From a virus, in IMG/VR virus record IMGVR_UViG_3300000062_000005: DNA of 64,000 nucleotides; one strand, written 5' to 3'. A model generated the notes under the pieces. That model was not told the DNA's origin and made no database searches. It saw only the letters and a list, made by a program, of their open reading frames with translations. Positions within the stretch are counted from its first letter, which is position 1. Each line of letters starts with the position of its first letter. The position numbers and the translations under genes are program-made. Below are positions 1-64,000 of the stretch, piece after piece.

Positions 1-1537
1 GGATAGGTATCAACACTACTTCACTATCCACAATGACTTCGGACATTAATATTCCTTCTGGACCTTGAGGACCTACCGGTCCCATGGGGCCTTCTGGGCC
101 TTGGATTCCAGGAGACCCAGGAATACCTTGAGAACCTCCAGGACCCTGTACTCCCTGTATACCTTGGGGCCCAGCTGGACCTTGTTCACCCTGCTCACCT
201 TGGATGCCTTGCTCTCCCGGAGTGCCTTGTGGTCCTATGGGTCCTTGTATTCTTCCAACATTTTTCCAATCTGGAATACTCTCATCCCAAATGAAAAGGT
301 CTCCAGCAACTATATAGCCATCTCCTAGGTTTCCAGTGGGGTGAGCGGCCCTCAAGTCTGATTCTGTAGCATACGAACCCAGTATTATGATGGAAGTGCC
401 ATCTTGCCCATCTGCTCCTGATGGTCCTGGAACTCCTTGAATGCCCTGAGTTCCTTGTATACCTTGAGGACCTATAGGGCCCTCAGGTCCAGTAATTCCT
501 TGGGGTCCTGTTAAACCAGTGGGACCAATAGTTCCCGGAGAACCTTGAACCCCAGGTATTCCTTGTGCACCCGGAGAACCTTGAACCCCAGGTATTCCTT
601 GTGGCCCTACTAACCCTTGTATGCCCTGAGGTCCTGCAGGTCCATCCTGACCTTGAAGGCCTCTAGCATATGTTGTGTTCGACCATTCACGACCGTTCCA
701 AGTCCAAATTTCCTCTGTATCTTGAACAAAATAAGTATCTCCAATATCTGCAGTTGTTGGCAAATCCGCAAAAGAGGGAAGTTCTCCCAAGTAGGTCATT
801 CCAACTCCTGGAGGACCCTCAACCCCTTGAGGGCCAATCGGTCCTTGAATGCCTTGAATACCAGTAGGACCTGTCGCACCCTGTGGGCCAGTATCACCCT
901 GGGGACCCTCTACACCCATAAGGCCGGTAGGACCCATAATGTCGATGGGAGCAGGATTAGGAAGGCCCCCGTTGTTGGACCATGAAATAATACCTAAATG
1001 AGATACATCGGGAATAAATATTGTATCAGAGCCTCTCCCAGAAACTATTTCTTTATAAATACTATCTCTCATAGACCAGTACTGTATTGTATTATTTTCA
1101 GTTTCTGACAGTAAGTCTATTTTGTCATCTTCTGTCCGAATAAAAGTATTGGGAGGAATGGGGGGGGTTGGGCTATCAGGACTCTCAAACCTACGCATAC
1201 TAAAAGAACACTCATTGGAAATTTCCACAAAGGGGATATTGGGATAGTCTATATGCTTGAACACCACAGCAAACTTTATCATAGAATATTGGGTCAAAGC
1301 ATCATCCAAGATATATTCATCGCTAGTCATGGCAGCAGAGAAAATATCAATAGAGCCATCTGACTTTACACAGTGTAATACCAAAGACATTGATTTATCC
1401 TCATACTTCTTAGGTATGTCAAATTTTAACATTCTAGCACTATCATCAGTCTGGGTAGAAATTATTCCCAGATTGCTAGGAATTCGCATCAAGTTGACAT
1501 CACTAGACTCTGTGATGAAAATTTTTGTGACATTCAT
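1..1537 (-). CDS. Collagen-repeat tail fibre/baseplate protein, 5' part only (cut by the window start; full copy at 50340-52115)
   Basis: Same sequence as the start of the 591-aa ORF at 50340-52115, with G-X-Y repeats. Confidence 0.85.
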
Positions 1538-1555
1538 GTTACCCCTCCTTTATTT

Positions 1556-1846
1556 TCAATTTTTTCCGTTCATTGAATCAATACGATGATGAGCCTGTTT
1601 CGCAGAGGCTTCTACCTTTGTCATTCGCTCCGCAATGTCTAGGTATTTCTCGTCCTGCGCCTCCTGCTTGCGCTTGATATCGTCAATGCCAGATTTTACA
1701 TAACCAAGCTCTGTTAATACAACAGCTTCTTCTTTTGCCTTCTCTCGCAATTCTTTATCGCGTGTGCGTTGGGCACCTACAAGTCCGACTACCACACCGA
1801 TGAGTGAACAGGCTATTCCAATCATCACAGTGAGTTCAACCGCCAT
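1556..1846 (-). CDS. Small membrane protein, holin/XhlA-like
   Basis: 96 aa with one N-terminal TM helix (VMIGIACSLIGVVVGLVGA) and a coiled-coil tail ending SAKQAHHRID; directly after the endolysin. Confidence 0.65.
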   Translation of the reverse strand: MAVELTVMIGIACSLIGVVVGLVGAQRTRDKELREKAKEEAVVLTELGYVKSGIDDIKRKQEAQDEKYLDIAERMTKVEASAKQAHHRIDSMNGKN

Positions 1847-2564
1847 CCTCTGTCTTCCCTTCTTTCAACTTCTCCCACACTCTGTTGTTCATAACTGCAG
1901 CTTCCTGTCTAGTTATGAACCTTTGTGGCGCTGTTCCATCAGTTATACCGTTATTCTTTGCTTGCTCAAACTCTTGCAATTTCATATCCCATTCTAATAT
2001 ACCTTTTTCAGACAATTCGCTTTGATATTGCATCATATATTCTTTGAATTTCTCATAGCTCATCTTGGGTTCCTCTAATCCTTCCTTAAACGTCTCCCAC
2101 AGGCTCTCATCTTGCACCCACGGCCTCGGACACTCTTTGCCGGTCACATCATAGTGCCGCACGATATGGGCCGTGTCGATGCCATACTGCGCCATCAGAA
2201 GCTTTACCAAATCCGCAGCACGGGCAACCACCTCTGGCTTGATATAATAGCTTCCGTCTGCGTTCTTCCGGCTGCACATTTCAATGCCGATGCTGTTTAC
2301 GTTTCTGCAATCGGGATGCTTGTATTTTCCGTCTGTGCGCCCGCAGTGATAGGCGATGTCCTTGTCTTTTACCGACTGCCAGACGCTAGTTTCATCTACA
2401 AAATAGTGGGCGCTGGTCAGCAGCTTCGGGCGGGCAAAATAATTGCAGTTACCCAAAGCCGTGTCGCCGTCATTTCCGGTATAGTGCATCACGAGATAAA
2501 GGATTTTGCGATTGCTGCCGACTTTGAAATTGTCCGCATGACACGGCATGAATCCGTCAATCAT
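1836..2564 (-). CDS. Endolysin, N-acetylmuramoyl-L-alanine amidase (Amidase_2 type)
   Basis: Zn-amidase motifs VMHYT, SAHYFVD, SIGIEMC, RHYDVTGKECP; C-terminal DGTAPQRFITRQEAAVM resembles an SLH-like cell-wall-binding repeat. Confidence 0.93.
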   Translation of the reverse strand: MIDGFMPCHADNFKVGSNRKILYLVMHYTGNDGDTALGNCNYFARPKLLTSAHYFVDETSVWQSVKDKDIAYHCGRTDGKYKHPDCRNVNSIGIEMCSRKNADGSYYIKPEVVARAADLVKLLMAQYGIDTAHIVRHYDVTGKECPRPWVQDESLWETFKEGLEEPKMSYEKFKEYMMQYQSELSEKGILEWDMKLQEFEQAKNNGITDGTAPQRFITRQEAAVMNNRVWEKLKEGKTEDGG

Positions 2565-3247
2565 CCTCTAACCACCTTAACGTCTGTTACAATTTCCCAC
2601 CAATCAGAGCCCTCCAAGGGTACCCTGACATTTCCTTTATTGTGAGGTCGTTTACATCTCCAAATATAACCTGTGTGTGATACCTTGTCATTTTCCTCGA
2701 ATGGATGGTTAGTTTCACAATCTAACCAGACTAAAATCACTTCTTCCTCCACAGGTAATAGCTCCCATCTGTCTGGGTGCGTTTCAGGTGATTGGTCTTT
2801 ATTATATGTAAGTGATTTATACTTTTCTCCCTTGAAAGTCATTACATCACCCTCAATATAACGCTTCGTAGGGTCGTATTCTGCTTTTGGGTCTGGCCTA
2901 ACAGAGATTCCTAAATCTCTTAATTCTTGTTCATGTGCATTGTCTTGGGACTTTATGAGTTCTTCTAGCTTCTCTATTTCCCCCTGTGCAACCTTTAACT
3001 CTTCTTCCAGTGGAGAAGGTTTTTCAAGTACGAGAGCAAACTCTCCCTCAACCTGTAAGTTCTTGGTTAAGACTATTTTTCTAGTCCACCCTACCAAATT
3101 TTCCACAGGAGCCCCCACATTCGTAGTCACTATTAAAGATTCAGTGTTCATGGTGAGCAAGGCTTCTTCTGTGGCATTAGTGAATGCGATTGTAAGTCTG
3201 TCACCAGTTACAAAATAGTCTGTAGCCACAATGTCATTTATAAACAT
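2561..3247 (-). CDS. Tail-associated protein with two short Trp-rich carbohydrate-binding-like modules
   Basis: YDPTKRYIEGDVMTFKGEKYKS...DRWELL and FEENDKVSHTGYIWRC...WWEIV resemble CBM5/12 (ChtBD3-like) repeats. Confidence 0.55.
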   Translation of the reverse strand: MFINDIVATDYFVTGDRLTIAFTNATEEALLTMNTESLIVTTNVGAPVENLVGWTRKIVLTKNLQVEGEFALVLEKPSPLEEELKVAQGEIEKLEELIKSQDNAHEQELRDLGISVRPDPKAEYDPTKRYIEGDVMTFKGEKYKSLTYNKDQSPETHPDRWELLPVEEEVILVWLDCETNHPFEENDKVSHTGYIWRCKRPHNKGNVRVPLEGSDWWEIVTDVKVVRG

Positions 3248-5095
3248 CTACTGATCCCTCCCAAATTTTAATCTCATGATACCCCTAGCTAAGCTGGGTC
3301 CTCTAGTAAAAATAGTGAAATTCTTAGAGTTTGTAGCCATAAACCCATATAAATAGGAAGACTTTTTATAAGGTTTTACCCTTATAACTCTGCGTTGTCC
3401 CCTAGGAACGACCTCTATCGTTTCTCTATAGTTACTAATTCCCCAAAAGAAAAGACCATTAGAATTACCGGAGCTAGCCCCGTTAGGAAGCCTTCCCAGG
3501 AGAGGCCTTGGGTTAGTTCCAGCAGTAGACGTAGCAGGGTCTATATATGCGTCAGCAACGTTTAACCATAGTATGGCTTCATTGTCACTTCCCAGAATTA
3601 CCGGGTTAAATTGATAGGAGTTAATACCCCTTGCAGTAAGTATCATGCTTGGTGGGGAAATGCGTTGCCCCATCCAATAAACATAATAAGATACTATATT
3701 ATTTGAACTTACTACTCTTATTATTAATCCTCCCCTAGCATTACTGGGTCCTTGGTATACAGAAATTGAGGCCCCATTTGACGATATAGCCAATGTTTGA
3801 GTAGTCACCCCGTCCTGGGGATTATACAAGGTGTAATATTGAAACTGTCCAGCGGTGTTCTGGAGAACAGCAGTTCCATCAGTAAGTTGGTAAACACTTA
3901 ATGTTCCAGTCCGAACATTATCAGAAAGATTTATTGAAATAGAACTTACTGCTATATTAGTCCCTGATTTTATAATAAAGGTAGATATAGGGGCAGAAAC
4001 ATTGGGTTGAAATGTCAGCAGTACAAAGTTGTTCTCTAAGTCCACAAATCCGTTGTATCTTCTAGCTGGAGTATGAAGGCTAATACTAGTAGAAACTCCA
4101 GAGCTTATGTCATATTTGTAACAGACTAGGCTATCAGATAACTCTGGGTACACAAGAACTTCATCATTGTTATTTATAAAAGCATTCCAATTTACTCCCG
4201 TAAGGGGGCCTGAAATGACAGTGGCTACAGTTGCATCAGAAGGACAAACTAAAACCCTTTGGGGAGAACTTTGTAAGACTATTATAATGCTTCCCAAACT
4301 ATTAACCTTAACAGACGTAATAGCTTGAGTTCCCACTGCAGTTATATTGATTGTTTCTAATACTCCAAACTTAATCCTAACAACTTTTTTTTCTGCAAGA
4401 TGGTACAAAATAAAGGCATCATCAGCGGCTAAGTAACTATAACCTGTGTAAGCCCCCGGTACTTGAACTAAAGAAGTTCCTCCTGCTGCCAGATACCAAA
4501 TCTCTGGACCTGCTGCTACATAAAAATCACCATTAGCTAAGGGATTATATGCCCCTGAGAGTCCAGCAGGTATATTTTCAACCTCAAGCATCTCCTTAGA
4601 ATTTCCCCGGAGAGCTCCTATAGCAGGATTATCACTATCTCTTCGAAGTAAAAAGAAATCTTTTGTTGAGGAATAAACAGCTATTGAGCCGGAGCCACTA
4701 GTACTAAAAGAATGCTCTGTTAATCCAATATCTCCTCTACAAAGGGAAGTCAAAAAAGCGGTTTGAAGCTGTGGGTTTGTCTCTAGTTTTTCTAAGACAT
4801 TATCATCAATAAACAAGTCATTTATGTCTGTAAAACTAGTATTCAACACAAAATTAGCCCAATTAAGCATTGCCCTCGCTAAATATCCAAAACCCTCTAA
4901 TACATCTAACAAATCAGAAGTATTTTCATCGAATGACCCAAACACTGTTTGTAAAGCTCCCATGTTGCTAAGAAATTCTTCCGCCGTAATGGGATTATGC
5001 ATTATATTTCTAAGATTGCCTGGACCTTTTGACATATTTCCTTTCAAAAGTTGAGTGTATTGCATTACATCTTGATTATTAATTCCTATTGGCAT
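3248..5095 (-). CDS. Putative receptor-binding/tail-tip protein (beta-rich)
   Basis: 615 aa, S/T/N/G-rich with beta-strand periodicity; lies after the baseplate genes. Confidence 0.55.
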   Translation of the reverse strand: MPIGINNQDVMQYTQLLKGNMSKGPGNLRNIMHNPITAEEFLSNMGALQTVFGSFDENTSDLLDVLEGFGYLARAMLNWANFVLNTSFTDINDLFIDDNVLEKLETNPQLQTAFLTSLCRGDIGLTEHSFSTSGSGSIAVYSSTKDFFLLRRDSDNPAIGALRGNSKEMLEVENIPAGLSGAYNPLANGDFYVAAGPEIWYLAAGGTSLVQVPGAYTGYSYLAADDAFILYHLAEKKVVRIKFGVLETINITAVGTQAITSVKVNSLGSIIIVLQSSPQRVLVCPSDATVATVISGPLTGVNWNAFINNNDEVLVYPELSDSLVCYKYDISSGVSTSISLHTPARRYNGFVDLENNFVLLTFQPNVSAPISTFIIKSGTNIAVSSISINLSDNVRTGTLSVYQLTDGTAVLQNTAGQFQYYTLYNPQDGVTTQTLAISSNGASISVYQGPSNARGGLIIRVVSSNNIVSYYVYWMGQRISPPSMILTARGINSYQFNPVILGSDNEAILWLNVADAYIDPATSTAGTNPRPLLGRLPNGASSGNSNGLFFWGISNYRETIEVVPRGQRRVIRVKPYKKSSYLYGFMATNSKNFTIFTRGPSLARGIMRLKFGRDQ

Positions 5096-5933
5096 TAGTT
5101 ATAGCACCTCCGTTATAAATAGCCTTCCAAGCAATTTGGTATGCTGCAGCAGTTGTCGTGAATCCTGACATTAAAGTATTTGCTACATTTGCAGAAGTAG
5201 ACGCTACTCCTGTAGCAGTATAATACGTTGCTGTAGCCGGTACCCTAATAATACATTGGAAATTTTTGGTTGTTACATTTGCAATTGATATAGCTACATC
5301 CAAAATACTACTAGACAAAGCATTAGGGTTATTAACTTGGGCCGTTACTTTTGGAATATCCATAAATTCCCTACTAAAGGGTATTGTTTGCCATCCTGCC
5401 CCAACATTAAAGTAAGTTCCCGAGTCAATCACAACATCATCCATCTCAGTAAAAATATGTGTTGTGCTACCTTCTCCAGCGCTTCCTTGCACTATAAAAC
5501 TGTCCAAAACCTGACTATATACCACAGTTATCCAAGTTCCGGGAGGAGTTCCCGCTAGAGGTGCTCCAGAGGGTAAGATAATAGGGATATCAGCAGTATT
5601 GTTGATATTTAGCCTAGTCTTACCATCAAGTCCTGGAATTGGTATATTGTGTAATTGTATTCTAGCAGCAGCTCCATTGAATAGGGAAAAACCCTCTTGG
5701 GCCAATTGAAAAAATGTTGAAGTTCCTGTGGTTATTCCGGAGGCGGCTAAACATTCATCCCAAGCTAGCTTATTTTGTCTCATCCCTTCAGTTATTATGG
5801 GATTTTTTAGGATGAGTTGGGCATTTGATACCACAGAAACTCCGGCACTATTTACAATGTCATATCTGGGGATGACTGCAGTATCAGTAGATAGCGCTTT
5901 ATCCAATACTTCATCGACGCGTCTTTGTGCCAT
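5079..5933 (-). CDS. Tail fibre/baseplate protein with C-terminal lectin-like domain
   Basis: 284 aa; GWQTIPFSREFMDIPKVTAQV resembles the H-type lectin/gp53-like C-termini of tail fibres. Confidence 0.55.
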   Translation of the reverse strand: MAQRRVDEVLDKALSTDTAVIPRYDIVNSAGVSVVSNAQLILKNPIITEGMRQNKLAWDECLAASGITTGTSTFFQLAQEGFSLFNGAAARIQLHNIPIPGLDGKTRLNINNTADIPIILPSGAPLAGTPPGTWITVVYSQVLDSFIVQGSAGEGSTTHIFTEMDDVVIDSGTYFNVGAGWQTIPFSREFMDIPKVTAQVNNPNALSSSILDVAISIANVTTKNFQCIIRVPATATYYTATGVASTSANVANTLMSGFTTTAAAYQIAWKAIYNGGAITNANRN

Positions 5934-6410
5934 TTAATACCTTCCTCTCGTAAAATGTTGTATTCGTAAAATATTTCCACTAAAACTCGTGCCACAGATA
6001 ATATCAGAGTCATATCTGTTTAGCCAGAGATTTATTTGCCACAGGTCAAAAGTGTAACTCTCTATGATATTTATTTTGGCAAAAGTGTTAAAGGGCAGTT
6101 CTGGAACAGGTCGCATTAAGTCAATCATAAAAGTTAATAATCTTTCCAAGTCCTCTTTTATGGTAACTATCTCACTTCTTGTATCTACAACATCTTTTTC
6201 CCAGACAAGCTTACAGTTTACATGAATAATATATCCAATCTCTGATAATGCTTGTGATAACCAATGAATATTGTTTGTCAACCTGTTCCAGTCTAGTGCA
6301 TTCTGTGCTCCCTTTAATTCAACAGAATTTCTGTGTGTTTTGGCATATTCAACATCAGCTTGGGTTCTGTCAAAGATAGGTTGAATCCAGCTAAGTGACG
6401 GCATTTCCAA
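5934..6410 (-). CDS. Minor tail/baseplate protein
   Basis: WIQPIFDRTQADV...KGAQNALDWNRL motif typical of Firmicutes siphophage tail genes; gene position fits. Confidence 0.55.
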   Translation of the reverse strand: MEMPSLSWIQPIFDRTQADVEYAKTHRNSVELKGAQNALDWNRLTNNIHWLSQALSEIGYIIHVNCKLVWEKDVVDTRSEIVTIKEDLERLLTFMIDLMRPVPELPFNTFAKINIIESYTFDLWQINLWLNRYDSDIICGTSFSGNILRIQHFTRGRY

Positions 6411-8073
6411 TCACCACCATTTCTGCACTATTTGCTCTTAAATCAATATCTAGCCCTGTGATTAGCCCCTCAAGAGATCTTCCTTTTGTTTCCATCGTAG
6501 CTACATAACCTACCTCTTTATCATCTAGAGCTATGTCTGTAGTTGACTTAATTCTATAATGTAATAACTCAAACTGCTTTTGGGCTAAGTAATCTGCAGT
6601 CTCTGGACTAACTAGGGTAAAATCGTCGAATTTCTTTAGGGCGTCTATCTCACCAGCAGTCACTTCTTCTCGTACGATATGTGATTGTTGATTTTCAATA
6701 TACACACTTCCTTCAAGTAGTACTTCTGTTTCCACAGGAACAACTAAGATTGCATAATTCACATGACTTTCAATGATAGTGGCTTCAGTTACTTCTAGGG
6801 AGTGCATAGGGTTTCTAAAAGATATCCGGTGTCTTCCAACGGTCAGGACATCTTTAAACAGCTGTCTCACTTCTGTTCCGGGGGTATAACTATACGAGAT
6901 AACTTCAACTCCAGAGAAATATTCTGTGGGTTCATCTTGTCCCTTCCTATATTGCCTTTCTAGGGGTATATTAAGGGTAGACACGGTGTCTCTGTCGTAT
7001 ATCCATATATACTCTCTTCTTGAGGTATCTGCTATGGCGTGTATAGCGAAGAGAATATGTTGGAGAGCTTCTCCACAGGTGCCTGAAGGAATCCACCCAG
7101 TCACTGTAGAATCAGATAGAGAGGGATCTATTTGATAACCTATAAGGCCCGTGGGAAATACTATGCCAAATAGCTCGTTAAGTAAGTCTATAGCTGGTTT
7201 TCTTATGTATAATCCCCCAGTAAAAGCATATAAATCAAATATGCTAATGGCATCTTCAGTATCAACGCTAAATTCTATTCCAGAACGTTTGGAATCTTTC
7301 CACTTAGTCAAGAAAAAAGCCCCATATAGGACACTATCTTTATAGACTTGCATTAATTGACGTTTCATCATCATATCATCAAAATTCTCACTCATGATGG
7401 GGCTAAAAATACTGTTCCTTGTTCTTATTTTTGCGTTCATCGTATTTATACTTAAAGTCTTGACAGTAGGGTCAATCTCTTCATTAATGTAGCATGAGCT
7501 AATTTCTGCATCGTAGAAAGTTCTAATGATACCAAAGTCTATGGCGTATAGCTTTATGAACCTATTCCTTATGTTAGTAGACAAGAACTCAGTTTTGATT
7601 CTTCTATAATCCAAAACACTCTGGGAAACAATAGCCAAGTTGGAAGTTTGTGGATATTCCCCGGTATGGATGATAGTATTTGAACTGTCATACCAAGTCA
7701 CTCTTATCCTATTTGCATAGTCATCTGTGTGCGGGTAAAAGTAATATGTTACACCTAGTGACTTATGATTGGCTCCAAAATAGATGTCTAGTGTTGGGGG
7801 ACTATCCCCAAAGCTTCCAAAATCATCACTTACTCCCTCACTCCAGAATCCAAAGGTTGTTAGGGGTGAAACCTCATCAGGAAAATGTTGTTTTGAACCA
7901 TCCAAAATGGAAAAGTTATGCTCATTTGTTGCATAGTTTGGAGGAACAGGAACTCCATCAAACCTCAGATTGTCTATGACACTCCAAGGTTTGATGGGAG
8001 TTACTATGATGTCCACAATATCTTGTTTTGCTACGGGGTCTACTTGTCCAAATCTAATTGATAATTCAGACAT
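6391..8073 (-). CDS. Baseplate hub/Tal-like tail protein
   Basis: 560 aa, second gene after the tape measure. Confidence 0.6.
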   Translation of the reverse strand: MSELSIRFGQVDPVAKQDIVDIIVTPIKPWSVIDNLRFDGVPVPPNYATNEHNFSILDGSKQHFPDEVSPLTTFGFWSEGVSDDFGSFGDSPPTLDIYFGANHKSLGVTYYFYPHTDDYANRIRVTWYDSSNTIIHTGEYPQTSNLAIVSQSVLDYRRIKTEFLSTNIRNRFIKLYAIDFGIIRTFYDAEISSCYINEEIDPTVKTLSINTMNAKIRTRNSIFSPIMSENFDDMMMKRQLMQVYKDSVLYGAFFLTKWKDSKRSGIEFSVDTEDAISIFDLYAFTGGLYIRKPAIDLLNELFGIVFPTGLIGYQIDPSLSDSTVTGWIPSGTCGEALQHILFAIHAIADTSRREYIWIYDRDTVSTLNIPLERQYRKGQDEPTEYFSGVEVISYSYTPGTEVRQLFKDVLTVGRHRISFRNPMHSLEVTEATIIESHVNYAILVVPVETEVLLEGSVYIENQQSHIVREEVTAGEIDALKKFDDFTLVSPETADYLAQKQFELLHYRIKSTTDIALDDKEVGYVATMETKGRSLEGLITGLDIDLRANSAEMVVIGNAVT

Positions 8074-8470
8074 ATTTATTACCTCTTTGAGCTATAAAGT
8101 TTGCCTTTATATTGCCTGTTCTGATGGAGTTATCAGAATTACTTCTTCTGAATTCTATTCCTTCTAATGTAAAATACATATTTTGGGTTAAGTCATTACC
8201 AAGTAAGTCGACAACAGTGACAGGAACAAATTCTATAGAACCTAAAGACAGACAAGTGTTATACAAATGCTTGAAGTCTTCATTTGTGGAAAGAGTAGAA
8301 TATATCTCTATTTGGAAATTCAAGATATATCCCTGAGGCTGACGTATCATATCCCACAGGTCTGCATTACTTCTTCCAGTTCCCGGACCGTCTAAGAGTT
8401 CAATCTTAGGAACATAGGAGATTATCTCCAGTGACCTTAGCTCCCGGCCATTTACAGTTAAAGTCATCAT
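8066..8470 (-). CDS. Distal tail protein (Dit-like)
   Basis: 134 aa directly after the tape measure; LDGPGTGRS..DMIRQ motif. Confidence 0.55.
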   Translation of the reverse strand: MMTLTVNGRELRSLEIISYVPKIELLDGPGTGRSNADLWDMIRQPQGYILNFQIEIYSTLSTNEDFKHLYNTCLSLGSIEFVPVTVVDLLGNDLTQNMYFTLEGIEFRRSNSDNSIRTGNIKANFIAQRGNKYV

Positions 8471-11400
8471 ACTGTCACCGCCTTCGCAGATATCCTGTCA
8501 CCTGATAATCGTCTCTGTTTATCCAAGAGGGGAACTAACACCTTACCTAAAGTTCTTCCTTCAAACTCTATAGTTAGCTCAATAGGTGCTTGTCCTCCTA
8601 GGGCCCCAACACCTCCGAGTTCTGCCAGCACGTCTTTTATGGCAGCAGTTGCTTCCTCTCTCATCGCCGACCTTGGAGACACAATTTCTTCTTCCCTTGT
8701 ATTATCTCCCACCACTACCTGTCTTGGCTTGTTAGGTGGAATCAATCCACCCTGAGCCAGTCTTGGTATGGCTATGGGTACTGGAGATGGAATAGATAAG
8801 AATATTGGGGGCTCAAGCATCGCCAACATCATAGCTATCTGCTGACACATGTTGTAAACAGATCTTACCATACTGTTGGTAAATGTTTCAGTCTTTCCGA
8901 TAACAATATTATACAGGTTAGTAAATTGACCTATAATTCCAGGACTTGTAGAATCCACAGTGGACCGGATGATGCCCATCATTTGAAGAACTGCACCTTC
9001 TACTAGTGGCAGACCGTCATCAAAGGCTAATAATAGACCTTCTACTAGATTAGTTCCTTGTTCAATAGTAATGTCAGCTGGGGAATGTATGCCCATAGCT
9101 TCATCTCCAGCTGCCACCATGCCATCTAACATAGAGGCATAATTACTAGCTATTTGACCTTTGTTATCATCTAGTCCTTTACCAAGACCGTCCACCAAAG
9201 CATCACTGGTGTCAGAGGCCCCAGATGAAGCTTCTCCAGTCATTCCTTTCCAGAAATCGCTCCATGCAGTTTTTACTCCATCCCACCATTTGCTTAGTCT
9301 GGTAAAAACCTTTCCTGTCTGCAGATCTATCTCTCCATCAATGCCTTCCCACCCAGAAGTCGTCTTAGCTACCAGCTCATTATACTTTGTCTCTTCCTCG
9401 GAGATAATATCTTTTCTTTGCTGTATAGCTGCAGCTACCATTAATTGGTATTCACCGTCAGTAATCTGACCAGCTTCTTTGAGTCTCTGGGCTTCTTTAA
9501 TCTGACCGTTCATCTGTTCTGTGGCTTCTTTAATAATATCCTTTTTATGTTGGGCAGCAGCAGCTAGAGTATCTGCAGCATGTCTCTTATCTATAGTCTC
9601 TAAATCTGTGGCCCTCGTCTCAGCTAGGGAGGCTCTTTCAGCATCATTTTCCACAGTGGCATCAATGACAGAGCTTAAAAACTCCTCGTTTGCCAGCAAT
9701 AGAGCTCGATAATGTTCATCTTCCATAGTTCCACCTTCTTCAAGGTGAGTTCTAAGTTGATCATTTATCCTATTTTGAGCATCCAGAATTCCGAGCTCTC
9801 GTTCGTTGTATTGCTCTATGATTTGGTCCTTGTTATCTATGTAGATCTGAAGTTCTGCGCCAGCATTTTGCTGTAAGCTAACTAGTTCAGCTTCTCTAGC
9901 AATTTGAATTTCTTCAAACTTAGCTATTTTTTCATCGGAATATTGTTCGAAAGCAGCCACAGATGCAGCATATTCACTACTTTCAGTGCCATAATCCAAA
10001 GCAGCTTGACGAACAGCATTCTCTAAGGTAGTACTCTGACGATTAATCTGGGCTATTGCGTCATCGTAAAATTTATTCACTGTAGCAATTCGCTCTTCAT
10101 ACTGAACAGCTTCATCTCCAAAAATAGCCGCAAGATTTGCTATGGATTCTCGCTTCATTCTCTCCAAATCACTTATTGCAGAATCTGCCATGTCTCGGAA
10201 ATACCCAGAAATAGCCAGCGTATTATCCCTTACTATAGGTCCTCCTTCTAAGAACATCTCCGTAAGAGCTTCTCTTACCTGATCTGCTTTATCTATGAAT
10301 GGAGTTAGGGCTTTCTGGGTGGCTTCAGAGATACTGTCTCCGAATCTCTCAACGTCAGGGATAACTTCAGCTCCCAAAACCTTGGACATAGCAATGGCTG
10401 CTGCGCCTAGTCCTGCCAGTATTCCAATTGCCCACCCTACTGGACCAAAACCTATTAACATCGCTGTTCCTAAGGCCGTGAGAGCTCCTGCCAATATTCC
10501 TAGGGCCACAGTCAACTCTGGCGAAAGGTCATTTAATGCTACAAAGGTTGCCAAAGCTACTCCAAGCATTACAAAGCCTGCTCCAGAGGAAATCACTATT
10601 TGTAAAAACTTAAAGGCTGCAGCCACTCCATTGATTATAGTTGGAAGATTAACTATTGCATAGTATGCTAATAGTGCTGTTGCTATTCCCATCAACATGG
10701 CAGCTACAGGCTCTCCGAATAACCCTGACAGGAAGTCATAGATGGCCCCGAAGGCTGCACCAAAGATAAGGAACATAGCATTGATAATGCCAAGCCAATC
10801 TATGGCTAAGAGAAATTCTTTTATACTCTCTCCAACAAGCCCCCAATTTACTCCTCGAATAGCTTCCAGTAAAGTAGTCAGTAGTCCTAGTATAAAAGTT
10901 GACACAGTGGTTCCAGCTGTGGACCAACTAAAAGTGCTAAAGAAAGAATTAATCCCTGCAGCTATTGATTGTCCCAACCCAGCCCAGTCAAATGTTCTAG
11001 CAAATCCTAGAGCAAATAGGAAGGCTGTATTTAGCCCTTGAGCTATAGTATATCCTGCAGCTATCCACAGGTCTGGGTTAGCCAGTGCTCCACTTAAAAA
11101 TGCCCCCAGCTTAATTCCAAAACTGTATGACCAATCTTGTATCTTATCCCAGTTTATACCAAATAAGCCTTTAGCTATTTTATCCGATATTCCTTTACCT
11201 AAATTATAAAAATAGTCCTCATCGGGAACAATTTCCAATAATTTTCTTCTGAATTCTTCAAGCCAGGCCATGTCTATCTCAGGCTCTTTTACATTGTCAA
11301 ATAGATCGCTGAAAGCATCACCCGTTCCAGCTCCTCCAGATGCAGTATCTGCAGCAGCTTGGTTGATATCATCAAACTTAGCTAAGAATTTACCTGCATC

Positions 11401-12546
11401 CTTTGCAGCTCCTCCAGTTTTCTTTAATGCTTCTGCTTGCTCATTCAAAGCCTTAGCTGAAGCTGCAGACTGTAAATAAGACTTACCAAATATTAAAGAT
11501 ATGAAGGCAGCTAAATAAGCTGCAGCCTGAGACAGGGCATGCATTAAAGCGTTCAGGGCAGGGAGTATTGCCTCATAAATAGGTTGAAAAGCCACAGCTA
11601 ATCGGATTTTAATCTCATCTAAAGAGTGCATAAACTCTTCGTTTGTCCGGATTAAACCACCGATATAGTTTCGCAGATTTGTAAGACTTTTACGGATTAG
11701 ATTGAAGACTAAAACAGTTTGAACCATTCTAGTGATTCTTCTACCCATCTTTTCCAACAGCCCTGTGGTTTTCTTAGTATCTCTTCCAACTCCTGCTACT
11801 GCAGAAGCCATATTTCTTAAGGTACCATTAATTCTTTTTGCACTAAGATTCCATCTATCCGGATTCTCAGTATTAAATGCCTGAAGAAGAGCATTTTCAG
11901 TGGTACTAGCTTCGCTAGACATTCTCTCCAGTCTTCCTGAAGCCTCAGAGATACTTGCCTCAAGCCTTTGGGCCTCAATGCTTGTAGTGGGATCTAACCT
12001 TATTTGCTGTATATTGGTTTGGAGCAATCTACTTGAATCATCCACAGACCTGATCTTGAGTCCTAGTTCTTCCAATTTAGCATCTATATCTGCCAGTTCA
12101 GCAGAGGTAGTTGGAGAAACAGACCCAGAAGAAGCTATATCTGCGGCTCTATGCTGTTCCAGCATTTCCTGCTTAGCTATAAGTTCATCAAATTCTTTGT
12201 TAAGCTTTACCAGCTCTGATTCATTCTTAGTCAATTGTTTTTCCATATCCACAAGGGATTTGGGGGTTGTCTGTCCACTAGATAGCTTCTCGTATTGATT
12301 AGCCAAATCCAACACGTGGTTTCTTTGTTTCTGCACAGCCTCCAGCTGTCGATTAAGTTTTTGAGTGAATTTATCAACTTGTGCCTGCTGCTTTCCACCG
12401 AACGCAGATTCCGAAGCAGACGCAACATCCACAAGGGTTTTCTTCATGTCCACAAAGGCTTTATCCATGTTCTCTAAGCCCCTGTCAAAATTGTTAGCAT
12501 CAAATTTTGTGTCAAAGATAATTGAAGCATCTGCTCTGTCTGCCAC
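8467..12546 (-). CDS. Tape measure protein
   Basis: 1359 aa, coiled coil with hydrophobic Ala/Gly-rich helices and Trp-spaced repeats; C-terminal IPRLAQGGLI..VVGD motif. Confidence 0.93.
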   Translation of the reverse strand: MADRADASIIFDTKFDANNFDRGLENMDKAFVDMKKTLVDVASASESAFGGKQQAQVDKFTQKLNRQLEAVQKQRNHVLDLANQYEKLSSGQTTPKSLVDMEKQLTKNESELVKLNKEFDELIAKQEMLEQHRAADIASSGSVSPTTSAELADIDAKLEELGLKIRSVDDSSRLLQTNIQQIRLDPTTSIEAQRLEASISEASGRLERMSSEASTTENALLQAFNTENPDRWNLSAKRINGTLRNMASAVAGVGRDTKKTTGLLEKMGRRITRMVQTVLVFNLIRKSLTNLRNYIGGLIRTNEEFMHSLDEIKIRLAVAFQPIYEAILPALNALMHALSQAAAYLAAFISLIFGKSYLQSAASAKALNEQAEALKKTGGAAKDAGKFLAKFDDINQAAADTASGGAGTGDAFSDLFDNVKEPEIDMAWLEEFRRKLLEIVPDEDYFYNLGKGISDKIAKGLFGINWDKIQDWSYSFGIKLGAFLSGALANPDLWIAAGYTIAQGLNTAFLFALGFARTFDWAGLGQSIAAGINSFFSTFSWSTAGTTVSTFILGLLTTLLEAIRGVNWGLVGESIKEFLLAIDWLGIINAMFLIFGAAFGAIYDFLSGLFGEPVAAMLMGIATALLAYYAIVNLPTIINGVAAAFKFLQIVISSGAGFVMLGVALATFVALNDLSPELTVALGILAGALTALGTAMLIGFGPVGWAIGILAGLGAAAIAMSKVLGAEVIPDVERFGDSISEATQKALTPFIDKADQVREALTEMFLEGGPIVRDNTLAISGYFRDMADSAISDLERMKRESIANLAAIFGDEAVQYEERIATVNKFYDDAIAQINRQSTTLENAVRQAALDYGTESSEYAASVAAFEQYSDEKIAKFEEIQIAREAELVSLQQNAGAELQIYIDNKDQIIEQYNERELGILDAQNRINDQLRTHLEEGGTMEDEHYRALLLANEEFLSSVIDATVENDAERASLAETRATDLETIDKRHAADTLAAAAQHKKDIIKEATEQMNGQIKEAQRLKEAGQITDGEYQLMVAAAIQQRKDIISEEETKYNELVAKTTSGWEGIDGEIDLQTGKVFTRLSKWWDGVKTAWSDFWKGMTGEASSGASDTSDALVDGLGKGLDDNKGQIASNYASMLDGMVAAGDEAMGIHSPADITIEQGTNLVEGLLLAFDDGLPLVEGAVLQMMGIIRSTVDSTSPGIIGQFTNLYNIVIGKTETFTNSMVRSVYNMCQQIAMMLAMLEPPIFLSIPSPVPIAIPRLAQGGLIPPNKPRQVVVGDNTREEEIVSPRSAMREEATAAIKDVLAELGGVGALGGQAPIELTIEFEGRTLGKVLVPLLDKQRRLSGDRISAKAVTV

Positions 12547-12558
12547 AGTCTCACCTCT

Positions 12559-13125
12559 TTACTTCTTCCTTAGCTGTCTTACCATTTCATCGTAGTCAAA
12601 GCCTTCTTCTTTGAAGTCTATCAAATGTCTGTTTTCGGAGTAGAATTTCTGTTCATGCTTCTCCAGTTTTTCTCCTCTTGCCCGCTTACTTCTAATGCCC
12701 ATTATGTGTGATATCAAAGAATCTCCGTCGATAGCTTGACATAAACCATAAAAAGTCCACCAATGCATGTACTCCTCTTCTCTTACGTCTTTTGCTACTA
12801 CAGCATTTACCGCAGAAAAGAGAAGTTGTTCATCCTGAACATAATCCATAGTCTTGGGACTAACAGAACTCCTGCTGGAGGACTGTTGTCCAATATCCAG
12901 GAACCAAACGGCTTTCTCAAGGGCTTCTTTTTGATTCCGTGGAATATTAGGAACAGACTCTCCAGCAGGAGTAAATATAATCTCAAGCAAAGTCAATTGC
13001 TTATTCATGGGGCTAAGACTATCGTCATTATAGGCCTCGAAGATAAGTAATGCAGCTCTGAAGTCACTATTGATATCATATTCTACTCCTTCGACCTCAA
13101 GGGTCTTAGGAAGTAATCCTATCAT
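12559..13125 (-). CDS. Tail assembly chaperone (A118 Gp15-like)
   Basis: LPKTLEVEGVEYDINSDFRAAL, QDEQLLFSA and YMHWWTFYGL motifs; just before the tape measure. Confidence 0.8.
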   Translation of the reverse strand: MIGLLPKTLEVEGVEYDINSDFRAALLIFEAYNDDSLSPMNKQLTLLEIIFTPAGESVPNIPRNQKEALEKAVWFLDIGQQSSSRSSVSPKTMDYVQDEQLLFSAVNAVVAKDVREEEYMHWWTFYGLCQAIDGDSLISHIMGIRSKRARGEKLEKHEQKFYSENRHLIDFKEEGFDYDEMVRQLRKK

Positions 13126-13580
13126 ACCTTTCGGGGTTTAACAGGCCTCTTAGCCGCTGCAGTATACTTCTTTCTGGAAGCTTCAAAGTCTTTGATGGAT
13201 TTTTCAATGATAGGCATCAAAGCATCCATAAAGTTCATGAATAGCAAACTACCATTTCGGATGGGAGACAGAGGATTAGCGCCTCCGAAAGCAGCCTTAG
13301 ACACAGGAGACTGGAATACATCATCGATGGCCGCTTCCAATTCCAAGCCGAACTCTCTCAGAGAACCCTTCTCATATTCCTCAAGTCCAGTTTCCTTCGT
13401 AATCCCCATAGAGGAAATCTTAGGCCTAAATTCATTTTCCATCCAGTTCTGAAACTCAATGAATCTGTCCACAAAACCTACATCGTTGGGATTCCACCGA
13501 ATAGTTCTGTTAGGGTCTTCATTAATGGTCCTAACTTCAAACCCATCATCAAATTTCAAATTGCCCATAATTTCAGCCAT
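13122..13580 (-). CDS. Tail assembly chaperone
   Basis: 152 aa between the major tail gene and Gp15; FDDGFEVRTINEDPNRTIRWNPNDVGF. Confidence 0.65.
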   Translation of the reverse strand: MAEIMGNLKFDDGFEVRTINEDPNRTIRWNPNDVGFVDRFIEFQNWMENEFRPKISSMGITKETGLEEYEKGSLREFGLELEAAIDDVFQSPVSKAAFGGANPLSPIRNGSLLFMNFMDALMPIIEKSIKDFEASRKKYTAAAKRPVKPRKV

Positions 13581-13598
13581 GACTTGCTCCTTTCTGTG

Positions 13599-14126
13599 TT
13601 AAGGCACGATGACTGTCTCTGTGAAGTCCACAGTGTCAATCAAACCGTCAACAGTTCCGTGTTTAGTATCTCCCCCGAAAGTGACATCGAAGGGCATCTC
13701 AGTCCACAGCTCTCCTCCAAGGCTATTAGGAGTGATCGTGCAAGACATATAGAGGTCTGCCGGATATGTCCCAGAATCAGGCTCTGCCAAGAATCCATAG
13801 ATCAAGATGCATTTGAACTGGCTGAACTTTTCCATCTCACGGAAGCGGAAATACTGAATGAGCTTTTCTGCAATAGCTCCATTCTTTCCAGCTGTGAGAC
13901 GATGGGGCTCGAAAGTTTGAGTAGGCTCAAACTTATTCACAGAGCCAAAGTTACGGCCATTGATATCCTGACCAGTTTCAGTATCAGGGTTAAACTCTAT
14001 GGCACTGGAGGTAATGCGATAGCCAACTACCACATATTCTGGGGTAGCAGTATCACTTACGTCAATGGCGCATGCTAGATATTTTCTCTGTACATCGCCA
14101 GTACCTTTGATTGTCGGAATAGGCAT
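13599..14126 (-). CDS. Major tail (tube) protein
   Basis: 175 aa; position and acidic beta-rich composition; C-terminal FDVTFGGDTKHGT. Confidence 0.75.
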   Translation of the reverse strand: MPIPTIKGTGDVQRKYLACAIDVSDTATPEYVVVGYRITSSAIEFNPDTETGQDINGRNFGSVNKFEPTQTFEPHRLTAGKNGAIAEKLIQYFRFREMEKFSQFKCILIYGFLAEPDSGTYPADLYMSCTITPNSLGGELWTEMPFDVTFGGDTKHGTVDGLIDTVDFTETVIVP

Positions 14127-14139
14127 TTATTTTTCCTCC

Positions 14140-14616
14140 TTATTGATATTCATTGTAATATGTTATGTGAAGCTGAACCATATACAGACTAGATTCTTCT
14201 CCTTCCCACTCTGCAAAGTATACTCCATTGTCAGCTCTCATCTCCTCAACTACCTCTCCATTTAGAGAAGAGCTTATTTTTGGAGTTAAGCCATATGCTT
14301 GACAATACTCTATCCATTGCTCAAAATTGAAAAGAAAGTCTGCTATCTCTTGTCTATATACATCATGATTGGATTTGCGCAGGAGCCACAGCTGGAAGTT
14401 AGCCTGCCTGACAGTGTACCTTTTGGTGATAAGGTCGTTGTTACTGGACACCATCACACTACCCACATAGTCCAAAGCACTTCCGTCTGGAATAGAAGTT
14501 GCTAACCTCTGGACACTGGCGGGCTTCAAGTCGATATGAAATTCTTCCAGAAAGGGACAAGTTTTGATAAAATTCATAATAGGCTTTATAACATTTTTTG
14601 TCTTAAATTCTACCAC
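14140..14616 (-). CDS. Tail terminator/completion protein
   Basis: Just upstream of the tail tube gene; C-terminal YMVQLHITYY. Confidence 0.6.
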   Translation of the reverse strand: MVEFKTKNVIKPIMNFIKTCPFLEEFHIDLKPASVQRLATSIPDGSALDYVGSVMVSSNNDLITKRYTVRQANFQLWLLRKSNHDVYRQEIADFLFNFEQWIEYCQAYGLTPKISSSLNGEVVEEMRADNGVYFAEWEGEESSLYMVQLHITYYNEYQ

Positions 14617-14996
14617 TGTTGTCTCACCTTCCTTCTAACCATTCCTTCTAGCTCTTTGAGATGGTCCTGCTTGTATCGTATAGCCCAAATAGGGCCAGCC
14701 TTGGGATGTCTTCGTTGACTAAAATTCCAGCCTAGAGCATGCCAGATGAATCTTACATATGGAGTCTTCCAGACTATCATACCAGAACCAATCTGAGTGC
14801 TAAGAACTCCACTACGAGTAGTAGTACCAATCCTCATCGGTACATAAGGTTCCACACCCTTCAGGACTGTGCTGTCAATAAATGACTGAATGGGCCCACC
14901 CAAAGCAAACATCTTATGACCTTTTTCGTAAACGTTTTCTAGCCCCAGCCTAGCATCAATTACCATTCCCATCAGCATCGTACCTCTAAATACCAC
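14610..14996 (-). CDS. Neck protein (Minor_capsid_2-like)
   Basis: PYVPMRIGT..RSG, IVWKTPYVRF and HPKAGPIW motifs. Confidence 0.7.
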   Translation of the reverse strand: MVFRGTMLMGMVIDARLGLENVYEKGHKMFALGGPIQSFIDSTVLKGVEPYVPMRIGTTTRSGVLSTQIGSGMIVWKTPYVRFIWHALGWNFSQRRHPKAGPIWAIRYKQDHLKELEGMVRRKVRQQW

Positions 14997-15427
14997 AGGT
15001 TACGGCTGCCGGTGAAATGTTCCACCAACTCCTTAGGCCTTTTATACTTATGGGTTTTTTCAAAGGGCTGAATATATTTTCTGAAGTAACCTTCAAAGAC
15101 ATCCTGTGGAAAATTAAAAGCTGACTCACCTTGAACGATATAAGTTCCTAGCAACTCAGGGCCTATTTCCACAGTCCATCCCGTTCCCTTGAAAAATTCT
15201 CCTCTTTGGGAGGAAAAATACTCTGGATTATATGGAATTAGCAATTTTACAGCGTCTAAAAGGGCTTTCCCCGTTTTTCTGAAAGAAGCCTCAGAATCCT
15301 GCTGCCATATGCAATCTGGAATGATAGTCTTTTTGTAGAACAGTTGAGGGTCTCTGTCTGCTTGAGAATCCAAATGTACAAAGTTGAATAGAGTTATAGT
15401 AGTTTTAGCCGTATCTCTTACTAGCAT
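14972..15427 (-). CDS. Head-closure protein
   Basis: TITLFN...KKTIIPDCIW...W..V pattern; lies in the neck gene series. Confidence 0.55.
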   Translation of the reverse strand: MLVRDTAKTTITLFNFVHLDSQADRDPQLFYKKTIIPDCIWQQDSEASFRKTGKALLDAVKLLIPYNPEYFSSQRGEFFKGTGWTVEIGPELLGTYIVQGESAFNFPQDVFEGYFRKYIQPFEKTHKYKRPKELVEHFTGSRNLWYLEVRC

Positions 15428-15429
15428 CT

Positions 15430-15771
15430 CTAGCCTCCTCTATACATCAAACCAAGATTAAAAAGGTGATTTTGACAGATTTTGTATTCAGTTCCTTTGA
15501 AATAAGTGACAGATCTTCCAGCTATACCTTCAGATTGCTTGTTTTCAGAGCCTTCATTCATATAGAAATATTCAGCTAATTCACAAGCACATTGTCCTAT
15601 GGGATCTGAAGAAGTTTCTAGCCTTCTTTCATCAATTTTTCCAAGGCATACTAAATCCATAAACTGTCGGGCCTTTTTCTCCCAGAAGGGGAATTCTCCA
15701 AGCGGAAGTACTGGTTTTCTTCCAAGTAGGTAGTTACTTTGATAGAATTCAACATCCGCATAAATCATCAA
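15430..15771 (-). CDS. Head-tail connector (adaptor)
   Basis: YADVEFYQSNY...ACELAEY...SEGIAGRSVTY...LMYRG. Confidence 0.75.
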   Translation of the reverse strand: MMIYADVEFYQSNYLLGRKPVLPLGEFPFWEKKARQFMDLVCLGKIDERRLETSSDPIGQCACELAEYFYMNEGSENKQSEGIAGRSVTYFKGTEYKICQNHLFNLGLMYRGG

Positions 15772-15779
15772 AGCACCTC

Positions 15780-15983
15780 CTAATCTTGAATGTCTTCAAT
15801 AATATCCTCATCGTTCTCAACTTCAGGCTCTTCAGAGACTTCATCCATAGGTTCATCCATAGGTTCATTCTTTGAAGACTTCTTCAACTTCTTATATTTC
15901 TCAGGATGCCGAAGCCACTGGGTAATAGTGAGCTCATTATCACTCTCAAGGATGAGCCGAGTTTCTTTGTCACGAACTCGCAT
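15780..15983 (-). CDS. Small hypothetical protein downstream of the major capsid gene
   Basis: 67 aa with a good RBS (aaaggag) and an acidic C-terminus. Confidence 0.6.
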   Translation of the reverse strand: MRVRDKETRLILESDNELTITQWLRHPEKYKKLKKSSKNEPMDEPMDEVSEEPEVENDEDIIEDIQD

Positions 15984-16024
15984 CTTATTACTCCTTTCAT
16001 AGATTACTTGCTAAGAGCCGCTGG

Positions 16025-16120
16025 GAGCGCGCTGAGGTCAGAAGGACTGCTGGTTAATGGAAACATACCAGCGCCGGCTAAAAGCTCTTAAAACTGACCT
16101 CAGCGCTCTCATACGTCAGA
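16025..16120. repeat. Structured intergenic element (copy A of the AAAAGCTC-N20-CTCAWACGTCA family)
   Basis: 16/17-bp inverted repeat at 16025-16041 / 16094-16110; bipartite motif at 16080-16118. Confidence 0.75.
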
Positions 16121-16128
16121 GACTGCAA

Positions 16129-16965
16129 TTAGCCATTTCTCTTGACAACCAATTCAGGCATAACAGCTTTTACACCATAGCTGAAGAACAGCTCAAGGGC
16201 GTAAGCTGCAGACAGGGGAATCTTTTCTGCAGTATACTCCTTCGGAAGAACCGGAAGAGCAATAGAACCTATACACATACCTACACCAGCAACGCCTGCG
16301 GGCAGGTCGATGGAGCTGTACACACGTACGCCATTCAGGGAGCCAAACTCTTCGATAGAACTGTCAATGTTAGCATTGTTAATGCCAGTATTGACAAAAT
16401 TACGAACCTTAGAGTATTCGGCGGGGGTGAGAACAATGTGAATCATAGAGCGAGGTACCCCGTTCACAAAGTCATTTTTGGTAGTTTCGATAGCCAGGAC
16501 CATCTCCTCAAAGAGGTCCAGGGGGTCAGTGGCTGCTCCGGTTACTGCAGTAGCCACAGTGGCCGCCTCAGCGAAGAAGGCTTTCTCCAGAACGCGAGTC
16601 ATGGAGGCAGCATGTTCTGTGGACCGGCGAGACATGAGACCCTCAACACCATACAAGCTGGTGTCCTTCTCTTCCAACTCAGAAACAATTTCAAGGTCAT
16701 TGTCTATAGCCACAGTGACAGGACGAGCCACAAGCTCATCACCCTTACCCGCAGCTCGGGCAGTACCGTAAGCCTTAGCCTCCGCAAATGCGAAACGTTT
16801 AGCCTCGACAGTACCAGATACAGGGTTACCGCTCAAATCGGTATTCTTTAGGATGCCAGAGATAGTGCCTTTCTCAACATTCTCAATTACCTGACCATAT
16901 AGCTCAGCCAAATAATCCTTGCCAGCGGATTCGAGTAGAATTGCTAAAGATTGAATTCTTGCCAT
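16129..16965 (-). CDS. Major capsid protein
   Basis: 278 aa directly after the scaffold gene, with codon usage typical of a highly expressed gene; C-terminal LELFFSYGVKAVMPELV. Confidence 0.85.
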   Translation of the reverse strand: MARIQSLAILLESAGKDYLAELYGQVIENVEKGTISGILKNTDLSGNPVSGTVEAKRFAFAEAKAYGTARAAGKGDELVARPVTVAIDNDLEIVSELEEKDTSLYGVEGLMSRRSTEHAASMTRVLEKAFFAEAATVATAVTGAATDPLDLFEEMVLAIETTKNDFVNGVPRSMIHIVLTPAEYSKVRNFVNTGINNANIDSSIEEFGSLNGVRVYSSIDLPAGVAGVGMCIGSIALPVLPKEYTAEKIPLSAAYALELFFSYGVKAVMPELVVKRNG

Positions 16966-16984
16966 TTTAATCTCCCTTTCAAAA

Positions 16985-17581
16985 TTAAATTAGTTTAGGA
17001 ATAACTTTCTTAGGCGGAGCCTCTTTCTTAGCCTTATGGGCAGCTCCTTCATCCTTAGGGCCAGGGTCCAAAGATTCTGTCTTGAAAGCAGTAGGCTGTG
17101 ACTCCTGTAATTCAATTAGAGCCTCATCAAACCCCACCAGTGAATTACCCTCATACTTAACCTTCTCTTTTAGCTCTGCGTAGATACCCTTCTTGGCATA
17201 GGGACTGGTGAAAGCCAAGGAAGCTAGATGCTCACGCAAAAGCGCATCTTTTTCCAGTTCAGCCATTTTTTCTGCATTCTCAGTTTGAGCTGCCAGAAGA
17301 GCAGCCTCAGCATTTGTAAGCTTAGTATTGAGATCATTAATATCAACACCTTCAAACTTTTTCAAAGCTTCCTGAGCTGTAGTCAAGGAGCTGTTAAGCT
17401 CACCTAGCTTTTCTGGAGTAATTTCTGCCCTTTTATCTAAAGACTCAATCTTTGCATCCAAGGCTTTTTTTGCCTCTTCATAGGCCTTTTTGTTCGTCTC
17501 CACAGTCTTTCCATGCTCTGAAATAATGTTCTCTACCAAAGATTCTTCTAGACCTAGCTCTGTTAAAAATTCGCGTTTCAT
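16985..17581 (-). CDS. Capsid scaffolding protein (Phage_GP20-like)
   Basis: MKREFLTELGLEESLVENIISEHGK start followed by coiled coil. Confidence 0.85.
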   Translation of the reverse strand: MKREFLTELGLEESLVENIISEHGKTVETNKKAYEEAKKALDAKIESLDKRAEITPEKLGELNSSLTTAQEALKKFEGVDINDLNTKLTNAEAALLAAQTENAEKMAELEKDALLREHLASLAFTSPYAKKGIYAELKEKVKYEGNSLVGFDEALIELQESQPTAFKTESLDPGPKDEGAAHKAKKEAPPKKVIPKLI

Positions 17582-17589
17582 AAAGCTCC

Positions 17590-17657
17590 TTTCTCGGCTA
17601 CGCTTATTTACGAGAGTTGCATTCTCTTGCCTACGTAGTTTAACGACATTGCGGTCG
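17590..17657 (-). ncRNA. Structured 5' leader of the scaffold gene (candidate cis-regulatory RNA)
   Basis: Minus strand: CGAC/GTCG hairpin, then a CTACG/CGTAG stem enclosing a GAGA/TCTC hairpin, immediately before the RBS AAAGGAG. Confidence 0.45.
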
Positions 17658-17730
17658 AATTATGCACTCACAATAGAATTTTCACTTAAGTGGTTAAACC
17701 TCAAGTGAAAACTCTACTATGTAGTTGCTA

Positions 17731-17928
17731 TTACTCTTCTACAATCTCAAATAAGTCCGGAGGGTATAAGTAGCCCGGCTTCCAATTGGGATCATCAAAA
17801 ATGTTATCGTCATTTGGGTCTTCATCAATGATTCGATACTCACCATGCTCAGATATTTCTTCAACATTGTAGACTTTACCGTTGATACATCCAAAATGTG
17901 AACTGTCTCCAAGATACCTTACTTTCAT
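17731..17928 (-). CDS. Small acidic protein, putative immunity partner
   Basis: MKVRYLG..NGKVYNV..EYRIIDE..YLYPPDLFEIVEE; overlaps the stop codon of the upstream toxin-like gene. Confidence 0.55.
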   Translation of the reverse strand: MKVRYLGDSSHFGCINGKVYNVEEISEHGEYRIIDEDPNDDNIFDDPNWKPGYLYPPDLFEIVEE

Positions 17929-18362
17929 AACTTCTCTTTAAGCCTCCTTATGTTAGTACTGTTGTTATTCATATAAAAGTGAACTTCTCCAATTCTTTCA
18001 TTACCATTTCTATCAATGATAATAGCTTTTCCAGCATACTTACTCCAGCCACCTGTAAGTCCATCACCCGGATGATCTTTAGTTAACCATTTACCATCAA
18101 TTAAAGCCCTAGAAACATTTGGACCATGAGTAATAACTAAGTTAGTTATCTCAGTTCCTCCTTTAATAAACCTTCCAGTATCTACTTTCTGTCCTCCTCT
18201 CCAATCATAAAGCTTAAGAGGAGTATTCACTGGAATATTATCCACAGGCAAGTTCTTTGGAGGAACAGTTCCAGAACCTTTCATGGAGGCAAACTGTGGA
18301 GTTCCATCTTCTCCAAGTCTAACTCTAGCTCCCCTGATGGTTACCCACCGCTCTTCAGACAC
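17925..18362 (-). CDS. Stand-alone MuF-C-terminal-type toxin-like protein (putative RNase fold)
   Basis: IKGGTEITNL..GGWSKYAG..GEVHFY pattern like the C-terminal extensions of phage minor head proteins; N-terminal RWVTIRGARVRLGEDG motif. Confidence 0.45.
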   Translation of the reverse strand: MSEERWVTIRGARVRLGEDGTPQFASMKGSGTVPPKNLPVDNIPVNTPLKLYDWRGGQKVDTGRFIKGGTEITNLVITHGPNVSRALIDGKWLTKDHPGDGLTGGWSKYAGKAIIIDRNGNERIGEVHFYMNNNSTNIRRLKEKL

Positions 18363-18377
18363 AGTTATTACCTCCTT

Positions 18378-18406
18378 ATACTATCATATTAAACTGATAA
18401 TGTAAA
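18378..18406 (-). promoter_or_regulatory. SigA-like promoter for the 18362/17928 gene pair
   Basis: TTTACA (18401-18406), 17 bp, TG-a-TAGTAT (18378-18383), then AAGGAGG. Confidence 0.5.
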
Positions 18407-18419
18407 TGAAAACTTTCAC

Positions 18420-19589
18420 TCAAACAGTCCCAGTATATACCCTGTTAAACTCTGTAGGAATATCCATGGCCTCACTGAAGTTCTTATACAAACTTCGTTG
18501 TAAAGTATATTTAGTCTTAGCCTCCCATAATTCCTCCGGAAGCATTCCACCTTCATACCCTGCAATCTTAGAACGACTAAGTCTCATAGCTCTTTCCATT
18601 TTCCTTTGCATCTTCCTAGCTTCCCAAGAGTTATATGCTTTATCTTGAAAAACTCTAACTTCCAATTCCTTAGCTTCCATAGCTCTTAATTGTTCGTCAG
18701 AATAAGTAGGTGGAGTATCAGGAAACACAGCATACTTAATATGATAGCAGTTGAAGTCTTCTGGAGTTCCCACAGAGCCGTCAGGGCCCGGGTACAACTC
18801 ATAAAGTCTTCGCTCTACCGGATATAGCCTTCCAGTGGTATCGTACCTTCTTCCTCCCCAGCGATGGTTAGGCCTATGTCCTCCATGCCAAGATAGTTCA
18901 AAAGTAGTTAAACTCATCTGCTGGGCATTAAACTCACTCTGAGCATTTGTGGCATCCCTCAATCCACTCATCACAGCTCTTCGGGCAGCTACGTCTATTC
19001 TATCAGAGTGGCCTGTAGAATAATCCACAGTTCTTAGGCCTGATTCTGTCATTTTCTTGACTGCCTGTCTTATAGCTTGATCTGCTGTCTCAGTTCCAGT
19101 TAAAATTTTAGTCATTGCTAAGTCAAGCTCTTCTTGATAAAATTTAGCCACAGGCTTGAATACTAGTCCTAGAGGGGTTTTTACTGCGAATCCCAAAGAT
19201 CTGGTCATATTTATCATCTGACCTTGAGTTTGCTCTGAGATGGTTCTTATGAGACGTTGTAAAGCGTAGTTCTCCGAGAAGGGTATATAGGCTATCCCGT
19301 GTTCTTGGAATACTCTCTTATCATAAATATATCCAGCTTGAGCAGCTTCAGCAAACAGAGCATCAATCTGCTGGTTAGTTATCCCAAGTATCTTACGAAG
19401 CTCTTCTCTGAAGCTAACATCAAATAGTCTAACTTCTGATGCTTGTGTAAGTCTATACTCAGCACTGGAAGTAATATATCCGTTCTTTCTTATTCTTCTA
19501 GCGATATCAGAAATAGTCCAATTCTGCAAACGTTGAAGCAGTTGAACTATTTCGGAAGGAGCTACTTCTATGTCGAATAAGTTAAACAT
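18420..19589 (-). CDS. Minor capsid/head morphogenesis protein (MuF-type, Phage_min_cap2)
   Basis: Follows the portal; SGLRTVDY..RIDVAARRAV, SWHGGHRPNH..WGGR and FNCYH motifs; no long toxin extension. Confidence 0.85.
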   Translation of the reverse strand: MFNLFDIEVAPSEIVQLLQRLQNWTISDIARRIRKNGYITSSAEYRLTQASEVRLFDVSFREELRKILGITNQQIDALFAEAAQAGYIYDKRVFQEHGIAYIPFSENYALQRLIRTISEQTQGQMINMTRSLGFAVKTPLGLVFKPVAKFYQEELDLAMTKILTGTETADQAIRQAVKKMTESGLRTVDYSTGHSDRIDVAARRAVMSGLRDATNAQSEFNAQQMSLTTFELSWHGGHRPNHRWGGRRYDTTGRLYPVERRLYELYPGPDGSVGTPEDFNCYHIKYAVFPDTPPTYSDEQLRAMEAKELEVRVFQDKAYNSWEARKMQRKMERAMRLSRSKIAGYEGGMLPEELWEAKTKYTLQRSLYKNFSEAMDIPTEFNRVYTGTV

Positions 19590-19727
19590 TTACTTCACAA
19601 ATCTACCTTTCTCGTCACGGTCTGTTAGTCTAATGTAGCTAAGTTCCACAATCCTCAATCTGTCCAATTCATTCAAAAGTGCTTGATATTTACTTCTAGA
19701 AATAATTATCCACCTGAATATCTTCAT
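19590..19727 (-). CDS. 45-aa ORF missed by the track (MKIFRWIIISRSKYQALLNELDRLRIVELSYIRLTDRDEKGRFVK)
   Basis: Translated by hand. The ATG overlaps the portal TGA, there is an AGGAGG RBS, and the TAA abuts the next ATG. Confidence 0.7.
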   Translation of the reverse strand: MKIFRWIIISRSKYQALLNELDRLRIVELSYIRLTDRDEKGRFVK

Positions 19728-21115
19728 GGCATACCCTCCTCAACCATCTGGGGAAGCGGAGGCATCATTTTTAATGCCTCTTCCTCCGTTTTGCCATACC
19801 TATAGGCCAAGTAGATTTCAGGTCTTATCAAACCTGCAGCTACTTCAGAAGCCATTCTGACAAGCTCTGTGTTTTTATCCTCTATGATACTATCATCAAA
19901 AGTGACAGTAACTTCAGCTTCGGGGTCCAATCCTGTGGCAAGGCTGTGTTTAATCCCTAATTCCACCATCAGCCTGACTAAGTCCACTAACACAGCCTCA
20001 AGGATTATTTCATGCTTTTTCAAAGTTCTGAAGAGAGTATTATTCTCGCTGATAACCTGGGTTGCTGTAGCAATGCTACTCCCCTCGTACTTATAATAGT
20101 TTTCACCAAGTCCACATTGGCTGGAGAAGATGTTGAGGCCTTGATGGAGAGCTTGCTGATGGTCTGTAGTTCTGAGGGTCATATTCAGTTCATGAATAAA
20201 AGGCTTGCCTTCTATATTCATGCCCTCTGGAAGTTGGTAGTATACCAGATCATTGGGATCAAATACCGGAGAACCGCTCATCATATTTATAGCTTCAGCT
20301 GCTACTAGTACTCTCTTTTTACCCAGTTCGAACTCATTCATGTAAGAGTCATATACTAAGTCACAGAATTTCATGCTATCTATAGCATTAGCAAATACCG
20401 CTATTCCAAGGGGATTATCTGGGTCTATGTTATTGGCAATATTCAGTCTATCTATAACAAAGGGTTTAGTAGTACTTTTTGTAAGAATCTCTTCCTCAAC
20501 CTTATCATACCCAGTAACATCCCTGAGAGGTACCTCGATATATTTATCTCCTTTTTCTTCAGTTTCTAGAAGAATATTCTGAATTTTATATGTATGATCT
20601 TCCTCCAAAGTAAATAGCTGAAGAAATATATAGTCCTGACCCTCAGAAGTGGTATTGCTATACACAGCTAGCTCTGTGATTACTCCATTTTCACAAGATA
20701 ATGGAAACAGACCATCTGCACTGATATAATTCATCTTTAATCCGTCAGAAGTGAAGTAAGGAATGTAGCACATAGTTCCTAGTGCAGCCTTTTTCTCTTG
20801 GGACTCATTAAGCTTGATATACATATTATTTCTATCAAGCATATCATCAATAAACTCTTGAGTAGCCTGACTGTTCACAGCTATCTTACATTTCTCATTG
20901 AAAAGCAGATTAGCCAACTGCTCACTCACAGATTTTCCTAACTGAAGACTGGCTCTCGTTCTGCTAGCAAAAGTTGTACCAGTATACACTTTGTAATCAT
21001 GAAACCCATCCACAGCGCCTGCGTACCATGATTGCCAAGTAGAGATTTTATCTGAGAGGCTATCAATTACCTCAAAACCCTTTTCTGTGAGATACTCCAC
21101 CAAAGCTTTGTCCAT
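19724..21115 (-). CDS. Portal protein (SPP1/A118-like)
   Basis: 463 aa after terL; LGIAVFANAID, TATQVISEN and VTFDDSIIED motifs. Confidence 0.92.
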   Translation of the reverse strand: MDKALVEYLTEKGFEVIDSLSDKISTWQSWYAGAVDGFHDYKVYTGTTFASRTRASLQLGKSVSEQLANLLFNEKCKIAVNSQATQEFIDDMLDRNNMYIKLNESQEKKAALGTMCYIPYFTSDGLKMNYISADGLFPLSCENGVITELAVYSNTTSEGQDYIFLQLFTLEEDHTYKIQNILLETEEKGDKYIEVPLRDVTGYDKVEEEILTKSTTKPFVIDRLNIANNIDPDNPLGIAVFANAIDSMKFCDLVYDSYMNEFELGKKRVLVAAEAINMMSGSPVFDPNDLVYYQLPEGMNIEGKPFIHELNMTLRTTDHQQALHQGLNIFSSQCGLGENYYKYEGSSIATATQVISENNTLFRTLKKHEIILEAVLVDLVRLMVELGIKHSLATGLDPEAEVTVTFDDSIIEDKNTELVRMASEVAAGLIRPEIYLAYRYGKTEEEALKMMPPLPQMVEEGMP

Positions 21116-21116
21116 A

Positions 21117-22424
21117 TTACTTTAACCTCCCAGCTTTCTCTAGTTTTTGCATAGTTGTGCAGAGTGAATATTCAAAACCATCTAGACTGTCAATATTAGA
21201 GGTACCATTGTCAAGTCTAGAGGTTTTTAGCTTATCATCCCAGATAGCTGATTGAAATGCTTCTCTTAAATGTACACATTTAGCCGCTATTTTTAATCTA
21301 TCCATAGCAAATAGAGTGTTTGTCAGATCTATTCTGCTATTTATTGGGTGTTTTATACAGCTTTTGATGCTAGCTCTTAGTCCTCTTCTTGCTGAAGAAT
21401 TGCGAAGTCCATTTACCAACATCTTTTCAGCACTATCCGGAAATACTCTTGCAGGTCCATACTCATCGATAATCCCTTCCATGAAAATCATCAACCTGCG
21501 GTATAATTCTTCTGGGTCCATATCGTCCTTAGTATAAAATTCACCTAAAACTATAACCTCATCACAGTTTTGTGTAATGGCTACAGCCACAGCTGTGTTA
21601 GCAGATTTTCCATGTCCCCAGTCAATTCCAATAAAAACTCCCATAATGACTATATCATTGTCCTTAAGATACTGTAGGGGGTCATCGATGATATACCTGT
21701 CAGCATTTTCCACAAAGTTGGTATATATAGCCCCTTCTAGCATTCCCCAGTTACCTAATCCTTCTACCAGATATCTTCCCGGAGACTTCTCTTTCATCAG
21801 ATCAAATAAGGCTATATCATCTTCTCCCAGAAATTCATTCTGAAGGTATGTTGTGGTCAAAGCTTTGGTAAACTTGTTAGGGTCGTCAAAGAATCTAGCC
21901 TTCAGCCAGTGTTTCTCATTCCACGGATTGAAGGAGATGATAAATTGTTTGAATAATCCTTCAGGAAGATTGCCTCTGATAGACAAATCAAGCCTATCGA
22001 AATCGCTTTCCTTCATAATCTGATAGGCCTCTTCAACCCACACAAAACAGAGGTAACCTTTCTCCACAGTGGCAGAAGCGATGGACTGTGGGTCGTTCAT
22101 GCCCCTGAAGATTATAGACTGACCTGTGGATATAAAAGTCAGTTTCATCGGAGAAGTGTTAGCCTTCCACAGGTGGTCAACTCCCAGTCGATTTATTGCC
22201 CACTTTAACTGGGCAAAAGTTGAGTCTCTGTGATCAACATCGTACCTCCGGACTACAAGACCGTTGCTTTCAGGATATTTCATAAGGTTATATATAAGTT
22301 TTAAGGCAGCCGTACAGCTCTTTTTAGAGCCGCGGCCACCTTTAACAACTAAGTATCTTTTTTTGCTTCTCCAAAAACTGCCATATCCTCTGCCCACAAT
22401 CTCAGGTAAATTTATCTCAGGCAT
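21117..22424 (-). CDS. terL: Terminase large subunit (PBSX/SPP1 type)
   Basis: Walker A KGGRGSKKS, Walker B VWVEEA, SFNP, nuclease IGIDWG and DSLDGFEY. Confidence 0.96.
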   Translation of the reverse strand: MPEINLPEIVGRGYGSFWRSKKRYLVVKGGRGSKKSCTAALKLIYNLMKYPESNGLVVRRYDVDHRDSTFAQLKWAINRLGVDHLWKANTSPMKLTFISTGQSIIFRGMNDPQSIASATVEKGYLCFVWVEEAYQIMKESDFDRLDLSIRGNLPEGLFKQFIISFNPWNEKHWLKARFFDDPNKFTKALTTTYLQNEFLGEDDIALFDLMKEKSPGRYLVEGLGNWGMLEGAIYTNFVENADRYIIDDPLQYLKDNDIVIMGVFIGIDWGHGKSANTAVAVAITQNCDEVIVLGEFYTKDDMDPEELYRRLMIFMEGIIDEYGPARVFPDSAEKMLVNGLRNSSARRGLRASIKSCIKHPINSRIDLTNTLFAMDRLKIAAKCVHLREAFQSAIWDDKLKTSRLDNGTSNIDSLDGFEYSLCTTMQKLEKAGRLK

Positions 22425-22515
22425 TCAAGACACCTACTTCTTTTTGGGTTTAGGAGTAGCCACAGCTTTACCCATAGTGTTTATCTTTCCGGGATTGCTT
22501 TTTATTTTCTTAGTT

Positions 22516-23232
22516 TTAATAATAATTCCTCCCATCAGTTACTAAAGCTGTTCTGTTGTATACTATGGTATATGTTTGCTTAGTTCCTCCACCGGCCTTA
22601 CGAACTCTAGAGTTTCCAGAGGCTCCAGTCACTCTTAAGGCATCATATCCTCTAGAAGCCAAACTCGTGGTATATTGAGCCTGTTCAAAGGTATTCATCG
22701 CATTATATCTTCTACTAGATATTTCTGCTATTCTAGCACTAGATCTCAAAGCTATTCTATCGACTGTTCTACTGGAATTTCCTTGACTATTTCCTATCGA
22801 ATAAGCCCTTGCCTCGGTTATACTATTGGCTAAATAAATACCTCTTCCATATGAAGTTCCAGATCCCTCAATAAACATACTACCAGACATAAAATCATTA
22901 ACATAATGCTTCAAATCAGCTTCTGATGTTGCAGACATTCCTCTCCACAATTCTTCTACCTGTCCACTACTTACCAAGTTATCAAGTTCACCTGCAGAAA
23001 CAACTGTAGGAAGTCCATTAAATCCCTGATTAGCAAAAATGTCTGCCATATAATTCTCAAGTTCATGGCTTGCATCATAGTTTCTAGGGTTCCAATAAAA
23101 ACCCTTTTCTTCTGCGAGCTCAAAAAATTCAGATATAATAGGATTTTGGGCTATGAACTTTTCCAAATCTACAGTCAAGTCCTTACCTTTTACAACTGTT
23201 GACCTAGATGAACCCCCACCTCGTCCTCCCAT
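22516..23232 (-). CDS. MGGRG-tagged protein with a PARP/diphtheria-toxin-like (ART-PolyVal-like) ADP-ribosyltransferase fold
   Basis: LWRG...YGRGIYLANSITEARAY...GYDAL..YTIVYN pattern; N-terminus MGGRGGGSS. Confidence 0.55.
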   Translation of the reverse strand: MGGRGGGSSRSTVVKGKDLTVDLEKFIAQNPIISEFFELAEEKGFYWNPRNYDASHELENYMADIFANQGFNGLPTVVSAGELDNLVSSGQVEELWRGMSATSEADLKHYVNDFMSGSMFIEGSGTSYGRGIYLANSITEARAYSIGNSQGNSSRTVDRIALRSSARIAEISSRRYNAMNTFEQAQYTTSLASRGYDALRVTGASGNSRVRKAGGGTKQTYTIVYNRTALVTDGRNYY

Positions 23233-23243
23233 ACTATCACCCC

Positions 23244-23855
23244 TTACTTAGGAGTAGCTCTAAGAATAACTTCATAGTTATACCATGGAGAGCCTTTATC
23301 CTTAGTATATTTAACATCTACTATCTCATACCTAGTATTTCTAGCCATAAGGACTTCTCGTTCCTTACTGCCAGACCTATGCCTAGAAACATTCAAAGCC
23401 TGTGTTCCTTTAGGAGCTAAAATAGTGAACGTAGTATCTCCAGTGAAATATTTAATAGCCGATTTAGACATAGATGTACTCAAATAACCTTTATCAGTCC
23501 AGGTCTTCATACCCATCAACTCAGCTTTAACATCTGCAGGGTCTTTAGGGGTCCAAAAGCTTTCATTTGACCTGACAGATATTCCCATATCAGATAAATT
23601 TCCACCTCGGAATAAGGTAGTATCACTAAGCACTGTAGATTTAGCCATAATATCGTCAAGCACAGGAACTAACTCTCCATGAGCTCCTATTTCTCCATTG
23701 CGGAGGTCCTTATTAAGAGAAGTTGTTCCAACAGTATAGGTTTCTATCGCATCTAATTCTTTAGCACTTAGCCTTGGGTTACTATCCCTAAAGCTACCCA
23801 AATAATCACTTGGATTATTGGAAAGCTTAGATGAACCTCCTCCCCTACCGCCCAT
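23244..23855 (-). CDS. MGGRG-tagged VIP2/C3-like (R-S-E) ADP-ribosyltransferase
   Basis: TLFRG, GYLSTS and KEREVL (ExE) catalytic motifs; N-terminus MGGRGGGSS. Confidence 0.88.
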   Translation of the reverse strand: MGGRGGGSSKLSNNPSDYLGSFRDSNPRLSAKELDAIETYTVGTTSLNKDLRNGEIGAHGELVPVLDDIMAKSTVLSDTTLFRGGNLSDMGISVRSNESFWTPKDPADVKAELMGMKTWTDKGYLSTSMSKSAIKYFTGDTTFTILAPKGTQALNVSRHRSGSKEREVLMARNTRYEIVDVKYTKDKGSPWYNYEVILRATPK

Positions 23856-23858
23856 AAA

Positions 23859-24509
23859 CTACTCCTTCACTCTTTTTAATGCCGTATTACCGACAATCTT
23901 AGTATTTCCTACATACTGTATAGGACCTTCAAGCGTCTTATGGAACTTAGCTCCTGAGTAGAACAGAATTAGTGTTGGATTAAGAACCTCAAGCATTCGG
24001 TTATACCCTATCAAGAAAGCTTCTCGTGCAGCCTTGTTATTTATCACCCCGAGAGCAGATACAGAGACCACAGAGTTCTGTGGAATACCTTCGAAACAGA
24101 AGGAGTAAGAGTCAGGTCCTGCCCAGCCTATTGTGGGAATAACAGTCAGGCCTTGTGACTGCCAGTAAGCTCCGCACCATTGCTTACGATAATGATTCCA
24201 CATTTGCAGGGGCAATGGAGTATCAGAGTATAAGGAAAAGTCAGGAGAGAATACTCCCGGGTATTTTCTGAGGCCTTCCAAATATTTCTCAGGGGCATTC
24301 CACACTCTGTCAAATTTATGATCTTCCTGATAAAAGTGCAAAAAAGAGGATAAATCCTCATTTCTTCTGAACCTAGTGAATGGTTTGATAGAAAATTCCT
24401 CCGGAACCTCATATACAGGCTTCATAATGGGGAAACCCAAATCAGTAAACTGCATACTGACAGGAGATTTAAACCAATTATGAAAATCCTGCTTGTTATA
24501 TTTGGTCAT
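23859..24509 (-). CDS. DUF4417-like protein
   Basis: LHFYQEDHKFDRVW, PDFSLYSD.P...WNHYR..W.GAYWQ..G..VIPTIGW...FCFEGIP; recognised by eye. Confidence 0.85.
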   Translation of the reverse strand: MTKYNKQDFHNWFKSPVSMQFTDLGFPIMKPVYEVPEEFSIKPFTRFRRNEDLSSFLHFYQEDHKFDRVWNAPEKYLEGLRKYPGVFSPDFSLYSDTPLPLQMWNHYRKQWCGAYWQSQGLTVIPTIGWAGPDSYSFCFEGIPQNSVVSVSALGVINNKAAREAFLIGYNRMLEVLNPTLILFYSGAKFHKTLEGPIQYVGNTKIVGNTALKRVKE

Positions 24510-24512
24510 GGA

Positions 24513-25082
24513 TTAATCCTCCAGCTCACTCTCATTCCGGAAAACCACAGGCTCTTTGATCTCCACAAGAAGCTTGTGGTCCAGCAAGCCATAACGTCTA
24601 GCCAGCAGTTCCGCAGCTTTAGTGCGATCTTTAGGTCCTACTTGCTTCTTCAGACGCTCTATTACCTGCTCTCCTGCTCCTGATAGCCGGTTCATCAGAA
24701 CTTCCTCCTGAAGTTGACCTCTCATGCAAGCTGTCAGGTAAATCAGAACTTCTTCTGCTGTGGCAATTAAATCTTCCACAGTCTCGATCTGGGCCTCCGG
24801 TAACAGCTCAGGACGCTTAATTCTAATCTTCTGTTTTTTAGCCATCTCTTCTATAGTCCTCCTTAATAAAGCTTGTGCGGCGGGGCTTTTCCAGTGTTCT
24901 CGGGTCACAGACTTATGTGCTAATACCCCTCTGGGGTAGAATCTAGCAAGCAAAAGAGCATTATTTGTATCACCACAAATAAGGTGGTAATAAATTAGAG
25001 CTGTAACATTTGAGTAGGGTGGAAGTGGCCCAGATTCTGGGAGCGGGCCATATCTAGGTATTCGTCCTTCTTTAAGAGACAT
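24513..25082 (-). CDS. terS: Terminase small subunit
   Basis: IATAEEVLIYLTACMRG...KDRTKAAELLARRYGL..PVVF C-terminal signature; first gene of the late operon. Confidence 0.8.
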   Translation of the reverse strand: MSLKEGRIPRYGPLPESGPLPPYSNVTALIYYHLICGDTNNALLLARFYPRGVLAHKSVTREHWKSPAAQALLRRTIEEMAKKQKIRIKRPELLPEAQIETVEDLIATAEEVLIYLTACMRGQLQEEVLMNRLSGAGEQVIERLKKQVGPKDRTKAAELLARRYGLLDHKLLVEIKEPVVFRNESELED

Positions 25083-25159
25083 TGGAAGTCCTCCATAAAT
25101 TTACGCTCTATTGTACATGCTTATTATACCAGTATGATTCCTTCACTTGTCCATAGGAA

Positions 25160-25190
25160 GTTTCGCTAGTTCCCTTCCCACTAGCGAAAC
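25160..25190. promoter_or_regulatory. 11-bp perfect inverted repeat (TAGYGAAA operator family) in the divergent late/early region
   Basis: gtttcgctagt-N9-actagcgaaac. Confidence 0.55.
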
Positions 25191-25271
25191 AAATTTTTAC
25201 AAAATTTTGGAGATATTATATAAGGTAGCAGTTCGGCAATAAAAATTTTTCAACAAATTTCAAATTATCCA

Positions 25272-25300
25272 TTTACAAGTGAAGTGTTCTCTTATATAAT
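25272..25300 (+). promoter_or_regulatory. SigA-like early promoter
   Basis: TTTACA-N17-TATAAT. Confidence 0.8.
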
Positions 25301-25379
25301 GCAATTACAACCTAACCGGACGCCCCGGCAATAGCTGGGACATCAGAACCGGAAATTAAATTAAAAGGAGATCATTAAA

Positions 25380-26186
25380 ATGACAAACCTCAACATCAAG
25401 GTAAACCTCACATCTCGCAATGGTAATCCCGCCATCCTCCTGGCCATCGACCTGGAGAACAAGAAGGTAATCCTGTACAACGTGAAAGACGCCAAAGAGA
25501 AGACCGTCACCTTCCTGACCGCTGAAGGCTACAAAGTGGACTGTTCCTACCTACCTCCTCTGAAGAGTCGGTACTTAACAGCCAAAACCCTGAAGACAAT
25601 TCTAGATACTGACAAACTGGCTCCCCAGAAGTTCACTGCTAACCTGACCTCTAAGGAAGCCAAGATGATGAACGCCATCACAGAGGACCAGTTCTACGAG
25701 AACGGCACTGACTCTGTTCTCTGGCTGGACAACTTCATCGAGTACTGTGGCTTCGAAGGTAAAGCTGCAGGAGGTATCCTCACCAGTCTCCAGGAGAAAG
25801 GCTACATCTACATCCAGCTGGAGGACGATGGTAACCTGTTAGGCCTGACCGACAAGGGAGCTGACTACCTCAACAGCCTCAACAAACCTGCAGAGCCCAA
25901 GAAGCAAGCCCCCAACAGACGCCCCACCAAACCCACAGTCAAAGAAGAGGAAGTTCCCCAGGGCACCCTGACCACAGTCAATCCTGATAATGCTAACTCC
26001 AAGCTCATGTACATTGAGGACCTCGCCAGCATCGTAGGCCTGAAGGCTAAGACTCTTCGCAAAAGACTTCGTACTCTGGTAGCTGAAGGAACAGTGGTTA
26101 AGGTAAACCACACATGGTGCTGGGACTCTACTTCCATCGAATGGGAAGCTATCCAGGAACTGATGTCCAAGAAGGAGGAGAACTGA
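25380..26186 (+). CDS. Early protein with an internal winged-helix-like region and a C-terminal HTH-like module
   Basis: 268 aa, strong RBS; GKAAGGILTSLQEKGYI..LGLTDKG; C-terminal IEDLASIVGLKAKTLRKRLR..WCW. Confidence 0.7.
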   Translation: MTNLNIKVNLTSRNGNPAILLAIDLENKKVILYNVKDAKEKTVTFLTAEGYKVDCSYLPPLKSRYLTAKTLKTILDTDKLAPQKFTANLTSKEAKMMNAITEDQFYENGTDSVLWLDNFIEYCGFEGKAAGGILTSLQEKGYIYIQLEDDGNLLGLTDKGADYLNSLNKPAEPKKQAPNRRPTKPTVKEEEVPQGTLTTVNPDNANSKLMYIEDLASIVGLKAKTLRKRLRTLVAEGTVVKVNHTWCWDSTSIEWEAIQELMSKKEEN

Positions 26187-26428
26187 TGAATACTTATATC
26201 AACCTAGAAAATCTCCTCAGGACAATCACAGCTAAGGAGGTCTTTCTGTGGAACAAGCAGGTCTCAGCTATGAACAAGTCGGCTAATCGCTCATTTCTAG
26301 TTCACTCTGGAAACTCCAAAGATTTTGGAAGCAATCCTCTGGTAGCACATTATCTGGATGCTACTGTAATTAACCTGACCGTCTCAGCTTCAGGAGCCCT
26401 GAACATCACCGTCAGGACATTCAAATAA
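26186..26428 (+). CDS. Early hypothetical protein (80 aa, MNTYINLE...)
   Basis: ATG at 26186 overlaps the upstream TGA and follows GGAGGAG; a better start than the track's 26114. Confidence 0.7.
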   Translation: MNTYINLENLLRTITAKEVFLWNKQVSAMNKSANRSFLVHSGNSKDFGSNPLVAHYLDATVINLTVSASGALNITVRTFK

Positions 26429-26453
26429 CCACAAATATCCACCCAAATAAAGT

Positions 26454-26484
26454 AAAATGAGGACGGCTGCAGGGTCCTCATTTT
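26454..26484 (+). terminator. Intrinsic terminator
   Basis: aaaatgaggac-N9-gtcctcatttt. Confidence 0.75.
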
Positions 26485-26524
26485 CTTGTGTTTATACTCG
26501 TTGAAAATTTTCTTCAAATACCCA

Positions 26525-26553
26525 TTTACATTTCCAACGATATCTCTTATGAT
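26525..26553 (+). promoter_or_regulatory. SigA-like early promoter
   Basis: TTTACA-N17-TATGAT. Confidence 0.7.
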
Positions 26554-26600
26554 GTATACATAACAACTGACTACCAACCAAATTTTAGGAGGAATATAAA

Positions 26601-27188
26601 ATGACAACTCTCACCAACATCCTGAACCTCATCCCCGCTGACCAAGACCTCTGCATCGCATCTCGGCTCTTCTGTTCTGATGGCACCACACTGGAGACCT
26701 ACGGAGTTACTGAAAATTCCACCAAGGCCCTGGAACTTAGCTCTCACAGCTACAAGGACGCAGAGGTCATCGGACTTCACACCTACAACGATATCATCTA
26801 CATTCTCATCGAGACCCAAACCTACAAAGATGACCGCAACAACTACCTCGCAATTGAAGCTGCTAAGGAGGCCAAGAAGGCCAAGAAGGAAGCTCGCAAG
26901 TACCATCCCGCTGGCTTCATTAAAACCGGCAACAAAATGGAAGTTACCTTCGACGGCTGGGACGGCAAAAGCTACCACGGTGAAGGCACCAACCTCTCTA
27001 CCTGGACCCACCCCAACTTCGCTGGGGATATCTTCGTTAAGACTGCTCACTACGGTGGCTCCTTCCACAAAGTTACTGGAACTTCCAACTACTCCGGCCT
27101 TCCTTCTGTCCGCATCGTCTACTCCGGTGAACACATCCGTAAATCTGTCTCCGGCAAATATACCGCAGAGCCTACATGGTACATTTAA
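26601..27188 (+). CDS. Early hypothetical protein
   Basis: 195 aa, AGGAGG RBS, strongly biased C-ending codons. Confidence 0.8.
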   Translation: MTTLTNILNLIPADQDLCIASRLFCSDGTTLETYGVTENSTKALELSSHSYKDAEVIGLHTYNDIIYILIETQTYKDDRNNYLAIEAAKEAKKAKKEARKYHPAGFIKTGNKMEVTFDGWDGKSYHGEGTNLSTWTHPNFAGDIFVKTAHYGGSFHKVTGTSNYSGLPSVRIVYSGEHIRKSVSGKYTAEPTWYI

Positions 27189-27218
27189 CCCACTACAAAC
27201 ATTTAGGAGGAAAGAATA

Positions 27219-27899
27219 ATGTCTATCATCGATGAAAGAATCCGCATCTTAGATAAAATCGAGGCCCTGCTCAACAAGACCACCCTCAAGGGAGCTTCTG
27301 AAGCTGAAGCCCAAGAAGCACTTCTCATGGCCCACAAGCTCATGGCTAAATACCACATTTCTGACAAAGAGCTCAAGACTCCTGGAAATTCCGCAAAGAC
27401 GAAGTCCACGAACTATAAGGCCATGGCTCAATGGTCCATCGCACTCCTCCAGATAGTCGCAGAAAATTTCCGCTGCAAGTCCTACCTCCAGAACCACAAC
27501 GCTGCCTTCGTAGGTGAAGAGCTGGACATGAAGTTAGCCATTGAAATGTATAAAATGCTGGTGGACGTAGCTGACAAGGGAGCTCGCAAAATCCGCAGAG
27601 ACTATCGGAAGGCTGGTGACTCCACAGAAGGAGTAGCTAACAGCTACCTCAGAGGATTCCTCACAGGGATCAAAGAAGCACTAGAAGCTCAGAGATTGAC
27701 TATGGTGCAGGAAGACTCCTCCACAGCTCTGGCACTGGCCCTTGATATTCCACAGTCAGTCCTGGACCTCTACGACTCTAAGGTCAGAAGCAACGCCAAG
27801 AAGGTATCTGGCAGGCCCCTAGGAAAGTCCTCCGACAGACAGGCATACCACAGAGGACATACTGATGGTTCTACCTCCATCACAAAACAGCTCAACTGA
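27219..27899 (+). CDS. DUF2786-like protein
   Basis: KIEALLNKT..GASEAEAQEALLMAHKLMAKYHIS N-terminus; C-terminal AYHRGHTDG. Confidence 0.8.
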   Translation: MSIIDERIRILDKIEALLNKTTLKGASEAEAQEALLMAHKLMAKYHISDKELKTPGNSAKTKSTNYKAMAQWSIALLQIVAENFRCKSYLQNHNAAFVGEELDMKLAIEMYKMLVDVADKGARKIRRDYRKAGDSTEGVANSYLRGFLTGIKEALEAQRLTMVQEDSSTALALALDIPQSVLDLYDSKVRSNAKKVSGRPLGKSSDRQAYHRGHTDGSTSITKQLN

Positions 27900-27908
27900 C
27901 AAATAATT

Positions 27909-27933
27909 AAAACAGGCCAGAGCGGCCTGTTTT
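27909..27933 (+). terminator. Intrinsic terminator (possibly bidirectional)
   Basis: aaaacaggcc-agagc-ggcctgtttt. Confidence 0.8.
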
Positions 27934-27966
27934 ATTGCGTCACTGTGGACTCAGAATTATATTGCC

Positions 27967-28216
27967 GGTCTGTTTATATGGACTAATATAAAAAGCTCTT
28001 AAATCGGCTCTAAACGGCCTCAGAATTTATAGGACATATGTATTATAGTACAGCTGTTCTATATAATTTTACCAGTACAAATCAGAATTTTAATTTAACA
28101 GGTCCCCTGAGAGCTTTTAATGGACCACTGTGGCAGTTTTACTGGTGTACTGGTCTGTTTATATGGACTGATATAAAAAGCTCCCAGTGGTCCAAATTTC
28201 GGCCTCAAACGTCAGA
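27967..28216. repeat. Intergenic element copy B: 32-bp direct repeat plus the bipartite motif
   Basis: ggtctgtttatatggact(a/g)atataaaaagctc at 27967 and 28152; AAAAGCTC-N20-CTCAAACGTCA at 28176-28214. Confidence 0.8.
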
Positions 28217-28256
28217 GGTTATAAATTCCTAATTTATAACACTAATTTTACAACAC

Positions 28257-28299
28257 TAATATCCAGCTGATAGAGAATACCCTAATCAGCTGGATATTA
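28257..28299. terminator. 15-bp perfect hairpin between convergent transcription units
   Basis: taatatccagctgat-N13-atcagctggatatta. Confidence 0.65.
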
Positions 28300-28347
28300 A
28301 CTTTGATGCGAGGAGTGGAATGATATTTGATGGACGTGCCTTCCATC

Positions 28348-28423
28348 TGGTGGTTCCTACTGGACTTGAACCAATAACCATCCGGTTATGAGCCGGTTAC
28401 TCTGCCAATTGAGTTAAGGAACC
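28348..28423 (-). tRNA. tRNA with CAT anticodon, probably tRNA-Ile2 (lysidine-modified, reads AUA); Met is possible
   Basis: 76-nt cloverleaf: acceptor GGTTCCT/AGGAACC, anticodon loop CTCATAA, T-loop TTCAAGT, encoded CCA. Confidence 0.88.
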
Positions 28424-28541
28424 TTAAATACTGGCTGTTCGACCTAAGCCCCTGCGAATATTTCACGACTTAATGAGCGTACGAAGCTATTTAATGGAGG
28501 TTACCAACCAGTATAGTGAAAGTTAGGAGAGAAGATGAGGT

Positions 28542-28925
28542 TTACTCATCTTCATCCTCATCCTCATCTTCATCCTCATCTTCATCCTCGTCTTCATCCT
28601 CAGGCTCGGGAGCAGGTGCAGCCTTCTTCTTGCTGGACTTAGCAGCCTTCTCAGCTTTTTCAGCCTTCTTAGCAGCCTTCTCCTCAGCTGTATCTTCCAC
28701 AGCGTCTTCGACGAGCTTACGAACCACAGCCAGCTCCTTGCTGCCCTCAGGCCACTGATACTTAGCGCGGGGACCGAATGTACCTTCTGGAGTGTCAGCC
28801 TTGGGAGCTGTCATACCATTTGCTCGGAGCAAAATCCGAATCTCTCGAGCCTCTACGTTAAATTCCTCTGCGAGCATGGCCACTGTGACCATGGGAGTTG
28901 TTGCTGCCTTATCTTTCTTTGCCAT
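28542..28925 (-). CDS. Histone-like/nucleoid-associated protein (HTH-like module, AKK-rich linker, poly-ED tail)
   Basis: VTVAMLAEEFNVEAREIRILLR..KYQW; AAKKAEKAEKAAKSSKKK; (ED)9 tail. Confidence 0.7.
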   Translation of the reverse strand: MAKKDKAATTPMVTVAMLAEEFNVEAREIRILLRANGMTAPKADTPEGTFGPRAKYQWPEGSKELAVVRKLVEDAVEDTAEEKAAKKAEKAEKAAKSSKKKAAPAPEPEDEDEDEDEDEDEDEDEDE

Positions 28926-28975
28926 AATTATTTCCTCTTTTCTTAAAATTTTGGAGTTGTTTTGCCTGTAATTGT

Positions 28976-29004
28976 ATTATATCAGACGTGAAGCTAGATG
29001 TAAA
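28976..29004 (-). promoter_or_regulatory. SigA-like promoter for the histone-like gene and tRNA
   Basis: TTTACA-N17-TATAAT with an extended -10 TG. Confidence 0.8.
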
Positions 29005-29047
29005 CAGTAAGTTTCACTATATGTATTAGCAATCCTAAGTTCTTTCG

Positions 29048-29455
29048 CTACCAGCCCTCCCAAGGCCATACCACAGGCTTCTTAGGCCTGGGTTTGTTAG
29101 GGGCCTTCTCCTGCTCCCCTCCACCTCCTCGGCTTCCTCTCTTCCTATCCTCGTACATTACAGCCATAATTTCAGAGGTTCTCTTCTCTCCTGCAGCCAC
29201 AGTGGCCTCAGCAGCCTCCTCACGTATATATGCCATATTAAGGCCTCTGTTAATGCCGTATTCCTCAATAGCCAGGATTCTCCTCTCTATTTCTTCAGGG
29301 TCCACAGTCCTGGCCTGACAGTCAGAGTTCATAAGGGTTGTAAAGGCTCTACACTTGTAATTTTTTGTGAAATTGAGACAAGAGAGACAGTGTTCAGGTA
29401 TTTTTATATTTCTCATATCCTCATCATTCCTTATTTTATTGGTGTATAAGTTCAT
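29048..29455 (-). CDS. Hypothetical protein, possibly Zn-binding
   Basis: 135 aa; HCLSC...C...C. Confidence 0.55.
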   Translation of the reverse strand: MNLYTNKIRNDEDMRNIKIPEHCLSCLNFTKNYKCRAFTTLMNSDCQARTVDPEEIERRILAIEEYGINRGLNMAYIREEAAEATVAAGEKRTSEIMAVMYEDRKRGSRGGGGEQEKAPNKPRPKKPVVWPWEGW

Positions 29456-29542
29456 TATACCAGATCTGAGGAAAAATGGAAAAAGAAAATTTTCGCTGAT
29501 AGCGAAACTCCACTGGTCAGGATGTACAGTCAGGGAAAGATA

Positions 29543-29893
29543 TAAAAAAATACATATATATATATTTTATTTATAAAATATATATATATGTATTTTTTTA
29601 TTTATCCCTGATGTATCAGCCCAGTGCTAATAAAAAAATATAAAAAAGACTGATTAAAAATATTTTCAAAATAGCGATCTGCACACCACATCAGTCAACT
29701 ATCAGTCTTCACGATTTTTTCACGAAAATCGTGATTTTTTCGTGATTTTTTCGTGAAGATATGGTATCAAAACCCTGTGCGCTTGTCACGATGTCCAACT
29801 ACAGGTTTGCCTTCTTTTTATAAAAAGATAAGCACCCCCCAGATGTAAAAATTTTAGGGCATCCCGAGATTGATAATTTATTATCTTTCACGA
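29543..29893. other. Putative replication origin (AT-rich palindrome plus TCGTGA iterons)
   Basis: Perfect 28-bp inverted repeat 29543-29570 / 29573-29600; phased TCACGA/TCGTGA hexamers at 29709-29756; lies just downstream of the primase-helicase gene. Confidence 0.6.
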
Positions 29894-29996
29894 TTTTAAT
29901 TTTTTAATTTATTTTTTGACTGGTCAAAAATAAAACCTAGTCCAAAGACTAGGCCTTATTTTTTTTCTGTGGTTATGTCAATTTTATAAAAATTTC

Positions 29997-32054
29997 CTAT
30001 TTGTGGTCAGTCACCAATATTTTAGCAATATCGTCATCACTAACCACAACCTGTGGGTCATCAAGCAATTTTCTTACCTCACCCCTAGGGATTTTCAACA
30101 GTCTAGATAATTTTTGAAGGTTAACTCCAGAGTCTCCAGCTTCTATCAAAAGTTTGAAAAGCTCTCCTTTGAAGTCAGAGTTACTACCTCCAGAGTTCCT
30201 AGGACTATCTGAGACCAGTCCCATCGAGCAGAGGTGTAGGTCTTCAGAGGATAAAATGTTAAGGGATAGCTTTGGTAATATGCCTGAAGCTCGGAATTCT
30301 CTCTCCATCACCAGCCTAGCAATAGATTCACCAGTCTTACCTTCACCACCCCCTGTGATAACAGGGCTAGTGTCGTCTTGTAAAAATATGCCACTTTCTG
30401 TCCAGCCATGTAGGGCCACAGAGCCTAACATACGTTGTCCTCCTCGAGAGGCCGTACCTCCCTTATTCCAATGGTGGATTAGCATAATAGAGCAGTTATA
30501 TTTATTTTTTATCCCCAGCAGCCACTGTAATGCGGGTCCCAGCTCTTTAGCGGAGTTAAGTTCTCCATCAAACATCAGGTATAGTGGGTCTAAGATAATG
30601 AGAGCAGGAGTACGGCCTATACCTACTCCACCTACTCCAGAACTACAATTAATTATATATTCCTCCAGTTGTCTGAGATGCAGAGGGTCAGAGAAACTAA
30701 AGCCATAGTTATTCAGAAAAGAGATAGGCAGGTCAGGGGCAAATTTTACTTCCAGCTCCCTCTCCCTACTCCTGTATTTCACATTACCTACTAGACCCTT
30801 AGAGGCCATAATGCGTTCCATACGGTCCTTCATTATCCAATCAGAGTTTTCATTCTGGATAATGACCACAGGGCCTTGATCTTCCACCTCAAATTTATCC
30901 CATAATTTGCGGCCTGAGGCTACTGATACTGCGATATCCATGGCCACTGTGGACTTAAAGGTCTTCGGGTCTCCTGCCACTATACCATGAGACCTCTTAA
31001 GCCATATATCTCGTATCATCCAGCCGGGCTGTGCTGTAACTGATGACATAAAAGGGCTAAAATTAACGATGGGAAGTCCTGATAAACCTTCTTCAGTTAA
31101 ATTATTATCACTAACCTCAGTTGCTGTAGTGCTTGCGGCTGTAGGAGTATCTCCAGAATCAGGTATATCAGAAGCTACCAGACTCGTGTATACCTTCTGA
31201 ACTTCTGTGGTAAGCCTCTTAAATTCGTCAGACCTGCCTCTGAACTTATTCCAGCTACTACCAGCCACAAGAGCTACTACGTCTGCCAGAGGTATTTTTG
31301 CCTTAATAAGCTCACTCTCTATAGCCCACAGAACTTCAGACCTGTGGCCTACTTCAACTCTGTTCTCTCCATACTGTAATAAACCTGCAGTCTTAGCGGG
31401 TATTTTCTTGCGATACTTAGACAATAAAGCCACCCAGTCTCCAGCGTCTGTATTTGTATTTACACTAACATTAACATCGCTACTTAAACTGACGTCTGAG
31501 AGCTTTTTTAGCATACCCTGATAGTCGTACGTCTTATTAGTATTCCACAGCACAGAGCCTGCCTGAGGGGGGTCATACTTAAAGTTTGTGGTGTCTGGTA
31601 TGCGCAGGACTTGTGTCAGGTCCCAGCCTCCTCGGTCTGCCCCCAGGAAATATGACAGGGCCTTATTAATTTTATTATGTGCATCAGGAGATAGCTTATT
31701 ATCTAGGTACCACAACGCCTGATACCTGTCGGAGGAACTTTTCCAGGCCACAGAGGGCTTAAACTCTGGGTGCTGTCTGCTGACTGTAAGAGGATTAACG
31801 AAGTCCAGGTCTGCATACAACACAGAACTGTGGTTAACGTACTCTTCTCGTCTCTTCGGCCTACTGAACGTACACAGGCTCCAGTATAAATCTCCCGTCA
31901 GCTCTGTGGCTTTCTCTATTATCTTGTCTTTATCTTGTTTGCTTCCTGAGTAATTAAAAGGATAATCTCTCCAGCTTCCTGACTCTTTAGAGCTTATAAA
32001 GATATACCCAGCTTCTTGGATGTCCCACGCCTTAAAACATATGTCTAATCTCAC
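29997..32054 (-). CDS. Primase-helicase (RepB-type primase plus AAA_25/RecA-like helicase)
   Basis: LYADLD, SSSDRYQALW and GWDLTQVLRIP; Walker A GDPKTFKS, Walker B LIILDPL, IHHWNK. Confidence 0.88.
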   Translation of the reverse strand: MRLDICFKAWDIQEAGYIFISSKESGSWRDYPFNYSGSKQDKDKIIEKATELTGDLYWSLCTFSRPKRREEYVNHSSVLYADLDFVNPLTVSRQHPEFKPSVAWKSSSDRYQALWYLDNKLSPDAHNKINKALSYFLGADRGGWDLTQVLRIPDTTNFKYDPPQAGSVLWNTNKTYDYQGMLKKLSDVSLSSDVNVSVNTNTDAGDWVALLSKYRKKIPAKTAGLLQYGENRVEVGHRSEVLWAIESELIKAKIPLADVVALVAGSSWNKFRGRSDEFKRLTTEVQKVYTSLVASDIPDSGDTPTAASTTATEVSDNNLTEEGLSGLPIVNFSPFMSSVTAQPGWMIRDIWLKRSHGIVAGDPKTFKSTVAMDIAVSVASGRKLWDKFEVEDQGPVVIIQNENSDWIMKDRMERIMASKGLVGNVKYRSRERELEVKFAPDLPISFLNNYGFSFSDPLHLRQLEEYIINCSSGVGGVGIGRTPALIILDPLYLMFDGELNSAKELGPALQWLLGIKNKYNCSIMLIHHWNKGGTASRGGQRMLGSVALHGWTESGIFLQDDTSPVITGGGEGKTGESIARLVMEREFRASGILPKLSLNILSSEDLHLCSMGLVSDSPRNSGGSNSDFKGELFKLLIEAGDSGVNLQKLSRLLKIPRGEVRKLLDDPQVVVSDDDIAKILVTDHK

Positions 32055-32245
32055 TTCACACTCCGCCTGTCTTCTATAAACTCTTTCTTATATGCTCTGA
32101 CTGGAAACTTAGATGGTAAGTCCTCCTCACTTAAAAGCCACTGCCAGCCGAACTTTGTGGCTGGTAGTAGCTTCTTCTTGATAGCATATAGTATCTGTCG
32201 CTCTGTAACACAGTACTTATCTGCAGTTTCCTTCACAGTTAACAT
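32051..32245 (-). CDS. Small HTH DNA-binding protein (excisionase/HTH_17-like)
   Basis: MLTVKETADKY..LPATKFGWQWLL. Confidence 0.75.
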   Translation of the reverse strand: MLTVKETADKYCVTERQILYAIKKKLLPATKFGWQWLLSEEDLPSKFPVRAYKKEFIEDRRSVK

Positions 32246-32318
32246 CTTATCACCTCACTTATTGACTTTGACCCTTCATACAAGTTCTCAGACAGGTAAA
32301 AATATATGAATTTAGTAT

Positions 32319-32347
32319 ATTATACCACATTTGATCCCCCATGTAAA
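32319..32347 (-). promoter_or_regulatory. SigA-like promoter for the HTH/primase operon
   Basis: TTTACA-N17-TATAAT (TGG extended -10). Confidence 0.8.
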
Positions 32348-32354
32348 TTATCTA

Positions 32355-32371
32355 ATTCGCTAATAGTGAAA
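32355..32371. promoter_or_regulatory. Palindromic operator ATTCGCTA-A-TAGTGAAA
   Basis: Near-identical 17-bp palindrome at 29491-29507 (TTTCGCTG-A-TAGCGAAA). Confidence 0.55.
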
Positions 32372-32509
32372 CATTTATTATCACTAATCTTAATTGCTGT
32401 AGTGCTTGCAACAGTAGCAGTTGCAAAAGTACAGTAAAAAGTATATACGCGGGCGTATTATAAATAAGGTATAAATATACATAATTATCCATCATAGTGA
32501 AACAGGGCG

Positions 32510-32540
32510 TTTACAAAGGGCAAAAAATCTGATATAATAT
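32510..32540 (+). promoter_or_regulatory. SigA-like promoter of the nucleotide-metabolism operon
   Basis: TTTACA followed by TGATATATAAT. Confidence 0.65.
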
Positions 32541-32591
32541 TAAATATACCACAGCAAATCCCAGCAAATACAACTGAAAAGGAGTAATTAG

Positions 32592-32792
32592 ATGAACAGG
32601 ACTATCGCAAGACAGGTAGCACACGCTGCCATGGAAGAAGCTGGAATATCAGGAGTAAATCAGAAAGGCTCTGATGGTAAAAGCTATTTCTCTAAGCACT
32701 GGCGCAAATATGTTCCGGAATACTTAGCAGATCTGGCAGACAAGGAAGCTAAACGGAAAAAGACCCCAAATCAGGTAAAGGCGGGATGGTAA
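32592..32792 (+). CDS. Hypothetical protein
   Basis: 66 aa, AAGGAG RBS. Confidence 0.7.
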   Translation: MNRTIARQVAHAAMEEAGISGVNQKGSDGKSYFSKHWRKYVPEYLADLADKEAKRKKTPNQVKAGW

Positions 32793-32793
32793 G

Positions 32794-33060
32794 ATGGACA
32801 AAGTATTAGACAAGGTAATGGGAGATCTTCAACCCACTACCCTATGTAGCTCTTCCATAGATAATACGGTTCTTATCTTAGATATACACAAGCTTCTGGA
32901 TGAGTTTTTCGGGGAAGACCCCACACTTAGGGAGTTAGATCCCTTATCTGTTCATAGTATAAACTTAATCTCTGAATTACTGGAAACGCAGACTAAGGAA
33001 TTGACCTCTATTAAAGAGAAATTGATGTTCTTAAGGGATGTTATATGGGGGAAAGGATAA
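32794..33060 (+). CDS. Hypothetical protein
   Basis: 88 aa, tightly coupled within the operon. Confidence 0.6.
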   Translation: MDKVLDKVMGDLQPTTLCSSSIDNTVLILDIHKLLDEFFGEDPTLRELDPLSVHSINLISELLETQTKELTSIKEKLMFLRDVIWGKG

Positions 33061-33063
33061 GGT

Positions 33064-33648
33064 ATGTTAATAATAGTTGAAGGATTTGACAATTCTGGAA
33101 AAACCACCCTGTGCAATTTTCTAGAGGAAAAGCTAAGTCATTTCACTAAAGTCACTCGGTATAAAAATGACAACCTGACAGATCACAAACATAGGCTCAC
33201 CGAGATCCTCGCATCAACCCACCTCCATCCTGTGGTTTTATGTGATAGAATAAGCATCATTGGTGAGGAGGTATATGGTAAAGTTCTTAGAGGAAAAAGT
33301 TGTTGGAACTTAACTCTAGAAGAAATATGGACTTCCTTCATGAACTCCATCCCCTCCTCCATACCTGTGGTATTTATATACTGTCTGCCCTCTAATCCGG
33401 AGCTTGGTAACAAGCCTGAGATGGAAGGTGTGATAGAACATCAGGAGGCTCTGAGAAAAGCTTACCATCAAGCCGCATTAACCACTGAAAAGGTATTCTA
33501 CAATGCAAGCCATGTAAAGATAAGCAATAATAGATACTTCCGTACATATGATTACCAAAAAGATGGAAATTTTTTATTGATAGAGGCCTTTATTGATTAT
33601 ATAATAAGTTATCACGGGTTGTTAGATTCGTGGAAAGAAAGAGGGTAA
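33064..33648 (+). CDS. dNMP (thymidylate-kinase-like) kinase
   Basis: N-terminal IIVEGFDNSGKTT P-loop; LCDR motif. Confidence 0.8.
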   Translation: MLIIVEGFDNSGKTTLCNFLEEKLSHFTKVTRYKNDNLTDHKHRLTEILASTHLHPVVLCDRISIIGEEVYGKVLRGKSCWNLTLEEIWTSFMNSIPSSIPVVFIYCLPSNPELGNKPEMEGVIEHQEALRKAYHQAALTTEKVFYNASHVKISNNRYFRTYDYQKDGNFLLIEAFIDYIISYHGLLDSWKERG

Positions 33649-34346
33649 AGAAATTGAACGTAAAAGACGTACAGGCGATTCTTAGCACAGGGGGAGAAGA
33701 CAGACTTTATCAAATGTTGGCCACACAAACTGAGTTGATGGAAAAATATCATGAGATCGAGGGTAAATTACGCCTAACACAGGATTGCCCTGTGGACTTG
33801 AATGATAGTCGAGGCCAACTCCTCTTGAAGGATTTTGCTTGGAGAGCCACAGAAGAGGTTGCAGAAGCTCTGTCTGCCATGCGAGATCATCAGGACCCTG
33901 ATTCTCTACTCCATGCACAGGAAGAAATTGCAGATGCTCTACATTTCCTGTTGGAAATGTTCTTGCTGTCTGTATCAGGAGACAGCAATGAGCTTAGCTA
34001 CTTCGACCCTCCAGAAGGATATGTATACAAAGGAGATCGCCTGACTCAACTGTACAAGCAAGCGGTATATCAGTCAGGACCTGTTCCGATGCACTTCGTG
34101 GATATCGAGACTGAGACCTTAGAATTCATCCGGCAGCTTGGAATGGTATGTCATACACTTAAGAACAAGCCTTGGAAACAAACACAAATGCTGACTGATA
34201 AGGGTGAATACCATCGTAGAATGCATGGTGTCTTGGTTCAATTCTGCAGAATGGCTCATACCTTCCAAATGGATGATGAGGCTCTGTTCCAAATGTACCA
34301 CAGAAAGTCTGAAGTGAATAAGTTCCGCCAAAGATCTGCATATTAA
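33630..34346 (+). CDS. All-alpha dNTP pyrophosphatase (dUTPase_2 / T4 gp56 dCTPase-like)
   Basis: EEVAEA, EEIADALHF, LKNKPWKQ and C-terminal YHRKSEVNKFRQRSAY. Confidence 0.8.
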   Translation: MERKRVKKLNVKDVQAILSTGGEDRLYQMLATQTELMEKYHEIEGKLRLTQDCPVDLNDSRGQLLLKDFAWRATEEVAEALSAMRDHQDPDSLLHAQEEIADALHFLLEMFLLSVSGDSNELSYFDPPEGYVYKGDRLTQLYKQAVYQSGPVPMHFVDIETETLEFIRQLGMVCHTLKNKPWKQTQMLTDKGEYHRRMHGVLVQFCRMAHTFQMDDEALFQMYHRKSEVNKFRQRSAY

Positions 34347-34364
34347 TTATAGGAGGGAATAGAT

Positions 34365-34559
34365 ATGGCAGAGGCTATACAATGTGACAAGTGCAAAAAA
34401 TTTGAGACTGATTTGAAGGGAACTAAGGTTCTTAGAATATTCAATGGTCTCCTTAGAAATAATAGTGAAGCAAAAGACTTTGACCTATGTCCCACATGTC
34501 TTAAGGAATTGGAGGGCTGGTTACATGAGGATTCAAAAGCCGGTGACCCAGAGACCTAA
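34365..34559 (+). CDS. Small Zn-ribbon protein
   Basis: CDKC...DLCPTC. Confidence 0.7.
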   Translation: MAEAIQCDKCKKFETDLKGTKVLRIFNGLLRNNSEAKDFDLCPTCLKELEGWLHEDSKAGDPET

Positions 34560-34773
34560 GGTAATTATAGATTTTGAAGCCCCTATTCCGCCCACAAAAA
34601 AGCAAATGGCTTTCATCGATGACATAGAGACCTACACAGGGGTAAAATTCCGTGGAGAAACTATGGAAGAAGCCAGTGAATATATCACTTGTTACATCGA
34701 TGAATACAGAGACAGAAGGAGAGAGGATGAATTTGGAGAAGATATACTCCGATACCCAGGAAGAAAGTGGTAG
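34525..34773 (+). CDS. Hypothetical protein (probable start 34525)
   Basis: PTKKQMAFIDDIE..FRGETMEEASEYI motif common in Firmicutes phages; GGAGG RBS before the ATG at 34525. Confidence 0.6.
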   Translation: MRIQKPVTQRPKVIIDFEAPIPPTKKQMAFIDDIETYTGVKFRGETMEEASEYITCYIDEYRDRRREDEFGEDILRYPGRKW

Positions 34774-35572
34774 CTTAAAAGCTAACTGGATGAAAATGCT
34801 ATGCACTGTGGCTGAAACACCTTCTTCCTCCACCCAATTCTCAGGCATCAAATATCTAGCTGATTTTCACTACAGCATGCCAGGAAAGGCCTTTTTAGAG
34901 TCTCCAGACTACAATTTATCTGATTTAGGATATGCCAGTCCAGGGACTGCTAAGATGAACCAACTGATGAGAAATTATCTAGATGAGGAGTCCATAGCGA
35001 TAGCAGGACTGAAGCTACATTCCAGAGAAAAGCAGGAATTTACCTCTGTGATTATAAATACACAGGCGAAGGGTAAATCTTCTAAGTCACAAGGACACTG
35101 CATGGTAGGAATAGTGCTAACAAAAAATTCCAAAAAAGTAAAAGAGGGTAAAATTTATCGTATCTCGGTGATGTATCGCATGACTGAATCTATCAGAAAA
35201 TTCGGAGCAGACCTGTTATTCTTCCAAGACATCCTATTTCCTGCCATTTTGGGAGATGAGATAGATAAGCTAGATACAGTCAATTTCCACTTTGCTAACC
35301 TATCATTTTCTCCCTTGTTTTTCCCCATAGTCATGGACAAGATAGATCTTAGAGATTTTATGAAGAAGCTAGAGGAAAATATGAACTGTCACAGGGCTGT
35401 GTTAGGAGTAATACGAAGAGATATGGAACATGAGGAAGGGTTCCATGCTTTTCGTACCCGTAATATTATGCAGAACATTGCCCACAAAACATACAAAAAT
35501 CATCCTGAGATAAAAGAGACTTTGAAGGAGCTTATAAGAGAGCATGGGAAAGAAGTATCGGACGAAGCATAA
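34727..35572 (+). CDS. Divergent thymidylate-synthase-fold protein (paralogue 2)
   Basis: [26 protein letters not shown] and VNFHFANL align loosely with the TS PC, RSxD..N/D and H..SLH segments; probable start 34727 (AGGAG RBS). Confidence 0.55.
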
Positions 35573-36161
35573 ATTAAGGACAGAGCTGTGGGTCCTTCCG
35601 TGGCTCATAGCGGCAGTATTAGTGGCACTAACCATAACATATGCGAAGTACAGTATTGCTGCCTTAGCGCTGACCACAGGCCTTCCAGATACAGAGCCAG
35701 TCATAATAATAGAACGTGTTGAGGTAATTCCAGAAAACCTCTCTAGAGAAATTGCTATGGTATATGATGAATTATACCTGCTGGCTGACGAACTGGAGGC
35801 CTGGAAAGAAGCATCCCAGTTAAATATGGTTCTATTAGGCACAAACTTCAGGCTAACCTCATACTGTCCTTGTACTATATGCTGTGGAAAATGGGGAGAG
35901 AATAGACCTGTGGCTGATAATAAGCCTGTGGTTATAACAAGCAGTGGAGCCTTTGCACATGAAGATATTACTGTAGCTGTAGACCCTAAAGTTATTCCCC
36001 ATGGAACTTATATCTATATAGAGGGCATAGGAATACGTATGGCACAAGATTCGGGAGTATCTGGAGATCATATAGATATATACTTTAATAATCATTCTGA
36101 CTGCACGATAAGCCAATATAACAAATCAGTATGGGTGATTGAGAACATTTACAATCAGTAA
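35544..36161 (+). CDS. Membrane-anchored 3D-domain (MltA-like) cell-wall protein
   Basis: N-terminal TM helix; [26 protein letters not shown] and HIDIYF (three Asp residues). Confidence 0.85.
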
Positions 36162-36196
36162 CGAATAGCTTATAATCAATTTGAGGAGGACTATGC

Positions 36197-36849
36197 ATGA
36201 TAATAATCGAGCCAAGCGTAACTATCTTATCTCCTACCTTCAACACTAGCAAAGACTTCATGAAGGCCATAGAAATAGCAGGAAGAACTTGCTATAAATC
36301 AGAGGATAAGATAACAGCAACATCTTCCACAGACTTTGTCAGGAGACTGATAGCTAGCAAGCACGAGGCCATGCTAGAACATGCCCCTAATATCTCTATG
36401 AGATTCATCTGTGATAGGGGAGTATCACACGAACTGGTTAGACATAGACTTTTCAGCTTTGCACAAGAGAGCACTAGATATGTCAGATATTCCAATGGAC
36501 TAAAGAATCACATAACCTTTATAAAGCCCACAGAACTTAGTAATATTGATGACCAATTGTTCAAAGATCAAGCATACTTCGCCTGGAGAATGCACTGTGT
36601 AAAAGCTGAAAAAGCATACCTTGAACTTCTTGACCTTGGAGTTCCCCGCAGATGGCTCGGTCAGTGCTTCCTAATAGCTTGAAGACTGAAATAATTATCA
36701 CAGGAAATGTGAGAGAGTGGAGACATTTCTTTAAGCTAAGAACTGCTCCAGATGCCCATCCCCAGATGAGGCAGGTCGCTTCAGAGGCCTTAGAAAAGAT
36801 TAGTATGATACTTCCGGTGCTGTTTGAGGATATTACAGAAAGTAGGTGA
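36197..36849 (+). pseudogene. thyX: FAD-dependent thymidylate synthase split by a frameshift at the C4 run 36644-36647
   Basis: 5' part has HEAMLEH and SHELVRHRLFSFAQESTRY; 3' part has ARSVLPNSLKTE, WRHFFKLR and AHPQMR. One extra C restores GVPPQMARSVLP. Confidence 0.88.
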
Positions 36850-36853
36850 CAAT

Positions 36854-38005
36854 GTGAATTTGTTTTTCCCTATGAACCCTAAGGACTTAGATGATTGGAA
36901 GAAAGTAGAAAAACTTCTAAGATCACCTGATTGGGGCCTTCAGTTAAAAAGAGATGGTGTACGAGGTATTCTTCAAATCACTTCGTCTGGTATTAGAGTC
37001 TTCGGAAGGAAAGCCGGTAAGAAGGATAAATCTAGGCCTTTGGAGATGACTCATAATTTGCCAACTGTGGCTGGTCAGGTACTTCCAGAATTCCTACATG
37101 GATGGGCTTTTGACTGTGAGATATACCACCCAGAAAAAAGCTCTGCGGAAGTGGCAGGAGCGGTAAACCCCAATAGAAAAGCAGAGCCTGTGGACTGGGA
37201 GTCTGAGATTGAGTTCTGGGTGTTCGACTGTCCTATAATTCATGGGGAAGAAAATCCTTATACTCAAGTAGAAAGGGCCTTTATTCTGCAGCTCATATTC
37301 GCTCATCTGACTAGAAAAGACACTATAGGATTCAGAAAGTCCTGGAAGTCTGTGGATTTGATAAAAAATATCTTCATGGTGGAAACTATTATCGATGACA
37401 AAGAAAGCTTACTCCGAACTTGGATGGCTAGGAATGAAGAGGGAGGGGTACTTAAAAAACTGGATTCTCCATACTTATTTTCCTACGACATGGAAGGAAA
37501 GCGGTCAACTAACACTTGGGTAAAAGCTAAAAAAGAGTATGATGGTGATTTTGTTATCGTAGGGTTTGAGCCTGCTAAAGAAGCCTATACAGGGAAAAAG
37601 CTGGACACATGGCAATATTGGCAGGCAGCACATGGAACTCGTAAGTATCACGGGGATAGGGATAATCCCCAGGACAGGCCCATCACCAAATATCACTACT
37701 ATGGATGGATTGGAGCCATAGAATATGGTATCTGGATGAGTAAAGGTGACTTCAAAAAGTACTCTGAGAAAAACGACAATATGAGGGTCATATCCACAGT
37801 GAGAAATAAATGCTTAGTTTCTATAGGAACTACCTCAGGGTTCGATGAGCTACTTAGGGTACAGATGTCACTGGAGCCTGATAAATATCTTCATCAGGTG
37901 ATAAAAATTTCTGGTATGGAACAGCTTAAAGACACTTTGGCAGTAAGACATCCTTCAGTGGATTGTATACGGTGGGATAAAAGTTCAGAGCAGTGTGAAT
38001 ATTAA
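36854..38005 (+). CDS. ATP-dependent DNA ligase
   Basis: LKRDG (KxDG), AFDCE, EGGVLK and WVKAKK motifs; probable GTG start at 36854. Confidence 0.88.
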   Translation: MNLFFPMNPKDLDDWKKVEKLLRSPDWGLQLKRDGVRGILQITSSGIRVFGRKAGKKDKSRPLEMTHNLPTVAGQVLPEFLHGWAFDCEIYHPEKSSAEVAGAVNPNRKAEPVDWESEIEFWVFDCPIIHGEENPYTQVERAFILQLIFAHLTRKDTIGFRKSWKSVDLIKNIFMVETIIDDKESLLRTWMARNEEGGVLKKLDSPYLFSYDMEGKRSTNTWVKAKKEYDGDFVIVGFEPAKEAYTGKKLDTWQYWQAAHGTRKYHGDRDNPQDRPITKYHYYGWIGAIEYGIWMSKGDFKKYSEKNDNMRVISTVRNKCLVSIGTTSGFDELLRVQMSLEPDKYLHQVIKISGMEQLKDTLAVRHPSVDCIRWDKSSEQCEY

Positions 38006-38007
38006 TA

Positions 38008-38036
38008 TTTACACTGACCTAGCTTTGTGATATAAT
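38008..38036 (+). promoter_or_regulatory. SigA-like promoter
   Basis: TTTACA-N17-TATAAT with TG. Confidence 0.8.
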
Positions 38037-38068
38037 GAACATATACTCAAAATAAGGAGGAAAATAAA

Positions 38069-38284
38069 ATGGACGAAGTAAAATTTATCACTATCTCAAG
38101 GGATGAGTTCCGGCAGAAAGTTGTGAAAGCTCTAGAAAACAATAAGTTGTTAAAAGAGACTATCTCAAGTTCTCCTATGATGGGCTTAGGATTTTCAATG
38201 GTAGTCATGGAAACTACCCAGCTTTTGGAAAAAGATCTTTTTGGTTTTGAAGAAACAGATATTCATGAGGAGGAAATACTATGA
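38069..38284 (+). CDS. Hypothetical protein
   Basis: 71 aa, AAGGAGG RBS. Confidence 0.7.
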   Translation: MDEVKFITISRDEFRQKVVKALENNKLLKETISSSPMMGLGFSMVVMETTQLLEKDLFGFEETDIHEEEIL

Positions 38285-38985
38285 GGATTTACAAGGATTT
38301 TAAGGAGGCACATGGAGAAATTCTACGGGATGTCGTAGAAATGGGTATCATCGTTAAGCCCAAGACTATGCAAGACAAGTATATTGAGGGCAATCCCGAC
38401 TACCAGACCAAGGAAGTTCAAAATTATGGTTATGTAGTAACAGGCCCAGACCTTTCTGATCTCAATCCCAACCAACCTTGGGCAGATAAGGAATTTTATG
38501 AAAGAGTATCCCCCTACCCCATAAACCCAGGAGAGGCTTGGAAACACAGGAGAGAGGTATGGACCGAATTTCTTCACGCTGCAATTCCTGGTGATGGGTA
38601 TGAAGGCCCTCACTTTGGATATTCCTACTCCGAAAGATTCAGTGCTGATGATGGGTTGGAGAGGATTATCCAAAGAATCAAGGAAGACCCTGACAGCCGA
38701 CAGCTGTACTTGTCTGTCTGGAATCCTGCAGATATTGAATTCTTAGGTGGAAAAGGAAGAGTTCCCTGCTCTCTAGGCTATCTATTCCAAGTAAGAGACA
38801 ATCAGCTCAACATGACCTACAGCATGAGAAGCTGTGATGTATTTACCCATTTCCACAATGACGTATATCTGGCATTTATGTTACAGAAATACGTGGCTGA
38901 AAGAACTCTTTACCCCACAGGAAACTTTACACACTTCATCAATTCCTTACATATCTATCAAAAAGATGCTGTAGGTATCTTCTGA
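38281..38985 (+). CDS. Thymidylate-synthase-family enzyme, dCMP hydroxymethylase/methylase-like
   Basis: DSRQ, catalytic VPCS, MRSCDVFTHFHNDV (Asp at the pyrimidine-specificity site), SLHIY. Confidence 0.8.
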   Translation: MRIYKDFKEAHGEILRDVVEMGIIVKPKTMQDKYIEGNPDYQTKEVQNYGYVVTGPDLSDLNPNQPWADKEFYERVSPYPINPGEAWKHRREVWTEFLHAAIPGDGYEGPHFGYSYSERFSADDGLERIIQRIKEDPDSRQLYLSVWNPADIEFLGGKGRVPCSLGYLFQVRDNQLNMTYSMRSCDVFTHFHNDVYLAFMLQKYVAERTLYPTGNFTHFINSLHIYQKDAVGIF

Positions 38986-39410
38986 TGAGAATAAGTAGGG
39001 AAGAGCTTAAACTAAGGCTGGTGGACCTAGTAGCCCAAAGGTCCACCTGCCCTAGGGCAAACGTAGGATGTGCGATATTCAAAGATGGAAGAGTGGTAGT
39101 AACAGGCTATAATAGCAGTCCAGCTGGCATGGACCATTGCTCTGATGTAGGATGTCTGATGGAACAAGGAAAATGCATTAGAACTGTACATGCTGAAGCT
39201 GGAGCCATCTCATTTGCAGCAAGAGAGGGAATATCTCTGAAAGATACAGAAATGTACCTCACTTTCTCTCCCTGCATAGATTGTGCAAAACTTATAGTTA
39301 ACTCAGGGATAAAGGCTGTATATTATCTACAGCAATACAGAATTGTAGATGGGATTATCCTACTACAACAAGCTGGAATCATCTGTGAAAGGAAGGAGCC
39401 TAATGGGTAG
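38985..39410 (+). CDS. dCMP deaminase
   Basis: RSTCPR..VGC, TGYN, HAEAGAI and SPCIDCAK motifs. Confidence 0.93.
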   Translation: MRISREELKLRLVDLVAQRSTCPRANVGCAIFKDGRVVVTGYNSSPAGMDHCSDVGCLMEQGKCIRTVHAEAGAISFAAREGISLKDTEMYLTFSPCIDCAKLIVNSGIKAVYYLQQYRIVDGIILLQQAGIICERKEPNG

Positions 39411-39684
39411 GAGAGCACAGTTCCATCTAGTATGTCAATCCTGCGGAGAAACTTTCTATAGCTACACGGCTAGAGTATATTGTGATAGTTGCTTCCGGGC
39501 TGGAAAGTCTTTGAAATTATTCAGGAAACTAGAAGAATATAAAATACTAACATCAAAAGAGCTAGAGCTAATGACTAAAGAACATGATTTAAGTATATCT
39601 AGAGTTCATCAGTTGTTGAAAGAAACTGGATGGGAATATGTAAGAATCTGGAAGAGAAAAGGTACGGTGATCAAAGGTGAATGA
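39403..39684 (+). CDS. Zn-finger plus HTH protein (probable start 39403)
   Basis: CQSC...CDSC followed by LSISRVHQLL; AAGGAG RBS. Confidence 0.6.
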   Translation: MGRRAQFHLVCQSCGETFYSYTARVYCDSCFRAGKSLKLFRKLEEYKILTSKELELMTKEHDLSISRVHQLLKETGWEYVRIWKRKGTVIKGE

Positions 39685-42085
39685 CATAAGGAATGAGAAT
39701 TGTGAACTGTGCAAACTGTGTGATACCACCGACCGAGTATGTGTCATGGGTAATGGCCCTACAAACGCAGAGATCATGGTGATAGGAGAAGCTCCTGGAG
39801 CTCATGAAGAACGAACTGGAAAACCTTTTCAAGGGAGAGCTGGACAACTGCTAGATTCCCTGCTTCAGAAAAATGGAATAAGTAGAGAAGATCTGTATGT
39901 TACCAATGTAGTACACTGTAGACCCCCTGATAATAGAACACCCACAGCGGCTGAGATTAAAGCATGTAAGCCCTACTTAGAAAAGGAAATTAAGATTGTA
40001 TCTCCCAAGTACATTCTGTGTCTGGGAGCCACAGCTTACAAAGCGATTTTTGGAAAAGCTGGGGTGATGGAAGCAAGAGGAACTCTATATAAGAAAGATG
40101 GAATAAACTATTTTGTTACCATACACCCAGCTGCAGCCCTGCGACAGCCTAAGATGGCCCCCTTTCTGGAAATGGATATTAAGAAATTTGCAGATATCAC
40201 TAGGGGAGAAGTACCTTCTGAGGATGACATAGAATGGACCTATGTAGATACCTTTGAGAAACTAGAGGCCTGTGTATCTGATCTGAATAAATCAAAAGCT
40301 ATATCTTTTGACTTTGAAACCTCTAGTCTGAATCCCGTAGATGGATATATTTATTGTCTAGGAATATCAAATGAAGATCACAGCTGGGCTATACCCTTCA
40401 ACTACATAGGCTCTCCATTTCCCCAGGAGGCCGAGAAGAAAATTCTAAGACTATTACACAAGATATTCTTAGGAAAGAAGATTATAGCCCATAATGGAAA
40501 ATTTGATGGAAAATGGTTTGTCACAAAAGCAAACGTTGTGGTAGACCAGACTTTTGACACTATGTTAGCATCCCACCTTTTGGATGAGAATAGGTTGCAC
40601 GGGTTAAAACCCTTAGCTAAAATGTATTTTAATGCCTCAAATTATGAGATCAAATTTCCTATCAAAGAGTTATCCAGAGTACCCCAGGAAAGGATAAGGA
40701 GCTTTATACCTAAGTCCAAAGATACCCCAGATATAAAGACATTGTGTCGATACTGTGCTTACGATACACATTATACCTTTAGAAACTATCGAAAATTCCG
40801 CAAAGAGTTACTAAGTGAAAGAGCTCTTCTGACAATTTATCAGAAATTACTAATGCCTGCCTCAAACATGCTTCAAGAGATGGAGTTAGATGGTGTATAC
40901 ATAAACTTCGACAAGTATAAGGAAGTAACTATATCTTTGGAAGAAAAAACGGAGAAATTACTGAGAAAACTGAATAAGCTATCTGAAGGCAAAGTAAAAA
41001 ATTGGAACTCTACAAAGCAGGTAGCAAATTACCTATTTGATGACCTTGGACTTCCTGTTCTGGAGAAGACTGCCTCTGGAGCCCCCTCAACCTCTGGAGA
41101 ATCAGTACTTCCTAGGCTAGTGGAATATCACCAAATAGTTCAAGTTTTACTTGATTATCGTGAAAATATTAAACTACAGCAATTCATAACTTCCTGGGGA
41201 AACTCCATGGATATCAGTCACTACATGCATCCCACCTTCAAATTACACGGGACTGTCACAGGAAGATTATCCTGTGTGGAACCTAATCTTCAGCAGGTAC
41301 CTCGGGACCCACAGCTGAGAAGCCTTATAACAGCCCCAGAGGGGTGGACATTGATAGAGGCTGACTATTCACAGGCGGAATTAAGAGTAGCTGCTATGCT
41401 GGCAAATGAGCCTGCTATGAAACTTGCATATCAAACAGGACAAGACATACATACTAAGACTGCTTCAGCGGTTATGTCTATTCCTATATCTGATGTCACA
41501 TCTGCAGACCGAAAAAAGGCAAAGGCTGTAAACTTTGGTTTTCTCTATGGAATGTCAGCTAAAAAATTCCGGATATACGCAAGGGACAAATATGATGTAG
41601 ATCTGACAGATAAAGAAGCACAGAGATTCCGAGACAGATTCTTCGAATTATACCCAGGGCTTCCGGCATGGCATGAAAGACAACGACAGTTGGCAAGAAA
41701 GTATAAATACGTTAGAAGTCCTCTTGGAAGAAAAAGAAGACTTCCAGAAGTTGACTCTGATGACAGGGGAGCTATCGCTGAAGCAGAACGTCAGGCCATA
41801 AATTCTCCTGTTCAAGGATTTGCCTCTGATATGTGTCTTTATTCTATGGTCAGAATGCATAAGGAATTTAACCCGAGCTATTGGAGACCCGTAGGATTAG
41901 TTCATGACGCAACTTTAAGTATGGTAAGAAACGATAAGCTACATGAGGTAGCTAAAAGAATAAAAGAGATAATGCAGGACTCTGAGACTGTGGAAAAAGT
42001 GTTCAACTGTAATCTTACTGTTCCCATCGTAGCTGATGTTAAGGTAGGACCTTGGGGAAAAGGAGTTGAATGGAATGGAGATTGA
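39677..42085 (+). CDS. polA: Family A DNA polymerase with an N-terminal family-4 uracil-DNA-glycosylase domain (SPO1-like architecture)
   Basis: UDG: CELC..C, GEAPG, TNVVHCRPP, HPAA. 3'-5' exonuclease: DFET, HNGKFD, YCAYD. Polymerase: DYSQAELR, KAVNFGFLYG, VHD. Confidence 0.95.
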   Translation: MNDIRNENCELCKLCDTTDRVCVMGNGPTNAEIMVIGEAPGAHEERTGKPFQGRAGQLLDSLLQKNGISREDLYVTNVVHCRPPDNRTPTAAEIKACKPYLEKEIKIVSPKYILCLGATAYKAIFGKAGVMEARGTLYKKDGINYFVTIHPAAALRQPKMAPFLEMDIKKFADITRGEVPSEDDIEWTYVDTFEKLEACVSDLNKSKAISFDFETSSLNPVDGYIYCLGISNEDHSWAIPFNYIGSPFPQEAEKKILRLLHKIFLGKKIIAHNGKFDGKWFVTKANVVVDQTFDTMLASHLLDENRLHGLKPLAKMYFNASNYEIKFPIKELSRVPQERIRSFIPKSKDTPDIKTLCRYCAYDTHYTFRNYRKFRKELLSERALLTIYQKLLMPASNMLQEMELDGVYINFDKYKEVTISLEEKTEKLLRKLNKLSEGKVKNWNSTKQVANYLFDDLGLPVLEKTASGAPSTSGESVLPRLVEYHQIVQVLLDYRENIKLQQFITSWGNSMDISHYMHPTFKLHGTVTGRLSCVEPNLQQVPRDPQLRSLITAPEGWTLIEADYSQAELRVAAMLANEPAMKLAYQTGQDIHTKTASAVMSIPISDVTSADRKKAKAVNFGFLYGMSAKKFRIYARDKYDVDLTDKEAQRFRDRFFELYPGLPAWHERQRQLARKYKYVRSPLGRKRRLPEVDSDDRGAIAEAERQAINSPVQGFASDMCLYSMVRMHKEFNPSYWRPVGLVHDATLSMVRNDKLHEVAKRIKEIMQDSETVEKVFNCNLTVPIVADVKVGPWGKGVEWNGD

Positions 42086-42266
42086 CTTCACGAACGTTCT
42101 ATCAAGGGATCAATATTTAGATAAGCAAAGAAAAATTCATAGGGAAGAAGCTGAAGAATATTACAAGAGCAAGAGACCTCAGAAAGCCGAATTTTCAGAA
42201 GACTTTCTTGGAGAACTTGGATTTGATGCAACTGACTTCGGTATGCAGACTTGGGGTAACAGTTAA
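42066..42266 (+). CDS. Hypothetical protein
   Basis: 66 aa overlapping the polA stop, AAAGGAG RBS. Confidence 0.55.
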   Translation: MNGMEIDFTNVLSRDQYLDKQRKIHREEAEEYYKSKRPQKAEFSEDFLGELGFDATDFGMQTWGNS

Positions 42267-42352
42267 ATAATTCAGCAAAGAGTGAAAAAACTCTTTTATC
42301 AACCAGTTAAATTTATGGTATAATAATATTATCCCACAGAAAGGAGATAACG

Positions 42353-43288
42353 ATGATAACTTCGCAATCAAGTATCAAACTTTATAAGAGATGTCCACAG
42401 GCTTATTACTATAAGAAGATCAGGAATATAGTCCCTAAATTTTCAGCTCTCCCCCTTCAGAGGGGAACCATGATACACTCTGCTTTAGAAGCTTATTATA
42501 AAGGCAATAGCTGGAAGAAAGCTCTTCTGGAGTATCAGGATTTTTGGGATGATCTTTTAGACGAGGAAAAAGAGGCCTATGGAGGAGATCTAATTAATGA
42601 CTGTATCTCTATCATCAGAGGATATACTAGGGAATATGGGAAGAAAAATACCGAGGAGATCTTAGCTGTAGAATTAGATCTGGAGGACAATCCTGTAGAG
42701 ATAGTTCCTGGGGTATTTCTTAAAGGAAAAATAGATTTAATCAGTAGAGATGAAAGAGGAACATGGATTACAGAACATAAGAGCCATAAGAAAATACCCA
42801 CAGAGGACACTAGGTTCTTAAATATGCAGACTGTGTTATATCAGGAGGCTGCTGAAAAACTGGGCTACAAGGTGGATGGCATTCGGTGGAATTACCTTAG
42901 AACTAAATTGCCCACAGTGCCCCGGATGCTAGTTAAAGGTGGAATTAGTAGGGCTAAGGATATAGACACTGACTATAGAACCTACTTGAAGGCTATAAAG
43001 GCTGCTGGAGAAGACCCTAAGAACTATCAGGAAGAACTGGAAAGAACTAAACTGAATGAGTTCTATATTAGGAGGTATACACCTAAGAATGAGCAAGTAC
43101 GGGAGGCAATTCTGCAGGACATAGCCAATGTAGCTCCCCTCATGGAAAACTTTGCTGATAAACCATACAGAGCGTTAGACCCCTTCACCTGTCAAGGCTG
43201 TGGATATAAATCAATCTGCCAAGCAGAATTACTAGGCCTAGATACAAGCTTTATCCTGAAAAAAGACTTTACAAAAAGAGAGGATTGA
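42353..43288 (+). CDS. PD-(D/E)XK (Cas4-like/RecB-like) exonuclease
   Basis: YKRCPQAY, GTMIH, KGKIDLI..ITEHKS and CQGCGYKSIC. Confidence 0.85.
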   Translation: MITSQSSIKLYKRCPQAYYYKKIRNIVPKFSALPLQRGTMIHSALEAYYKGNSWKKALLEYQDFWDDLLDEEKEAYGGDLINDCISIIRGYTREYGKKNTEEILAVELDLEDNPVEIVPGVFLKGKIDLISRDERGTWITEHKSHKKIPTEDTRFLNMQTVLYQEAAEKLGYKVDGIRWNYLRTKLPTVPRMLVKGGISRAKDIDTDYRTYLKAIKAAGEDPKNYQEELERTKLNEFYIRRYTPKNEQVREAILQDIANVAPLMENFADKPYRALDPFTCQGCGYKSICQAELLGLDTSFILKKDFTKRED

Positions 43289-43292
43289 TAAC

Positions 43293-44090
43293 ATGGCTAC
43301 AAAATCAAAAAAGCAAAGAACTAGCACTCCAAGTGATTCCATAGCAAGCAGAATTAAGCCTGTGTCAGAAGTGGAAGACTTCTACAGATGCTTATTTTAT
43401 GGGAGATCTGGAACTGGAAAAACTACCATAGCTGGTACTTTTCCAACACCCCACCTTATACTAGACGTTAGAGATAAAGGAACTAAGAGCATTAAGAAAA
43501 TCTCCGGCATCGATGTTCTGCAAGTGGAGTCTTGGTCAGATTTTGAAGAGGCCTACTGGTATCTCTATAACAATCCGGAATTGTATAAAACCGTAACAAT
43601 TGACACAGTTACCCAGCTACAAGAACTCTGTATGCAGAAGGTAAAAAAGTCCACAGAGGTTTCCAATACTTCTCAAAGAGCCTGGGGAGAAGTAGGAGAG
43701 CTGATGAAGGCCTGGATTATCAGATTTAGGGATCTCCCCTTACATGTTAATTTCATAGCCCAGCCTAGAGTAGACGGAGCCAATGAGGATGGAGAAGGTG
43801 AATTAACTCCGGAGGTGGGAGCTGGGGTCAGTCCTGCCACCCAAAAAATCCTACACGCAGCTGTGGACATTATCGGATATACTTTCATTCGAGAGACAGA
43901 GAAAAAGATCAAGAGCAAAACCACAGGAAAGACTAAGACTGTGGAAGTCAATGAATATTGCTTGAGGGTTGGACCCCATGCTATACTGACAACAAAATTT
44001 CGGAGGGATAAAAATACCTCTGGAGATATACCCGAGGTAATTCCAAACGCCACGTTTGATAAATTACAAGAAATTACGGAAGGAGAATAA
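43293..44090 (+). CDS. AAA_24 / Sak4-like recombination ATPase
   Basis: YGRSGTGKTT, TVTIDTVT, AVDIIGY. Confidence 0.85.
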   Translation: MATKSKKQRTSTPSDSIASRIKPVSEVEDFYRCLFYGRSGTGKTTIAGTFPTPHLILDVRDKGTKSIKKISGIDVLQVESWSDFEEAYWYLYNNPELYKTVTIDTVTQLQELCMQKVKKSTEVSNTSQRAWGEVGELMKAWIIRFRDLPLHVNFIAQPRVDGANEDGEGELTPEVGAGVSPATQKILHAAVDIIGYTFIRETEKKIKSKTTGKTKTVEVNEYCLRVGPHAILTTKFRRDKNTSGDIPEVIPNATFDKLQEITEGE

Positions 44091-44092
44091 CA

Positions 44093-44674
44093 ATGGCAAA
44101 GAAAAATAAAGGCAATTCCATCTCGGTCGACATGACCAATGTAGAAACCAGTACCCTAATCGCGGAGGGCGATCATCATGTAAAAGTTGCTAAGGTAGAG
44201 CACAAAATTTCGGAGTCTTCTGGAAAGCCCATGCTGGTATGGGAACTTGAGCTGGTATCGGGTTCCGGAAAGCTGTGGCATAACACCAGTCTCCAGCCTC
44301 AGGCACTCTTTAATCTCAAAAATGTTCTTATCTGTCTCGGATATCCTGTCCCTAATGGAAAACTTAACCTCAATCTTGATGAGCTTATCGACCTTGAATG
44401 TGGGGTCACAGTGGGGCATGAGGTGTATGATGGTAAAAAGAGAGCTCGTATCGCTGACTTCTGGCCCTGGGGAGATGAAGATGAGGATGAAGATGAGGAT
44501 GAAGATGAGGATGAAGATGAAGATGAGGATGAAGATGGTCCTGACTACTCTGTCTTGTCCTTAGCTGACCTTAAAAAGCTTTGCAAAGAGAGAGGTATTA
44601 AAGTATCTAAGAAGGATGATAAGGACTCTCTTATTGAGAAGCTTGAAGATGCTGATGAAGAAGAGGACCTGTGA
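44093..44674 (+). CDS. DUF669-like single-strand DNA-binding protein with a poly-DE linker and a C-terminal helical (SAP/Rho-N-like) domain
   Basis: SSGKPMLVWEL..ALFNLKNVL; long (DE)n; LADLKKLCKERGIK..LIEKL. Confidence 0.75.
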   Translation: MAKKNKGNSISVDMTNVETSTLIAEGDHHVKVAKVEHKISESSGKPMLVWELELVSGSGKLWHNTSLQPQALFNLKNVLICLGYPVPNGKLNLNLDELIDLECGVTVGHEVYDGKKRARIADFWPWGDEDEDEDEDEDEDEDEDEDEDGPDYSVLSLADLKKLCKERGIKVSKKDDKDSLIEKLEDADEEEDL

Positions 44675-44949
44675 ATGAGTCCGAACTAGTTACAAAGATT
44701 AAGAAGGCTCTTAAGAATAAACGTGGTGGTCGCTGGGTTAAAATACATGGTGGGCCCTACCAAGAAGCTGGAGTTTCTGATATTATAGGTTGTTATAATG
44801 GTATATTTTATGCCTTAGAGGTCAAACTGCCTGGGAAAGAGAAGAAACTAACTCCCATCCAAAAAGCCTTTATAGAGGATATAAACGCTTCTGGAGGAAA
44901 AGCTACTATGATAACATCAGTCGAAGAGGCCCTTAGCTTTGTAAAATAG
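44671..44949 (+). CDS. VRR-NUC nuclease (Holliday-junction-resolvase-like)
   Basis: ESEL..GVSDII..ALEVK..LTPIQKAF. Confidence 0.88.
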   Translation: MNESELVTKIKKALKNKRGGRWVKIHGGPYQEAGVSDIIGCYNGIFYALEVKLPGKEKKLTPIQKAFIEDINASGGKATMITSVEEALSFVK

Positions 44950-44951
44950 GT

Positions 44952-44983
44952 AAAGAAGAGAGGAATAACACCCTCTCTTCTTT
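44952..44983 (+). terminator. Intrinsic terminator
   Basis: aaagaagagagg-N8-cctctcttcttt. Confidence 0.75.
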
Positions 44984-45021
44984 GCTATAGTAAGAAATTT
45001 GAGAAACTTTTCAAACACCCA

Positions 45022-45050
45022 TTTACAATCCCTCTAGGTTCTGGTATACT
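45022..45050 (+). promoter_or_regulatory. SigA-like promoter
   Basis: TTTACA-N17-TATACT. Confidence 0.75.
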
Positions 45051-45082
45051 ATAATTACGAAACAACTTAGGAGGAACAGAAA

Positions 45083-45382
45083 ATGAAAAGACCTAACAAC
45101 AAGGCAATCGAAATTTACAAGAACCTTCTTTACAAAACTCGCAAAGCTGATGAGGACTTCGGGGTGGAAAAATGGAGCTGGCAAAATACTCCCATCGAAG
45201 GAGAAAAAGAATCACGCCAACTCATCCGCAATCTGGAAATCCTCCACATTCAGAAACTAAAGAGCAATGAAGCTGACAAGAAGATGGGCATTAAGCCTTT
45301 CTACTCCGACCGTATCCTTAGCATCGTAGGGAAACACATCCTGGACCGCATTAAGGTAATGGAGGAGGTATACGGAAAATAA
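45083..45382 (+). CDS. Hypothetical protein
   Basis: 99 aa with its own promoter, an AGGAGG RBS and a downstream hairpin. Confidence 0.75.
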   Translation: MKRPNNKAIEIYKNLLYKTRKADEDFGVEKWSWQNTPIEGEKESRQLIRNLEILHIQKLKSNEADKKMGIKPFYSDRILSIVGKHILDRIKVMEEVYGK

Positions 45383-45442
45383 GAAGGTCAATAGACCTTT
45401 TTATTTTGTAGTGAAAGTTTTTGAATTTTTTCATGAAGACCA

Positions 45443-45471
45443 TTTACAATACCTTAGAGATCTGATATGAT
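45443..45471 (+). promoter_or_regulatory. SigA-like promoter
   Basis: TTTACA-N17-TATGAT. Confidence 0.7.
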
Positions 45472-45503
45472 TATCTTACCTAATTAACAAGGAGGCCACC
45501 ATA

Positions 45504-47513
45504 ATGACCACAGTTAGAGAAGCTCTCCAAGCCATTGATAGAAACTGTGATGGAGCTGTAACACACGATGGAGTAGGATTCAATGGAGTAGACACAGGAT
45601 TTGCTAAGGCAATTCTGGAGAAGCCTTACTGGACACCAAAAATGGAAGCTGCAGCCCATAAGTTGCTCAAGAAATATTCCAAGCAGCTAGCTGACAAAGA
45701 AATTAACTATGAGGACATCCAATTCGTGGAAGTTCCAAGGATTAGTGAAAGATTCGTCAACCTCTCTTTTAATGGTACCAACTTTGAAATTCAAAATTCA
45801 TTCGATGAAAAAGACTTTGTAAAAAGTATCAAGGCTCACGGACGCAAATGGGACCCTGATAAGAAAGTATGGAATATCAAACCCACAGAGCTGTTCATGT
45901 CTGAAATAATGCTCTACAAGGATAAATTCACTTCTATCAGCCAAGAAGCTCGAGACAAACTGAATGAGCTATACAAAATCTCCAAAACTCCGTACGTAAA
46001 TCCTAAGGCCCCTCCCGAGCCCCATAAGTCCGTAGCTGGCCCCTCTGTGGCCACTGCAGATTTATCAGCTGTAAAATCCTACGTTAAAACTCCTTATTTT
46101 ACCCACCAGAGAATGGCTTTTGAACAATCCATTAACAATCCGAATTATGGATATTTCATGGAACAGGGAACCGGAAAAACTCTTCCTGCTATCGGGCTCA
46201 TCGGCTACAGGGCTGAACACAACAATGTTAAAAGGGTTCTCATTGTAGCTCCCCTCTCTGTATTATCAGAATGGGAACGTCAAATATCAGAACACGCTGA
46301 TTATGAAACCGAGGTAACAATCTTGGCCGGAGAGACTGTAGCTAATAGAAAAGACTATTTAACACACATCTCAGACTCTGAGAAATTAGAGATAATCCTC
46401 CTGAACTACGATGTAGTCAAGAAGATGGAAGAGTCTATTTCCAAGTGGAGCCCTGATATGATCATCTGTGATGAATCCCAGAAAATCAAAAATGGAAGAG
46501 CCCAACAATCTAAATCTATAGCTTCTCTAGGAAAGAAAACATCTTACAAGCTTATCCTGACAGGAACTCCCATCACCCAAGGTCCCCTAGATATCTGGTC
46601 ACAATACAGATTTCTGGATAGTTCCATTTTCGGGAATAGCTTCGTAAAATTCCGGGACAGATATGCTGTGATGGGAGGCTATATGGGAAAACAGGTCATA
46701 GCTACCAAGACAGTTCCCACAGTTCTTGGAAAGCCCAATAGATACTATGATGAAGTTCTGTCAGAGGAATTCACCAGAAAGATGTACTCTGTGGCCTGCA
46801 GAGTTACTAAAGAAGAAGCCATAGATCTTCCGGAGGCAGTCTCTTCCTATAGATTCGCTAAACTAGAACCTAAAGCTATGAAGATGTACCAAAAAATGGA
46901 AAAGGATGCAATTTTAACTCTGGGAGAAGACTCTAGGGTATCTGCTCCCATAGTATTAACCCAGTTACTCAGGCTCCAGCAAATCTGTGGGGGCTTCGTT
47001 AGACCTGACGAGTCAGAGGAATACCTGCAGGTTAGTTCTGCAAAGCTGGAGGTCATGAGAGAAATATTCGAAAATAACCAAGATAAGATGGTAATATTTG
47101 CTAAGTTTATCCCAGAAATTGAGGCCATCTCAAAAATGGCTACCGAGATGGGCATATCACACCATACACTTACAGGAAAGACCAAGAACAGAGGTCAGGT
47201 TATTAAGGAATTCCAGAATGACTCTGACATCCAGCTGTTCATCGCACAGATTCAAACAGGGGGGGTAGGCATTACTCTCACCGCTGCCCCCACTGTGGTA
47301 TTCTTTTCCACAGGATATTCCCTAATTGATTACGAACAGGCTAAGGCTAGAGTCCACAGAATTGGGCAGAACCAAAAGGTAAATTACATACATATTATGT
47401 CTGAAGGTACTGTAGACGTAGATATTATCAAAGAGTTAGCTAGAAAACAAGATATCGCCACGATGTCTGTTGATATTCTTAAAACAAGAATTTTTAAGGA
47501 GGAAGCATTATGA
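45504..47513 (+). CDS. SNF2-family (SF2) helicase with N-terminal accessory domains
   Basis: MEQGTGKT, DESQ, LTGTP, GGVGITL and QAKARVHRIGQ; HARP-like RKWDPDKKVWNI segment. Confidence 0.9.
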   Translation: MTTVREALQAIDRNCDGAVTHDGVGFNGVDTGFAKAILEKPYWTPKMEAAAHKLLKKYSKQLADKEINYEDIQFVEVPRISERFVNLSFNGTNFEIQNSFDEKDFVKSIKAHGRKWDPDKKVWNIKPTELFMSEIMLYKDKFTSISQEARDKLNELYKISKTPYVNPKAPPEPHKSVAGPSVATADLSAVKSYVKTPYFTHQRMAFEQSINNPNYGYFMEQGTGKTLPAIGLIGYRAEHNNVKRVLIVAPLSVLSEWERQISEHADYETEVTILAGETVANRKDYLTHISDSEKLEIILLNYDVVKKMEESISKWSPDMIICDESQKIKNGRAQQSKSIASLGKKTSYKLILTGTPITQGPLDIWSQYRFLDSSIFGNSFVKFRDRYAVMGGYMGKQVIATKTVPTVLGKPNRYYDEVLSEEFTRKMYSVACRVTKEEAIDLPEAVSSYRFAKLEPKAMKMYQKMEKDAILTLGEDSRVSAPIVLTQLLRLQQICGGFVRPDESEEYLQVSSAKLEVMREIFENNQDKMVIFAKFIPEIEAISKMATEMGISHHTLTGKTKNRGQVIKEFQNDSDIQLFIAQIQTGGVGITLTAAPTVVFFSTGYSLIDYEQAKARVHRIGQNQKVNYIHIMSEGTVDVDIIKELARKQDIATMSVDILKTRIFKEEAL

Positions 47514-47911
47514 GACTACCTAAGGAAGTGGAAAAAGTTCTAGAGTCCAGACCAAGCAGAGCAAATGGAAAGTCTGACATGGAGGTACAAAGATTGTTAG
47601 CTGCCATTGAAAAGGACTTAGAAGAACATGAGCAAAAAAATAAGAAGGCTACAAGATCTGCGGAGGAGATTATAGCTGCTACAGCAAAGAAGAAAGTGCC
47701 TAAAGAAGAAAGAATTCCTGGGCAGAAAAGAGCTAGGGAAAAAGAATCTAAGCCCGGGATTATAACTTTGCAGGACCTTGGAAAAGAGCTTAAACAAGAT
47801 CCCAAGGAAATGAGAAAGATTCTGAGATCAAAGTTTCCTAAGCCTAGTAGCGGAAGATGGGAATGGGATATTAACGACCCAGTACTAGCAAAAATACGCA
47901 AGGAATTCTAA
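47510..47911 (+). CDS. Basic protein with a C-terminal HTH-like module
   Basis: ITLQDLGKELKQDPKEMRKILR..RWEW. Confidence 0.7.
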   Translation: MRLPKEVEKVLESRPSRANGKSDMEVQRLLAAIEKDLEEHEQKNKKATRSAEEIIAATAKKKVPKEERIPGQKRAREKESKPGIITLQDLGKELKQDPKEMRKILRSKFPKPSSGRWEWDINDPVLAKIRKEF

Positions 47912-47920
47912 GGCAGCTGG

Positions 47921-48016
47921 GGTCAGTTTTAAGAGCTTTTTATATAAATCCATGAAAACATACCAGTACTGGTATAAAAAGCTCTCTATGAACACCCCAG
48001 GACGCTCAAACGTCAA
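47921..48016. repeat. Intergenic element copy C
   Basis: 47921-47940 is the exact reverse complement of 16080-16099; 47928-47964 matches the reverse complement of 27967-28003 at 32/37; bipartite motif at 47977-48015. Confidence 0.8.
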
Positions 48017-48048
48017 TTATATTATTTTTACAAATATCAGTACGCAAT

Positions 48049-48086
48049 AAAAATGAGCCAGTGTAAAATACATCTGGCTCATTTTT
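48049..48086. terminator. Bidirectional intrinsic terminator
   Basis: aaaaatgagccag-N12-ctggctcattttt between convergent operons. Confidence 0.8.
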
Positions 48087-48219
48087 TATGTATTAAATTG
48101 GTAATTCCAGCTAGAGGTCCTTTATTGGCGTTTTAAGAGCTTTTTACGCTGACTAATATGTTTCCATAGGCAGGGTTGTAAAAAGTCCACAGTGAGCCTG
48201 CAGGAGATTTCATACTGGA

Positions 48220-48402
48220 TTATTTGTATTTTGCATGTTCCATACTTGTTTCTTTGGTCCATTCACAAGCATGCTTACGATTTTCAAACAGAAAATGCAA
48301 AACTTCTTCTGTTTTATAATTAAGACGTTTTTGGGCTTTCTCTTGGCTTACCAGACGTTCAATTTCATCGTCTAGCATCTCAATGTATCTATGCATATGC
48401 AC
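48220..48402 (-). CDS. Small hypothetical protein
   Basis: 60 aa, AAGGAG RBS. Confidence 0.6.
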   Translation of the reverse strand: MHMHRYIEMLDDEIERLVSQEKAQKRLNYKTEEVLHFLFENRKHACEWTKETSMEHAKYK

Positions 48403-48414
48403 TCTCCTTTGAGA

Positions 48415-48786
48415 TTATTCCTCTTCCTCTGTTTCCACAGTCGGTGCCTCTGACATAATACACTTATAAAGCTTGTCAAAATCCTTCTCACCAAGTTCAA
48501 AAGTTCCTAGAAGGGGGACTTCCATGGATACTTTTCCATATTTTTGACATGACGCTTTGACAGCCTTACGAGCTAGTTCTATGTCAACATTTCCATTGCT
48601 ATCCACTAACTGGAGTGTCCCAACTAGCGGAATGTCAGTGATAGTTTTGATTAGTTCTGGAAGTTTTCCTTGAGCTACAAACACAATGGCTCCAGCTATC
48701 CACCTTTGATTTGTAGGAAGAGCAGGAAGCATCTCTGTGTCAACAAATTTCACTAATCCTGCCGTTAATTGGGTCATGGGAATCAT
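48415..48786 (-). CDS. Hypothetical protein
   Basis: 123 aa, AGGAG RBS. Confidence 0.75.
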   Translation of the reverse strand: MIPMTQLTAGLVKFVDTEMLPALPTNQRWIAGAIVFVAQGKLPELIKTITDIPLVGTLQLVDSNGNVDIELARKAVKASCQKYGKVSMEVPLLGTFELGEKDFDKLYKCIMSEAPTVETEEEE

Positions 48787-48815
48787 AAAATCACTCCTGT
48801 TAGCGGATTTTTATC

Positions 48816-49286
48816 TTAGGGCGCAGTAGGCATCGGAGGTTCGCAACAACAACACTCATGAGGCTTACATACCACAAGGCTGTCTCTAATACTTGCCTTA
48901 GGTTGGTGAATATATTGTGCGTTAGCATAGCGTTCAAAATCTGTAAGTCTGACACTATTTACTGCTGCGTATTTCTCAAGCTCACAAACACGATGTGCCA
49001 AATATTCTATCTTATTGTCTGTGTACTTTTCAGAGCGAAGGGTAGCATTTTCAGACAGTAGAGCGTTATTGCGCTGAACCAGTTCAAGCTCGTGCTCTGT
49101 TACTTTATGCCGATACTTTCCACCTCCACAGTCATCTTCATAGTGATGGTGACAGCCATCTCTACCATAACCGTCATAGCCTCCGAACAGGCCTCTTCCG
49201 CCACCAAGAAGACGTCCGAGAGCGTCAAGTCCACCAATGTAACCGCCTACCGCACCTACTCTGTCTGCCGCTGTAAAATTAACCAT
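48816..49286 (-). CDS. Gly/His/Cys-rich coiled-coil protein
   Basis: GGYDGYGRDGCHHHY; ELELVQRNNALLSE..EKYTDNKI; HECCCCEPP. Confidence 0.75.
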   Translation of the reverse strand: MVNFTAADRVGAVGGYIGGLDALGRLLGGGRGLFGGYDGYGRDGCHHHYEDDCGGGKYRHKVTEHELELVQRNNALLSENATLRSEKYTDNKIEYLAHRVCELEKYAAVNSVRLTDFERYANAQYIHQPKASIRDSLVVCKPHECCCCEPPMPTAP

Positions 49287-49373
49287 GATTATACCTCCAT
49301 AATAAATTTATTTGCCGGGATTTAGCTTAATACAATCATAAGCATCACTCCCTTTATTAAATTTATTTTGAGA

Positions 49374-49685
49374 TTAAGAAGATACTTTCTTAATGGCTCC
49401 TCCCAAAAGGTCTATAAGATCATAAACATAGTTAGCTCCACGGCTTATTAGTATACCTGTGAGAACACATCCGATATAGGGTACAGAAGATACCATATCA
49501 AACATGCTAAAGATATCTAGCTGATAAGCCACAGCCACCAGCACCCCTAGGATAATTCCTACAAGCATCTGCCATTGAAATTTGCCATCGCTAATGAAGG
49601 TCTTAATGTAGGTGACGATACCTTCAATAACTATTGCTGCGCATACAATTCCCATTTTCCATTCTCCTTTTATTTTGTATTTCAA
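49374..49685 (-). CDS. Holin-like membrane protein (probable start 49655)
   Basis: About three TM helices; TGILISRGANYVYDL motif. Confidence 0.7.
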   Translation of the reverse strand: MKYKIKGEWKMGIVCAAIVIEGIVTYIKTFISDGKFQWQMLVGIILGVLVAVAYQLDIFSMFDMVSSVPYIGCVLTGILISRGANYVYDLIDLLGGAIKKVSS

Positions 49686-49716
49686 TTTTAGCTATAGCTA
49701 AAGTTGCTTCTTATAA

Positions 49717-50343
49717 TTACCCCCAAGTAAATTGACTCAGTCCCTCATTTGAATAAGTAATTTGATTTACAAGGTCAAACATGAGGGGAGTATTTTCATC
49801 ATCTATGACAGGAACTAGGTCTCTGACAAGGATATTATCAGTGTAGGCTTTGAAGCCAAAGAGTCTAAAAGTCCCTCTTTCAGTGATATTTCCATTCAAA
49901 TTTGCTCCGAATAGATACAGAGGGAGACCTGTTATAGTAACACCGTTGAAGGTTGCAGTGCGTACTAGTCCATTAAAATCTGTGGTAACTTGGCGATTTG
50001 GCTCGTCTACTTCCATAGAATATCTGAAACGTTCTCCCATAATATGTGTCTGGGATAAAACTCCGGTGCTTGTACCAATCCACAGTCCATGAGTCAGTCC
50101 AGAATTAAAATACATATTTCCAAATCGTCTAACGGAAGGACTATCACTTCTGATTCCAAACATAGTGGTTGCCTGATTGGTAGATGTTGGTAATAACATA
50201 TCAACATCTACCCGATGGATGCCACTTGTTTCTACCATTCCGATGTCTAGGTATTGGCCTCTGTCGGACTGAATCCAATTTATTCGTCGATATTGCTCTG
50301 GAAGTTGTTCTCTTCCAAAGAGTAGAGCCCTAAAACTACTCAC
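49717..50343 (-). CDS. Tail-associated ConA/LamG-like protein
   Basis: LPEQYRRINWIQSDRGQYLDIG...LYLFGAN...VRDLVPV..MFDLVN pattern. Confidence 0.55.
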   Translation of the reverse strand: MSSFRALLFGREQLPEQYRRINWIQSDRGQYLDIGMVETSGIHRVDVDMLLPTSTNQATTMFGIRSDSPSVRRFGNMYFNSGLTHGLWIGTSTGVLSQTHIMGERFRYSMEVDEPNRQVTTDFNGLVRTATFNGVTITGLPLYLFGANLNGNITERGTFRLFGFKAYTDNILVRDLVPVIDDENTPLMFDLVNQITYSNEGLSQFTWG

Positions 50344-52115
50344 TTCATGAACCTCCCATAAGCCACTAACCCATGCTTAATTGCTATTACATAACGCATA
50401 TTGGCAGCAACAATCAGTGGTGTTCCATTCAGCCATCGAGTTCCTGGGGGGGTGATGATTGTAGGGACAATTGTTCCAGTTGTAAACTCAATGATTGATT
50501 CGTCTAAAAACAATGGAATATCACTAATAGTGAGTGAAGATATGTCAACGATACAGTTGTAATATCTATTAGGCTGAAGGATAGGTATCAACACTACTTC
50601 ACTATCCACAATGACTTCGGACATTAATATTCCTTCTGGACCTTGAGGACCTACCGGTCCCATGGGGCCTTCTGGGCCTTGGATTCCAGGAGACCCAGGA
50701 ATACCTTGAGAACCTCCAGGACCCTGTACTCCCTGTATACCTTGGGGCCCAGCTGGACCTTGTTCACCCTGCTCACCTTGGATGCCTTGCTCTCCCGGAG
50801 TGCCTTGTGGTCCTATGGGTCCTTGTATTCTTCCAACATTTTTCCAATCTGGAATACTCTCATCCCAAATGAAAAGGTCTCCAGCAACTATATAGCCATC
50901 TCCTAGGTTTCCAGTGGGGTGAGCGGCCCTCAAGTCTGATTCTGTAGCATACGAACCCAGTATTATGATGGAAGTGCCATCTTGCCCATCTGCTCCTGAT
51001 GGTCCTGGAACTCCTTGAATGCCCTGAGTTCCTTGTATACCTTGAGGACCTATAGGGCCCTCAGGTCCAGTAATTCCTTGGGGTCCTGTTAAACCAGTGG
51101 GACCAATAGTTCCCGGAGAACCTTGAACCCCAGGTATTCCTTGTGCACCCGGAGAACCTTGAACCCCAGGTATTCCTTGTGGCCCTACTAACCCTTGTAT
51201 GCCCTGAGGTCCTGCAGGTCCATCCTGACCTTGAAGGCCTCTAGCATATGTTGTGTTCGACCATTCACGACCGTTCCAAGTCCAAATTTCCTCTGTATCT
51301 TGAACAAAATAAGTATCTCCAATATCTGCAGTTGTTGGCAAATCCGCAAAAGAGGGAAGTTCTCCCAAGTAGGTCATTCCAACTCCTGGAGGACCCTCAA
51401 CCCCTTGAGGGCCAATCGGTCCTTGAATGCCTTGAATACCAGTAGGACCTGTCGCACCCTGTGGGCCAGTATCACCCTGGGGACCCTCTACACCCATAAG
51501 GCCGGTAGGACCCATAATGTCGATGGGAGCAGGATTAGGAAGGCCCCCGTTGTTGGACCATGAAATAATACCTAAATGAGATACATCGGGAATAAATATT
51601 GTATCAGAGCCTCTCCCAGAAACTATTTCTTTATAAATACTATCTCTCATAGACCAGTACTGTATTGTATTATTTTCAGTTTCTGACAGTAAGTCTATTT
51701 TGTCATCTTCTGTCCGAATAAAAGTATTGGGAGGAATGGGGGGGGTTGGGCTATCAGGACTCTCAAACCTACGCATACTAAAAGAACACTCATTGGAAAT
51801 TTCCACAAAGGGGATATTGGGATAGTCTATATGCTTGAACACCACAGCAAACTTTATCATAGAATATTGGGTCAAAGCATCATCCAAGATATATTCATCG
51901 CTAGTCATGGCAGCAGAGAAAATATCAATAGAGCCATCTGACTTTACACAGTGTAATACCAAAGACATTGATTTATCCTCATACTTCTTAGGTATGTCAA
52001 ATTTTAACATTCTAGCACTATCATCAGTCTGGGTAGAAATTATTCCCAGATTGCTAGGAATTCGCATCAAGTTGACATCACTAGACTCTGTGATGAAAAT
52101 TTTTGTGACATTCAT
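50340..52115 (-). CDS. Collagen-repeat tail fibre/baseplate protein (full copy)
   Basis: Three blocks of G-X-Y repeats separated by short globular inserts; BppU-like N-terminus. Confidence 0.85.
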
Positions 52116-52133
52116 GTTACCCCTCCTTTATTT

Positions 52134-52424
52134 TCAATTTTTTCCGTTCATTGAATCAATACGATGATGAGCCTGTTTCGCAGAGGCTTCTACCTTTGTC
52201 ATTCGCTCCGCAATGTCTAGGTATTTCTCGTCCTGCGCCTCCTGCTTGCGCTTGATATCGTCAATGCCAGATTTTACATAACCAAGCTCTGTTAATACAA
52301 CAGCTTCTTCTTTTGCCTTCTCTCGCAATTCTTTATCGCGTGTGCGTTGGGCACCTACAAGTCCGACTACCACACCGATGAGTGAACAGGCTATTCCAAT
52401 CATCACAGTGAGTTCAACCGCCAT
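52134..52424 (-). CDS. Holin/XhlA-like protein (copy 2)
   Basis: Identical to 1556-1846. Confidence 0.65.
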   Translation of the reverse strand: MAVELTVMIGIACSLIGVVVGLVGAQRTRDKELREKAKEEAVVLTELGYVKSGIDDIKRKQEAQDEKYLDIAERMTKVEASAKQAHHRIDSMNGKN

Positions 52425-53142
52425 CCTCTGTCTTCCCTTCTTTCAACTTCTCCCACACTCTGTTGTTCATAACTGCAGCTTCCTGTCTAGTTATGAACCT
52501 TTGTGGCGCTGTTCCATCAGTTATACCGTTATTCTTTGCTTGCTCAAACTCTTGCAATTTCATATCCCATTCTAATATACCTTTTTCAGACAATTCGCTT
52601 TGATATTGCATCATATATTCTTTGAATTTCTCATAGCTCATCTTGGGTTCCTCTAATCCTTCCTTAAACGTCTCCCACAGGCTCTCATCTTGCACCCACG
52701 GCCTCGGACACTCTTTGCCGGTCACATCATAGTGCCGCACGATATGGGCCGTGTCGATGCCATACTGCGCCATCAGAAGCTTTACCAAATCCGCAGCACG
52801 GGCAACCACCTCTGGCTTGATATAATAGCTTCCGTCTGCGTTCTTCCGGCTGCACATTTCAATGCCGATGCTGTTTACGTTTCTGCAATCGGGATGCTTG
52901 TATTTTCCGTCTGTGCGCCCGCAGTGATAGGCGATGTCCTTGTCTTTTACCGACTGCCAGACGCTAGTTTCATCTACAAAATAGTGGGCGCTGGTCAGCA
53001 GCTTCGGGCGGGCAAAATAATTGCAGTTACCCAAAGCCGTGTCGCCGTCATTTCCGGTATAGTGCATCACGAGATAAAGGATTTTGCGATTGCTGCCGAC
53101 TTTGAAATTGTCCGCATGACACGGCATGAATCCGTCAATCAT
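52414..53142 (-). CDS. Endolysin amidase (copy 2)
   Basis: Identical to 1836-2564. Confidence 0.93.
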   Translation of the reverse strand: MIDGFMPCHADNFKVGSNRKILYLVMHYTGNDGDTALGNCNYFARPKLLTSAHYFVDETSVWQSVKDKDIAYHCGRTDGKYKHPDCRNVNSIGIEMCSRKNADGSYYIKPEVVARAADLVKLLMAQYGIDTAHIVRHYDVTGKECPRPWVQDESLWETFKEGLEEPKMSYEKFKEYMMQYQSELSEKGILEWDMKLQEFEQAKNNGITDGTAPQRFITRQEAAVMNNRVWEKLKEGKTEDGG

Positions 53143-53825
53143 CCTCTAACCACCTTAACGTCTGTTACAATTTCCCACCAATCAGAGCCCTCCAAGGGTA
53201 CCCTGACATTTCCTTTATTGTGAGGTCGTTTACATCTCCAAATATAACCTGTGTGTGATACCTTGTCATTTTCCTCGAATGGATGGTTAGTTTCACAATC
53301 TAACCAGACTAAAATCACTTCTTCCTCCACAGGTAATAGCTCCCATCTGTCTGGGTGCGTTTCAGGTGATTGGTCTTTATTATATGTAAGTGATTTATAC
53401 TTTTCTCCCTTGAAAGTCATTACATCACCCTCAATATAACGCTTCGTAGGGTCGTATTCTGCTTTTGGGTCTGGCCTAACAGAGATTCCTAAATCTCTTA
53501 ATTCTTGTTCATGTGCATTGTCTTGGGACTTTATGAGTTCTTCTAGCTTCTCTATTTCCCCCTGTGCAACCTTTAACTCTTCTTCCAGTGGAGAAGGTTT
53601 TTCAAGTACGAGAGCAAACTCTCCCTCAACCTGTAAGTTCTTGGTTAAGACTATTTTTCTAGTCCACCCTACCAAATTTTCCACAGGAGCCCCCACATTC
53701 GTAGTCACTATTAAAGATTCAGTGTTCATGGTGAGCAAGGCTTCTTCTGTGGCATTAGTGAATGCGATTGTAAGTCTGTCACCAGTTACAAAATAGTCTG
53801 TAGCCACAATGTCATTTATAAACAT
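53139..53825 (-). CDS. Tail-associated CBM-like protein (copy 2)
   Basis: Identical to 2561-3247. Confidence 0.55.
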   Translation of the reverse strand: MFINDIVATDYFVTGDRLTIAFTNATEEALLTMNTESLIVTTNVGAPVENLVGWTRKIVLTKNLQVEGEFALVLEKPSPLEEELKVAQGEIEKLEELIKSQDNAHEQELRDLGISVRPDPKAEYDPTKRYIEGDVMTFKGEKYKSLTYNKDQSPETHPDRWELLPVEEEVILVWLDCETNHPFEENDKVSHTGYIWRCKRPHNKGNVRVPLEGSDWWEIVTDVKVVRG

Positions 53826-55673
53826 CTACTGATCCCTCCCAAATTTTAATCTCATGATACCCCTAGCTAAGCTGGGTCCTCTAGTAAAAATAGTGAAATT
53901 CTTAGAGTTTGTAGCCATAAACCCATATAAATAGGAAGACTTTTTATAAGGTTTTACCCTTATAACTCTGCGTTGTCCCCTAGGAACGACCTCTATCGTT
54001 TCTCTATAGTTACTAATTCCCCAAAAGAAAAGACCATTAGAATTACCGGAGCTAGCCCCGTTAGGAAGCCTTCCCAGGAGAGGCCTTGGGTTAGTTCCAG
54101 CAGTAGACGTAGCAGGGTCTATATATGCGTCAGCAACGTTTAACCATAGTATGGCTTCATTGTCACTTCCCAGAATTACCGGGTTAAATTGATAGGAGTT
54201 AATACCCCTTGCAGTAAGTATCATGCTTGGTGGGGAAATGCGTTGCCCCATCCAATAAACATAATAAGATACTATATTATTTGAACTTACTACTCTTATT
54301 ATTAATCCTCCCCTAGCATTACTGGGTCCTTGGTATACAGAAATTGAGGCCCCATTTGACGATATAGCCAATGTTTGAGTAGTCACCCCGTCCTGGGGAT
54401 TATACAAGGTGTAATATTGAAACTGTCCAGCGGTGTTCTGGAGAACAGCAGTTCCATCAGTAAGTTGGTAAACACTTAATGTTCCAGTCCGAACATTATC
54501 AGAAAGATTTATTGAAATAGAACTTACTGCTATATTAGTCCCTGATTTTATAATAAAGGTAGATATAGGGGCAGAAACATTGGGTTGAAATGTCAGCAGT
54601 ACAAAGTTGTTCTCTAAGTCCACAAATCCGTTGTATCTTCTAGCTGGAGTATGAAGGCTAATACTAGTAGAAACTCCAGAGCTTATGTCATATTTGTAAC
54701 AGACTAGGCTATCAGATAACTCTGGGTACACAAGAACTTCATCATTGTTATTTATAAAAGCATTCCAATTTACTCCCGTAAGGGGGCCTGAAATGACAGT
54801 GGCTACAGTTGCATCAGAAGGACAAACTAAAACCCTTTGGGGAGAACTTTGTAAGACTATTATAATGCTTCCCAAACTATTAACCTTAACAGACGTAATA
54901 GCTTGAGTTCCCACTGCAGTTATATTGATTGTTTCTAATACTCCAAACTTAATCCTAACAACTTTTTTTTCTGCAAGATGGTACAAAATAAAGGCATCAT
55001 CAGCGGCTAAGTAACTATAACCTGTGTAAGCCCCCGGTACTTGAACTAAAGAAGTTCCTCCTGCTGCCAGATACCAAATCTCTGGACCTGCTGCTACATA
55101 AAAATCACCATTAGCTAAGGGATTATATGCCCCTGAGAGTCCAGCAGGTATATTTTCAACCTCAAGCATCTCCTTAGAATTTCCCCGGAGAGCTCCTATA
55201 GCAGGATTATCACTATCTCTTCGAAGTAAAAAGAAATCTTTTGTTGAGGAATAAACAGCTATTGAGCCGGAGCCACTAGTACTAAAAGAATGCTCTGTTA
55301 ATCCAATATCTCCTCTACAAAGGGAAGTCAAAAAAGCGGTTTGAAGCTGTGGGTTTGTCTCTAGTTTTTCTAAGACATTATCATCAATAAACAAGTCATT
55401 TATGTCTGTAAAACTAGTATTCAACACAAAATTAGCCCAATTAAGCATTGCCCTCGCTAAATATCCAAAACCCTCTAATACATCTAACAAATCAGAAGTA
55501 TTTTCATCGAATGACCCAAACACTGTTTGTAAAGCTCCCATGTTGCTAAGAAATTCTTCCGCCGTAATGGGATTATGCATTATATTTCTAAGATTGCCTG
55601 GACCTTTTGACATATTTCCTTTCAAAAGTTGAGTGTATTGCATTACATCTTGATTATTAATTCCTATTGGCAT
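53826..55673 (-). CDS. Putative receptor-binding protein (copy 2)
   Basis: Identical to 3248-5095. Confidence 0.55.
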   Translation of the reverse strand: MPIGINNQDVMQYTQLLKGNMSKGPGNLRNIMHNPITAEEFLSNMGALQTVFGSFDENTSDLLDVLEGFGYLARAMLNWANFVLNTSFTDINDLFIDDNVLEKLETNPQLQTAFLTSLCRGDIGLTEHSFSTSGSGSIAVYSSTKDFFLLRRDSDNPAIGALRGNSKEMLEVENIPAGLSGAYNPLANGDFYVAAGPEIWYLAAGGTSLVQVPGAYTGYSYLAADDAFILYHLAEKKVVRIKFGVLETINITAVGTQAITSVKVNSLGSIIIVLQSSPQRVLVCPSDATVATVISGPLTGVNWNAFINNNDEVLVYPELSDSLVCYKYDISSGVSTSISLHTPARRYNGFVDLENNFVLLTFQPNVSAPISTFIIKSGTNIAVSSISINLSDNVRTGTLSVYQLTDGTAVLQNTAGQFQYYTLYNPQDGVTTQTLAISSNGASISVYQGPSNARGGLIIRVVSSNNIVSYYVYWMGQRISPPSMILTARGINSYQFNPVILGSDNEAILWLNVADAYIDPATSTAGTNPRPLLGRLPNGASSGNSNGLFFWGISNYRETIEVVPRGQRRVIRVKPYKKSSYLYGFMATNSKNFTIFTRGPSLARGIMRLKFGRDQ

Positions 55674-56511
55674 TAGTTATAGCACCTCCGTTATAAATAG
55701 CCTTCCAAGCAATTTGGTATGCTGCAGCAGTTGTCGTGAATCCTGACATTAAAGTATTTGCTACATTTGCAGAAGTAGACGCTACTCCTGTAGCAGTATA
55801 ATACGTTGCTGTAGCCGGTACCCTAATAATACATTGGAAATTTTTGGTTGTTACATTTGCAATTGATATAGCTACATCCAAAATACTACTAGACAAAGCA
55901 TTAGGGTTATTAACTTGGGCCGTTACTTTTGGAATATCCATAAATTCCCTACTAAAGGGTATTGTTTGCCATCCTGCCCCAACATTAAAGTAAGTTCCCG
56001 AGTCAATCACAACATCATCCATCTCAGTAAAAATATGTGTTGTGCTACCTTCTCCAGCGCTTCCTTGCACTATAAAACTGTCCAAAACCTGACTATATAC
56101 CACAGTTATCCAAGTTCCGGGAGGAGTTCCCGCTAGAGGTGCTCCAGAGGGTAAGATAATAGGGATATCAGCAGTATTGTTGATATTTAGCCTAGTCTTA
56201 CCATCAAGTCCTGGAATTGGTATATTGTGTAATTGTATTCTAGCAGCAGCTCCATTGAATAGGGAAAAACCCTCTTGGGCCAATTGAAAAAATGTTGAAG
56301 TTCCTGTGGTTATTCCGGAGGCGGCTAAACATTCATCCCAAGCTAGCTTATTTTGTCTCATCCCTTCAGTTATTATGGGATTTTTTAGGATGAGTTGGGC
56401 ATTTGATACCACAGAAACTCCGGCACTATTTACAATGTCATATCTGGGGATGACTGCAGTATCAGTAGATAGCGCTTTATCCAATACTTCATCGACGCGT
56501 CTTTGTGCCAT
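55657..56511 (-). CDS. Tail fibre/baseplate protein (copy 2)
   Basis: Identical to 5079-5933. Confidence 0.55.
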   Translation of the reverse strand: MAQRRVDEVLDKALSTDTAVIPRYDIVNSAGVSVVSNAQLILKNPIITEGMRQNKLAWDECLAASGITTGTSTFFQLAQEGFSLFNGAAARIQLHNIPIPGLDGKTRLNINNTADIPIILPSGAPLAGTPPGTWITVVYSQVLDSFIVQGSAGEGSTTHIFTEMDDVVIDSGTYFNVGAGWQTIPFSREFMDIPKVTAQVNNPNALSSSILDVAISIANVTTKNFQCIIRVPATATYYTATGVASTSANVANTLMSGFTTTAAAYQIAWKAIYNGGAITNANRN

Positions 56512-56988
56512 TTAATACCTTCCTCTCGTAAAATGTTGTATTCGTAAAATATTTCCACTAAAACTCGTGCCACAGATAATATCAGAGTCATATCTGTTTA
56601 GCCAGAGATTTATTTGCCACAGGTCAAAAGTGTAACTCTCTATGATATTTATTTTGGCAAAAGTGTTAAAGGGCAGTTCTGGAACAGGTCGCATTAAGTC
56701 AATCATAAAAGTTAATAATCTTTCCAAGTCCTCTTTTATGGTAACTATCTCACTTCTTGTATCTACAACATCTTTTTCCCAGACAAGCTTACAGTTTACA
56801 TGAATAATATATCCAATCTCTGATAATGCTTGTGATAACCAATGAATATTGTTTGTCAACCTGTTCCAGTCTAGTGCATTCTGTGCTCCCTTTAATTCAA
56901 CAGAATTTCTGTGTGTTTTGGCATATTCAACATCAGCTTGGGTTCTGTCAAAGATAGGTTGAATCCAGCTAAGTGACGGCATTTCCAA
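56512..56988 (-). CDS. Minor tail protein (copy 2)
   Basis: Identical to 5934-6410. Confidence 0.55.
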   Translation of the reverse strand: MEMPSLSWIQPIFDRTQADVEYAKTHRNSVELKGAQNALDWNRLTNNIHWLSQALSEIGYIIHVNCKLVWEKDVVDTRSEIVTIKEDLERLLTFMIDLMRPVPELPFNTFAKINIIESYTFDLWQINLWLNRYDSDIICGTSFSGNILRIQHFTRGRY

Positions 56989-58651
56989 TCACCACCATTT
57001 CTGCACTATTTGCTCTTAAATCAATATCTAGCCCTGTGATTAGCCCCTCAAGAGATCTTCCTTTTGTTTCCATCGTAGCTACATAACCTACCTCTTTATC
57101 ATCTAGAGCTATGTCTGTAGTTGACTTAATTCTATAATGTAATAACTCAAACTGCTTTTGGGCTAAGTAATCTGCAGTCTCTGGACTAACTAGGGTAAAA
57201 TCGTCGAATTTCTTTAGGGCGTCTATCTCACCAGCAGTCACTTCTTCTCGTACGATATGTGATTGTTGATTTTCAATATACACACTTCCTTCAAGTAGTA
57301 CTTCTGTTTCCACAGGAACAACTAAGATTGCATAATTCACATGACTTTCAATGATAGTGGCTTCAGTTACTTCTAGGGAGTGCATAGGGTTTCTAAAAGA
57401 TATCCGGTGTCTTCCAACGGTCAGGACATCTTTAAACAGCTGTCTCACTTCTGTTCCGGGGGTATAACTATACGAGATAACTTCAACTCCAGAGAAATAT
57501 TCTGTGGGTTCATCTTGTCCCTTCCTATATTGCCTTTCTAGGGGTATATTAAGGGTAGACACGGTGTCTCTGTCGTATATCCATATATACTCTCTTCTTG
57601 AGGTATCTGCTATGGCGTGTATAGCGAAGAGAATATGTTGGAGAGCTTCTCCACAGGTGCCTGAAGGAATCCACCCAGTCACTGTAGAATCAGATAGAGA
57701 GGGATCTATTTGATAACCTATAAGGCCCGTGGGAAATACTATGCCAAATAGCTCGTTAAGTAAGTCTATAGCTGGTTTTCTTATGTATAATCCCCCAGTA
57801 AAAGCATATAAATCAAATATGCTAATGGCATCTTCAGTATCAACGCTAAATTCTATTCCAGAACGTTTGGAATCTTTCCACTTAGTCAAGAAAAAAGCCC
57901 CATATAGGACACTATCTTTATAGACTTGCATTAATTGACGTTTCATCATCATATCATCAAAATTCTCACTCATGATGGGGCTAAAAATACTGTTCCTTGT
58001 TCTTATTTTTGCGTTCATCGTATTTATACTTAAAGTCTTGACAGTAGGGTCAATCTCTTCATTAATGTAGCATGAGCTAATTTCTGCATCGTAGAAAGTT
58101 CTAATGATACCAAAGTCTATGGCGTATAGCTTTATGAACCTATTCCTTATGTTAGTAGACAAGAACTCAGTTTTGATTCTTCTATAATCCAAAACACTCT
58201 GGGAAACAATAGCCAAGTTGGAAGTTTGTGGATATTCCCCGGTATGGATGATAGTATTTGAACTGTCATACCAAGTCACTCTTATCCTATTTGCATAGTC
58301 ATCTGTGTGCGGGTAAAAGTAATATGTTACACCTAGTGACTTATGATTGGCTCCAAAATAGATGTCTAGTGTTGGGGGACTATCCCCAAAGCTTCCAAAA
58401 TCATCACTTACTCCCTCACTCCAGAATCCAAAGGTTGTTAGGGGTGAAACCTCATCAGGAAAATGTTGTTTTGAACCATCCAAAATGGAAAAGTTATGCT
58501 CATTTGTTGCATAGTTTGGAGGAACAGGAACTCCATCAAACCTCAGATTGTCTATGACACTCCAAGGTTTGATGGGAGTTACTATGATGTCCACAATATC
58601 TTGTTTTGCTACGGGGTCTACTTGTCCAAATCTAATTGATAATTCAGACAT
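56969..58651 (-). CDS. Baseplate hub/Tal-like protein (copy 2)
   Basis: Identical to 6391-8073. Confidence 0.6.
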   Translation of the reverse strand: MSELSIRFGQVDPVAKQDIVDIIVTPIKPWSVIDNLRFDGVPVPPNYATNEHNFSILDGSKQHFPDEVSPLTTFGFWSEGVSDDFGSFGDSPPTLDIYFGANHKSLGVTYYFYPHTDDYANRIRVTWYDSSNTIIHTGEYPQTSNLAIVSQSVLDYRRIKTEFLSTNIRNRFIKLYAIDFGIIRTFYDAEISSCYINEEIDPTVKTLSINTMNAKIRTRNSIFSPIMSENFDDMMMKRQLMQVYKDSVLYGAFFLTKWKDSKRSGIEFSVDTEDAISIFDLYAFTGGLYIRKPAIDLLNELFGIVFPTGLIGYQIDPSLSDSTVTGWIPSGTCGEALQHILFAIHAIADTSRREYIWIYDRDTVSTLNIPLERQYRKGQDEPTEYFSGVEVISYSYTPGTEVRQLFKDVLTVGRHRISFRNPMHSLEVTEATIIESHVNYAILVVPVETEVLLEGSVYIENQQSHIVREEVTAGEIDALKKFDDFTLVSPETADYLAQKQFELLHYRIKSTTDIALDDKEVGYVATMETKGRSLEGLITGLDIDLRANSAEMVVIGNAVT

Positions 58652-59048
58652 ATTTATTACCTCTTTGAGCTATAAAGTTTGCCTTTATATTGCCTGTTCT
58701 GATGGAGTTATCAGAATTACTTCTTCTGAATTCTATTCCTTCTAATGTAAAATACATATTTTGGGTTAAGTCATTACCAAGTAAGTCGACAACAGTGACA
58801 GGAACAAATTCTATAGAACCTAAAGACAGACAAGTGTTATACAAATGCTTGAAGTCTTCATTTGTGGAAAGAGTAGAATATATCTCTATTTGGAAATTCA
58901 AGATATATCCCTGAGGCTGACGTATCATATCCCACAGGTCTGCATTACTTCTTCCAGTTCCCGGACCGTCTAAGAGTTCAATCTTAGGAACATAGGAGAT
59001 TATCTCCAGTGACCTTAGCTCCCGGCCATTTACAGTTAAAGTCATCAT
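58644..59048 (-). CDS. Distal tail protein (copy 2)
   Basis: Identical to 8066-8470. Confidence 0.55.
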   Translation of the reverse strand: MMTLTVNGRELRSLEIISYVPKIELLDGPGTGRSNADLWDMIRQPQGYILNFQIEIYSTLSTNEDFKHLYNTCLSLGSIEFVPVTVVDLLGNDLTQNMYFTLEGIEFRRSNSDNSIRTGNIKANFIAQRGNKYV

Positions 59049-62000
59049 ACTGTCACCGCCTTCGCAGATATCCTGTCACCTGATAATCGTCTCTGTTTAT
59101 CCAAGAGGGGAACTAACACCTTACCTAAAGTTCTTCCTTCAAACTCTATAGTTAGCTCAATAGGTGCTTGTCCTCCTAGGGCCCCAACACCTCCGAGTTC
59201 TGCCAGCACGTCTTTTATGGCAGCAGTTGCTTCCTCTCTCATCGCCGACCTTGGAGACACAATTTCTTCTTCCCTTGTATTATCTCCCACCACTACCTGT
59301 CTTGGCTTGTTAGGTGGAATCAATCCACCCTGAGCCAGTCTTGGTATGGCTATGGGTACTGGAGATGGAATAGATAAGAATATTGGGGGCTCAAGCATCG
59401 CCAACATCATAGCTATCTGCTGACACATGTTGTAAACAGATCTTACCATACTGTTGGTAAATGTTTCAGTCTTTCCGATAACAATATTATACAGGTTAGT
59501 AAATTGACCTATAATTCCAGGACTTGTAGAATCCACAGTGGACCGGATGATGCCCATCATTTGAAGAACTGCACCTTCTACTAGTGGCAGACCGTCATCA
59601 AAGGCTAATAATAGACCTTCTACTAGATTAGTTCCTTGTTCAATAGTAATGTCAGCTGGGGAATGTATGCCCATAGCTTCATCTCCAGCTGCCACCATGC
59701 CATCTAACATAGAGGCATAATTACTAGCTATTTGACCTTTGTTATCATCTAGTCCTTTACCAAGACCGTCCACCAAAGCATCACTGGTGTCAGAGGCCCC
59801 AGATGAAGCTTCTCCAGTCATTCCTTTCCAGAAATCGCTCCATGCAGTTTTTACTCCATCCCACCATTTGCTTAGTCTGGTAAAAACCTTTCCTGTCTGC
59901 AGATCTATCTCTCCATCAATGCCTTCCCACCCAGAAGTCGTCTTAGCTACCAGCTCATTATACTTTGTCTCTTCCTCGGAGATAATATCTTTTCTTTGCT
60001 GTATAGCTGCAGCTACCATTAATTGGTATTCACCGTCAGTAATCTGACCAGCTTCTTTGAGTCTCTGGGCTTCTTTAATCTGACCGTTCATCTGTTCTGT
60101 GGCTTCTTTAATAATATCCTTTTTATGTTGGGCAGCAGCAGCTAGAGTATCTGCAGCATGTCTCTTATCTATAGTCTCTAAATCTGTGGCCCTCGTCTCA
60201 GCTAGGGAGGCTCTTTCAGCATCATTTTCCACAGTGGCATCAATGACAGAGCTTAAAAACTCCTCGTTTGCCAGCAATAGAGCTCGATAATGTTCATCTT
60301 CCATAGTTCCACCTTCTTCAAGGTGAGTTCTAAGTTGATCATTTATCCTATTTTGAGCATCCAGAATTCCGAGCTCTCGTTCGTTGTATTGCTCTATGAT
60401 TTGGTCCTTGTTATCTATGTAGATCTGAAGTTCTGCGCCAGCATTTTGCTGTAAGCTAACTAGTTCAGCTTCTCTAGCAATTTGAATTTCTTCAAACTTA
60501 GCTATTTTTTCATCGGAATATTGTTCGAAAGCAGCCACAGATGCAGCATATTCACTACTTTCAGTGCCATAATCCAAAGCAGCTTGACGAACAGCATTCT
60601 CTAAGGTAGTACTCTGACGATTAATCTGGGCTATTGCGTCATCGTAAAATTTATTCACTGTAGCAATTCGCTCTTCATACTGAACAGCTTCATCTCCAAA
60701 AATAGCCGCAAGATTTGCTATGGATTCTCGCTTCATTCTCTCCAAATCACTTATTGCAGAATCTGCCATGTCTCGGAAATACCCAGAAATAGCCAGCGTA
60801 TTATCCCTTACTATAGGTCCTCCTTCTAAGAACATCTCCGTAAGAGCTTCTCTTACCTGATCTGCTTTATCTATGAATGGAGTTAGGGCTTTCTGGGTGG
60901 CTTCAGAGATACTGTCTCCGAATCTCTCAACGTCAGGGATAACTTCAGCTCCCAAAACCTTGGACATAGCAATGGCTGCTGCGCCTAGTCCTGCCAGTAT
61001 TCCAATTGCCCACCCTACTGGACCAAAACCTATTAACATCGCTGTTCCTAAGGCCGTGAGAGCTCCTGCCAATATTCCTAGGGCCACAGTCAACTCTGGC
61101 GAAAGGTCATTTAATGCTACAAAGGTTGCCAAAGCTACTCCAAGCATTACAAAGCCTGCTCCAGAGGAAATCACTATTTGTAAAAACTTAAAGGCTGCAG
61201 CCACTCCATTGATTATAGTTGGAAGATTAACTATTGCATAGTATGCTAATAGTGCTGTTGCTATTCCCATCAACATGGCAGCTACAGGCTCTCCGAATAA
61301 CCCTGACAGGAAGTCATAGATGGCCCCGAAGGCTGCACCAAAGATAAGGAACATAGCATTGATAATGCCAAGCCAATCTATGGCTAAGAGAAATTCTTTT
61401 ATACTCTCTCCAACAAGCCCCCAATTTACTCCTCGAATAGCTTCCAGTAAAGTAGTCAGTAGTCCTAGTATAAAAGTTGACACAGTGGTTCCAGCTGTGG
61501 ACCAACTAAAAGTGCTAAAGAAAGAATTAATCCCTGCAGCTATTGATTGTCCCAACCCAGCCCAGTCAAATGTTCTAGCAAATCCTAGAGCAAATAGGAA
61601 GGCTGTATTTAGCCCTTGAGCTATAGTATATCCTGCAGCTATCCACAGGTCTGGGTTAGCCAGTGCTCCACTTAAAAATGCCCCCAGCTTAATTCCAAAA
61701 CTGTATGACCAATCTTGTATCTTATCCCAGTTTATACCAAATAAGCCTTTAGCTATTTTATCCGATATTCCTTTACCTAAATTATAAAAATAGTCCTCAT
61801 CGGGAACAATTTCCAATAATTTTCTTCTGAATTCTTCAAGCCAGGCCATGTCTATCTCAGGCTCTTTTACATTGTCAAATAGATCGCTGAAAGCATCACC
61901 CGTTCCAGCTCCTCCAGATGCAGTATCTGCAGCAGCTTGGTTGATATCATCAAACTTAGCTAAGAATTTACCTGCATCCTTTGCAGCTCCTCCAGTTTTC

Positions 62001-63124
62001 TTTAATGCTTCTGCTTGCTCATTCAAAGCCTTAGCTGAAGCTGCAGACTGTAAATAAGACTTACCAAATATTAAAGATATGAAGGCAGCTAAATAAGCTG
62101 CAGCCTGAGACAGGGCATGCATTAAAGCGTTCAGGGCAGGGAGTATTGCCTCATAAATAGGTTGAAAAGCCACAGCTAATCGGATTTTAATCTCATCTAA
62201 AGAGTGCATAAACTCTTCGTTTGTCCGGATTAAACCACCGATATAGTTTCGCAGATTTGTAAGACTTTTACGGATTAGATTGAAGACTAAAACAGTTTGA
62301 ACCATTCTAGTGATTCTTCTACCCATCTTTTCCAACAGCCCTGTGGTTTTCTTAGTATCTCTTCCAACTCCTGCTACTGCAGAAGCCATATTTCTTAAGG
62401 TACCATTAATTCTTTTTGCACTAAGATTCCATCTATCCGGATTCTCAGTATTAAATGCCTGAAGAAGAGCATTTTCAGTGGTACTAGCTTCGCTAGACAT
62501 TCTCTCCAGTCTTCCTGAAGCCTCAGAGATACTTGCCTCAAGCCTTTGGGCCTCAATGCTTGTAGTGGGATCTAACCTTATTTGCTGTATATTGGTTTGG
62601 AGCAATCTACTTGAATCATCCACAGACCTGATCTTGAGTCCTAGTTCTTCCAATTTAGCATCTATATCTGCCAGTTCAGCAGAGGTAGTTGGAGAAACAG
62701 ACCCAGAAGAAGCTATATCTGCGGCTCTATGCTGTTCCAGCATTTCCTGCTTAGCTATAAGTTCATCAAATTCTTTGTTAAGCTTTACCAGCTCTGATTC
62801 ATTCTTAGTCAATTGTTTTTCCATATCCACAAGGGATTTGGGGGTTGTCTGTCCACTAGATAGCTTCTCGTATTGATTAGCCAAATCCAACACGTGGTTT
62901 CTTTGTTTCTGCACAGCCTCCAGCTGTCGATTAAGTTTTTGAGTGAATTTATCAACTTGTGCCTGCTGCTTTCCACCGAACGCAGATTCCGAAGCAGACG
63001 CAACATCCACAAGGGTTTTCTTCATGTCCACAAAGGCTTTATCCATGTTCTCTAAGCCCCTGTCAAAATTGTTAGCATCAAATTTTGTGTCAAAGATAAT
63101 TGAAGCATCTGCTCTGTCTGCCAC
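59045..63124 (-). CDS. Tape measure protein (copy 2)
   Basis: Identical to 8467-12546. Confidence 0.93.
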   Translation of the reverse strand: MADRADASIIFDTKFDANNFDRGLENMDKAFVDMKKTLVDVASASESAFGGKQQAQVDKFTQKLNRQLEAVQKQRNHVLDLANQYEKLSSGQTTPKSLVDMEKQLTKNESELVKLNKEFDELIAKQEMLEQHRAADIASSGSVSPTTSAELADIDAKLEELGLKIRSVDDSSRLLQTNIQQIRLDPTTSIEAQRLEASISEASGRLERMSSEASTTENALLQAFNTENPDRWNLSAKRINGTLRNMASAVAGVGRDTKKTTGLLEKMGRRITRMVQTVLVFNLIRKSLTNLRNYIGGLIRTNEEFMHSLDEIKIRLAVAFQPIYEAILPALNALMHALSQAAAYLAAFISLIFGKSYLQSAASAKALNEQAEALKKTGGAAKDAGKFLAKFDDINQAAADTASGGAGTGDAFSDLFDNVKEPEIDMAWLEEFRRKLLEIVPDEDYFYNLGKGISDKIAKGLFGINWDKIQDWSYSFGIKLGAFLSGALANPDLWIAAGYTIAQGLNTAFLFALGFARTFDWAGLGQSIAAGINSFFSTFSWSTAGTTVSTFILGLLTTLLEAIRGVNWGLVGESIKEFLLAIDWLGIINAMFLIFGAAFGAIYDFLSGLFGEPVAAMLMGIATALLAYYAIVNLPTIINGVAAAFKFLQIVISSGAGFVMLGVALATFVALNDLSPELTVALGILAGALTALGTAMLIGFGPVGWAIGILAGLGAAAIAMSKVLGAEVIPDVERFGDSISEATQKALTPFIDKADQVREALTEMFLEGGPIVRDNTLAISGYFRDMADSAISDLERMKRESIANLAAIFGDEAVQYEERIATVNKFYDDAIAQINRQSTTLENAVRQAALDYGTESSEYAASVAAFEQYSDEKIAKFEEIQIAREAELVSLQQNAGAELQIYIDNKDQIIEQYNERELGILDAQNRINDQLRTHLEEGGTMEDEHYRALLLANEEFLSSVIDATVENDAERASLAETRATDLETIDKRHAADTLAAAAQHKKDIIKEATEQMNGQIKEAQRLKEAGQITDGEYQLMVAAAIQQRKDIISEEETKYNELVAKTTSGWEGIDGEIDLQTGKVFTRLSKWWDGVKTAWSDFWKGMTGEASSGASDTSDALVDGLGKGLDDNKGQIASNYASMLDGMVAAGDEAMGIHSPADITIEQGTNLVEGLLLAFDDGLPLVEGAVLQMMGIIRSTVDSTSPGIIGQFTNLYNIVIGKTETFTNSMVRSVYNMCQQIAMMLAMLEPPIFLSIPSPVPIAIPRLAQGGLIPPNKPRQVVVGDNTREEEIVSPRSAMREEATAAIKDVLAELGGVGALGGQAPIELTIEFEGRTLGKVLVPLLDKQRRLSGDRISAKAVTV

Positions 63125-63136
63125 AGTCTCACCTCT

Positions 63137-63703
63137 TTACTTCTTCCTTAGCTGTCTTACCATTTCATCGTAGTCAAAGCCTTCTTCTTTGAAGTCTATC
63201 AAATGTCTGTTTTCGGAGTAGAATTTCTGTTCATGCTTCTCCAGTTTTTCTCCTCTTGCCCGCTTACTTCTAATGCCCATTATGTGTGATATCAAAGAAT
63301 CTCCGTCGATAGCTTGACATAAACCATAAAAAGTCCACCAATGCATGTACTCCTCTTCTCTTACGTCTTTTGCTACTACAGCATTTACCGCAGAAAAGAG
63401 AAGTTGTTCATCCTGAACATAATCCATAGTCTTGGGACTAACAGAACTCCTGCTGGAGGACTGTTGTCCAATATCCAGGAACCAAACGGCTTTCTCAAGG
63501 GCTTCTTTTTGATTCCGTGGAATATTAGGAACAGACTCTCCAGCAGGAGTAAATATAATCTCAAGCAAAGTCAATTGCTTATTCATGGGGCTAAGACTAT
63601 CGTCATTATAGGCCTCGAAGATAAGTAATGCAGCTCTGAAGTCACTATTGATATCATATTCTACTCCTTCGACCTCAAGGGTCTTAGGAAGTAATCCTAT
63701 CAT
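63137..63703 (-). CDS. Gp15-like tail chaperone (copy 2)
   Basis: Identical to 12559-13125. Confidence 0.8.
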   Translation of the reverse strand: MIGLLPKTLEVEGVEYDINSDFRAALLIFEAYNDDSLSPMNKQLTLLEIIFTPAGESVPNIPRNQKEALEKAVWFLDIGQQSSSRSSVSPKTMDYVQDEQLLFSAVNAVVAKDVREEEYMHWWTFYGLCQAIDGDSLISHIMGIRSKRARGEKLEKHEQKFYSENRHLIDFKEEGFDYDEMVRQLRKK

Positions 63704-64000
63704 ACCTTTCGGGGTTTAACAGGCCTCTTAGCCGCTGCAGTATACTTCTTTCTGGAAGCTTCAAAGTCTTTGATGGATTTTTCAATGATAGGCATCAAAG
63801 CATCCATAAAGTTCATGAATAGCAAACTACCATTTCGGATGGGAGACAGAGGATTAGCGCCTCCGAAAGCAGCCTTAGACACAGGAGACTGGAATACATC
63901 ATCGATGGCCGCTTCCAATTCCAAGCCGAACTCTCTCAGAGAACCCTTCTCATATTCCTCAAGTCCAGTTTCCTTCGTAATCCCCATAGAGGAAATCTTA
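63700..64000 (-). CDS. Tail assembly chaperone (copy 2, start cut off by the window end)
   Basis: 3' part of 13122-13580. Confidence 0.65.
   Translation of the reverse strand, partial: KISSMGITKETGLEEYEKGSLREFGLELEAAIDDVFQSPVSKAAFGGANPLSPIRNGSLLFMNFMDALMPIIEKSIKDFEASRKKYTAAAKRPVKPRKV

Follow-up and report, generated by a model that had tools for sequence, protein, structure and literature searches.

Temperate phages carry MuF polymorphic toxins (Jamet et al. 2017, PMC5576092), and MuF-fused effectors are also found among the polyvalent proteins (Iyer et al. 2017, PMC5512222). The internal proteins and Alt of T4 offer a second precedent, in which a short N-terminal peptide is common to unrelated cargo, including an ADP-ribosyltransferase (ART), and the cargo is delivered on infection (PMC5512222). 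Two enzyme systems are also relevant here: the Prp protease, with the published motif MLxx(D/N)LQ(F/L)F'A (PMC9405229), and DpdA/DpdB, which are involved in DNA 7-deazaguanine insertion and of which DpdB is a ParB-fold NTPase (PMC10164549). A glycine tag is mentioned in neither PMC5576092 nor PMC5512222, a search of the DUF4417 literature matched neither of them, and no description of a pairing between DUF4417 and a GGRG tag was found in the literature searched.

The locus described here lies in a 64 kb stretch of viral DNA (IMGVR_UViG_3300000062_000005), referred to as the window. On the minus strand the genes follow the order terS, DUF4417, A, B and terL; gene order and Pfam matches thus agree with an earlier sequence-only reading, which had placed a DUF4417-like gene and two tagged genes between the terminase subunits. 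The features are as follows.

24513..25082, minus strand: terS, small terminase subunit, 189 aa, directly upstream of DUF4417 (PF03592 Terminase_2, E 5.7e-06; phrog_51, E 7e-11)
23859..24509, minus strand: DUF4417 protein, 216 aa, stand-alone (PF14386, E 5e-55)
23244..23855, minus strand: effector A, 203 aa, predicted GGRG-tagged C3/exoenzyme-type mono-ADP-ribosyltransferase (PF03496 ADPrib_exo_Tox, E 1.5e-18)
23829..23855, minus strand: tag of A, MGGRGGGSS, encoded by ATG GGC GGT AGG GGA GGA GGT TCA TCT
22516..23232, minus strand: effector B, 238 aa, GGRG tag, helical N-terminal part and predicted divergent ART-fold domain of the PARP/diphtheria-toxin clade (residues ~60-238)
23206..23232, minus strand: tag of B, MGGRGGGSS, encoded by ATG GGA GGA CGA GGT GGG GGT TCA TCT
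22434..22475, minus strand: candidate Lys-rich mini-ORF of 13 codons, MGKAVATPKPKKK, between B and terL
21117..22424, minus strand: terL, large terminase subunit, 435 aa (PF04466, E 2.7e-48)
19724..21115, minus strand: SPP1-type portal protein (PF05133, E 1e-21; phrog_533, E 1.5e-111)
18420..19589, minus strand: Minor capsid protein 2, a MuF/SPP1 gp7-like head protein without toxin domain (PF06152, E 2e-68)

The genes from terS to B are tightly packed, with successive gaps of 3, 3 and 11 nt, and one Shine-Dalgarno sequence precedes each of A and B. The placement between terS and terL is peculiar to this virus; in other phages the module usually sits just upstream of terS. The mini-ORF at 22434..22475 may be a remnant of the Lys-rich ORFs of 42-56 aa that come after B-type genes elsewhere (loci L008, L010, L011 and L012).

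The peptide MGGRGGGSS opens both A and B and is found nowhere else when the 64 kb window is translated in all six frames, while past the tag the two bodies display no similarity by blastp at E<=10. This is in line with the initial observation of unrelated bodies behind nine identical residues. The tag codons match those written out in that observation; five of the nine differ between A and B and, because of these differences, a recent DNA duplication can be ruled out as the origin of the shared start. Among 80 distinct tagged genes M-G-G-R is invariant (80/80) and G5 is present in 79, while all the codons synonymous for Gly, Arg and Ser are in use, with GGC, GGT and GGA for Gly and AGA and CGN for Arg. 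The claim that the tag is under selection as a peptide is thus upheld by codon usage across these genes. A DNA scan of viral contigs for the exact tag with TCN serine codons returned four matches, all unrelated.

In relatives without the Met-Gly start, the motif comes after a leader of the kind cut by the Prp protease (…NLQFF, then GGRG). Tagged genes with a Prp-type leader were found in 16 related loci, where the motif sits 6-14 codons past the start; the leaders include MNLQFF-, MVMNLQYF-, MLKLDLQHF- and MLELNIQLF- and fit the published Prp motif (PMC9405229). The window itself has no Prp-like leader (D/N)LQ(F/L)F anywhere, and in A and B loss of the initiator Met, which normally happens when Gly comes next, would be expected and would stand in for leader cutting. 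The tag would therefore be exposed at the mature N-terminus in either of two ways, Met excision or predicted Prp-type cutting. Since a Prp leader replaces the Met-Gly start, selection appears to favor a free N-terminal Gly-Gly-Arg-Gly; the importance given to a free N-terminal Gly in the sequence-only reading is strengthened by the lineages in which such leaders take the place of the initiator Met.

The shared start could also be a feature of the DNA or RNA instead of a functional peptide, left by a recent duplication, used as a recombination site when cassettes are exchanged, or acting as a purine-rich element in translation initiation. GGAGG-like strings do occur in the G-rich codons and cassettes are clearly exchanged among loci, but the differing codons of A and B, the varied Gly and Arg codons over 80 genes, the displaced motif in the leader variants and the separate upstream Shine-Dalgarno sequence of each gene make this account hardly credible, and the codon data already largely refute it. 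Two narrower candidates were tried and rejected: the G-rich start is not the ribosome-binding site of a downstream start, given that no in-frame start lies close by and a separate Shine-Dalgarno sequence precedes each gene; and the four invariant residues together with the Prp leaders speak against a mere linker relic. Separately, the deposited starts in phages A25 and Str01 sit 27 nt downstream and conceal the tag, an annotation error that may help explain why the pattern escaped notice.

We then consider how the tag is distributed relative to DUF4417. Of 160 DUF4417 loci, drawn both from viral contigs and from bacterial genomes, 139 have same-strand neighbors starting with MGGRG, one to four each. 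In the viral loci a tagged gene lies on the same strand within 2.5 kb in 73 of 80 cases, against a background of 3 matches among 11,460 candidate starts elsewhere in those loci; in bacterial loci, each from a different species, the count is 65 of 80. The reverse test, which used the DNA pattern of the tag alone, gave 81 matches, 74 of which have DUF4417 immediately before them, with starts from -8 to +1445 nt, and six of the seven exceptions have no upstream sequence in the locus. The stop of DUF4417 and the start of the tagged gene often overlap. The neighborhood check set by the sequence-only reading, namely an enrichment of MGGRG starts beside DUF4417, is consequently positive in both directions. 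The DUF4417 family is present in more than 500 sequenced phages, including mycobacteriophage clusters A and L and streptococcal phage A25, and the tag marks swappable effectors beside it in hundreds of phages and gut bacteria. Altogether, A, B and DUF4417 are one copy of a widespread two-part module that consists of DUF4417 and one to four tagged variable effectors, and in which the tag is a free N-terminal Gly-Gly-Arg-Gly-x-Ser-Ser-Gly. Several simpler searches were negative: megablast of the region against phage genomes and tblastn of B against phages gave no match, word-based protein searches with A and B returned only the queries themselves, and a DUF4417 locus search with a single protein found nothing, an alignment being required.

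The bodies behind the tag are variable, as had been proposed, with 93 tagged proteins falling into 38 unrelated families. These include the Pfam families ADPrib_exo_Tox, Gln_amidase toxin (a deamidase) and ART-PolyVal, and the PHROG annotations Alt-like ART and DNA-ejection pilot protein. Several unrelated bodies share one DUF4417 within a single locus. These interchangeable bodies are toxin-like or host-modifying domains, similar in kind to those found joined to the head protein MuF in other phages. Effector A matches PF03496 at 67.3 bits (cut-off 23.4) and displays an LFRG motif at 81 (R81), STS at 126-128 and ExE at 165-167 (ERE 165), so that this HMM match and the R / S-T-S / E-x-E motifs predict a C3-like ADP-ribosyltransferase exoenzyme; in its closest relatives among phages the ART domain is joined to a MuF-like head protein. 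Effector B falls below the PF00644 cut-off (17.7 against 26.7 bits), but all top Foldseek matches of its structural model (pLDDT 86.5) in the PDB are exotoxin A (domain III), PARP1/2, cholix, RES and ParT, with E values from 1.4e-3 to 6e-3 and prob 0.87-1.0. Its motifs are WRG 96-98, YGRGIY 128-133 and NR 226-227, and the residues invariant in the family are Y133, R97 at the position expected to be His, and N226-R227 at that expected to be N-E; B does not show the H-Y-E catalytic triad and the family has no conserved Glu. We take B as an ART-fold protein of the H-Y-E clade with uncertain chemistry. HMMER found 328 relatives of B, in which the domain is mostly C-terminal in long proteins, and in P0008 it is fused to Phage_Mu_F. 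The proposal that A and B are ART folds of different clades is borne out by PF03496 and the motifs for A, and by the model and Foldseek for B. Neither protein has a MuF domain (PF04233), and the MuF-like protein of the window (18420-19589) carries no toxin.

The partner gene is a clear family member, matching PF14386 over residues 24-188 at 186.2 bits (gathering cut-off 28.9), and as the sequence-only reading had it, no function of DUF4417 is published in the literature searched. Its AF2 model (pLDDT 86.5, pTM 0.84) suggests a truncated TIM barrel of about 180 residues. With VIA-align the best matches are archaeosine TGT 1iq8 (Z 11.5, 167 aa, 2.7 A), QTRT2 6fv5 (10.7), DpdA 7ui4 (10.2) and bacterial TGT 3unt (9.3), these TGT/DpdA alignments spanning 157-175 residues, while generic or unrelated barrels reach Z <=8.2. 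By fold alone, and with one structural aligner, DUF4417 would stand nearest to the transglycosylases that act on guanine in tRNA or DNA (TGT, DpdA). Other comparisons were negative: Foldseek against the PDB gave nothing below 1e-3 and did not rank TGT or DpdA, the AlphaFold cluster search returned DUF4417 clusters only, a sequence-profile search of the PDB returned no match at E<=10, nine DpdA sequences of phages compared with the DUF4417 profile by hhalign showed no similarity (probability 0.2%), and there was no Pfam TGT (PF01702) match at E<=0.1.

The conserved residues of DUF4417 are H58, D63, D90, S92, Y94, D96, N105, Y107, R108, Q117 and C138, and in the model the polar ones are placed at the C-terminal ends of strands. 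D90-x-x-x-Y94 resembles Asp95…Phe99 of DpdA by position alone, Asp95 being the general acid/base of DpdA. The nucleophile Asp of TGT (Asp256 in DpdA) was not located, there being no conserved Asp near the last strand, and a Zn cluster was not located either, C138 being the sole conserved Cys. Relatives are often fused to ParB_N, a ParB DNA clamp domain, while the window copy stands alone; rarely, DUF4417 is fused directly to Ntox50 or Ntox37. In the latter fusions D90 and D96, otherwise about 95% conserved, are replaced. Substitution of D90/D96 tends to accompany the absence of a free tagged gene, a weak hint from four real cases of which two are related.

These features bear on whether DUF4417 could be a generic guardian, that is, a chaperone- or immunity-like holder that binds the N-terminus of any tagged toxin and so keeps it inactive, or protects it from breakdown, in the cell that makes it, with no delivery role. 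The toxin-like cargo, the sharing of one DUF4417 by several unrelated bodies and the many loci without obvious specific immunity genes (in the window there is only the 13-codon ORF after B) would fit such a holder. However, a grip on a flexible nine-residue tag should leave the catalytic domain unblocked, the conservation of DUF4417 looks catalytic (His, Asp, Ser, Cys and Arg at strand ends), many cargo genes in other loci are trailed by small Lys-rich or acidic ORFs that resemble dedicated partners, and the ParB fusions would be left unexplained. We consider a guardian role unlikely.

The best explanation of the module, to which we give about an even chance, is that DUF4417 handles the tag and couples the effectors to the phage DNA or virion. 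In this proposal DUF4417, an enzyme-like barrel akin to base-exchanging transglycosylases, would take the glycine N-terminus into an acidic pocket and bind or chemically modify it, and would in this way couple any tagged effector to the DNA or virion of the phage, so that effectors arrive in the next host cell no later than the DNA. The system would be a split alternative to MuF-toxin fusions. Both the reading or modification of the tag and the delivery of cargo with virion or DNA are inferred. When DUF4417 was modelled together with residues 2-31 of A, the predicted complex scored 0.12, the mark being 0.32, a result that counts neither way. The single virion proteome found for a phage carrying the module, that of Str01 (published, of low sensitivity, with 12 proteins detected), lists neither a tagged protein nor DUF4417. 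A further point against the proposal is that the portal would not let a DNA-tethered folded protein through while the genome is being packaged.

A stricter chemical form is conceivable, in which a transglycosylase-like DUF4417 would use, in place of a free base, the alpha-amino group of the N-terminal glycine as incoming nucleophile, effectors would be covalently joined to nucleic acid, most likely phage DNA, with the ParB fusions as loader, and the conjugates would enter the next cell with the genome. N-terminal residues that attack C1' of DNA are Pro1 of Fpg/Nei, Thr2 of T4 endonuclease V and Cys2 of HMCES/YedK. We hold this conjugation scheme to be quite improbable.

Alternatively, the tag could be a procapsid address read by head proteins (portal, MuF or scaffold), with DUF4417 an unrelated DNA-modifying enzyme that occupies the first slot of the late operon. 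The module does lie in or beside the packaging genes, its toxin domains are the same as those of MuF fusions, and the TGT-like fold and ParB fusions of DUF4417 point to DNA. Yet the tag and DUF4417 neighbor each other almost without exception, whichever of the two is searched for, their stop and start often overlap, and bacterial genomes keep the arrangement too; direct DUF4417-Ntox fusions exist; and the Pfam families assigned to 37 other window ORFs include no Que genes (QueC, QueD, QueE; 7-deazaguanine synthesis). There is, in our judgement, only a small chance that this separation of roles is correct.

If DUF4417, as in the tag-handling proposal, truly reads the GGRG end, the module would be an undescribed means by which phages and other mobile elements manage a varying stock of toxins and host-modifying enzymes. 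A function would also follow for the DUF4417 family, the tagged proteins with leaders would add new Prp substrates, and the nine-residue tag might serve to load chosen proteins.

Compared with known Prp substrates, ribosomal protein bL27 and the capsid and scaffold of phage 80alpha (PMC9405229, PMC5744158), the likeness is the leader (D/N)(L/I)Q(F/L/Y)(F/H) directly before GGRG in relatives of the tagged genes. The residues after the cut differ, being Ala-(Ser/His)-Lys-Lys in those substrates and Gly-Gly-Arg-Gly in the tagged genes, and A and B in the window would use Met excision instead. The T4 capsid-targeting analogy, which had been drawn at the outset, fits poorly: the T4 sequence is cut off by the prohead protease whereas the GGRG tag must remain at the mature N-terminus and has a conserved partner in DUF4417, and no prohead protease turned up among the head genes of the window, which are limited to those for scaffold, portal, major capsid protein and minor capsid protein. 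The pairing of DpdA with DpdB (PMC10164549) is paralleled by the ParB_N-DUF4417 fusions; unlike TGT and DpdA, DUF4417 is predicted as a truncated barrel with no sequence-level similarity to them, in which neither a Zn subdomain nor a nucleophile Asp was identified.

The MuF systems (PMC5576092, PMC5512222) likewise have variable toxin or host-modifying domains (ARTs, nucleases, peptidases) in the head/packaging module, with proposed delivery alongside the DNA, and domains homologous to A and B are found there as MuF fusions. In contrast, the tagged effectors are free-standing, with a nine-residue tag in place of the MuF domain and DUF4417 as partner. Finally, polymorphic toxin systems (Zhang et al. 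2012, PMC3482391) also combine a conserved front end with variable toxin cassettes, and the DUF4417-Ntox50 and DUF4417-Ntox37 fusions have exactly this architecture. Here, unlike in those systems, carrier and toxin are usually separate proteins linked only by the free-N-terminus tag, and the carrier is an enzyme-like barrel whereas that of polymorphic toxins is a secretion domain.

On the minus strand of the window, where the structural genes begin, a DUF4417 (PF14386) gene is found with two genes, A (203 aa) and B (238 aa), which share an N-terminal glycine tag:

24513-25082, minus strand, terS
23859-24509, minus strand, DUF4417 gene
23244-23855, minus strand, gene A
22516-23232, minus strand, gene B
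21117-22424, minus strand, terL

The gaps from terS through DUF4417 and A to B are 3, 3 and 11 nt; terL is followed by genes for an SPP1-type portal, a MuF-like minor capsid protein with no toxin domain, a scaffold and a major capsid protein. The first 13,422 bases of the window recur at offset 50,578 with 0 mismatches (1-13422 = 50579-64000), and these identical ends with a period of 50,578 show that a phage genome of about 50.6 kb, probably complete, was assembled as a circle or concatemer. A close relative was not found among deposited phages. The replication arm (25380-52115) encodes ThyX, a ThyA-like protein, a dCMP deaminase, dUTPase_2, a UDG-superfamily protein, DNA polymerase A, an SNF2 helicase and a ligase; with two enzymes of thymidylate-synthase type, pyrimidine modification is a possibility. 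Que genes for 7-deazaguanine synthesis did not appear among the Pfam families found in 37 ORFs of the window. A 127-aa protein (28542-28925, minus strand) closes with about 18 residues of perfect (Glu-Asp) repeat and could be acidic-tailed or DNA-mimic-like, or mere low-complexity sequence.

The sequence-only reading had reported that A and B begin with the same nine residues, MGGRGGGSS, in different codons, and had placed their bodies in ADP-ribosyltransferase (ART) folds of different clades; both observations hold. Five of the nine tag codons differ, and the peptide has no third occurrence in the six frames of the window. A Shine-Dalgarno sequence precedes each of the two genes, and blastp found no similarity between the proteins beyond the tag. 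A is a C3/exoenzyme-type ART by its Pfam match (PF03496, E 1.5e-18) and its R, STS and ExE motifs, and its closest phage relatives are ART domains joined to MuF-like head proteins. B matches no Pfam family, and an exhaustive HMMER search retrieved 328 relatives, in which the domain (B residues 60-238) is mostly C-terminal in long multidomain proteins, one of them a Phage_Mu_F fusion. All top PDB matches of the B model (pLDDT 86.5, 37-sequence alignment) are ARTs of the diphtheria-toxin/PARP clade, and B is an ART by predicted fold; the family lacks the catalytic Glu and has R97, Y133 and N226-R227 as invariant residues.

B-type tagged genes are regularly trailed by a very Lys-rich ORF of 42-56 aa (retrieved loci L008 1900-2046, L010 1006-1167, L011 1889-2041 and L012 2790-2918), of which the window carries a putative 13-codon version (22434-22475, minus strand, MGKAVATPKPKKK). 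These ORFs could encode immunity, DNA-binding or partner proteins. Other short motifs also precede B-type domains. H-x-G-x-H-D-Q-x-x-H-G-R and G-G-x-G-S-G-N-x-G-H-x-G-R-P-G-x-V-G-G-S recur there (for example in B relatives P0004, P0018, P0036, P0056, P0065, P0068; P0075, P0076, P0097, P0138, P0151); other lineages, most of them high-GC, may use these as alternative tags. W-V-T-I-x-G-x-x-V stands before the B-type toxin domains of the unrelated proteins P0020, P0029, P0088 and P0127, where it may act as another type of N-terminal address motif. A 145-aa ORF between the MuF-like and scaffold genes of the window (17925-18362, minus strand), with no Pfam or PHROG family, has the same start (..WVTIRGARVRL...).

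Several short free-standing relatives of B begin with MGGRG or MGAGRSR. On their contigs they adjoin additional tagged genes whose bodies differ, and in one case the relative follows immediately on a DUF4417 gene. The neighbourhood test proposed in the sequence-only reading bore out the co-occurrence of MGGRG starts with DUF4417 in both directions. Among 80 viral loci retrieved by DUF4417 alignment, 73 carried a tagged gene on the DUF4417 strand no more than 2.5 kb away (63 with MGGR[GST] starts, 10 with the tag preceded by a leader), against a background of 3 matches in 11,460 other candidate starts of those loci. The same was true of 65 of 80 bacterial loci, each from a different species, and most of the remainder have looser Gly-rich variants. 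The combined counts, 139/160 loci and 19/26 DUF4417 clusters at 60% identity, are phylogenetically non-independent, and related phages from a handful of large gut samples inflate them; the association nevertheless spans Clostridia, Bacilli, Bifidobacterium, Atopobiaceae, mycobacteriophages and others. Conversely, when MGGRG[AG]SSG starts were sought by a DNA pattern that took no account of DUF4417, 74 of the 81 matches had DUF4417 on the same strand, with the tagged start -8 to +1445 nt from its stop; for six of the other seven the locus extends <1 kb upstream. We are confident that the DUF4417-tag module is real and the tag functional.

Variants of the tag rule were also seen. Streptococcus phage MM1 ORF29 (L007 5548-6294) has about 65 residues before ...INFTL-GGGRGANF, the mycobacteriophage Che12 'peptidase' gp2 (L198 1226-1900) starts VTGGGGSGSGGG directly after DUF4417 gp1, and in Rumpelstiltskin gp104 MGGRGGGG comes immediately after the annotated GTG.

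Across 80 distinct tagged genes the residues M, G, G and R never vary, G5 is found in 79, and the consensus goes on as [GAS]-S-S-G. A nucleic-acid-level explanation of the shared start is a rival of very low probability: Gly is encoded by GGC, GGT or GGA, Arg by AGA or CGN and Ser by AGY or TCN, a synonymous diversity that shows selection on the peptide. The initiator Met is normally cleaved off before Gly. Where DUF4417 loci lack an MGGRG start, neighbours begin with MNLQFF-GGRG, MRMNLQYH-GGRG, MVMNLQYF-GGRG, MIKLDLQFF-GGRG, MLKLDLQHF-GGRG or MLELNIQLF-GGRG. Such leaders are of the type that the cysteine protease Prp cuts from bL27 and from the 80alpha capsid and scaffold proteins (published motif MLxx(D/N)LQ(F/L)F'A; PMC9405229). 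Judged from these starts, Met removal and Prp-type cleavage should both yield a mature Gly-Gly-Arg-Gly N-terminus, a convergence that is hard to explain unless the free glycine end is what matters.

The cargo is interchangeable and toxin-like: behind the tag, 93 proteins fall into 38 families without detectable similarity past residue 14. Their bodies match Pfam ADPrib_exo_Tox (three), Gln_amidase papain-fold toxin, ART-PolyVal, DUF6883 and PRTRC_E, and PHROGs for Alt-like ART, Bxa ART, a zinc-finger protease and a DNA-ejection pilot protein. The most frequent, about 130 aa with no assigned function and a weak Ntox24 match (E 0.04), occurs in Streptococcus phages A25, Str01, phiNJ2 and MissD, Roseburia phage Jekyll and Dorea phage DO134P1. 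A25 gp23 (L298 2501-2911) and Str01 STR01_54 (L299 1201-1611) are misannotated: the deposited start is an internal Met, 27 nt after the conserved MGGRGASSG start, which overlaps the DUF4417 end, so that the tag is missing from the database proteins.

DUF4417 occurs in 508 deposited phages (among them 385 of Mycobacterium, 57 of Streptococcus and 41 of Gordonia), usually directly upstream of terS. [quoted passage not shown] Its model is a truncated alpha/beta barrel (pLDDT 86.5, 31-sequence alignment) for which Foldseek gave no significant match, while an all-against-all aligner gave its highest scores to archaeosine TGT, QTRT2, the DNA preQ0 insertase DpdA and bacterial TGT (Z 11.5 to 9.3), clearly above generic barrels (Z <=8.2), a fold assignment made with predicted models and one aligner. 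The likeness has no support at sequence level, the TGT nucleophile Asp and Zn site could not be placed, and DUF4417 is not among the named DpdA subfamilies. The conserved residues (H58, D62/63, D90, S92, Y94, D96, N105, Y107, R108, Q117, C138, S151) lie at the C-terminal ends of strands or just beyond them, ParB_N-DUF4417 fusions are common, and DpdA needs the ParB-fold ATPase DpdB (PMC10164549); all three observations are compatible with an enzyme that works on DNA or close to it.

In two bacterial loci single ORFs join DUF4417 to Ntox50 or Ntox37 (L282 4893-5972, L287 4857-5831), a Rosetta-stone link to toxin cargo. Both carry Q and T in place of D90 and D96, otherwise about 95% conserved, a hint from few cases that these residues serve the free N-terminus. 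L282 has MGGSGSN at the fusion junction, where internal initiation is possible.

All functional statements on the module are computational. DUF4417 would read or modify the GGRG tag, a role to which we give an even chance; its rivals are a guardian or chaperone function and capsid targeting by the tag independently of DUF4417, and complex prediction was uninformative. Such handling would couple cargo to the virion or DNA for action in the next host, as the position in the packaging module, the MuF-fused cargo homologues and the ParB link to DNA suggest. We rate delivery with the virion as less likely than not. Neither DUF4417 nor the tagged protein is listed in the Str01 virion proteome, although only 12 proteins were detected there. 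That the glycine amine replaces the base in transglycosylation, joining protein covalently to DNA, seems improbable, and a folded protein tethered to DNA cannot pass the portal.

The glycine tag is unmentioned in the papers on MuF polymorphic toxins (PMC5576092) and polyvalent proteins (PMC5512222), neither of which came up in the literature search for DUF4417, and no description of the GGRG tag-DUF4417 pairing was found in the literature searched. MuF polymorphic toxins are defined by the MuF domain, and A and B, which have none, thus lack their defining feature. In its workings the module comes closest to these toxins and to the solo effectors treated alongside polyvalent proteins; it belongs with the polymorphic or phage-delivered effectors, a known class, and would be categorically new if conjugation were shown.

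Follow-up and report, generated by a model that had tools for sequence, protein, structure and literature searches.

Almost all pyrimidine modifications known from phage DNA start with an enzyme of the thymidylate synthase (TS) superfamily. Phage T4 encodes two TS-fold enzymes, td and gp42. One residue, Glu58 (Glu60 in T4), is conserved in all TS, CH and dCH enzymes and is required for the activation of mTHF (PMC6400193). An acidic residue at the position of E. coli L143 (T4 Asp145) has been linked to hydroxymethyl products (PMC13326640). A switch of cofactor from folate to flavin within the superfamily was shown in 2025-26. The flavin-dependent enzymes are 5-hydroxy-dCMP synthases, namely AfhB of phage HY126 (PDB 9iqu/9iqc), RB69 gp48 and DLP3 gp80, for which the substitution D169N is diagnostic (PMC13326640). 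Pathways of the Xp12/PaMx74 type consist of an N177D TS, a MazG-like dNTPase and a 5mC-selective deaminase. Contigs with modified cytosine show an enrichment of neighborhoods with TS(N177D), deaminase, MazG and PolA, and the TS homologues of such neighborhoods make 5-methyl-dCMP (preprint 10.1101/2024.12.05.627091).

The locus described here is located in a window of 64,000 nucleotides, i.e., the whole stretch of viral DNA that was analysed (IMG/VR record IMGVR_UViG_3300000062_000005). It contains a gene module in the order dNMP kinase, MazG, TSA, TSB, dCMP deaminase and PolA, where TSA denotes the product of ORF 34727-35572 and TSB the product of 38281-38985. In this window the two genes are separated by 2.7 kb, filled by a 3D-domain gene, ThyX and a ligase gene. 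TSB is a recognisable member of the TS family. TSA is a divergent protein with the same fold, and likely marks an unstudied step in phage DNA-base chemistry. A summary of the features is shown in Table 1.

Table 1. Features of the TSA/TSB module in the window, in order of position
Feature	Position	Strand	Evidence and remarks
dNMP (thymidylate-type) kinase	33064..33648	+	PHROG 761 (E 1.8e-9); weak PF02223; kept upstream of TSA in related loci
All-alpha MazG/dUTPase_2-type dNTP pyrophosphohydrolase	33630..34346	+	PF08761 (E 5e-6); PHROG 12184 (E 1.7e-22); kept directly upstream of TSA
Shine-Dalgarno-like run AAGGAGAGAGG	34716..34726	+	Direct sequence read; precedes the TSA ATG at 34727
TSA, 281-aa divergent thymidylate-synthase-fold protein	34727..35572	+	ORF; PHROG 34294; AF2; TS fold, Z 9-12.8
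Lys76...Tyr84 helix, near-invariant K/R76, L80, Y84	34952..34978	+	Conservation in 173 sequences
Cys125 codon in SQGHC	35099..35101	+	Equivalent to C146 of E. coli TS; putative nucleophile for C6; 99% in 173 sequences
Arg151-Met-Thr-Glu154 (YRMTE)	35177..35188	+	TS R166-S-x-D169 position; hhalign register
Asp162 codon in KFGAD	35210..35212	+	TS N177 / T4 gp42 D179 base-specificity position; 99% conserved
TSA C-terminal helical region, ~residues 208-281	35348..35572	+	Helices 208-280 in AF2 model; absent from TS
TSB, N177D TS-family enzyme	38281..38985	+	PF00303 (E 7e-21); R140-Q141, R160, C163, R183-S-C-D186, H190, D194, S222-L-H224
dCMP/cytidine-type zinc deaminase	38985..39410	+	PF00383 (E 7e-24); PHROG 174 (E 1e-48); after TSB in most loci
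Family A DNA polymerase (PolA), closes module	39677..42085	+	Matches phage PolA genes by tblastn; kept downstream in almost every locus

The ORF and its coordinates are correct, with the ATG at 34727 as start and the stop ending at 35572. A longer frame is possible from a GTG at 34652; the homologues start at the Met equivalent to the ATG. As a single sequence TSA gave no match in Pfam, NCBIfam or PDB sequences. As a profile of 101 sequences it again matched nothing in Pfam, NCBIfam or PDB, including a PDB profile search, and PF00303 was absent from all 101 homologues even at E<=1. Because these searches were empty, kinship with TS cannot be claimed from sequence only. A match exists to PHROG 34294 (function unknown; E 1.2e-9), with residues 62-262 aligned to profile positions 52-236 of 249. 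That PHROG is without annotation of function, fold or context; the TS fold, the conserved residues and the linkage to TSB are added here. The family comprises 207 representative clusters (E<=0.001). Longer homologues of 298-418 aa are without any Pfam domain, and a weak search for proteins in which TSA is fused to TSB or to the kinase found none. Some homologues carry the automatic annotation 'pyrimidine hmase synthase' in GenBank. Among prokaryotes (185,579 species, one genome each) the sole match was a single MAG contig, so that the TSA family is neither cellular nor carried by prophages; it is confined almost only to viruses. The papers found on phage TS paralogues, HY126/AfhB, dCMP methylases, Muddy, and Gordonia and Clostridium phages contain no description of the TSA family and no report of DNA modification in isolates that carry it.

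The template-free AF2 model of TSA, built from 101 sequences, has a pLDDT of 93.4 and a pTM of 0.90, and keeps the central TS sheet. Its best Foldseek matches are all members of the TS family. With VIA-align it was aligned with AfhB (9iqu) at Z 12.8 (182 residues, 3.6 A), with ThyA and MilA at Z 10-11 and with T4 dCH at Z 9.7-10; TS-family chains as a whole gave Z 9-12.8 across ~175-183 residues, at an identity of ~6-10% in the structural alignments. An unbiased search through 48,161 representative chains gave seven matches with Z>=8, all of them from the TS family, and the next one followed at Z 5.3. The neighbors of TSA in the ESM Atlas include clusters that partly bear PF00303. Most VIA alignments with TS end at ~residues 207-209, and the C-terminal region alone gave generic helical matches of Z<=5.3 at most. 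TSA is a real, conserved protein which, judged by its predicted fold, descends from the thymidylate synthase superfamily. The initial annotation had called this fold by eye and had set the predicted structure beforehand as a possible refutation; the model is a TS fold, and Foldseek, VIA-align and the scan bear out the call.

Conservation was computed over 173 sequences of the TSA family with a mean identity of ~22%. Cys125 and Asp162 are conserved in 99% of these, Tyr84 in 98%, Arg151 in 97%, Leu80 in 95% and Glu154 in 92%, and position 76 is Lys (94%) or Arg (4%). The motifs noticed from the letters of TSA alone in the initial annotation (HC in place of PC, YRMTE..KFGAD, no SLHxY) are all present as claimed, with Cys125, Arg151, Glu154 and Asp162 as their key residues, and they turned out to be the most conserved positions of the family. 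Conservation of the Cys, Arg, Asp, Tyr and Lys at such a low mean identity is hard to square with a purely structural subunit, and the near-invariant Cys, Arg and Asp favor TSA as an enzyme.

Cys125 is located at the start of strand 126-134 in the AF2 model and pairs with C163 of TSB in hhalign. Three hhalign runs agree in placing C125, R151, E154 and D162 on the equivalents of C146, R166, D169 and N177. The Asp at the specificity position, which had been proposed beforehand, is the same in every alignment register obtained. The spacing is also that of TS: D162 lies 8 residues past E154 and 11 past R151, as N177 does with respect to D169 and R166. Within the R166-S167-x-D169 motif, which in TS provides contacts to phosphate and folate, the Arg is kept (Arg151, 97%), the Ser is replaced by Met, and the Asp by Glu154 (92%) or, in an actinophage branch, by Tyr. 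This branch joins TSA by hhalign (94%, E 1e-7) and reads S-R-A-C-Y-V-G-Y-L-S-P-L-D, with its Pro and Asp 9 and 11 residues past the Arg, as P175 and N177 are past R166 in TS. The first hhalign comparison of the TSA family with TSB was not significant (P=0.1); the best one, with TSB-type TS, was weakly significant (P=0.002, probability 14%, 175 collinear columns), a value reached only with the actinophage branch and more TS sequences added. The Lys76-Tyr84 helix lies near the Y94 region of TS in one hhalign alignment, and its TS counterpart is uncertain. Arg100 is invariant in close homologues but replaced by Lys in gp64 of Triscuit and gp75 of Zuko; Gln122, three residues before Cys125, is likewise invariant in close homologues. 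The fold, the spacing and the consistency of the alignments together suggest the residue equivalences to TS.

A counterpart of Glu58 was sought in the N-terminal 120 residues of the 173 sequences, where no acidic residue is conserved at >=75%; E154 is the sole conserved acidic residue of TSA besides D162. In hhalign, Tyr43 (beside Lys42) stands opposite the invariant Glu45 of TSB, in a low-confidence region in which Glu45 is tentatively equated with E. coli Glu58. The SLHxY motif is absent from TSA, and an H207/Y209-type motif is not conserved among the 173 sequences. These alignments and the model suggest that, of the TS active site, TSA has preserved the half that handles the nucleotide, without a recognisable folate-activating half.

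In TSB, D194 falls on N177 in the alignment with PDB TS chains. Its AF2 model (pLDDT 84) gave Z 18-19.5 to AfhB, MilA and ThyA, and the protein stops near E. coli residue 217. The TSB enzymes linked to TSA are a separate TS subfamily, characterized by [S/T]-R-Q, R-x-P-C-[S/T] and R-S-C-D-x3-H-[F/W]-x2-D. The first of these motifs stands in place of R-R and leaves TSB with one of the two donated arginines. R-Q was considered as a mark of dependence on TSA and was rejected, since TSB enzymes without TSA keep T-R-Q.

TSB is present in 20/20 informative TSA-centred IMG/VR loci and in two GenBank phages, in either order and usually abutting. In the opposite direction, TSB-centred loci were sampled (80 of at least 559 TSB-type IMG/VR loci), and 69 of the 79 informative ones contain TSA. 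Co-occurrence with a dCMP-type TS, which the initial annotation had named as a check, is thus almost invariable. TSA without TSB does not occur among the loci listed; TSB without TSA occurs in ~10/79 informative loci. This asymmetry favors TSA downstream of, or accessory to, TSB, and the loci without TSA indicate that some TSB enzymes, at least, can do without it. Stop/start overlaps of 4 nt are annotated in MW202455, Mayweather and Zuko. In the remote actinophage branch the two genes are likewise paired, in 85 records, among them gp47/gp46 of Mycobacterium phage Muddy. Carriers of the module are the Firmicutes phage CPAS-15, the Proteobacteria phages P744, Lebethron and STP12, and the Actinobacteria phages Muddy, Mayweather, Triscuit and Zuko; in total, TSA stands beside a cytosine-type TS in hundreds of phages. 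Culturable carriers are Muddy, the Gordonia phages Mayweather and GTE2, Serratia phage Serbin, Yersinia phage P744 and C. perfringens phage CPAS-15. The co-occurring loci are related by descent (PolA and primase in common), and these counts are therefore not counts of independent events. New with respect to the initial annotation are the missing folate half, the recognition of TSB as a distinct subfamily, and the wide occurrence of the pair, including actinophages such as Muddy.

TSA shares with ThyA and T4 gp42 (PF00303, cd00351) the alpha/beta fold over ~180 residues, the Cys at the start of the central strand and the Arg 11 residues before the base-specifying residue; with gp42 it also shares Asp as that residue (gp42 Asp179; PMC6400193). 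It differs from both in the lack of a PF00303 match, of Glu58/Glu60 and of an H207/Y209-type motif, in Glu or Tyr at the D169 position, in a C-terminus of ~75 residues of other helices, and in accompanying another TS homologue, never occurring alone among the loci listed. The acidic residue of gp42 at the L143 position (Asp145) is Gln122 in TSA. The best structural neighbors are the AfhB chains 9iqu and 9iqc (Z 12.3-12.8), although their lead over other TS chains is only ~2 units and likeness of fold shows no cofactor. Enzymes of the AfhB type also combine a phage TS fold with Asp at position 177 (Asp162 in TSA), act on dCMP, and show by precedent that a TS fold can depart from folate chemistry (PMC13326640). 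However, D169N is absent in TSA, which has Glu154 (92%) or the actinophage Tyr instead, and the AfhB type are ordinary PF00303 homologues that work without a partner; TSA diverges far more strongly and is coupled to TSB. The module resembles the Xp12/PaMx74 5-methyl-dCMP pathway in its MazG-type pyrophosphohydrolase, N177D TS, cytidylate deaminase and PolA (preprint 10.1101/2024.12.05.627091). PaMx74, in contrast, is without TSA, has a ThyA that keeps R-R and P175, and also encodes DHFR, and the TSA-linked TSB belongs to a separate subfamily ending at about E. coli residue 217. C5-cytosine DNA methyltransferases (PF00145) are considered as functional analogues only; TSA has no Pfam match and a TS-like fold.

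With slightly better than even confidence, TSA is read here as an active, Cys-dependent enzyme on a cytosine deoxynucleotide, which would work with or after TSB in a pre-replicative modification of cytosine and without canonical folate chemistry. In this reading, Cys125 would attack the pyrimidine at C6 and Arg151 would bind the 5'-phosphate. Asp162 would recognise cytosine at N3/N4 and protonate it there, like Asp179 of T4 dCMP hydroxymethylase, and Glu154 would take the place of Asp169. As the substrate, covalently engaged, we infer dCMP or, more likely, a C5-substituted dCMP coming from TSB. TSA may thus act after TSB or in a complex with it, and its chemistry probably does not begin with the canonical activation of methylene-tetrahydrofolate. 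A more specific version, a relay of two TS folds, is unlikely as it stands: a folate-independent, Cys-dependent TSA would turn the C5-substituted dCMP of TSB, or an enzyme-bound exocyclic-methylene intermediate, into an undescribed cytosine derivative. TS-fold enzymes are already known to have exchanged folate for flavin (PMC13326640). Against an active enzyme coupled to TSB speak the weak sequence homology to TS, the ~10 TSB loci that lack TSA, the common descent of the co-occurring loci, and the 2.7 kb between the two genes in this window.

The conserved Cys, Arg and Asp could, on the other hand, allow a regulatory subunit to bind nucleotide tightly instead of turning it over. TSA would then be a non-catalytic partner in a hetero-oligomer with TSB, joined via the TS-type beta-sheet interface, with a pocket that only binds nucleotide, and would tune the specificity or stability of TSB or its place in the dNTP-synthesising complex. 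Enzymes of the TS family are obligate dimers, in which Arg residues (Arg126'/127') of one protomer complete the active site of its partner (PMC6400193). In TSB a single one of these two arginines is left ([S/T]-R-Q, not R-R), TSA has the central sheet without cofactor-handling residues, and the two genes mostly lie end to end or share 4 nt, an arrangement typical of subunits. However, an inert subunit has no obvious need of a nucleophile, and Cys125 is 99% conserved down to ~20% identity; moreover, the T-R-Q motif is kept in lone TSB enzymes and does not track the presence of TSA, TSB stands without TSA in several lineages, and the weak search for fusions found none between the two. This role is considered doubtful. 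Still less probable is that TSA works on its own as a conventional folate-dependent dCMP C5-methylase or hydroxymethylase, diverged in sequence, that duplicates or complements TSB and yields a second ordinary base (5mC or 5hmC). The Cys, Arg and Asp at the sites diagnostic of dCMP-type TS, the T4 precedent of td and gp42, and the 'pyrimidine hmase synthase' label would fit such an enzyme. The counterpart of Glu58/Glu60, whose role is established (PMC6400193), is however not conserved, the D169 position is Glu or, in the actinophage branch, Tyr, the C-terminal segment of TS is swapped for unrelated helices, a PF00303 signal is found in 0/101 members, and an autonomous enzyme should sometimes occur alone, which TSA never does among the loci listed.

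It is also quite improbable that TSA acts outside the free nucleotide pool of TSB, either on residual cytosine in a polynucleotide, in the manner of a C5-cytosine DNA methyltransferase, or by trapping or inhibiting a host pyrimidine enzyme or nucleotide. A PF00145 methyltransferase-like gene, coding for another enzyme with Cys at C6, does occupy the TSA slot between MazG and TSB in two loci without TSA (L089 and L105). Yet TSA, TSB and the methyltransferase occur together in locus L082, so that the two are not strictly alternative, and the slot also accepts unrelated genes; Arg151 suits the 5'-phosphate of a mononucleotide, and TS-fold enzymes are not known to work on polynucleotides. That the TS likeness is spurious, created by the model or by matching motifs by eye, with TSA unrelated to TS, is hardly credible, even though sequence methods alone remain below significance against TS: AF2, run without templates on 101 sequences, gave a model with a pLDDT of 93, only TS-family chains exceed Z 8 in the unbiased scan, with a gap down to Z 5.3, the motif register is constant over three profile alignments and a bridging subfamily, and ESM Atlas neighbor clusters partly carry PF00303.

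TSA would be a further and much more divergent branch of the TS superfamily, conserved beside a dCMP-type TS in phages whose hosts are Firmicutes, Proteobacteria or Actinobacteria. Surveys based on Pfam are blind to it, including the neighborhood analyses that tie clusters of TS, deaminase, MazG and PolA to modified cytosine. If the relay of two TS folds were true, hundreds of phages from three host phyla, among them the therapeutic phage Muddy, would replace cytosine with an unrecognised base. The role of TSA, once known, would complete the pathway model of these modules and could point to new chemistry at C5 or to a new mode of TS regulation. It bears on how the DNA of therapy and biocontrol phages (Muddy, C. 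perfringens and Yersinia phages) meets restriction systems, sequencing chemistries and innate immunity.

As a replacement of TSA, the C5-cytosine methyltransferase is a weak lead only, with L089 and L105 in agreement and both genes present in L082; the unrelated insertions between MazG and TSB include a ligase gene. Across the remainder of the replication block (42-48 kb) no glycosyltransferase or other base-tailoring gene was found; the genes identified there encode a Cas4-like nuclease, AAA_24, DUF669 and an SNF2 helicase.

TSA, a divergent protein with the thymidylate synthase (TS) fold, is encoded 2.7 kb upstream of its partner TSB, a TS-family enzyme with the N177D exchange (E. coli TS numbering throughout). 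The coordinates of these and other features are listed in the table. An alternative upstream GTG start of TSA at 34652 is possible; homologues begin at the ATG. The motifs described in the initial annotation are present exactly in the translated frame, namely S-Q-G-H-C (Cys125), Y-R-M-T-E (Arg151, Glu154) and K-F-G-A-D (Asp162), and the S-L-H-x-Y motif is missing, as was stated there.

Features of the window and of related loci
Feature	Locus	Coordinates	Strand	Remarks
TSA	window	34727-35572	+	ATG at 34727 preceded by AAGGAGAGAGG run; stop ends at 35572; 281 aa
ORF, 109 aa	window	34444-34773		without family match; overlaps TSA start by 47 nt
3D-domain protein (PF06725)	window	35544-36161		hydrophobic N-terminal segment; between TSA and ThyX
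ThyX, first frame	window	36197-36682		Pfam Thy1 positions 8-134
ThyX, second frame	window	36652-36849		Pfam Thy1 positions 137-191
TSB	window	38281-38985		
PolA	window	39677-42085		
CPAS15_0021	L025, Clostridium phage CPAS-15	5208-5957		TSA homologue; annotated 'colanic acid biosynthesis glycosyltransferase WcaC'
TS genes of Muddy	L027	4004-5673		gp47 (annotated hypothetical), TSA-like, then gp46, TSB-type TS
TS genes of Triscuit	L028	4001-7078		three consecutive TS-fold genes: gp64 TSA-like, gp66 TSB-type (Asp177), gp67 canonical (R-R, P-C-H, F-N-I)
PF00145-type gene	L089	3856-4995		in usual TSA slot, MazG to TSB
PF00145-type gene	L105	3723-4997		in usual TSA slot, MazG to TSB
PF00145-type gene	L082	5684-6736		after TSB; TSA present too

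The TS fold, originally called by eye, was verified by a very confident model and by structure scans. A template-free AlphaFold2 model built from a 101-sequence alignment has a pLDDT of 93.4 and a pTM of 0.90. The top Foldseek matches in the PDB are all TS-family proteins: the flavin-dependent dCMP hydroxylase AfhB of phage HY126 (9iqu), MilA, T4 dCMP hydroxymethylase and ThyA. VIA-align gave Z 12.8 to 9iqu over 182 residues at 3.6 A, and many ThyA chains scored Z 10-11. In a Foldseek-independent scan of 48,161 representative chains, seven reached Z>=8, all of the TS family, and the next stood at Z 5.3. That the TS resemblance is an artefact is thus hardly credible. The TS-like portion covers approximately residues 13-209; the C-terminal ~75 residues are helices with generic structural matches only.

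TSA has no match in Pfam or NCBIfam and no PDB sequence match, as single sequence or as profile. Its sole family match is PHROG 34294 (function unknown; E 1.2e-9), and PF00303 is matched by none of the 101 aligned members, even at E<=1. Searched exhaustively with phmmer, 1.84 billion representatives yielded 207 clusters at E<=0.001. The family is nearly limited to viruses, since one genome for each of 185,579 prokaryotic species gave a single MAG contig and nearly every ESM Atlas neighbour is a viral 'hypothetical protein' cluster; a few of the neighbouring clusters contain PF00303 in part. Viral clusters in the Atlas also include PF00303 domains fused to thymidylate kinase (437 aa) or dCMP deaminase (444 aa), natural joinings of other members of the TSA/TSB module; no fusion of TSA was seen among these neighbours. 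In the literature search no paper describing the family and no DNA modification reported for carrier isolates were found. Within the TS superfamily, TSA represents a new and divergent branch whose genomic partner is conserved.

TSB matches PF00303 (E 7e-21), and its model (pLDDT 84) gives Z 18-19.5 to AfhB, MilA and ThyA at ~20% identity. Its sequence stops near the equivalent of E. coli residue 217 and therefore lacks the TS C-terminal lid. Because Asp occupies the N177 position and D169 is kept, published signatures (PMC13326640) class it as dCMP-type, as opposed to a D169N hydroxylase. All TSA-linked TSB proteins have [S/T]-R-Q for R-R, Arg at L143, P-C-[S/T], R-S-C-D-x3-H-[F/W]-x2-D, in which the His replacing G173 is invariant, and S-L-H-x-[F/Y]. 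In this they are unlike the ThyA of PaMx74, a phage with a 5-methyl-dCMP pathway, and unlike the canonical TS gp67 of Microbacterium phage Triscuit; TSB-type enzymes, found in at least 559 IMG/VR loci, form a distinct TS subfamily. The R-Q motif was tested as a mark of dependence on TSA and rejected.

TSA and TSB occur together in most of the loci compared, as the proposed co-occurrence of TSA with dCMP-type TS genes had anticipated. Among TSA-centred IMG/VR loci with room, TSB adjoins TSA in 20 of 20 (13 TSA-TSB, 7 TSB-TSA); in L018 and L022 the contig end was reached first. Cytidylate deaminase and PolA follow the pair in nearly all 20, and a dNMP kinase or MazG-type dNTPase gene precedes it in over half. 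The same arrangement occurs in the GenBank phages MW202455, Yersinia P744, CPAS-15, Lebethron and STP12. Among the best 80 of at least 559 TSB-centred loci, a TSA HMM match lies within 5 kb in 65, and a broadened HMM finds four more (69 in total); one locus ends at a contig boundary, and neither HMM finds TSA in ten. These ten are L089, L105, L108, four contigs nearly identical to one another, and three loci from contigs that are jumbo-phage-sized or related. The counts are not independent, because the loci share ancestry; they come from hosts of three phyla, include both gene orders and differ in PolA similarity between E=0 and 1e-70. In the actinophage branch (85 GenBank records) the TSA-like gene usually adjoins an annotated thymidylate synthase or dUTPase/MazG gene. 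The TS gene follows directly in three of four loci examined: in Mayweather and Zuko its start overlaps the preceding stop by 4 nt, and in Muddy the gap is 2 nt; in Triscuit one small gene intervenes. Since an ordinary dTMP synthase is also encoded in Triscuit (canonical TS), MW202455 (ThyX) and the window (ThyX), the role of the pair is predicted to be other than making dTMP from dUMP.

Comparison of the 101-sequence TSA-family alignment with a TSB-family alignment by hhalign gave P=0.1, and of 173 TSA sequences with 28 TS sequences P=0.002 over 175 collinear columns. Both runs pair Cys125, Arg151, Glu154 and Asp162 of TSA with Cys163, Arg183, Asp186 and Asp194 of TSB, which PDB alignments of TSB equate with C146, R166, D169 and N177. 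The claimed Asp at the specificity position is thereby recovered. The profile comparison, though weak, is consistent across runs, and the residue equivalences are drawn from the fold, the spacing and three profile alignments that agree with one another but are weak. Spacing is as in TS, with 11 residues from Arg to Asp/Asn and eight from D169 to N177. In hhalign, gp54 of Gordonia phage Mayweather and its relatives match TSA with 94% probability (E 1e-7, 223 columns). G-S-C-M and S-R-A-C-Y-V-G-Y-L-S-P-L-D are retained in these proteins, with the Pro and Asp at +9 and +11 from Arg corresponding to P175 and N177 relative to R166, and this remote branch bridges the gap between TSA and TS.

Near-invariant in the 173 sequences are Cys125 (99%), Asp162 (99%), Tyr84 (98%) and Arg151 (97%), followed by Leu80 (95%), Lys76 (94%, plus Arg 4%), Tyr69 (92%) and Glu154 (92%; Tyr in actinophages). 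At the expected place of Glu58 (T4 Glu60) the family has no conserved acidic residue; this Glu is described as common to all TS/CH/dCH enzymes and needed for methylene-THF activation (PMC6400193). With Cys, Arg and Asp conserved and the Glu58 counterpart missing, the TS site of TSA appears to have kept its nucleotide half and lost its recognisable folate half.

From the near-invariance of Cys, Arg and Asp, TSA would bind a cytosine deoxynucleotide and very probably form the C6 adduct; action on another target is considered improbable. Ordinary methylene-THF chemistry is disfavoured by the absence of a Glu58 counterpart, by the variation at the D169 position and by the new C-terminus; a conventional redundant methylase or hydroxymethylase is given little weight. 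A folate-to-flavin switch is documented for TS-fold enzymes (PMC13326640). Flavin-dependent TS-fold enzymes are the nearest structural neighbours of TSA, but their D169N mark is missing from it.

In the loci compared TSA was never seen without TSB, whereas TSB sometimes occurs without TSA. This asymmetry fits a protein acting on the product of TSB, or a TSB accessory, better than an autonomous enzyme. Metagenomic contigs with modified cytosine are enriched in neighbourhoods of an N177D TS, deaminase, MazG-like protein and PolA, and five of seven such TS homologues expressed alone made 5-methyl-dCMP (preprint 10.1101/2024.12.05.627091); having no Pfam domain, TSA would have been invisible in that analysis. 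A non-catalytic partner of TSB, as the initial annotation also allowed, would suit the asymmetry and is rated rather unlikely. On the conserved residues, the missing folate half, the asymmetry and the modified-cytosine neighbourhoods, we lean towards TSA being an active, non-canonical second enzyme that would work with or after TSB. The earlier interpretation is thus partly supported: fold and partnership hold, and the function of TSA is putative. The rest of the replication block of the window contains no glycosyltransferases or other tailoring enzymes, so the TSA/TSB product is probably the final base, or further altered by the deaminase only.

CPAS15_0021 matches the TSA HMM (E 6e-30) and immediately precedes the TS gene, for which reasons its WcaC label is probably a mis-annotation. 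In the therapeutic Mycobacterium phage Muddy the gene pair is flanked by a dUTPase/MazG gene and gp45/PolA, likewise in FF47 and Maco2/6; no report on the DNA modification status of Muddy was found in the literature. The PF00145-type genes adjoining TSB in three loci are mutually related and C5-cytosine DNA methyltransferase-like (G-H-P-x-C-G, D-N-L-P).

The PolA family of the window recurs in several hundred records of phages of Salmonella, Escherichia and Klebsiella, among them the 9g-like 7-deazaguanine phages, and is also found in the TSA/TSB-carrying Gordonia and Clostridium phages. Serratia phage Serbin, described as 9g-related but without the queuosine cluster (PMC6509536), carries TSA/TSB in its place. 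The replication cassette with this PolA may host interchangeable DNA-modification sub-modules.

The frame break in the ThyX gene of the window falls at a CCCC run (36644-36647), where one additional C would restore a single frame; a sequencing error in the homopolymer, a pseudogene and a programmed shift are all possible explanations of the split. A nucleotide-metabolism block is an unusual site for a cell-wall-type domain such as that of the PF06725 protein. The small ORF overlapping the TSA start has conserved counterparts in L003, the closest relative (E 1e-17), and elsewhere in L042, L049 and L054.
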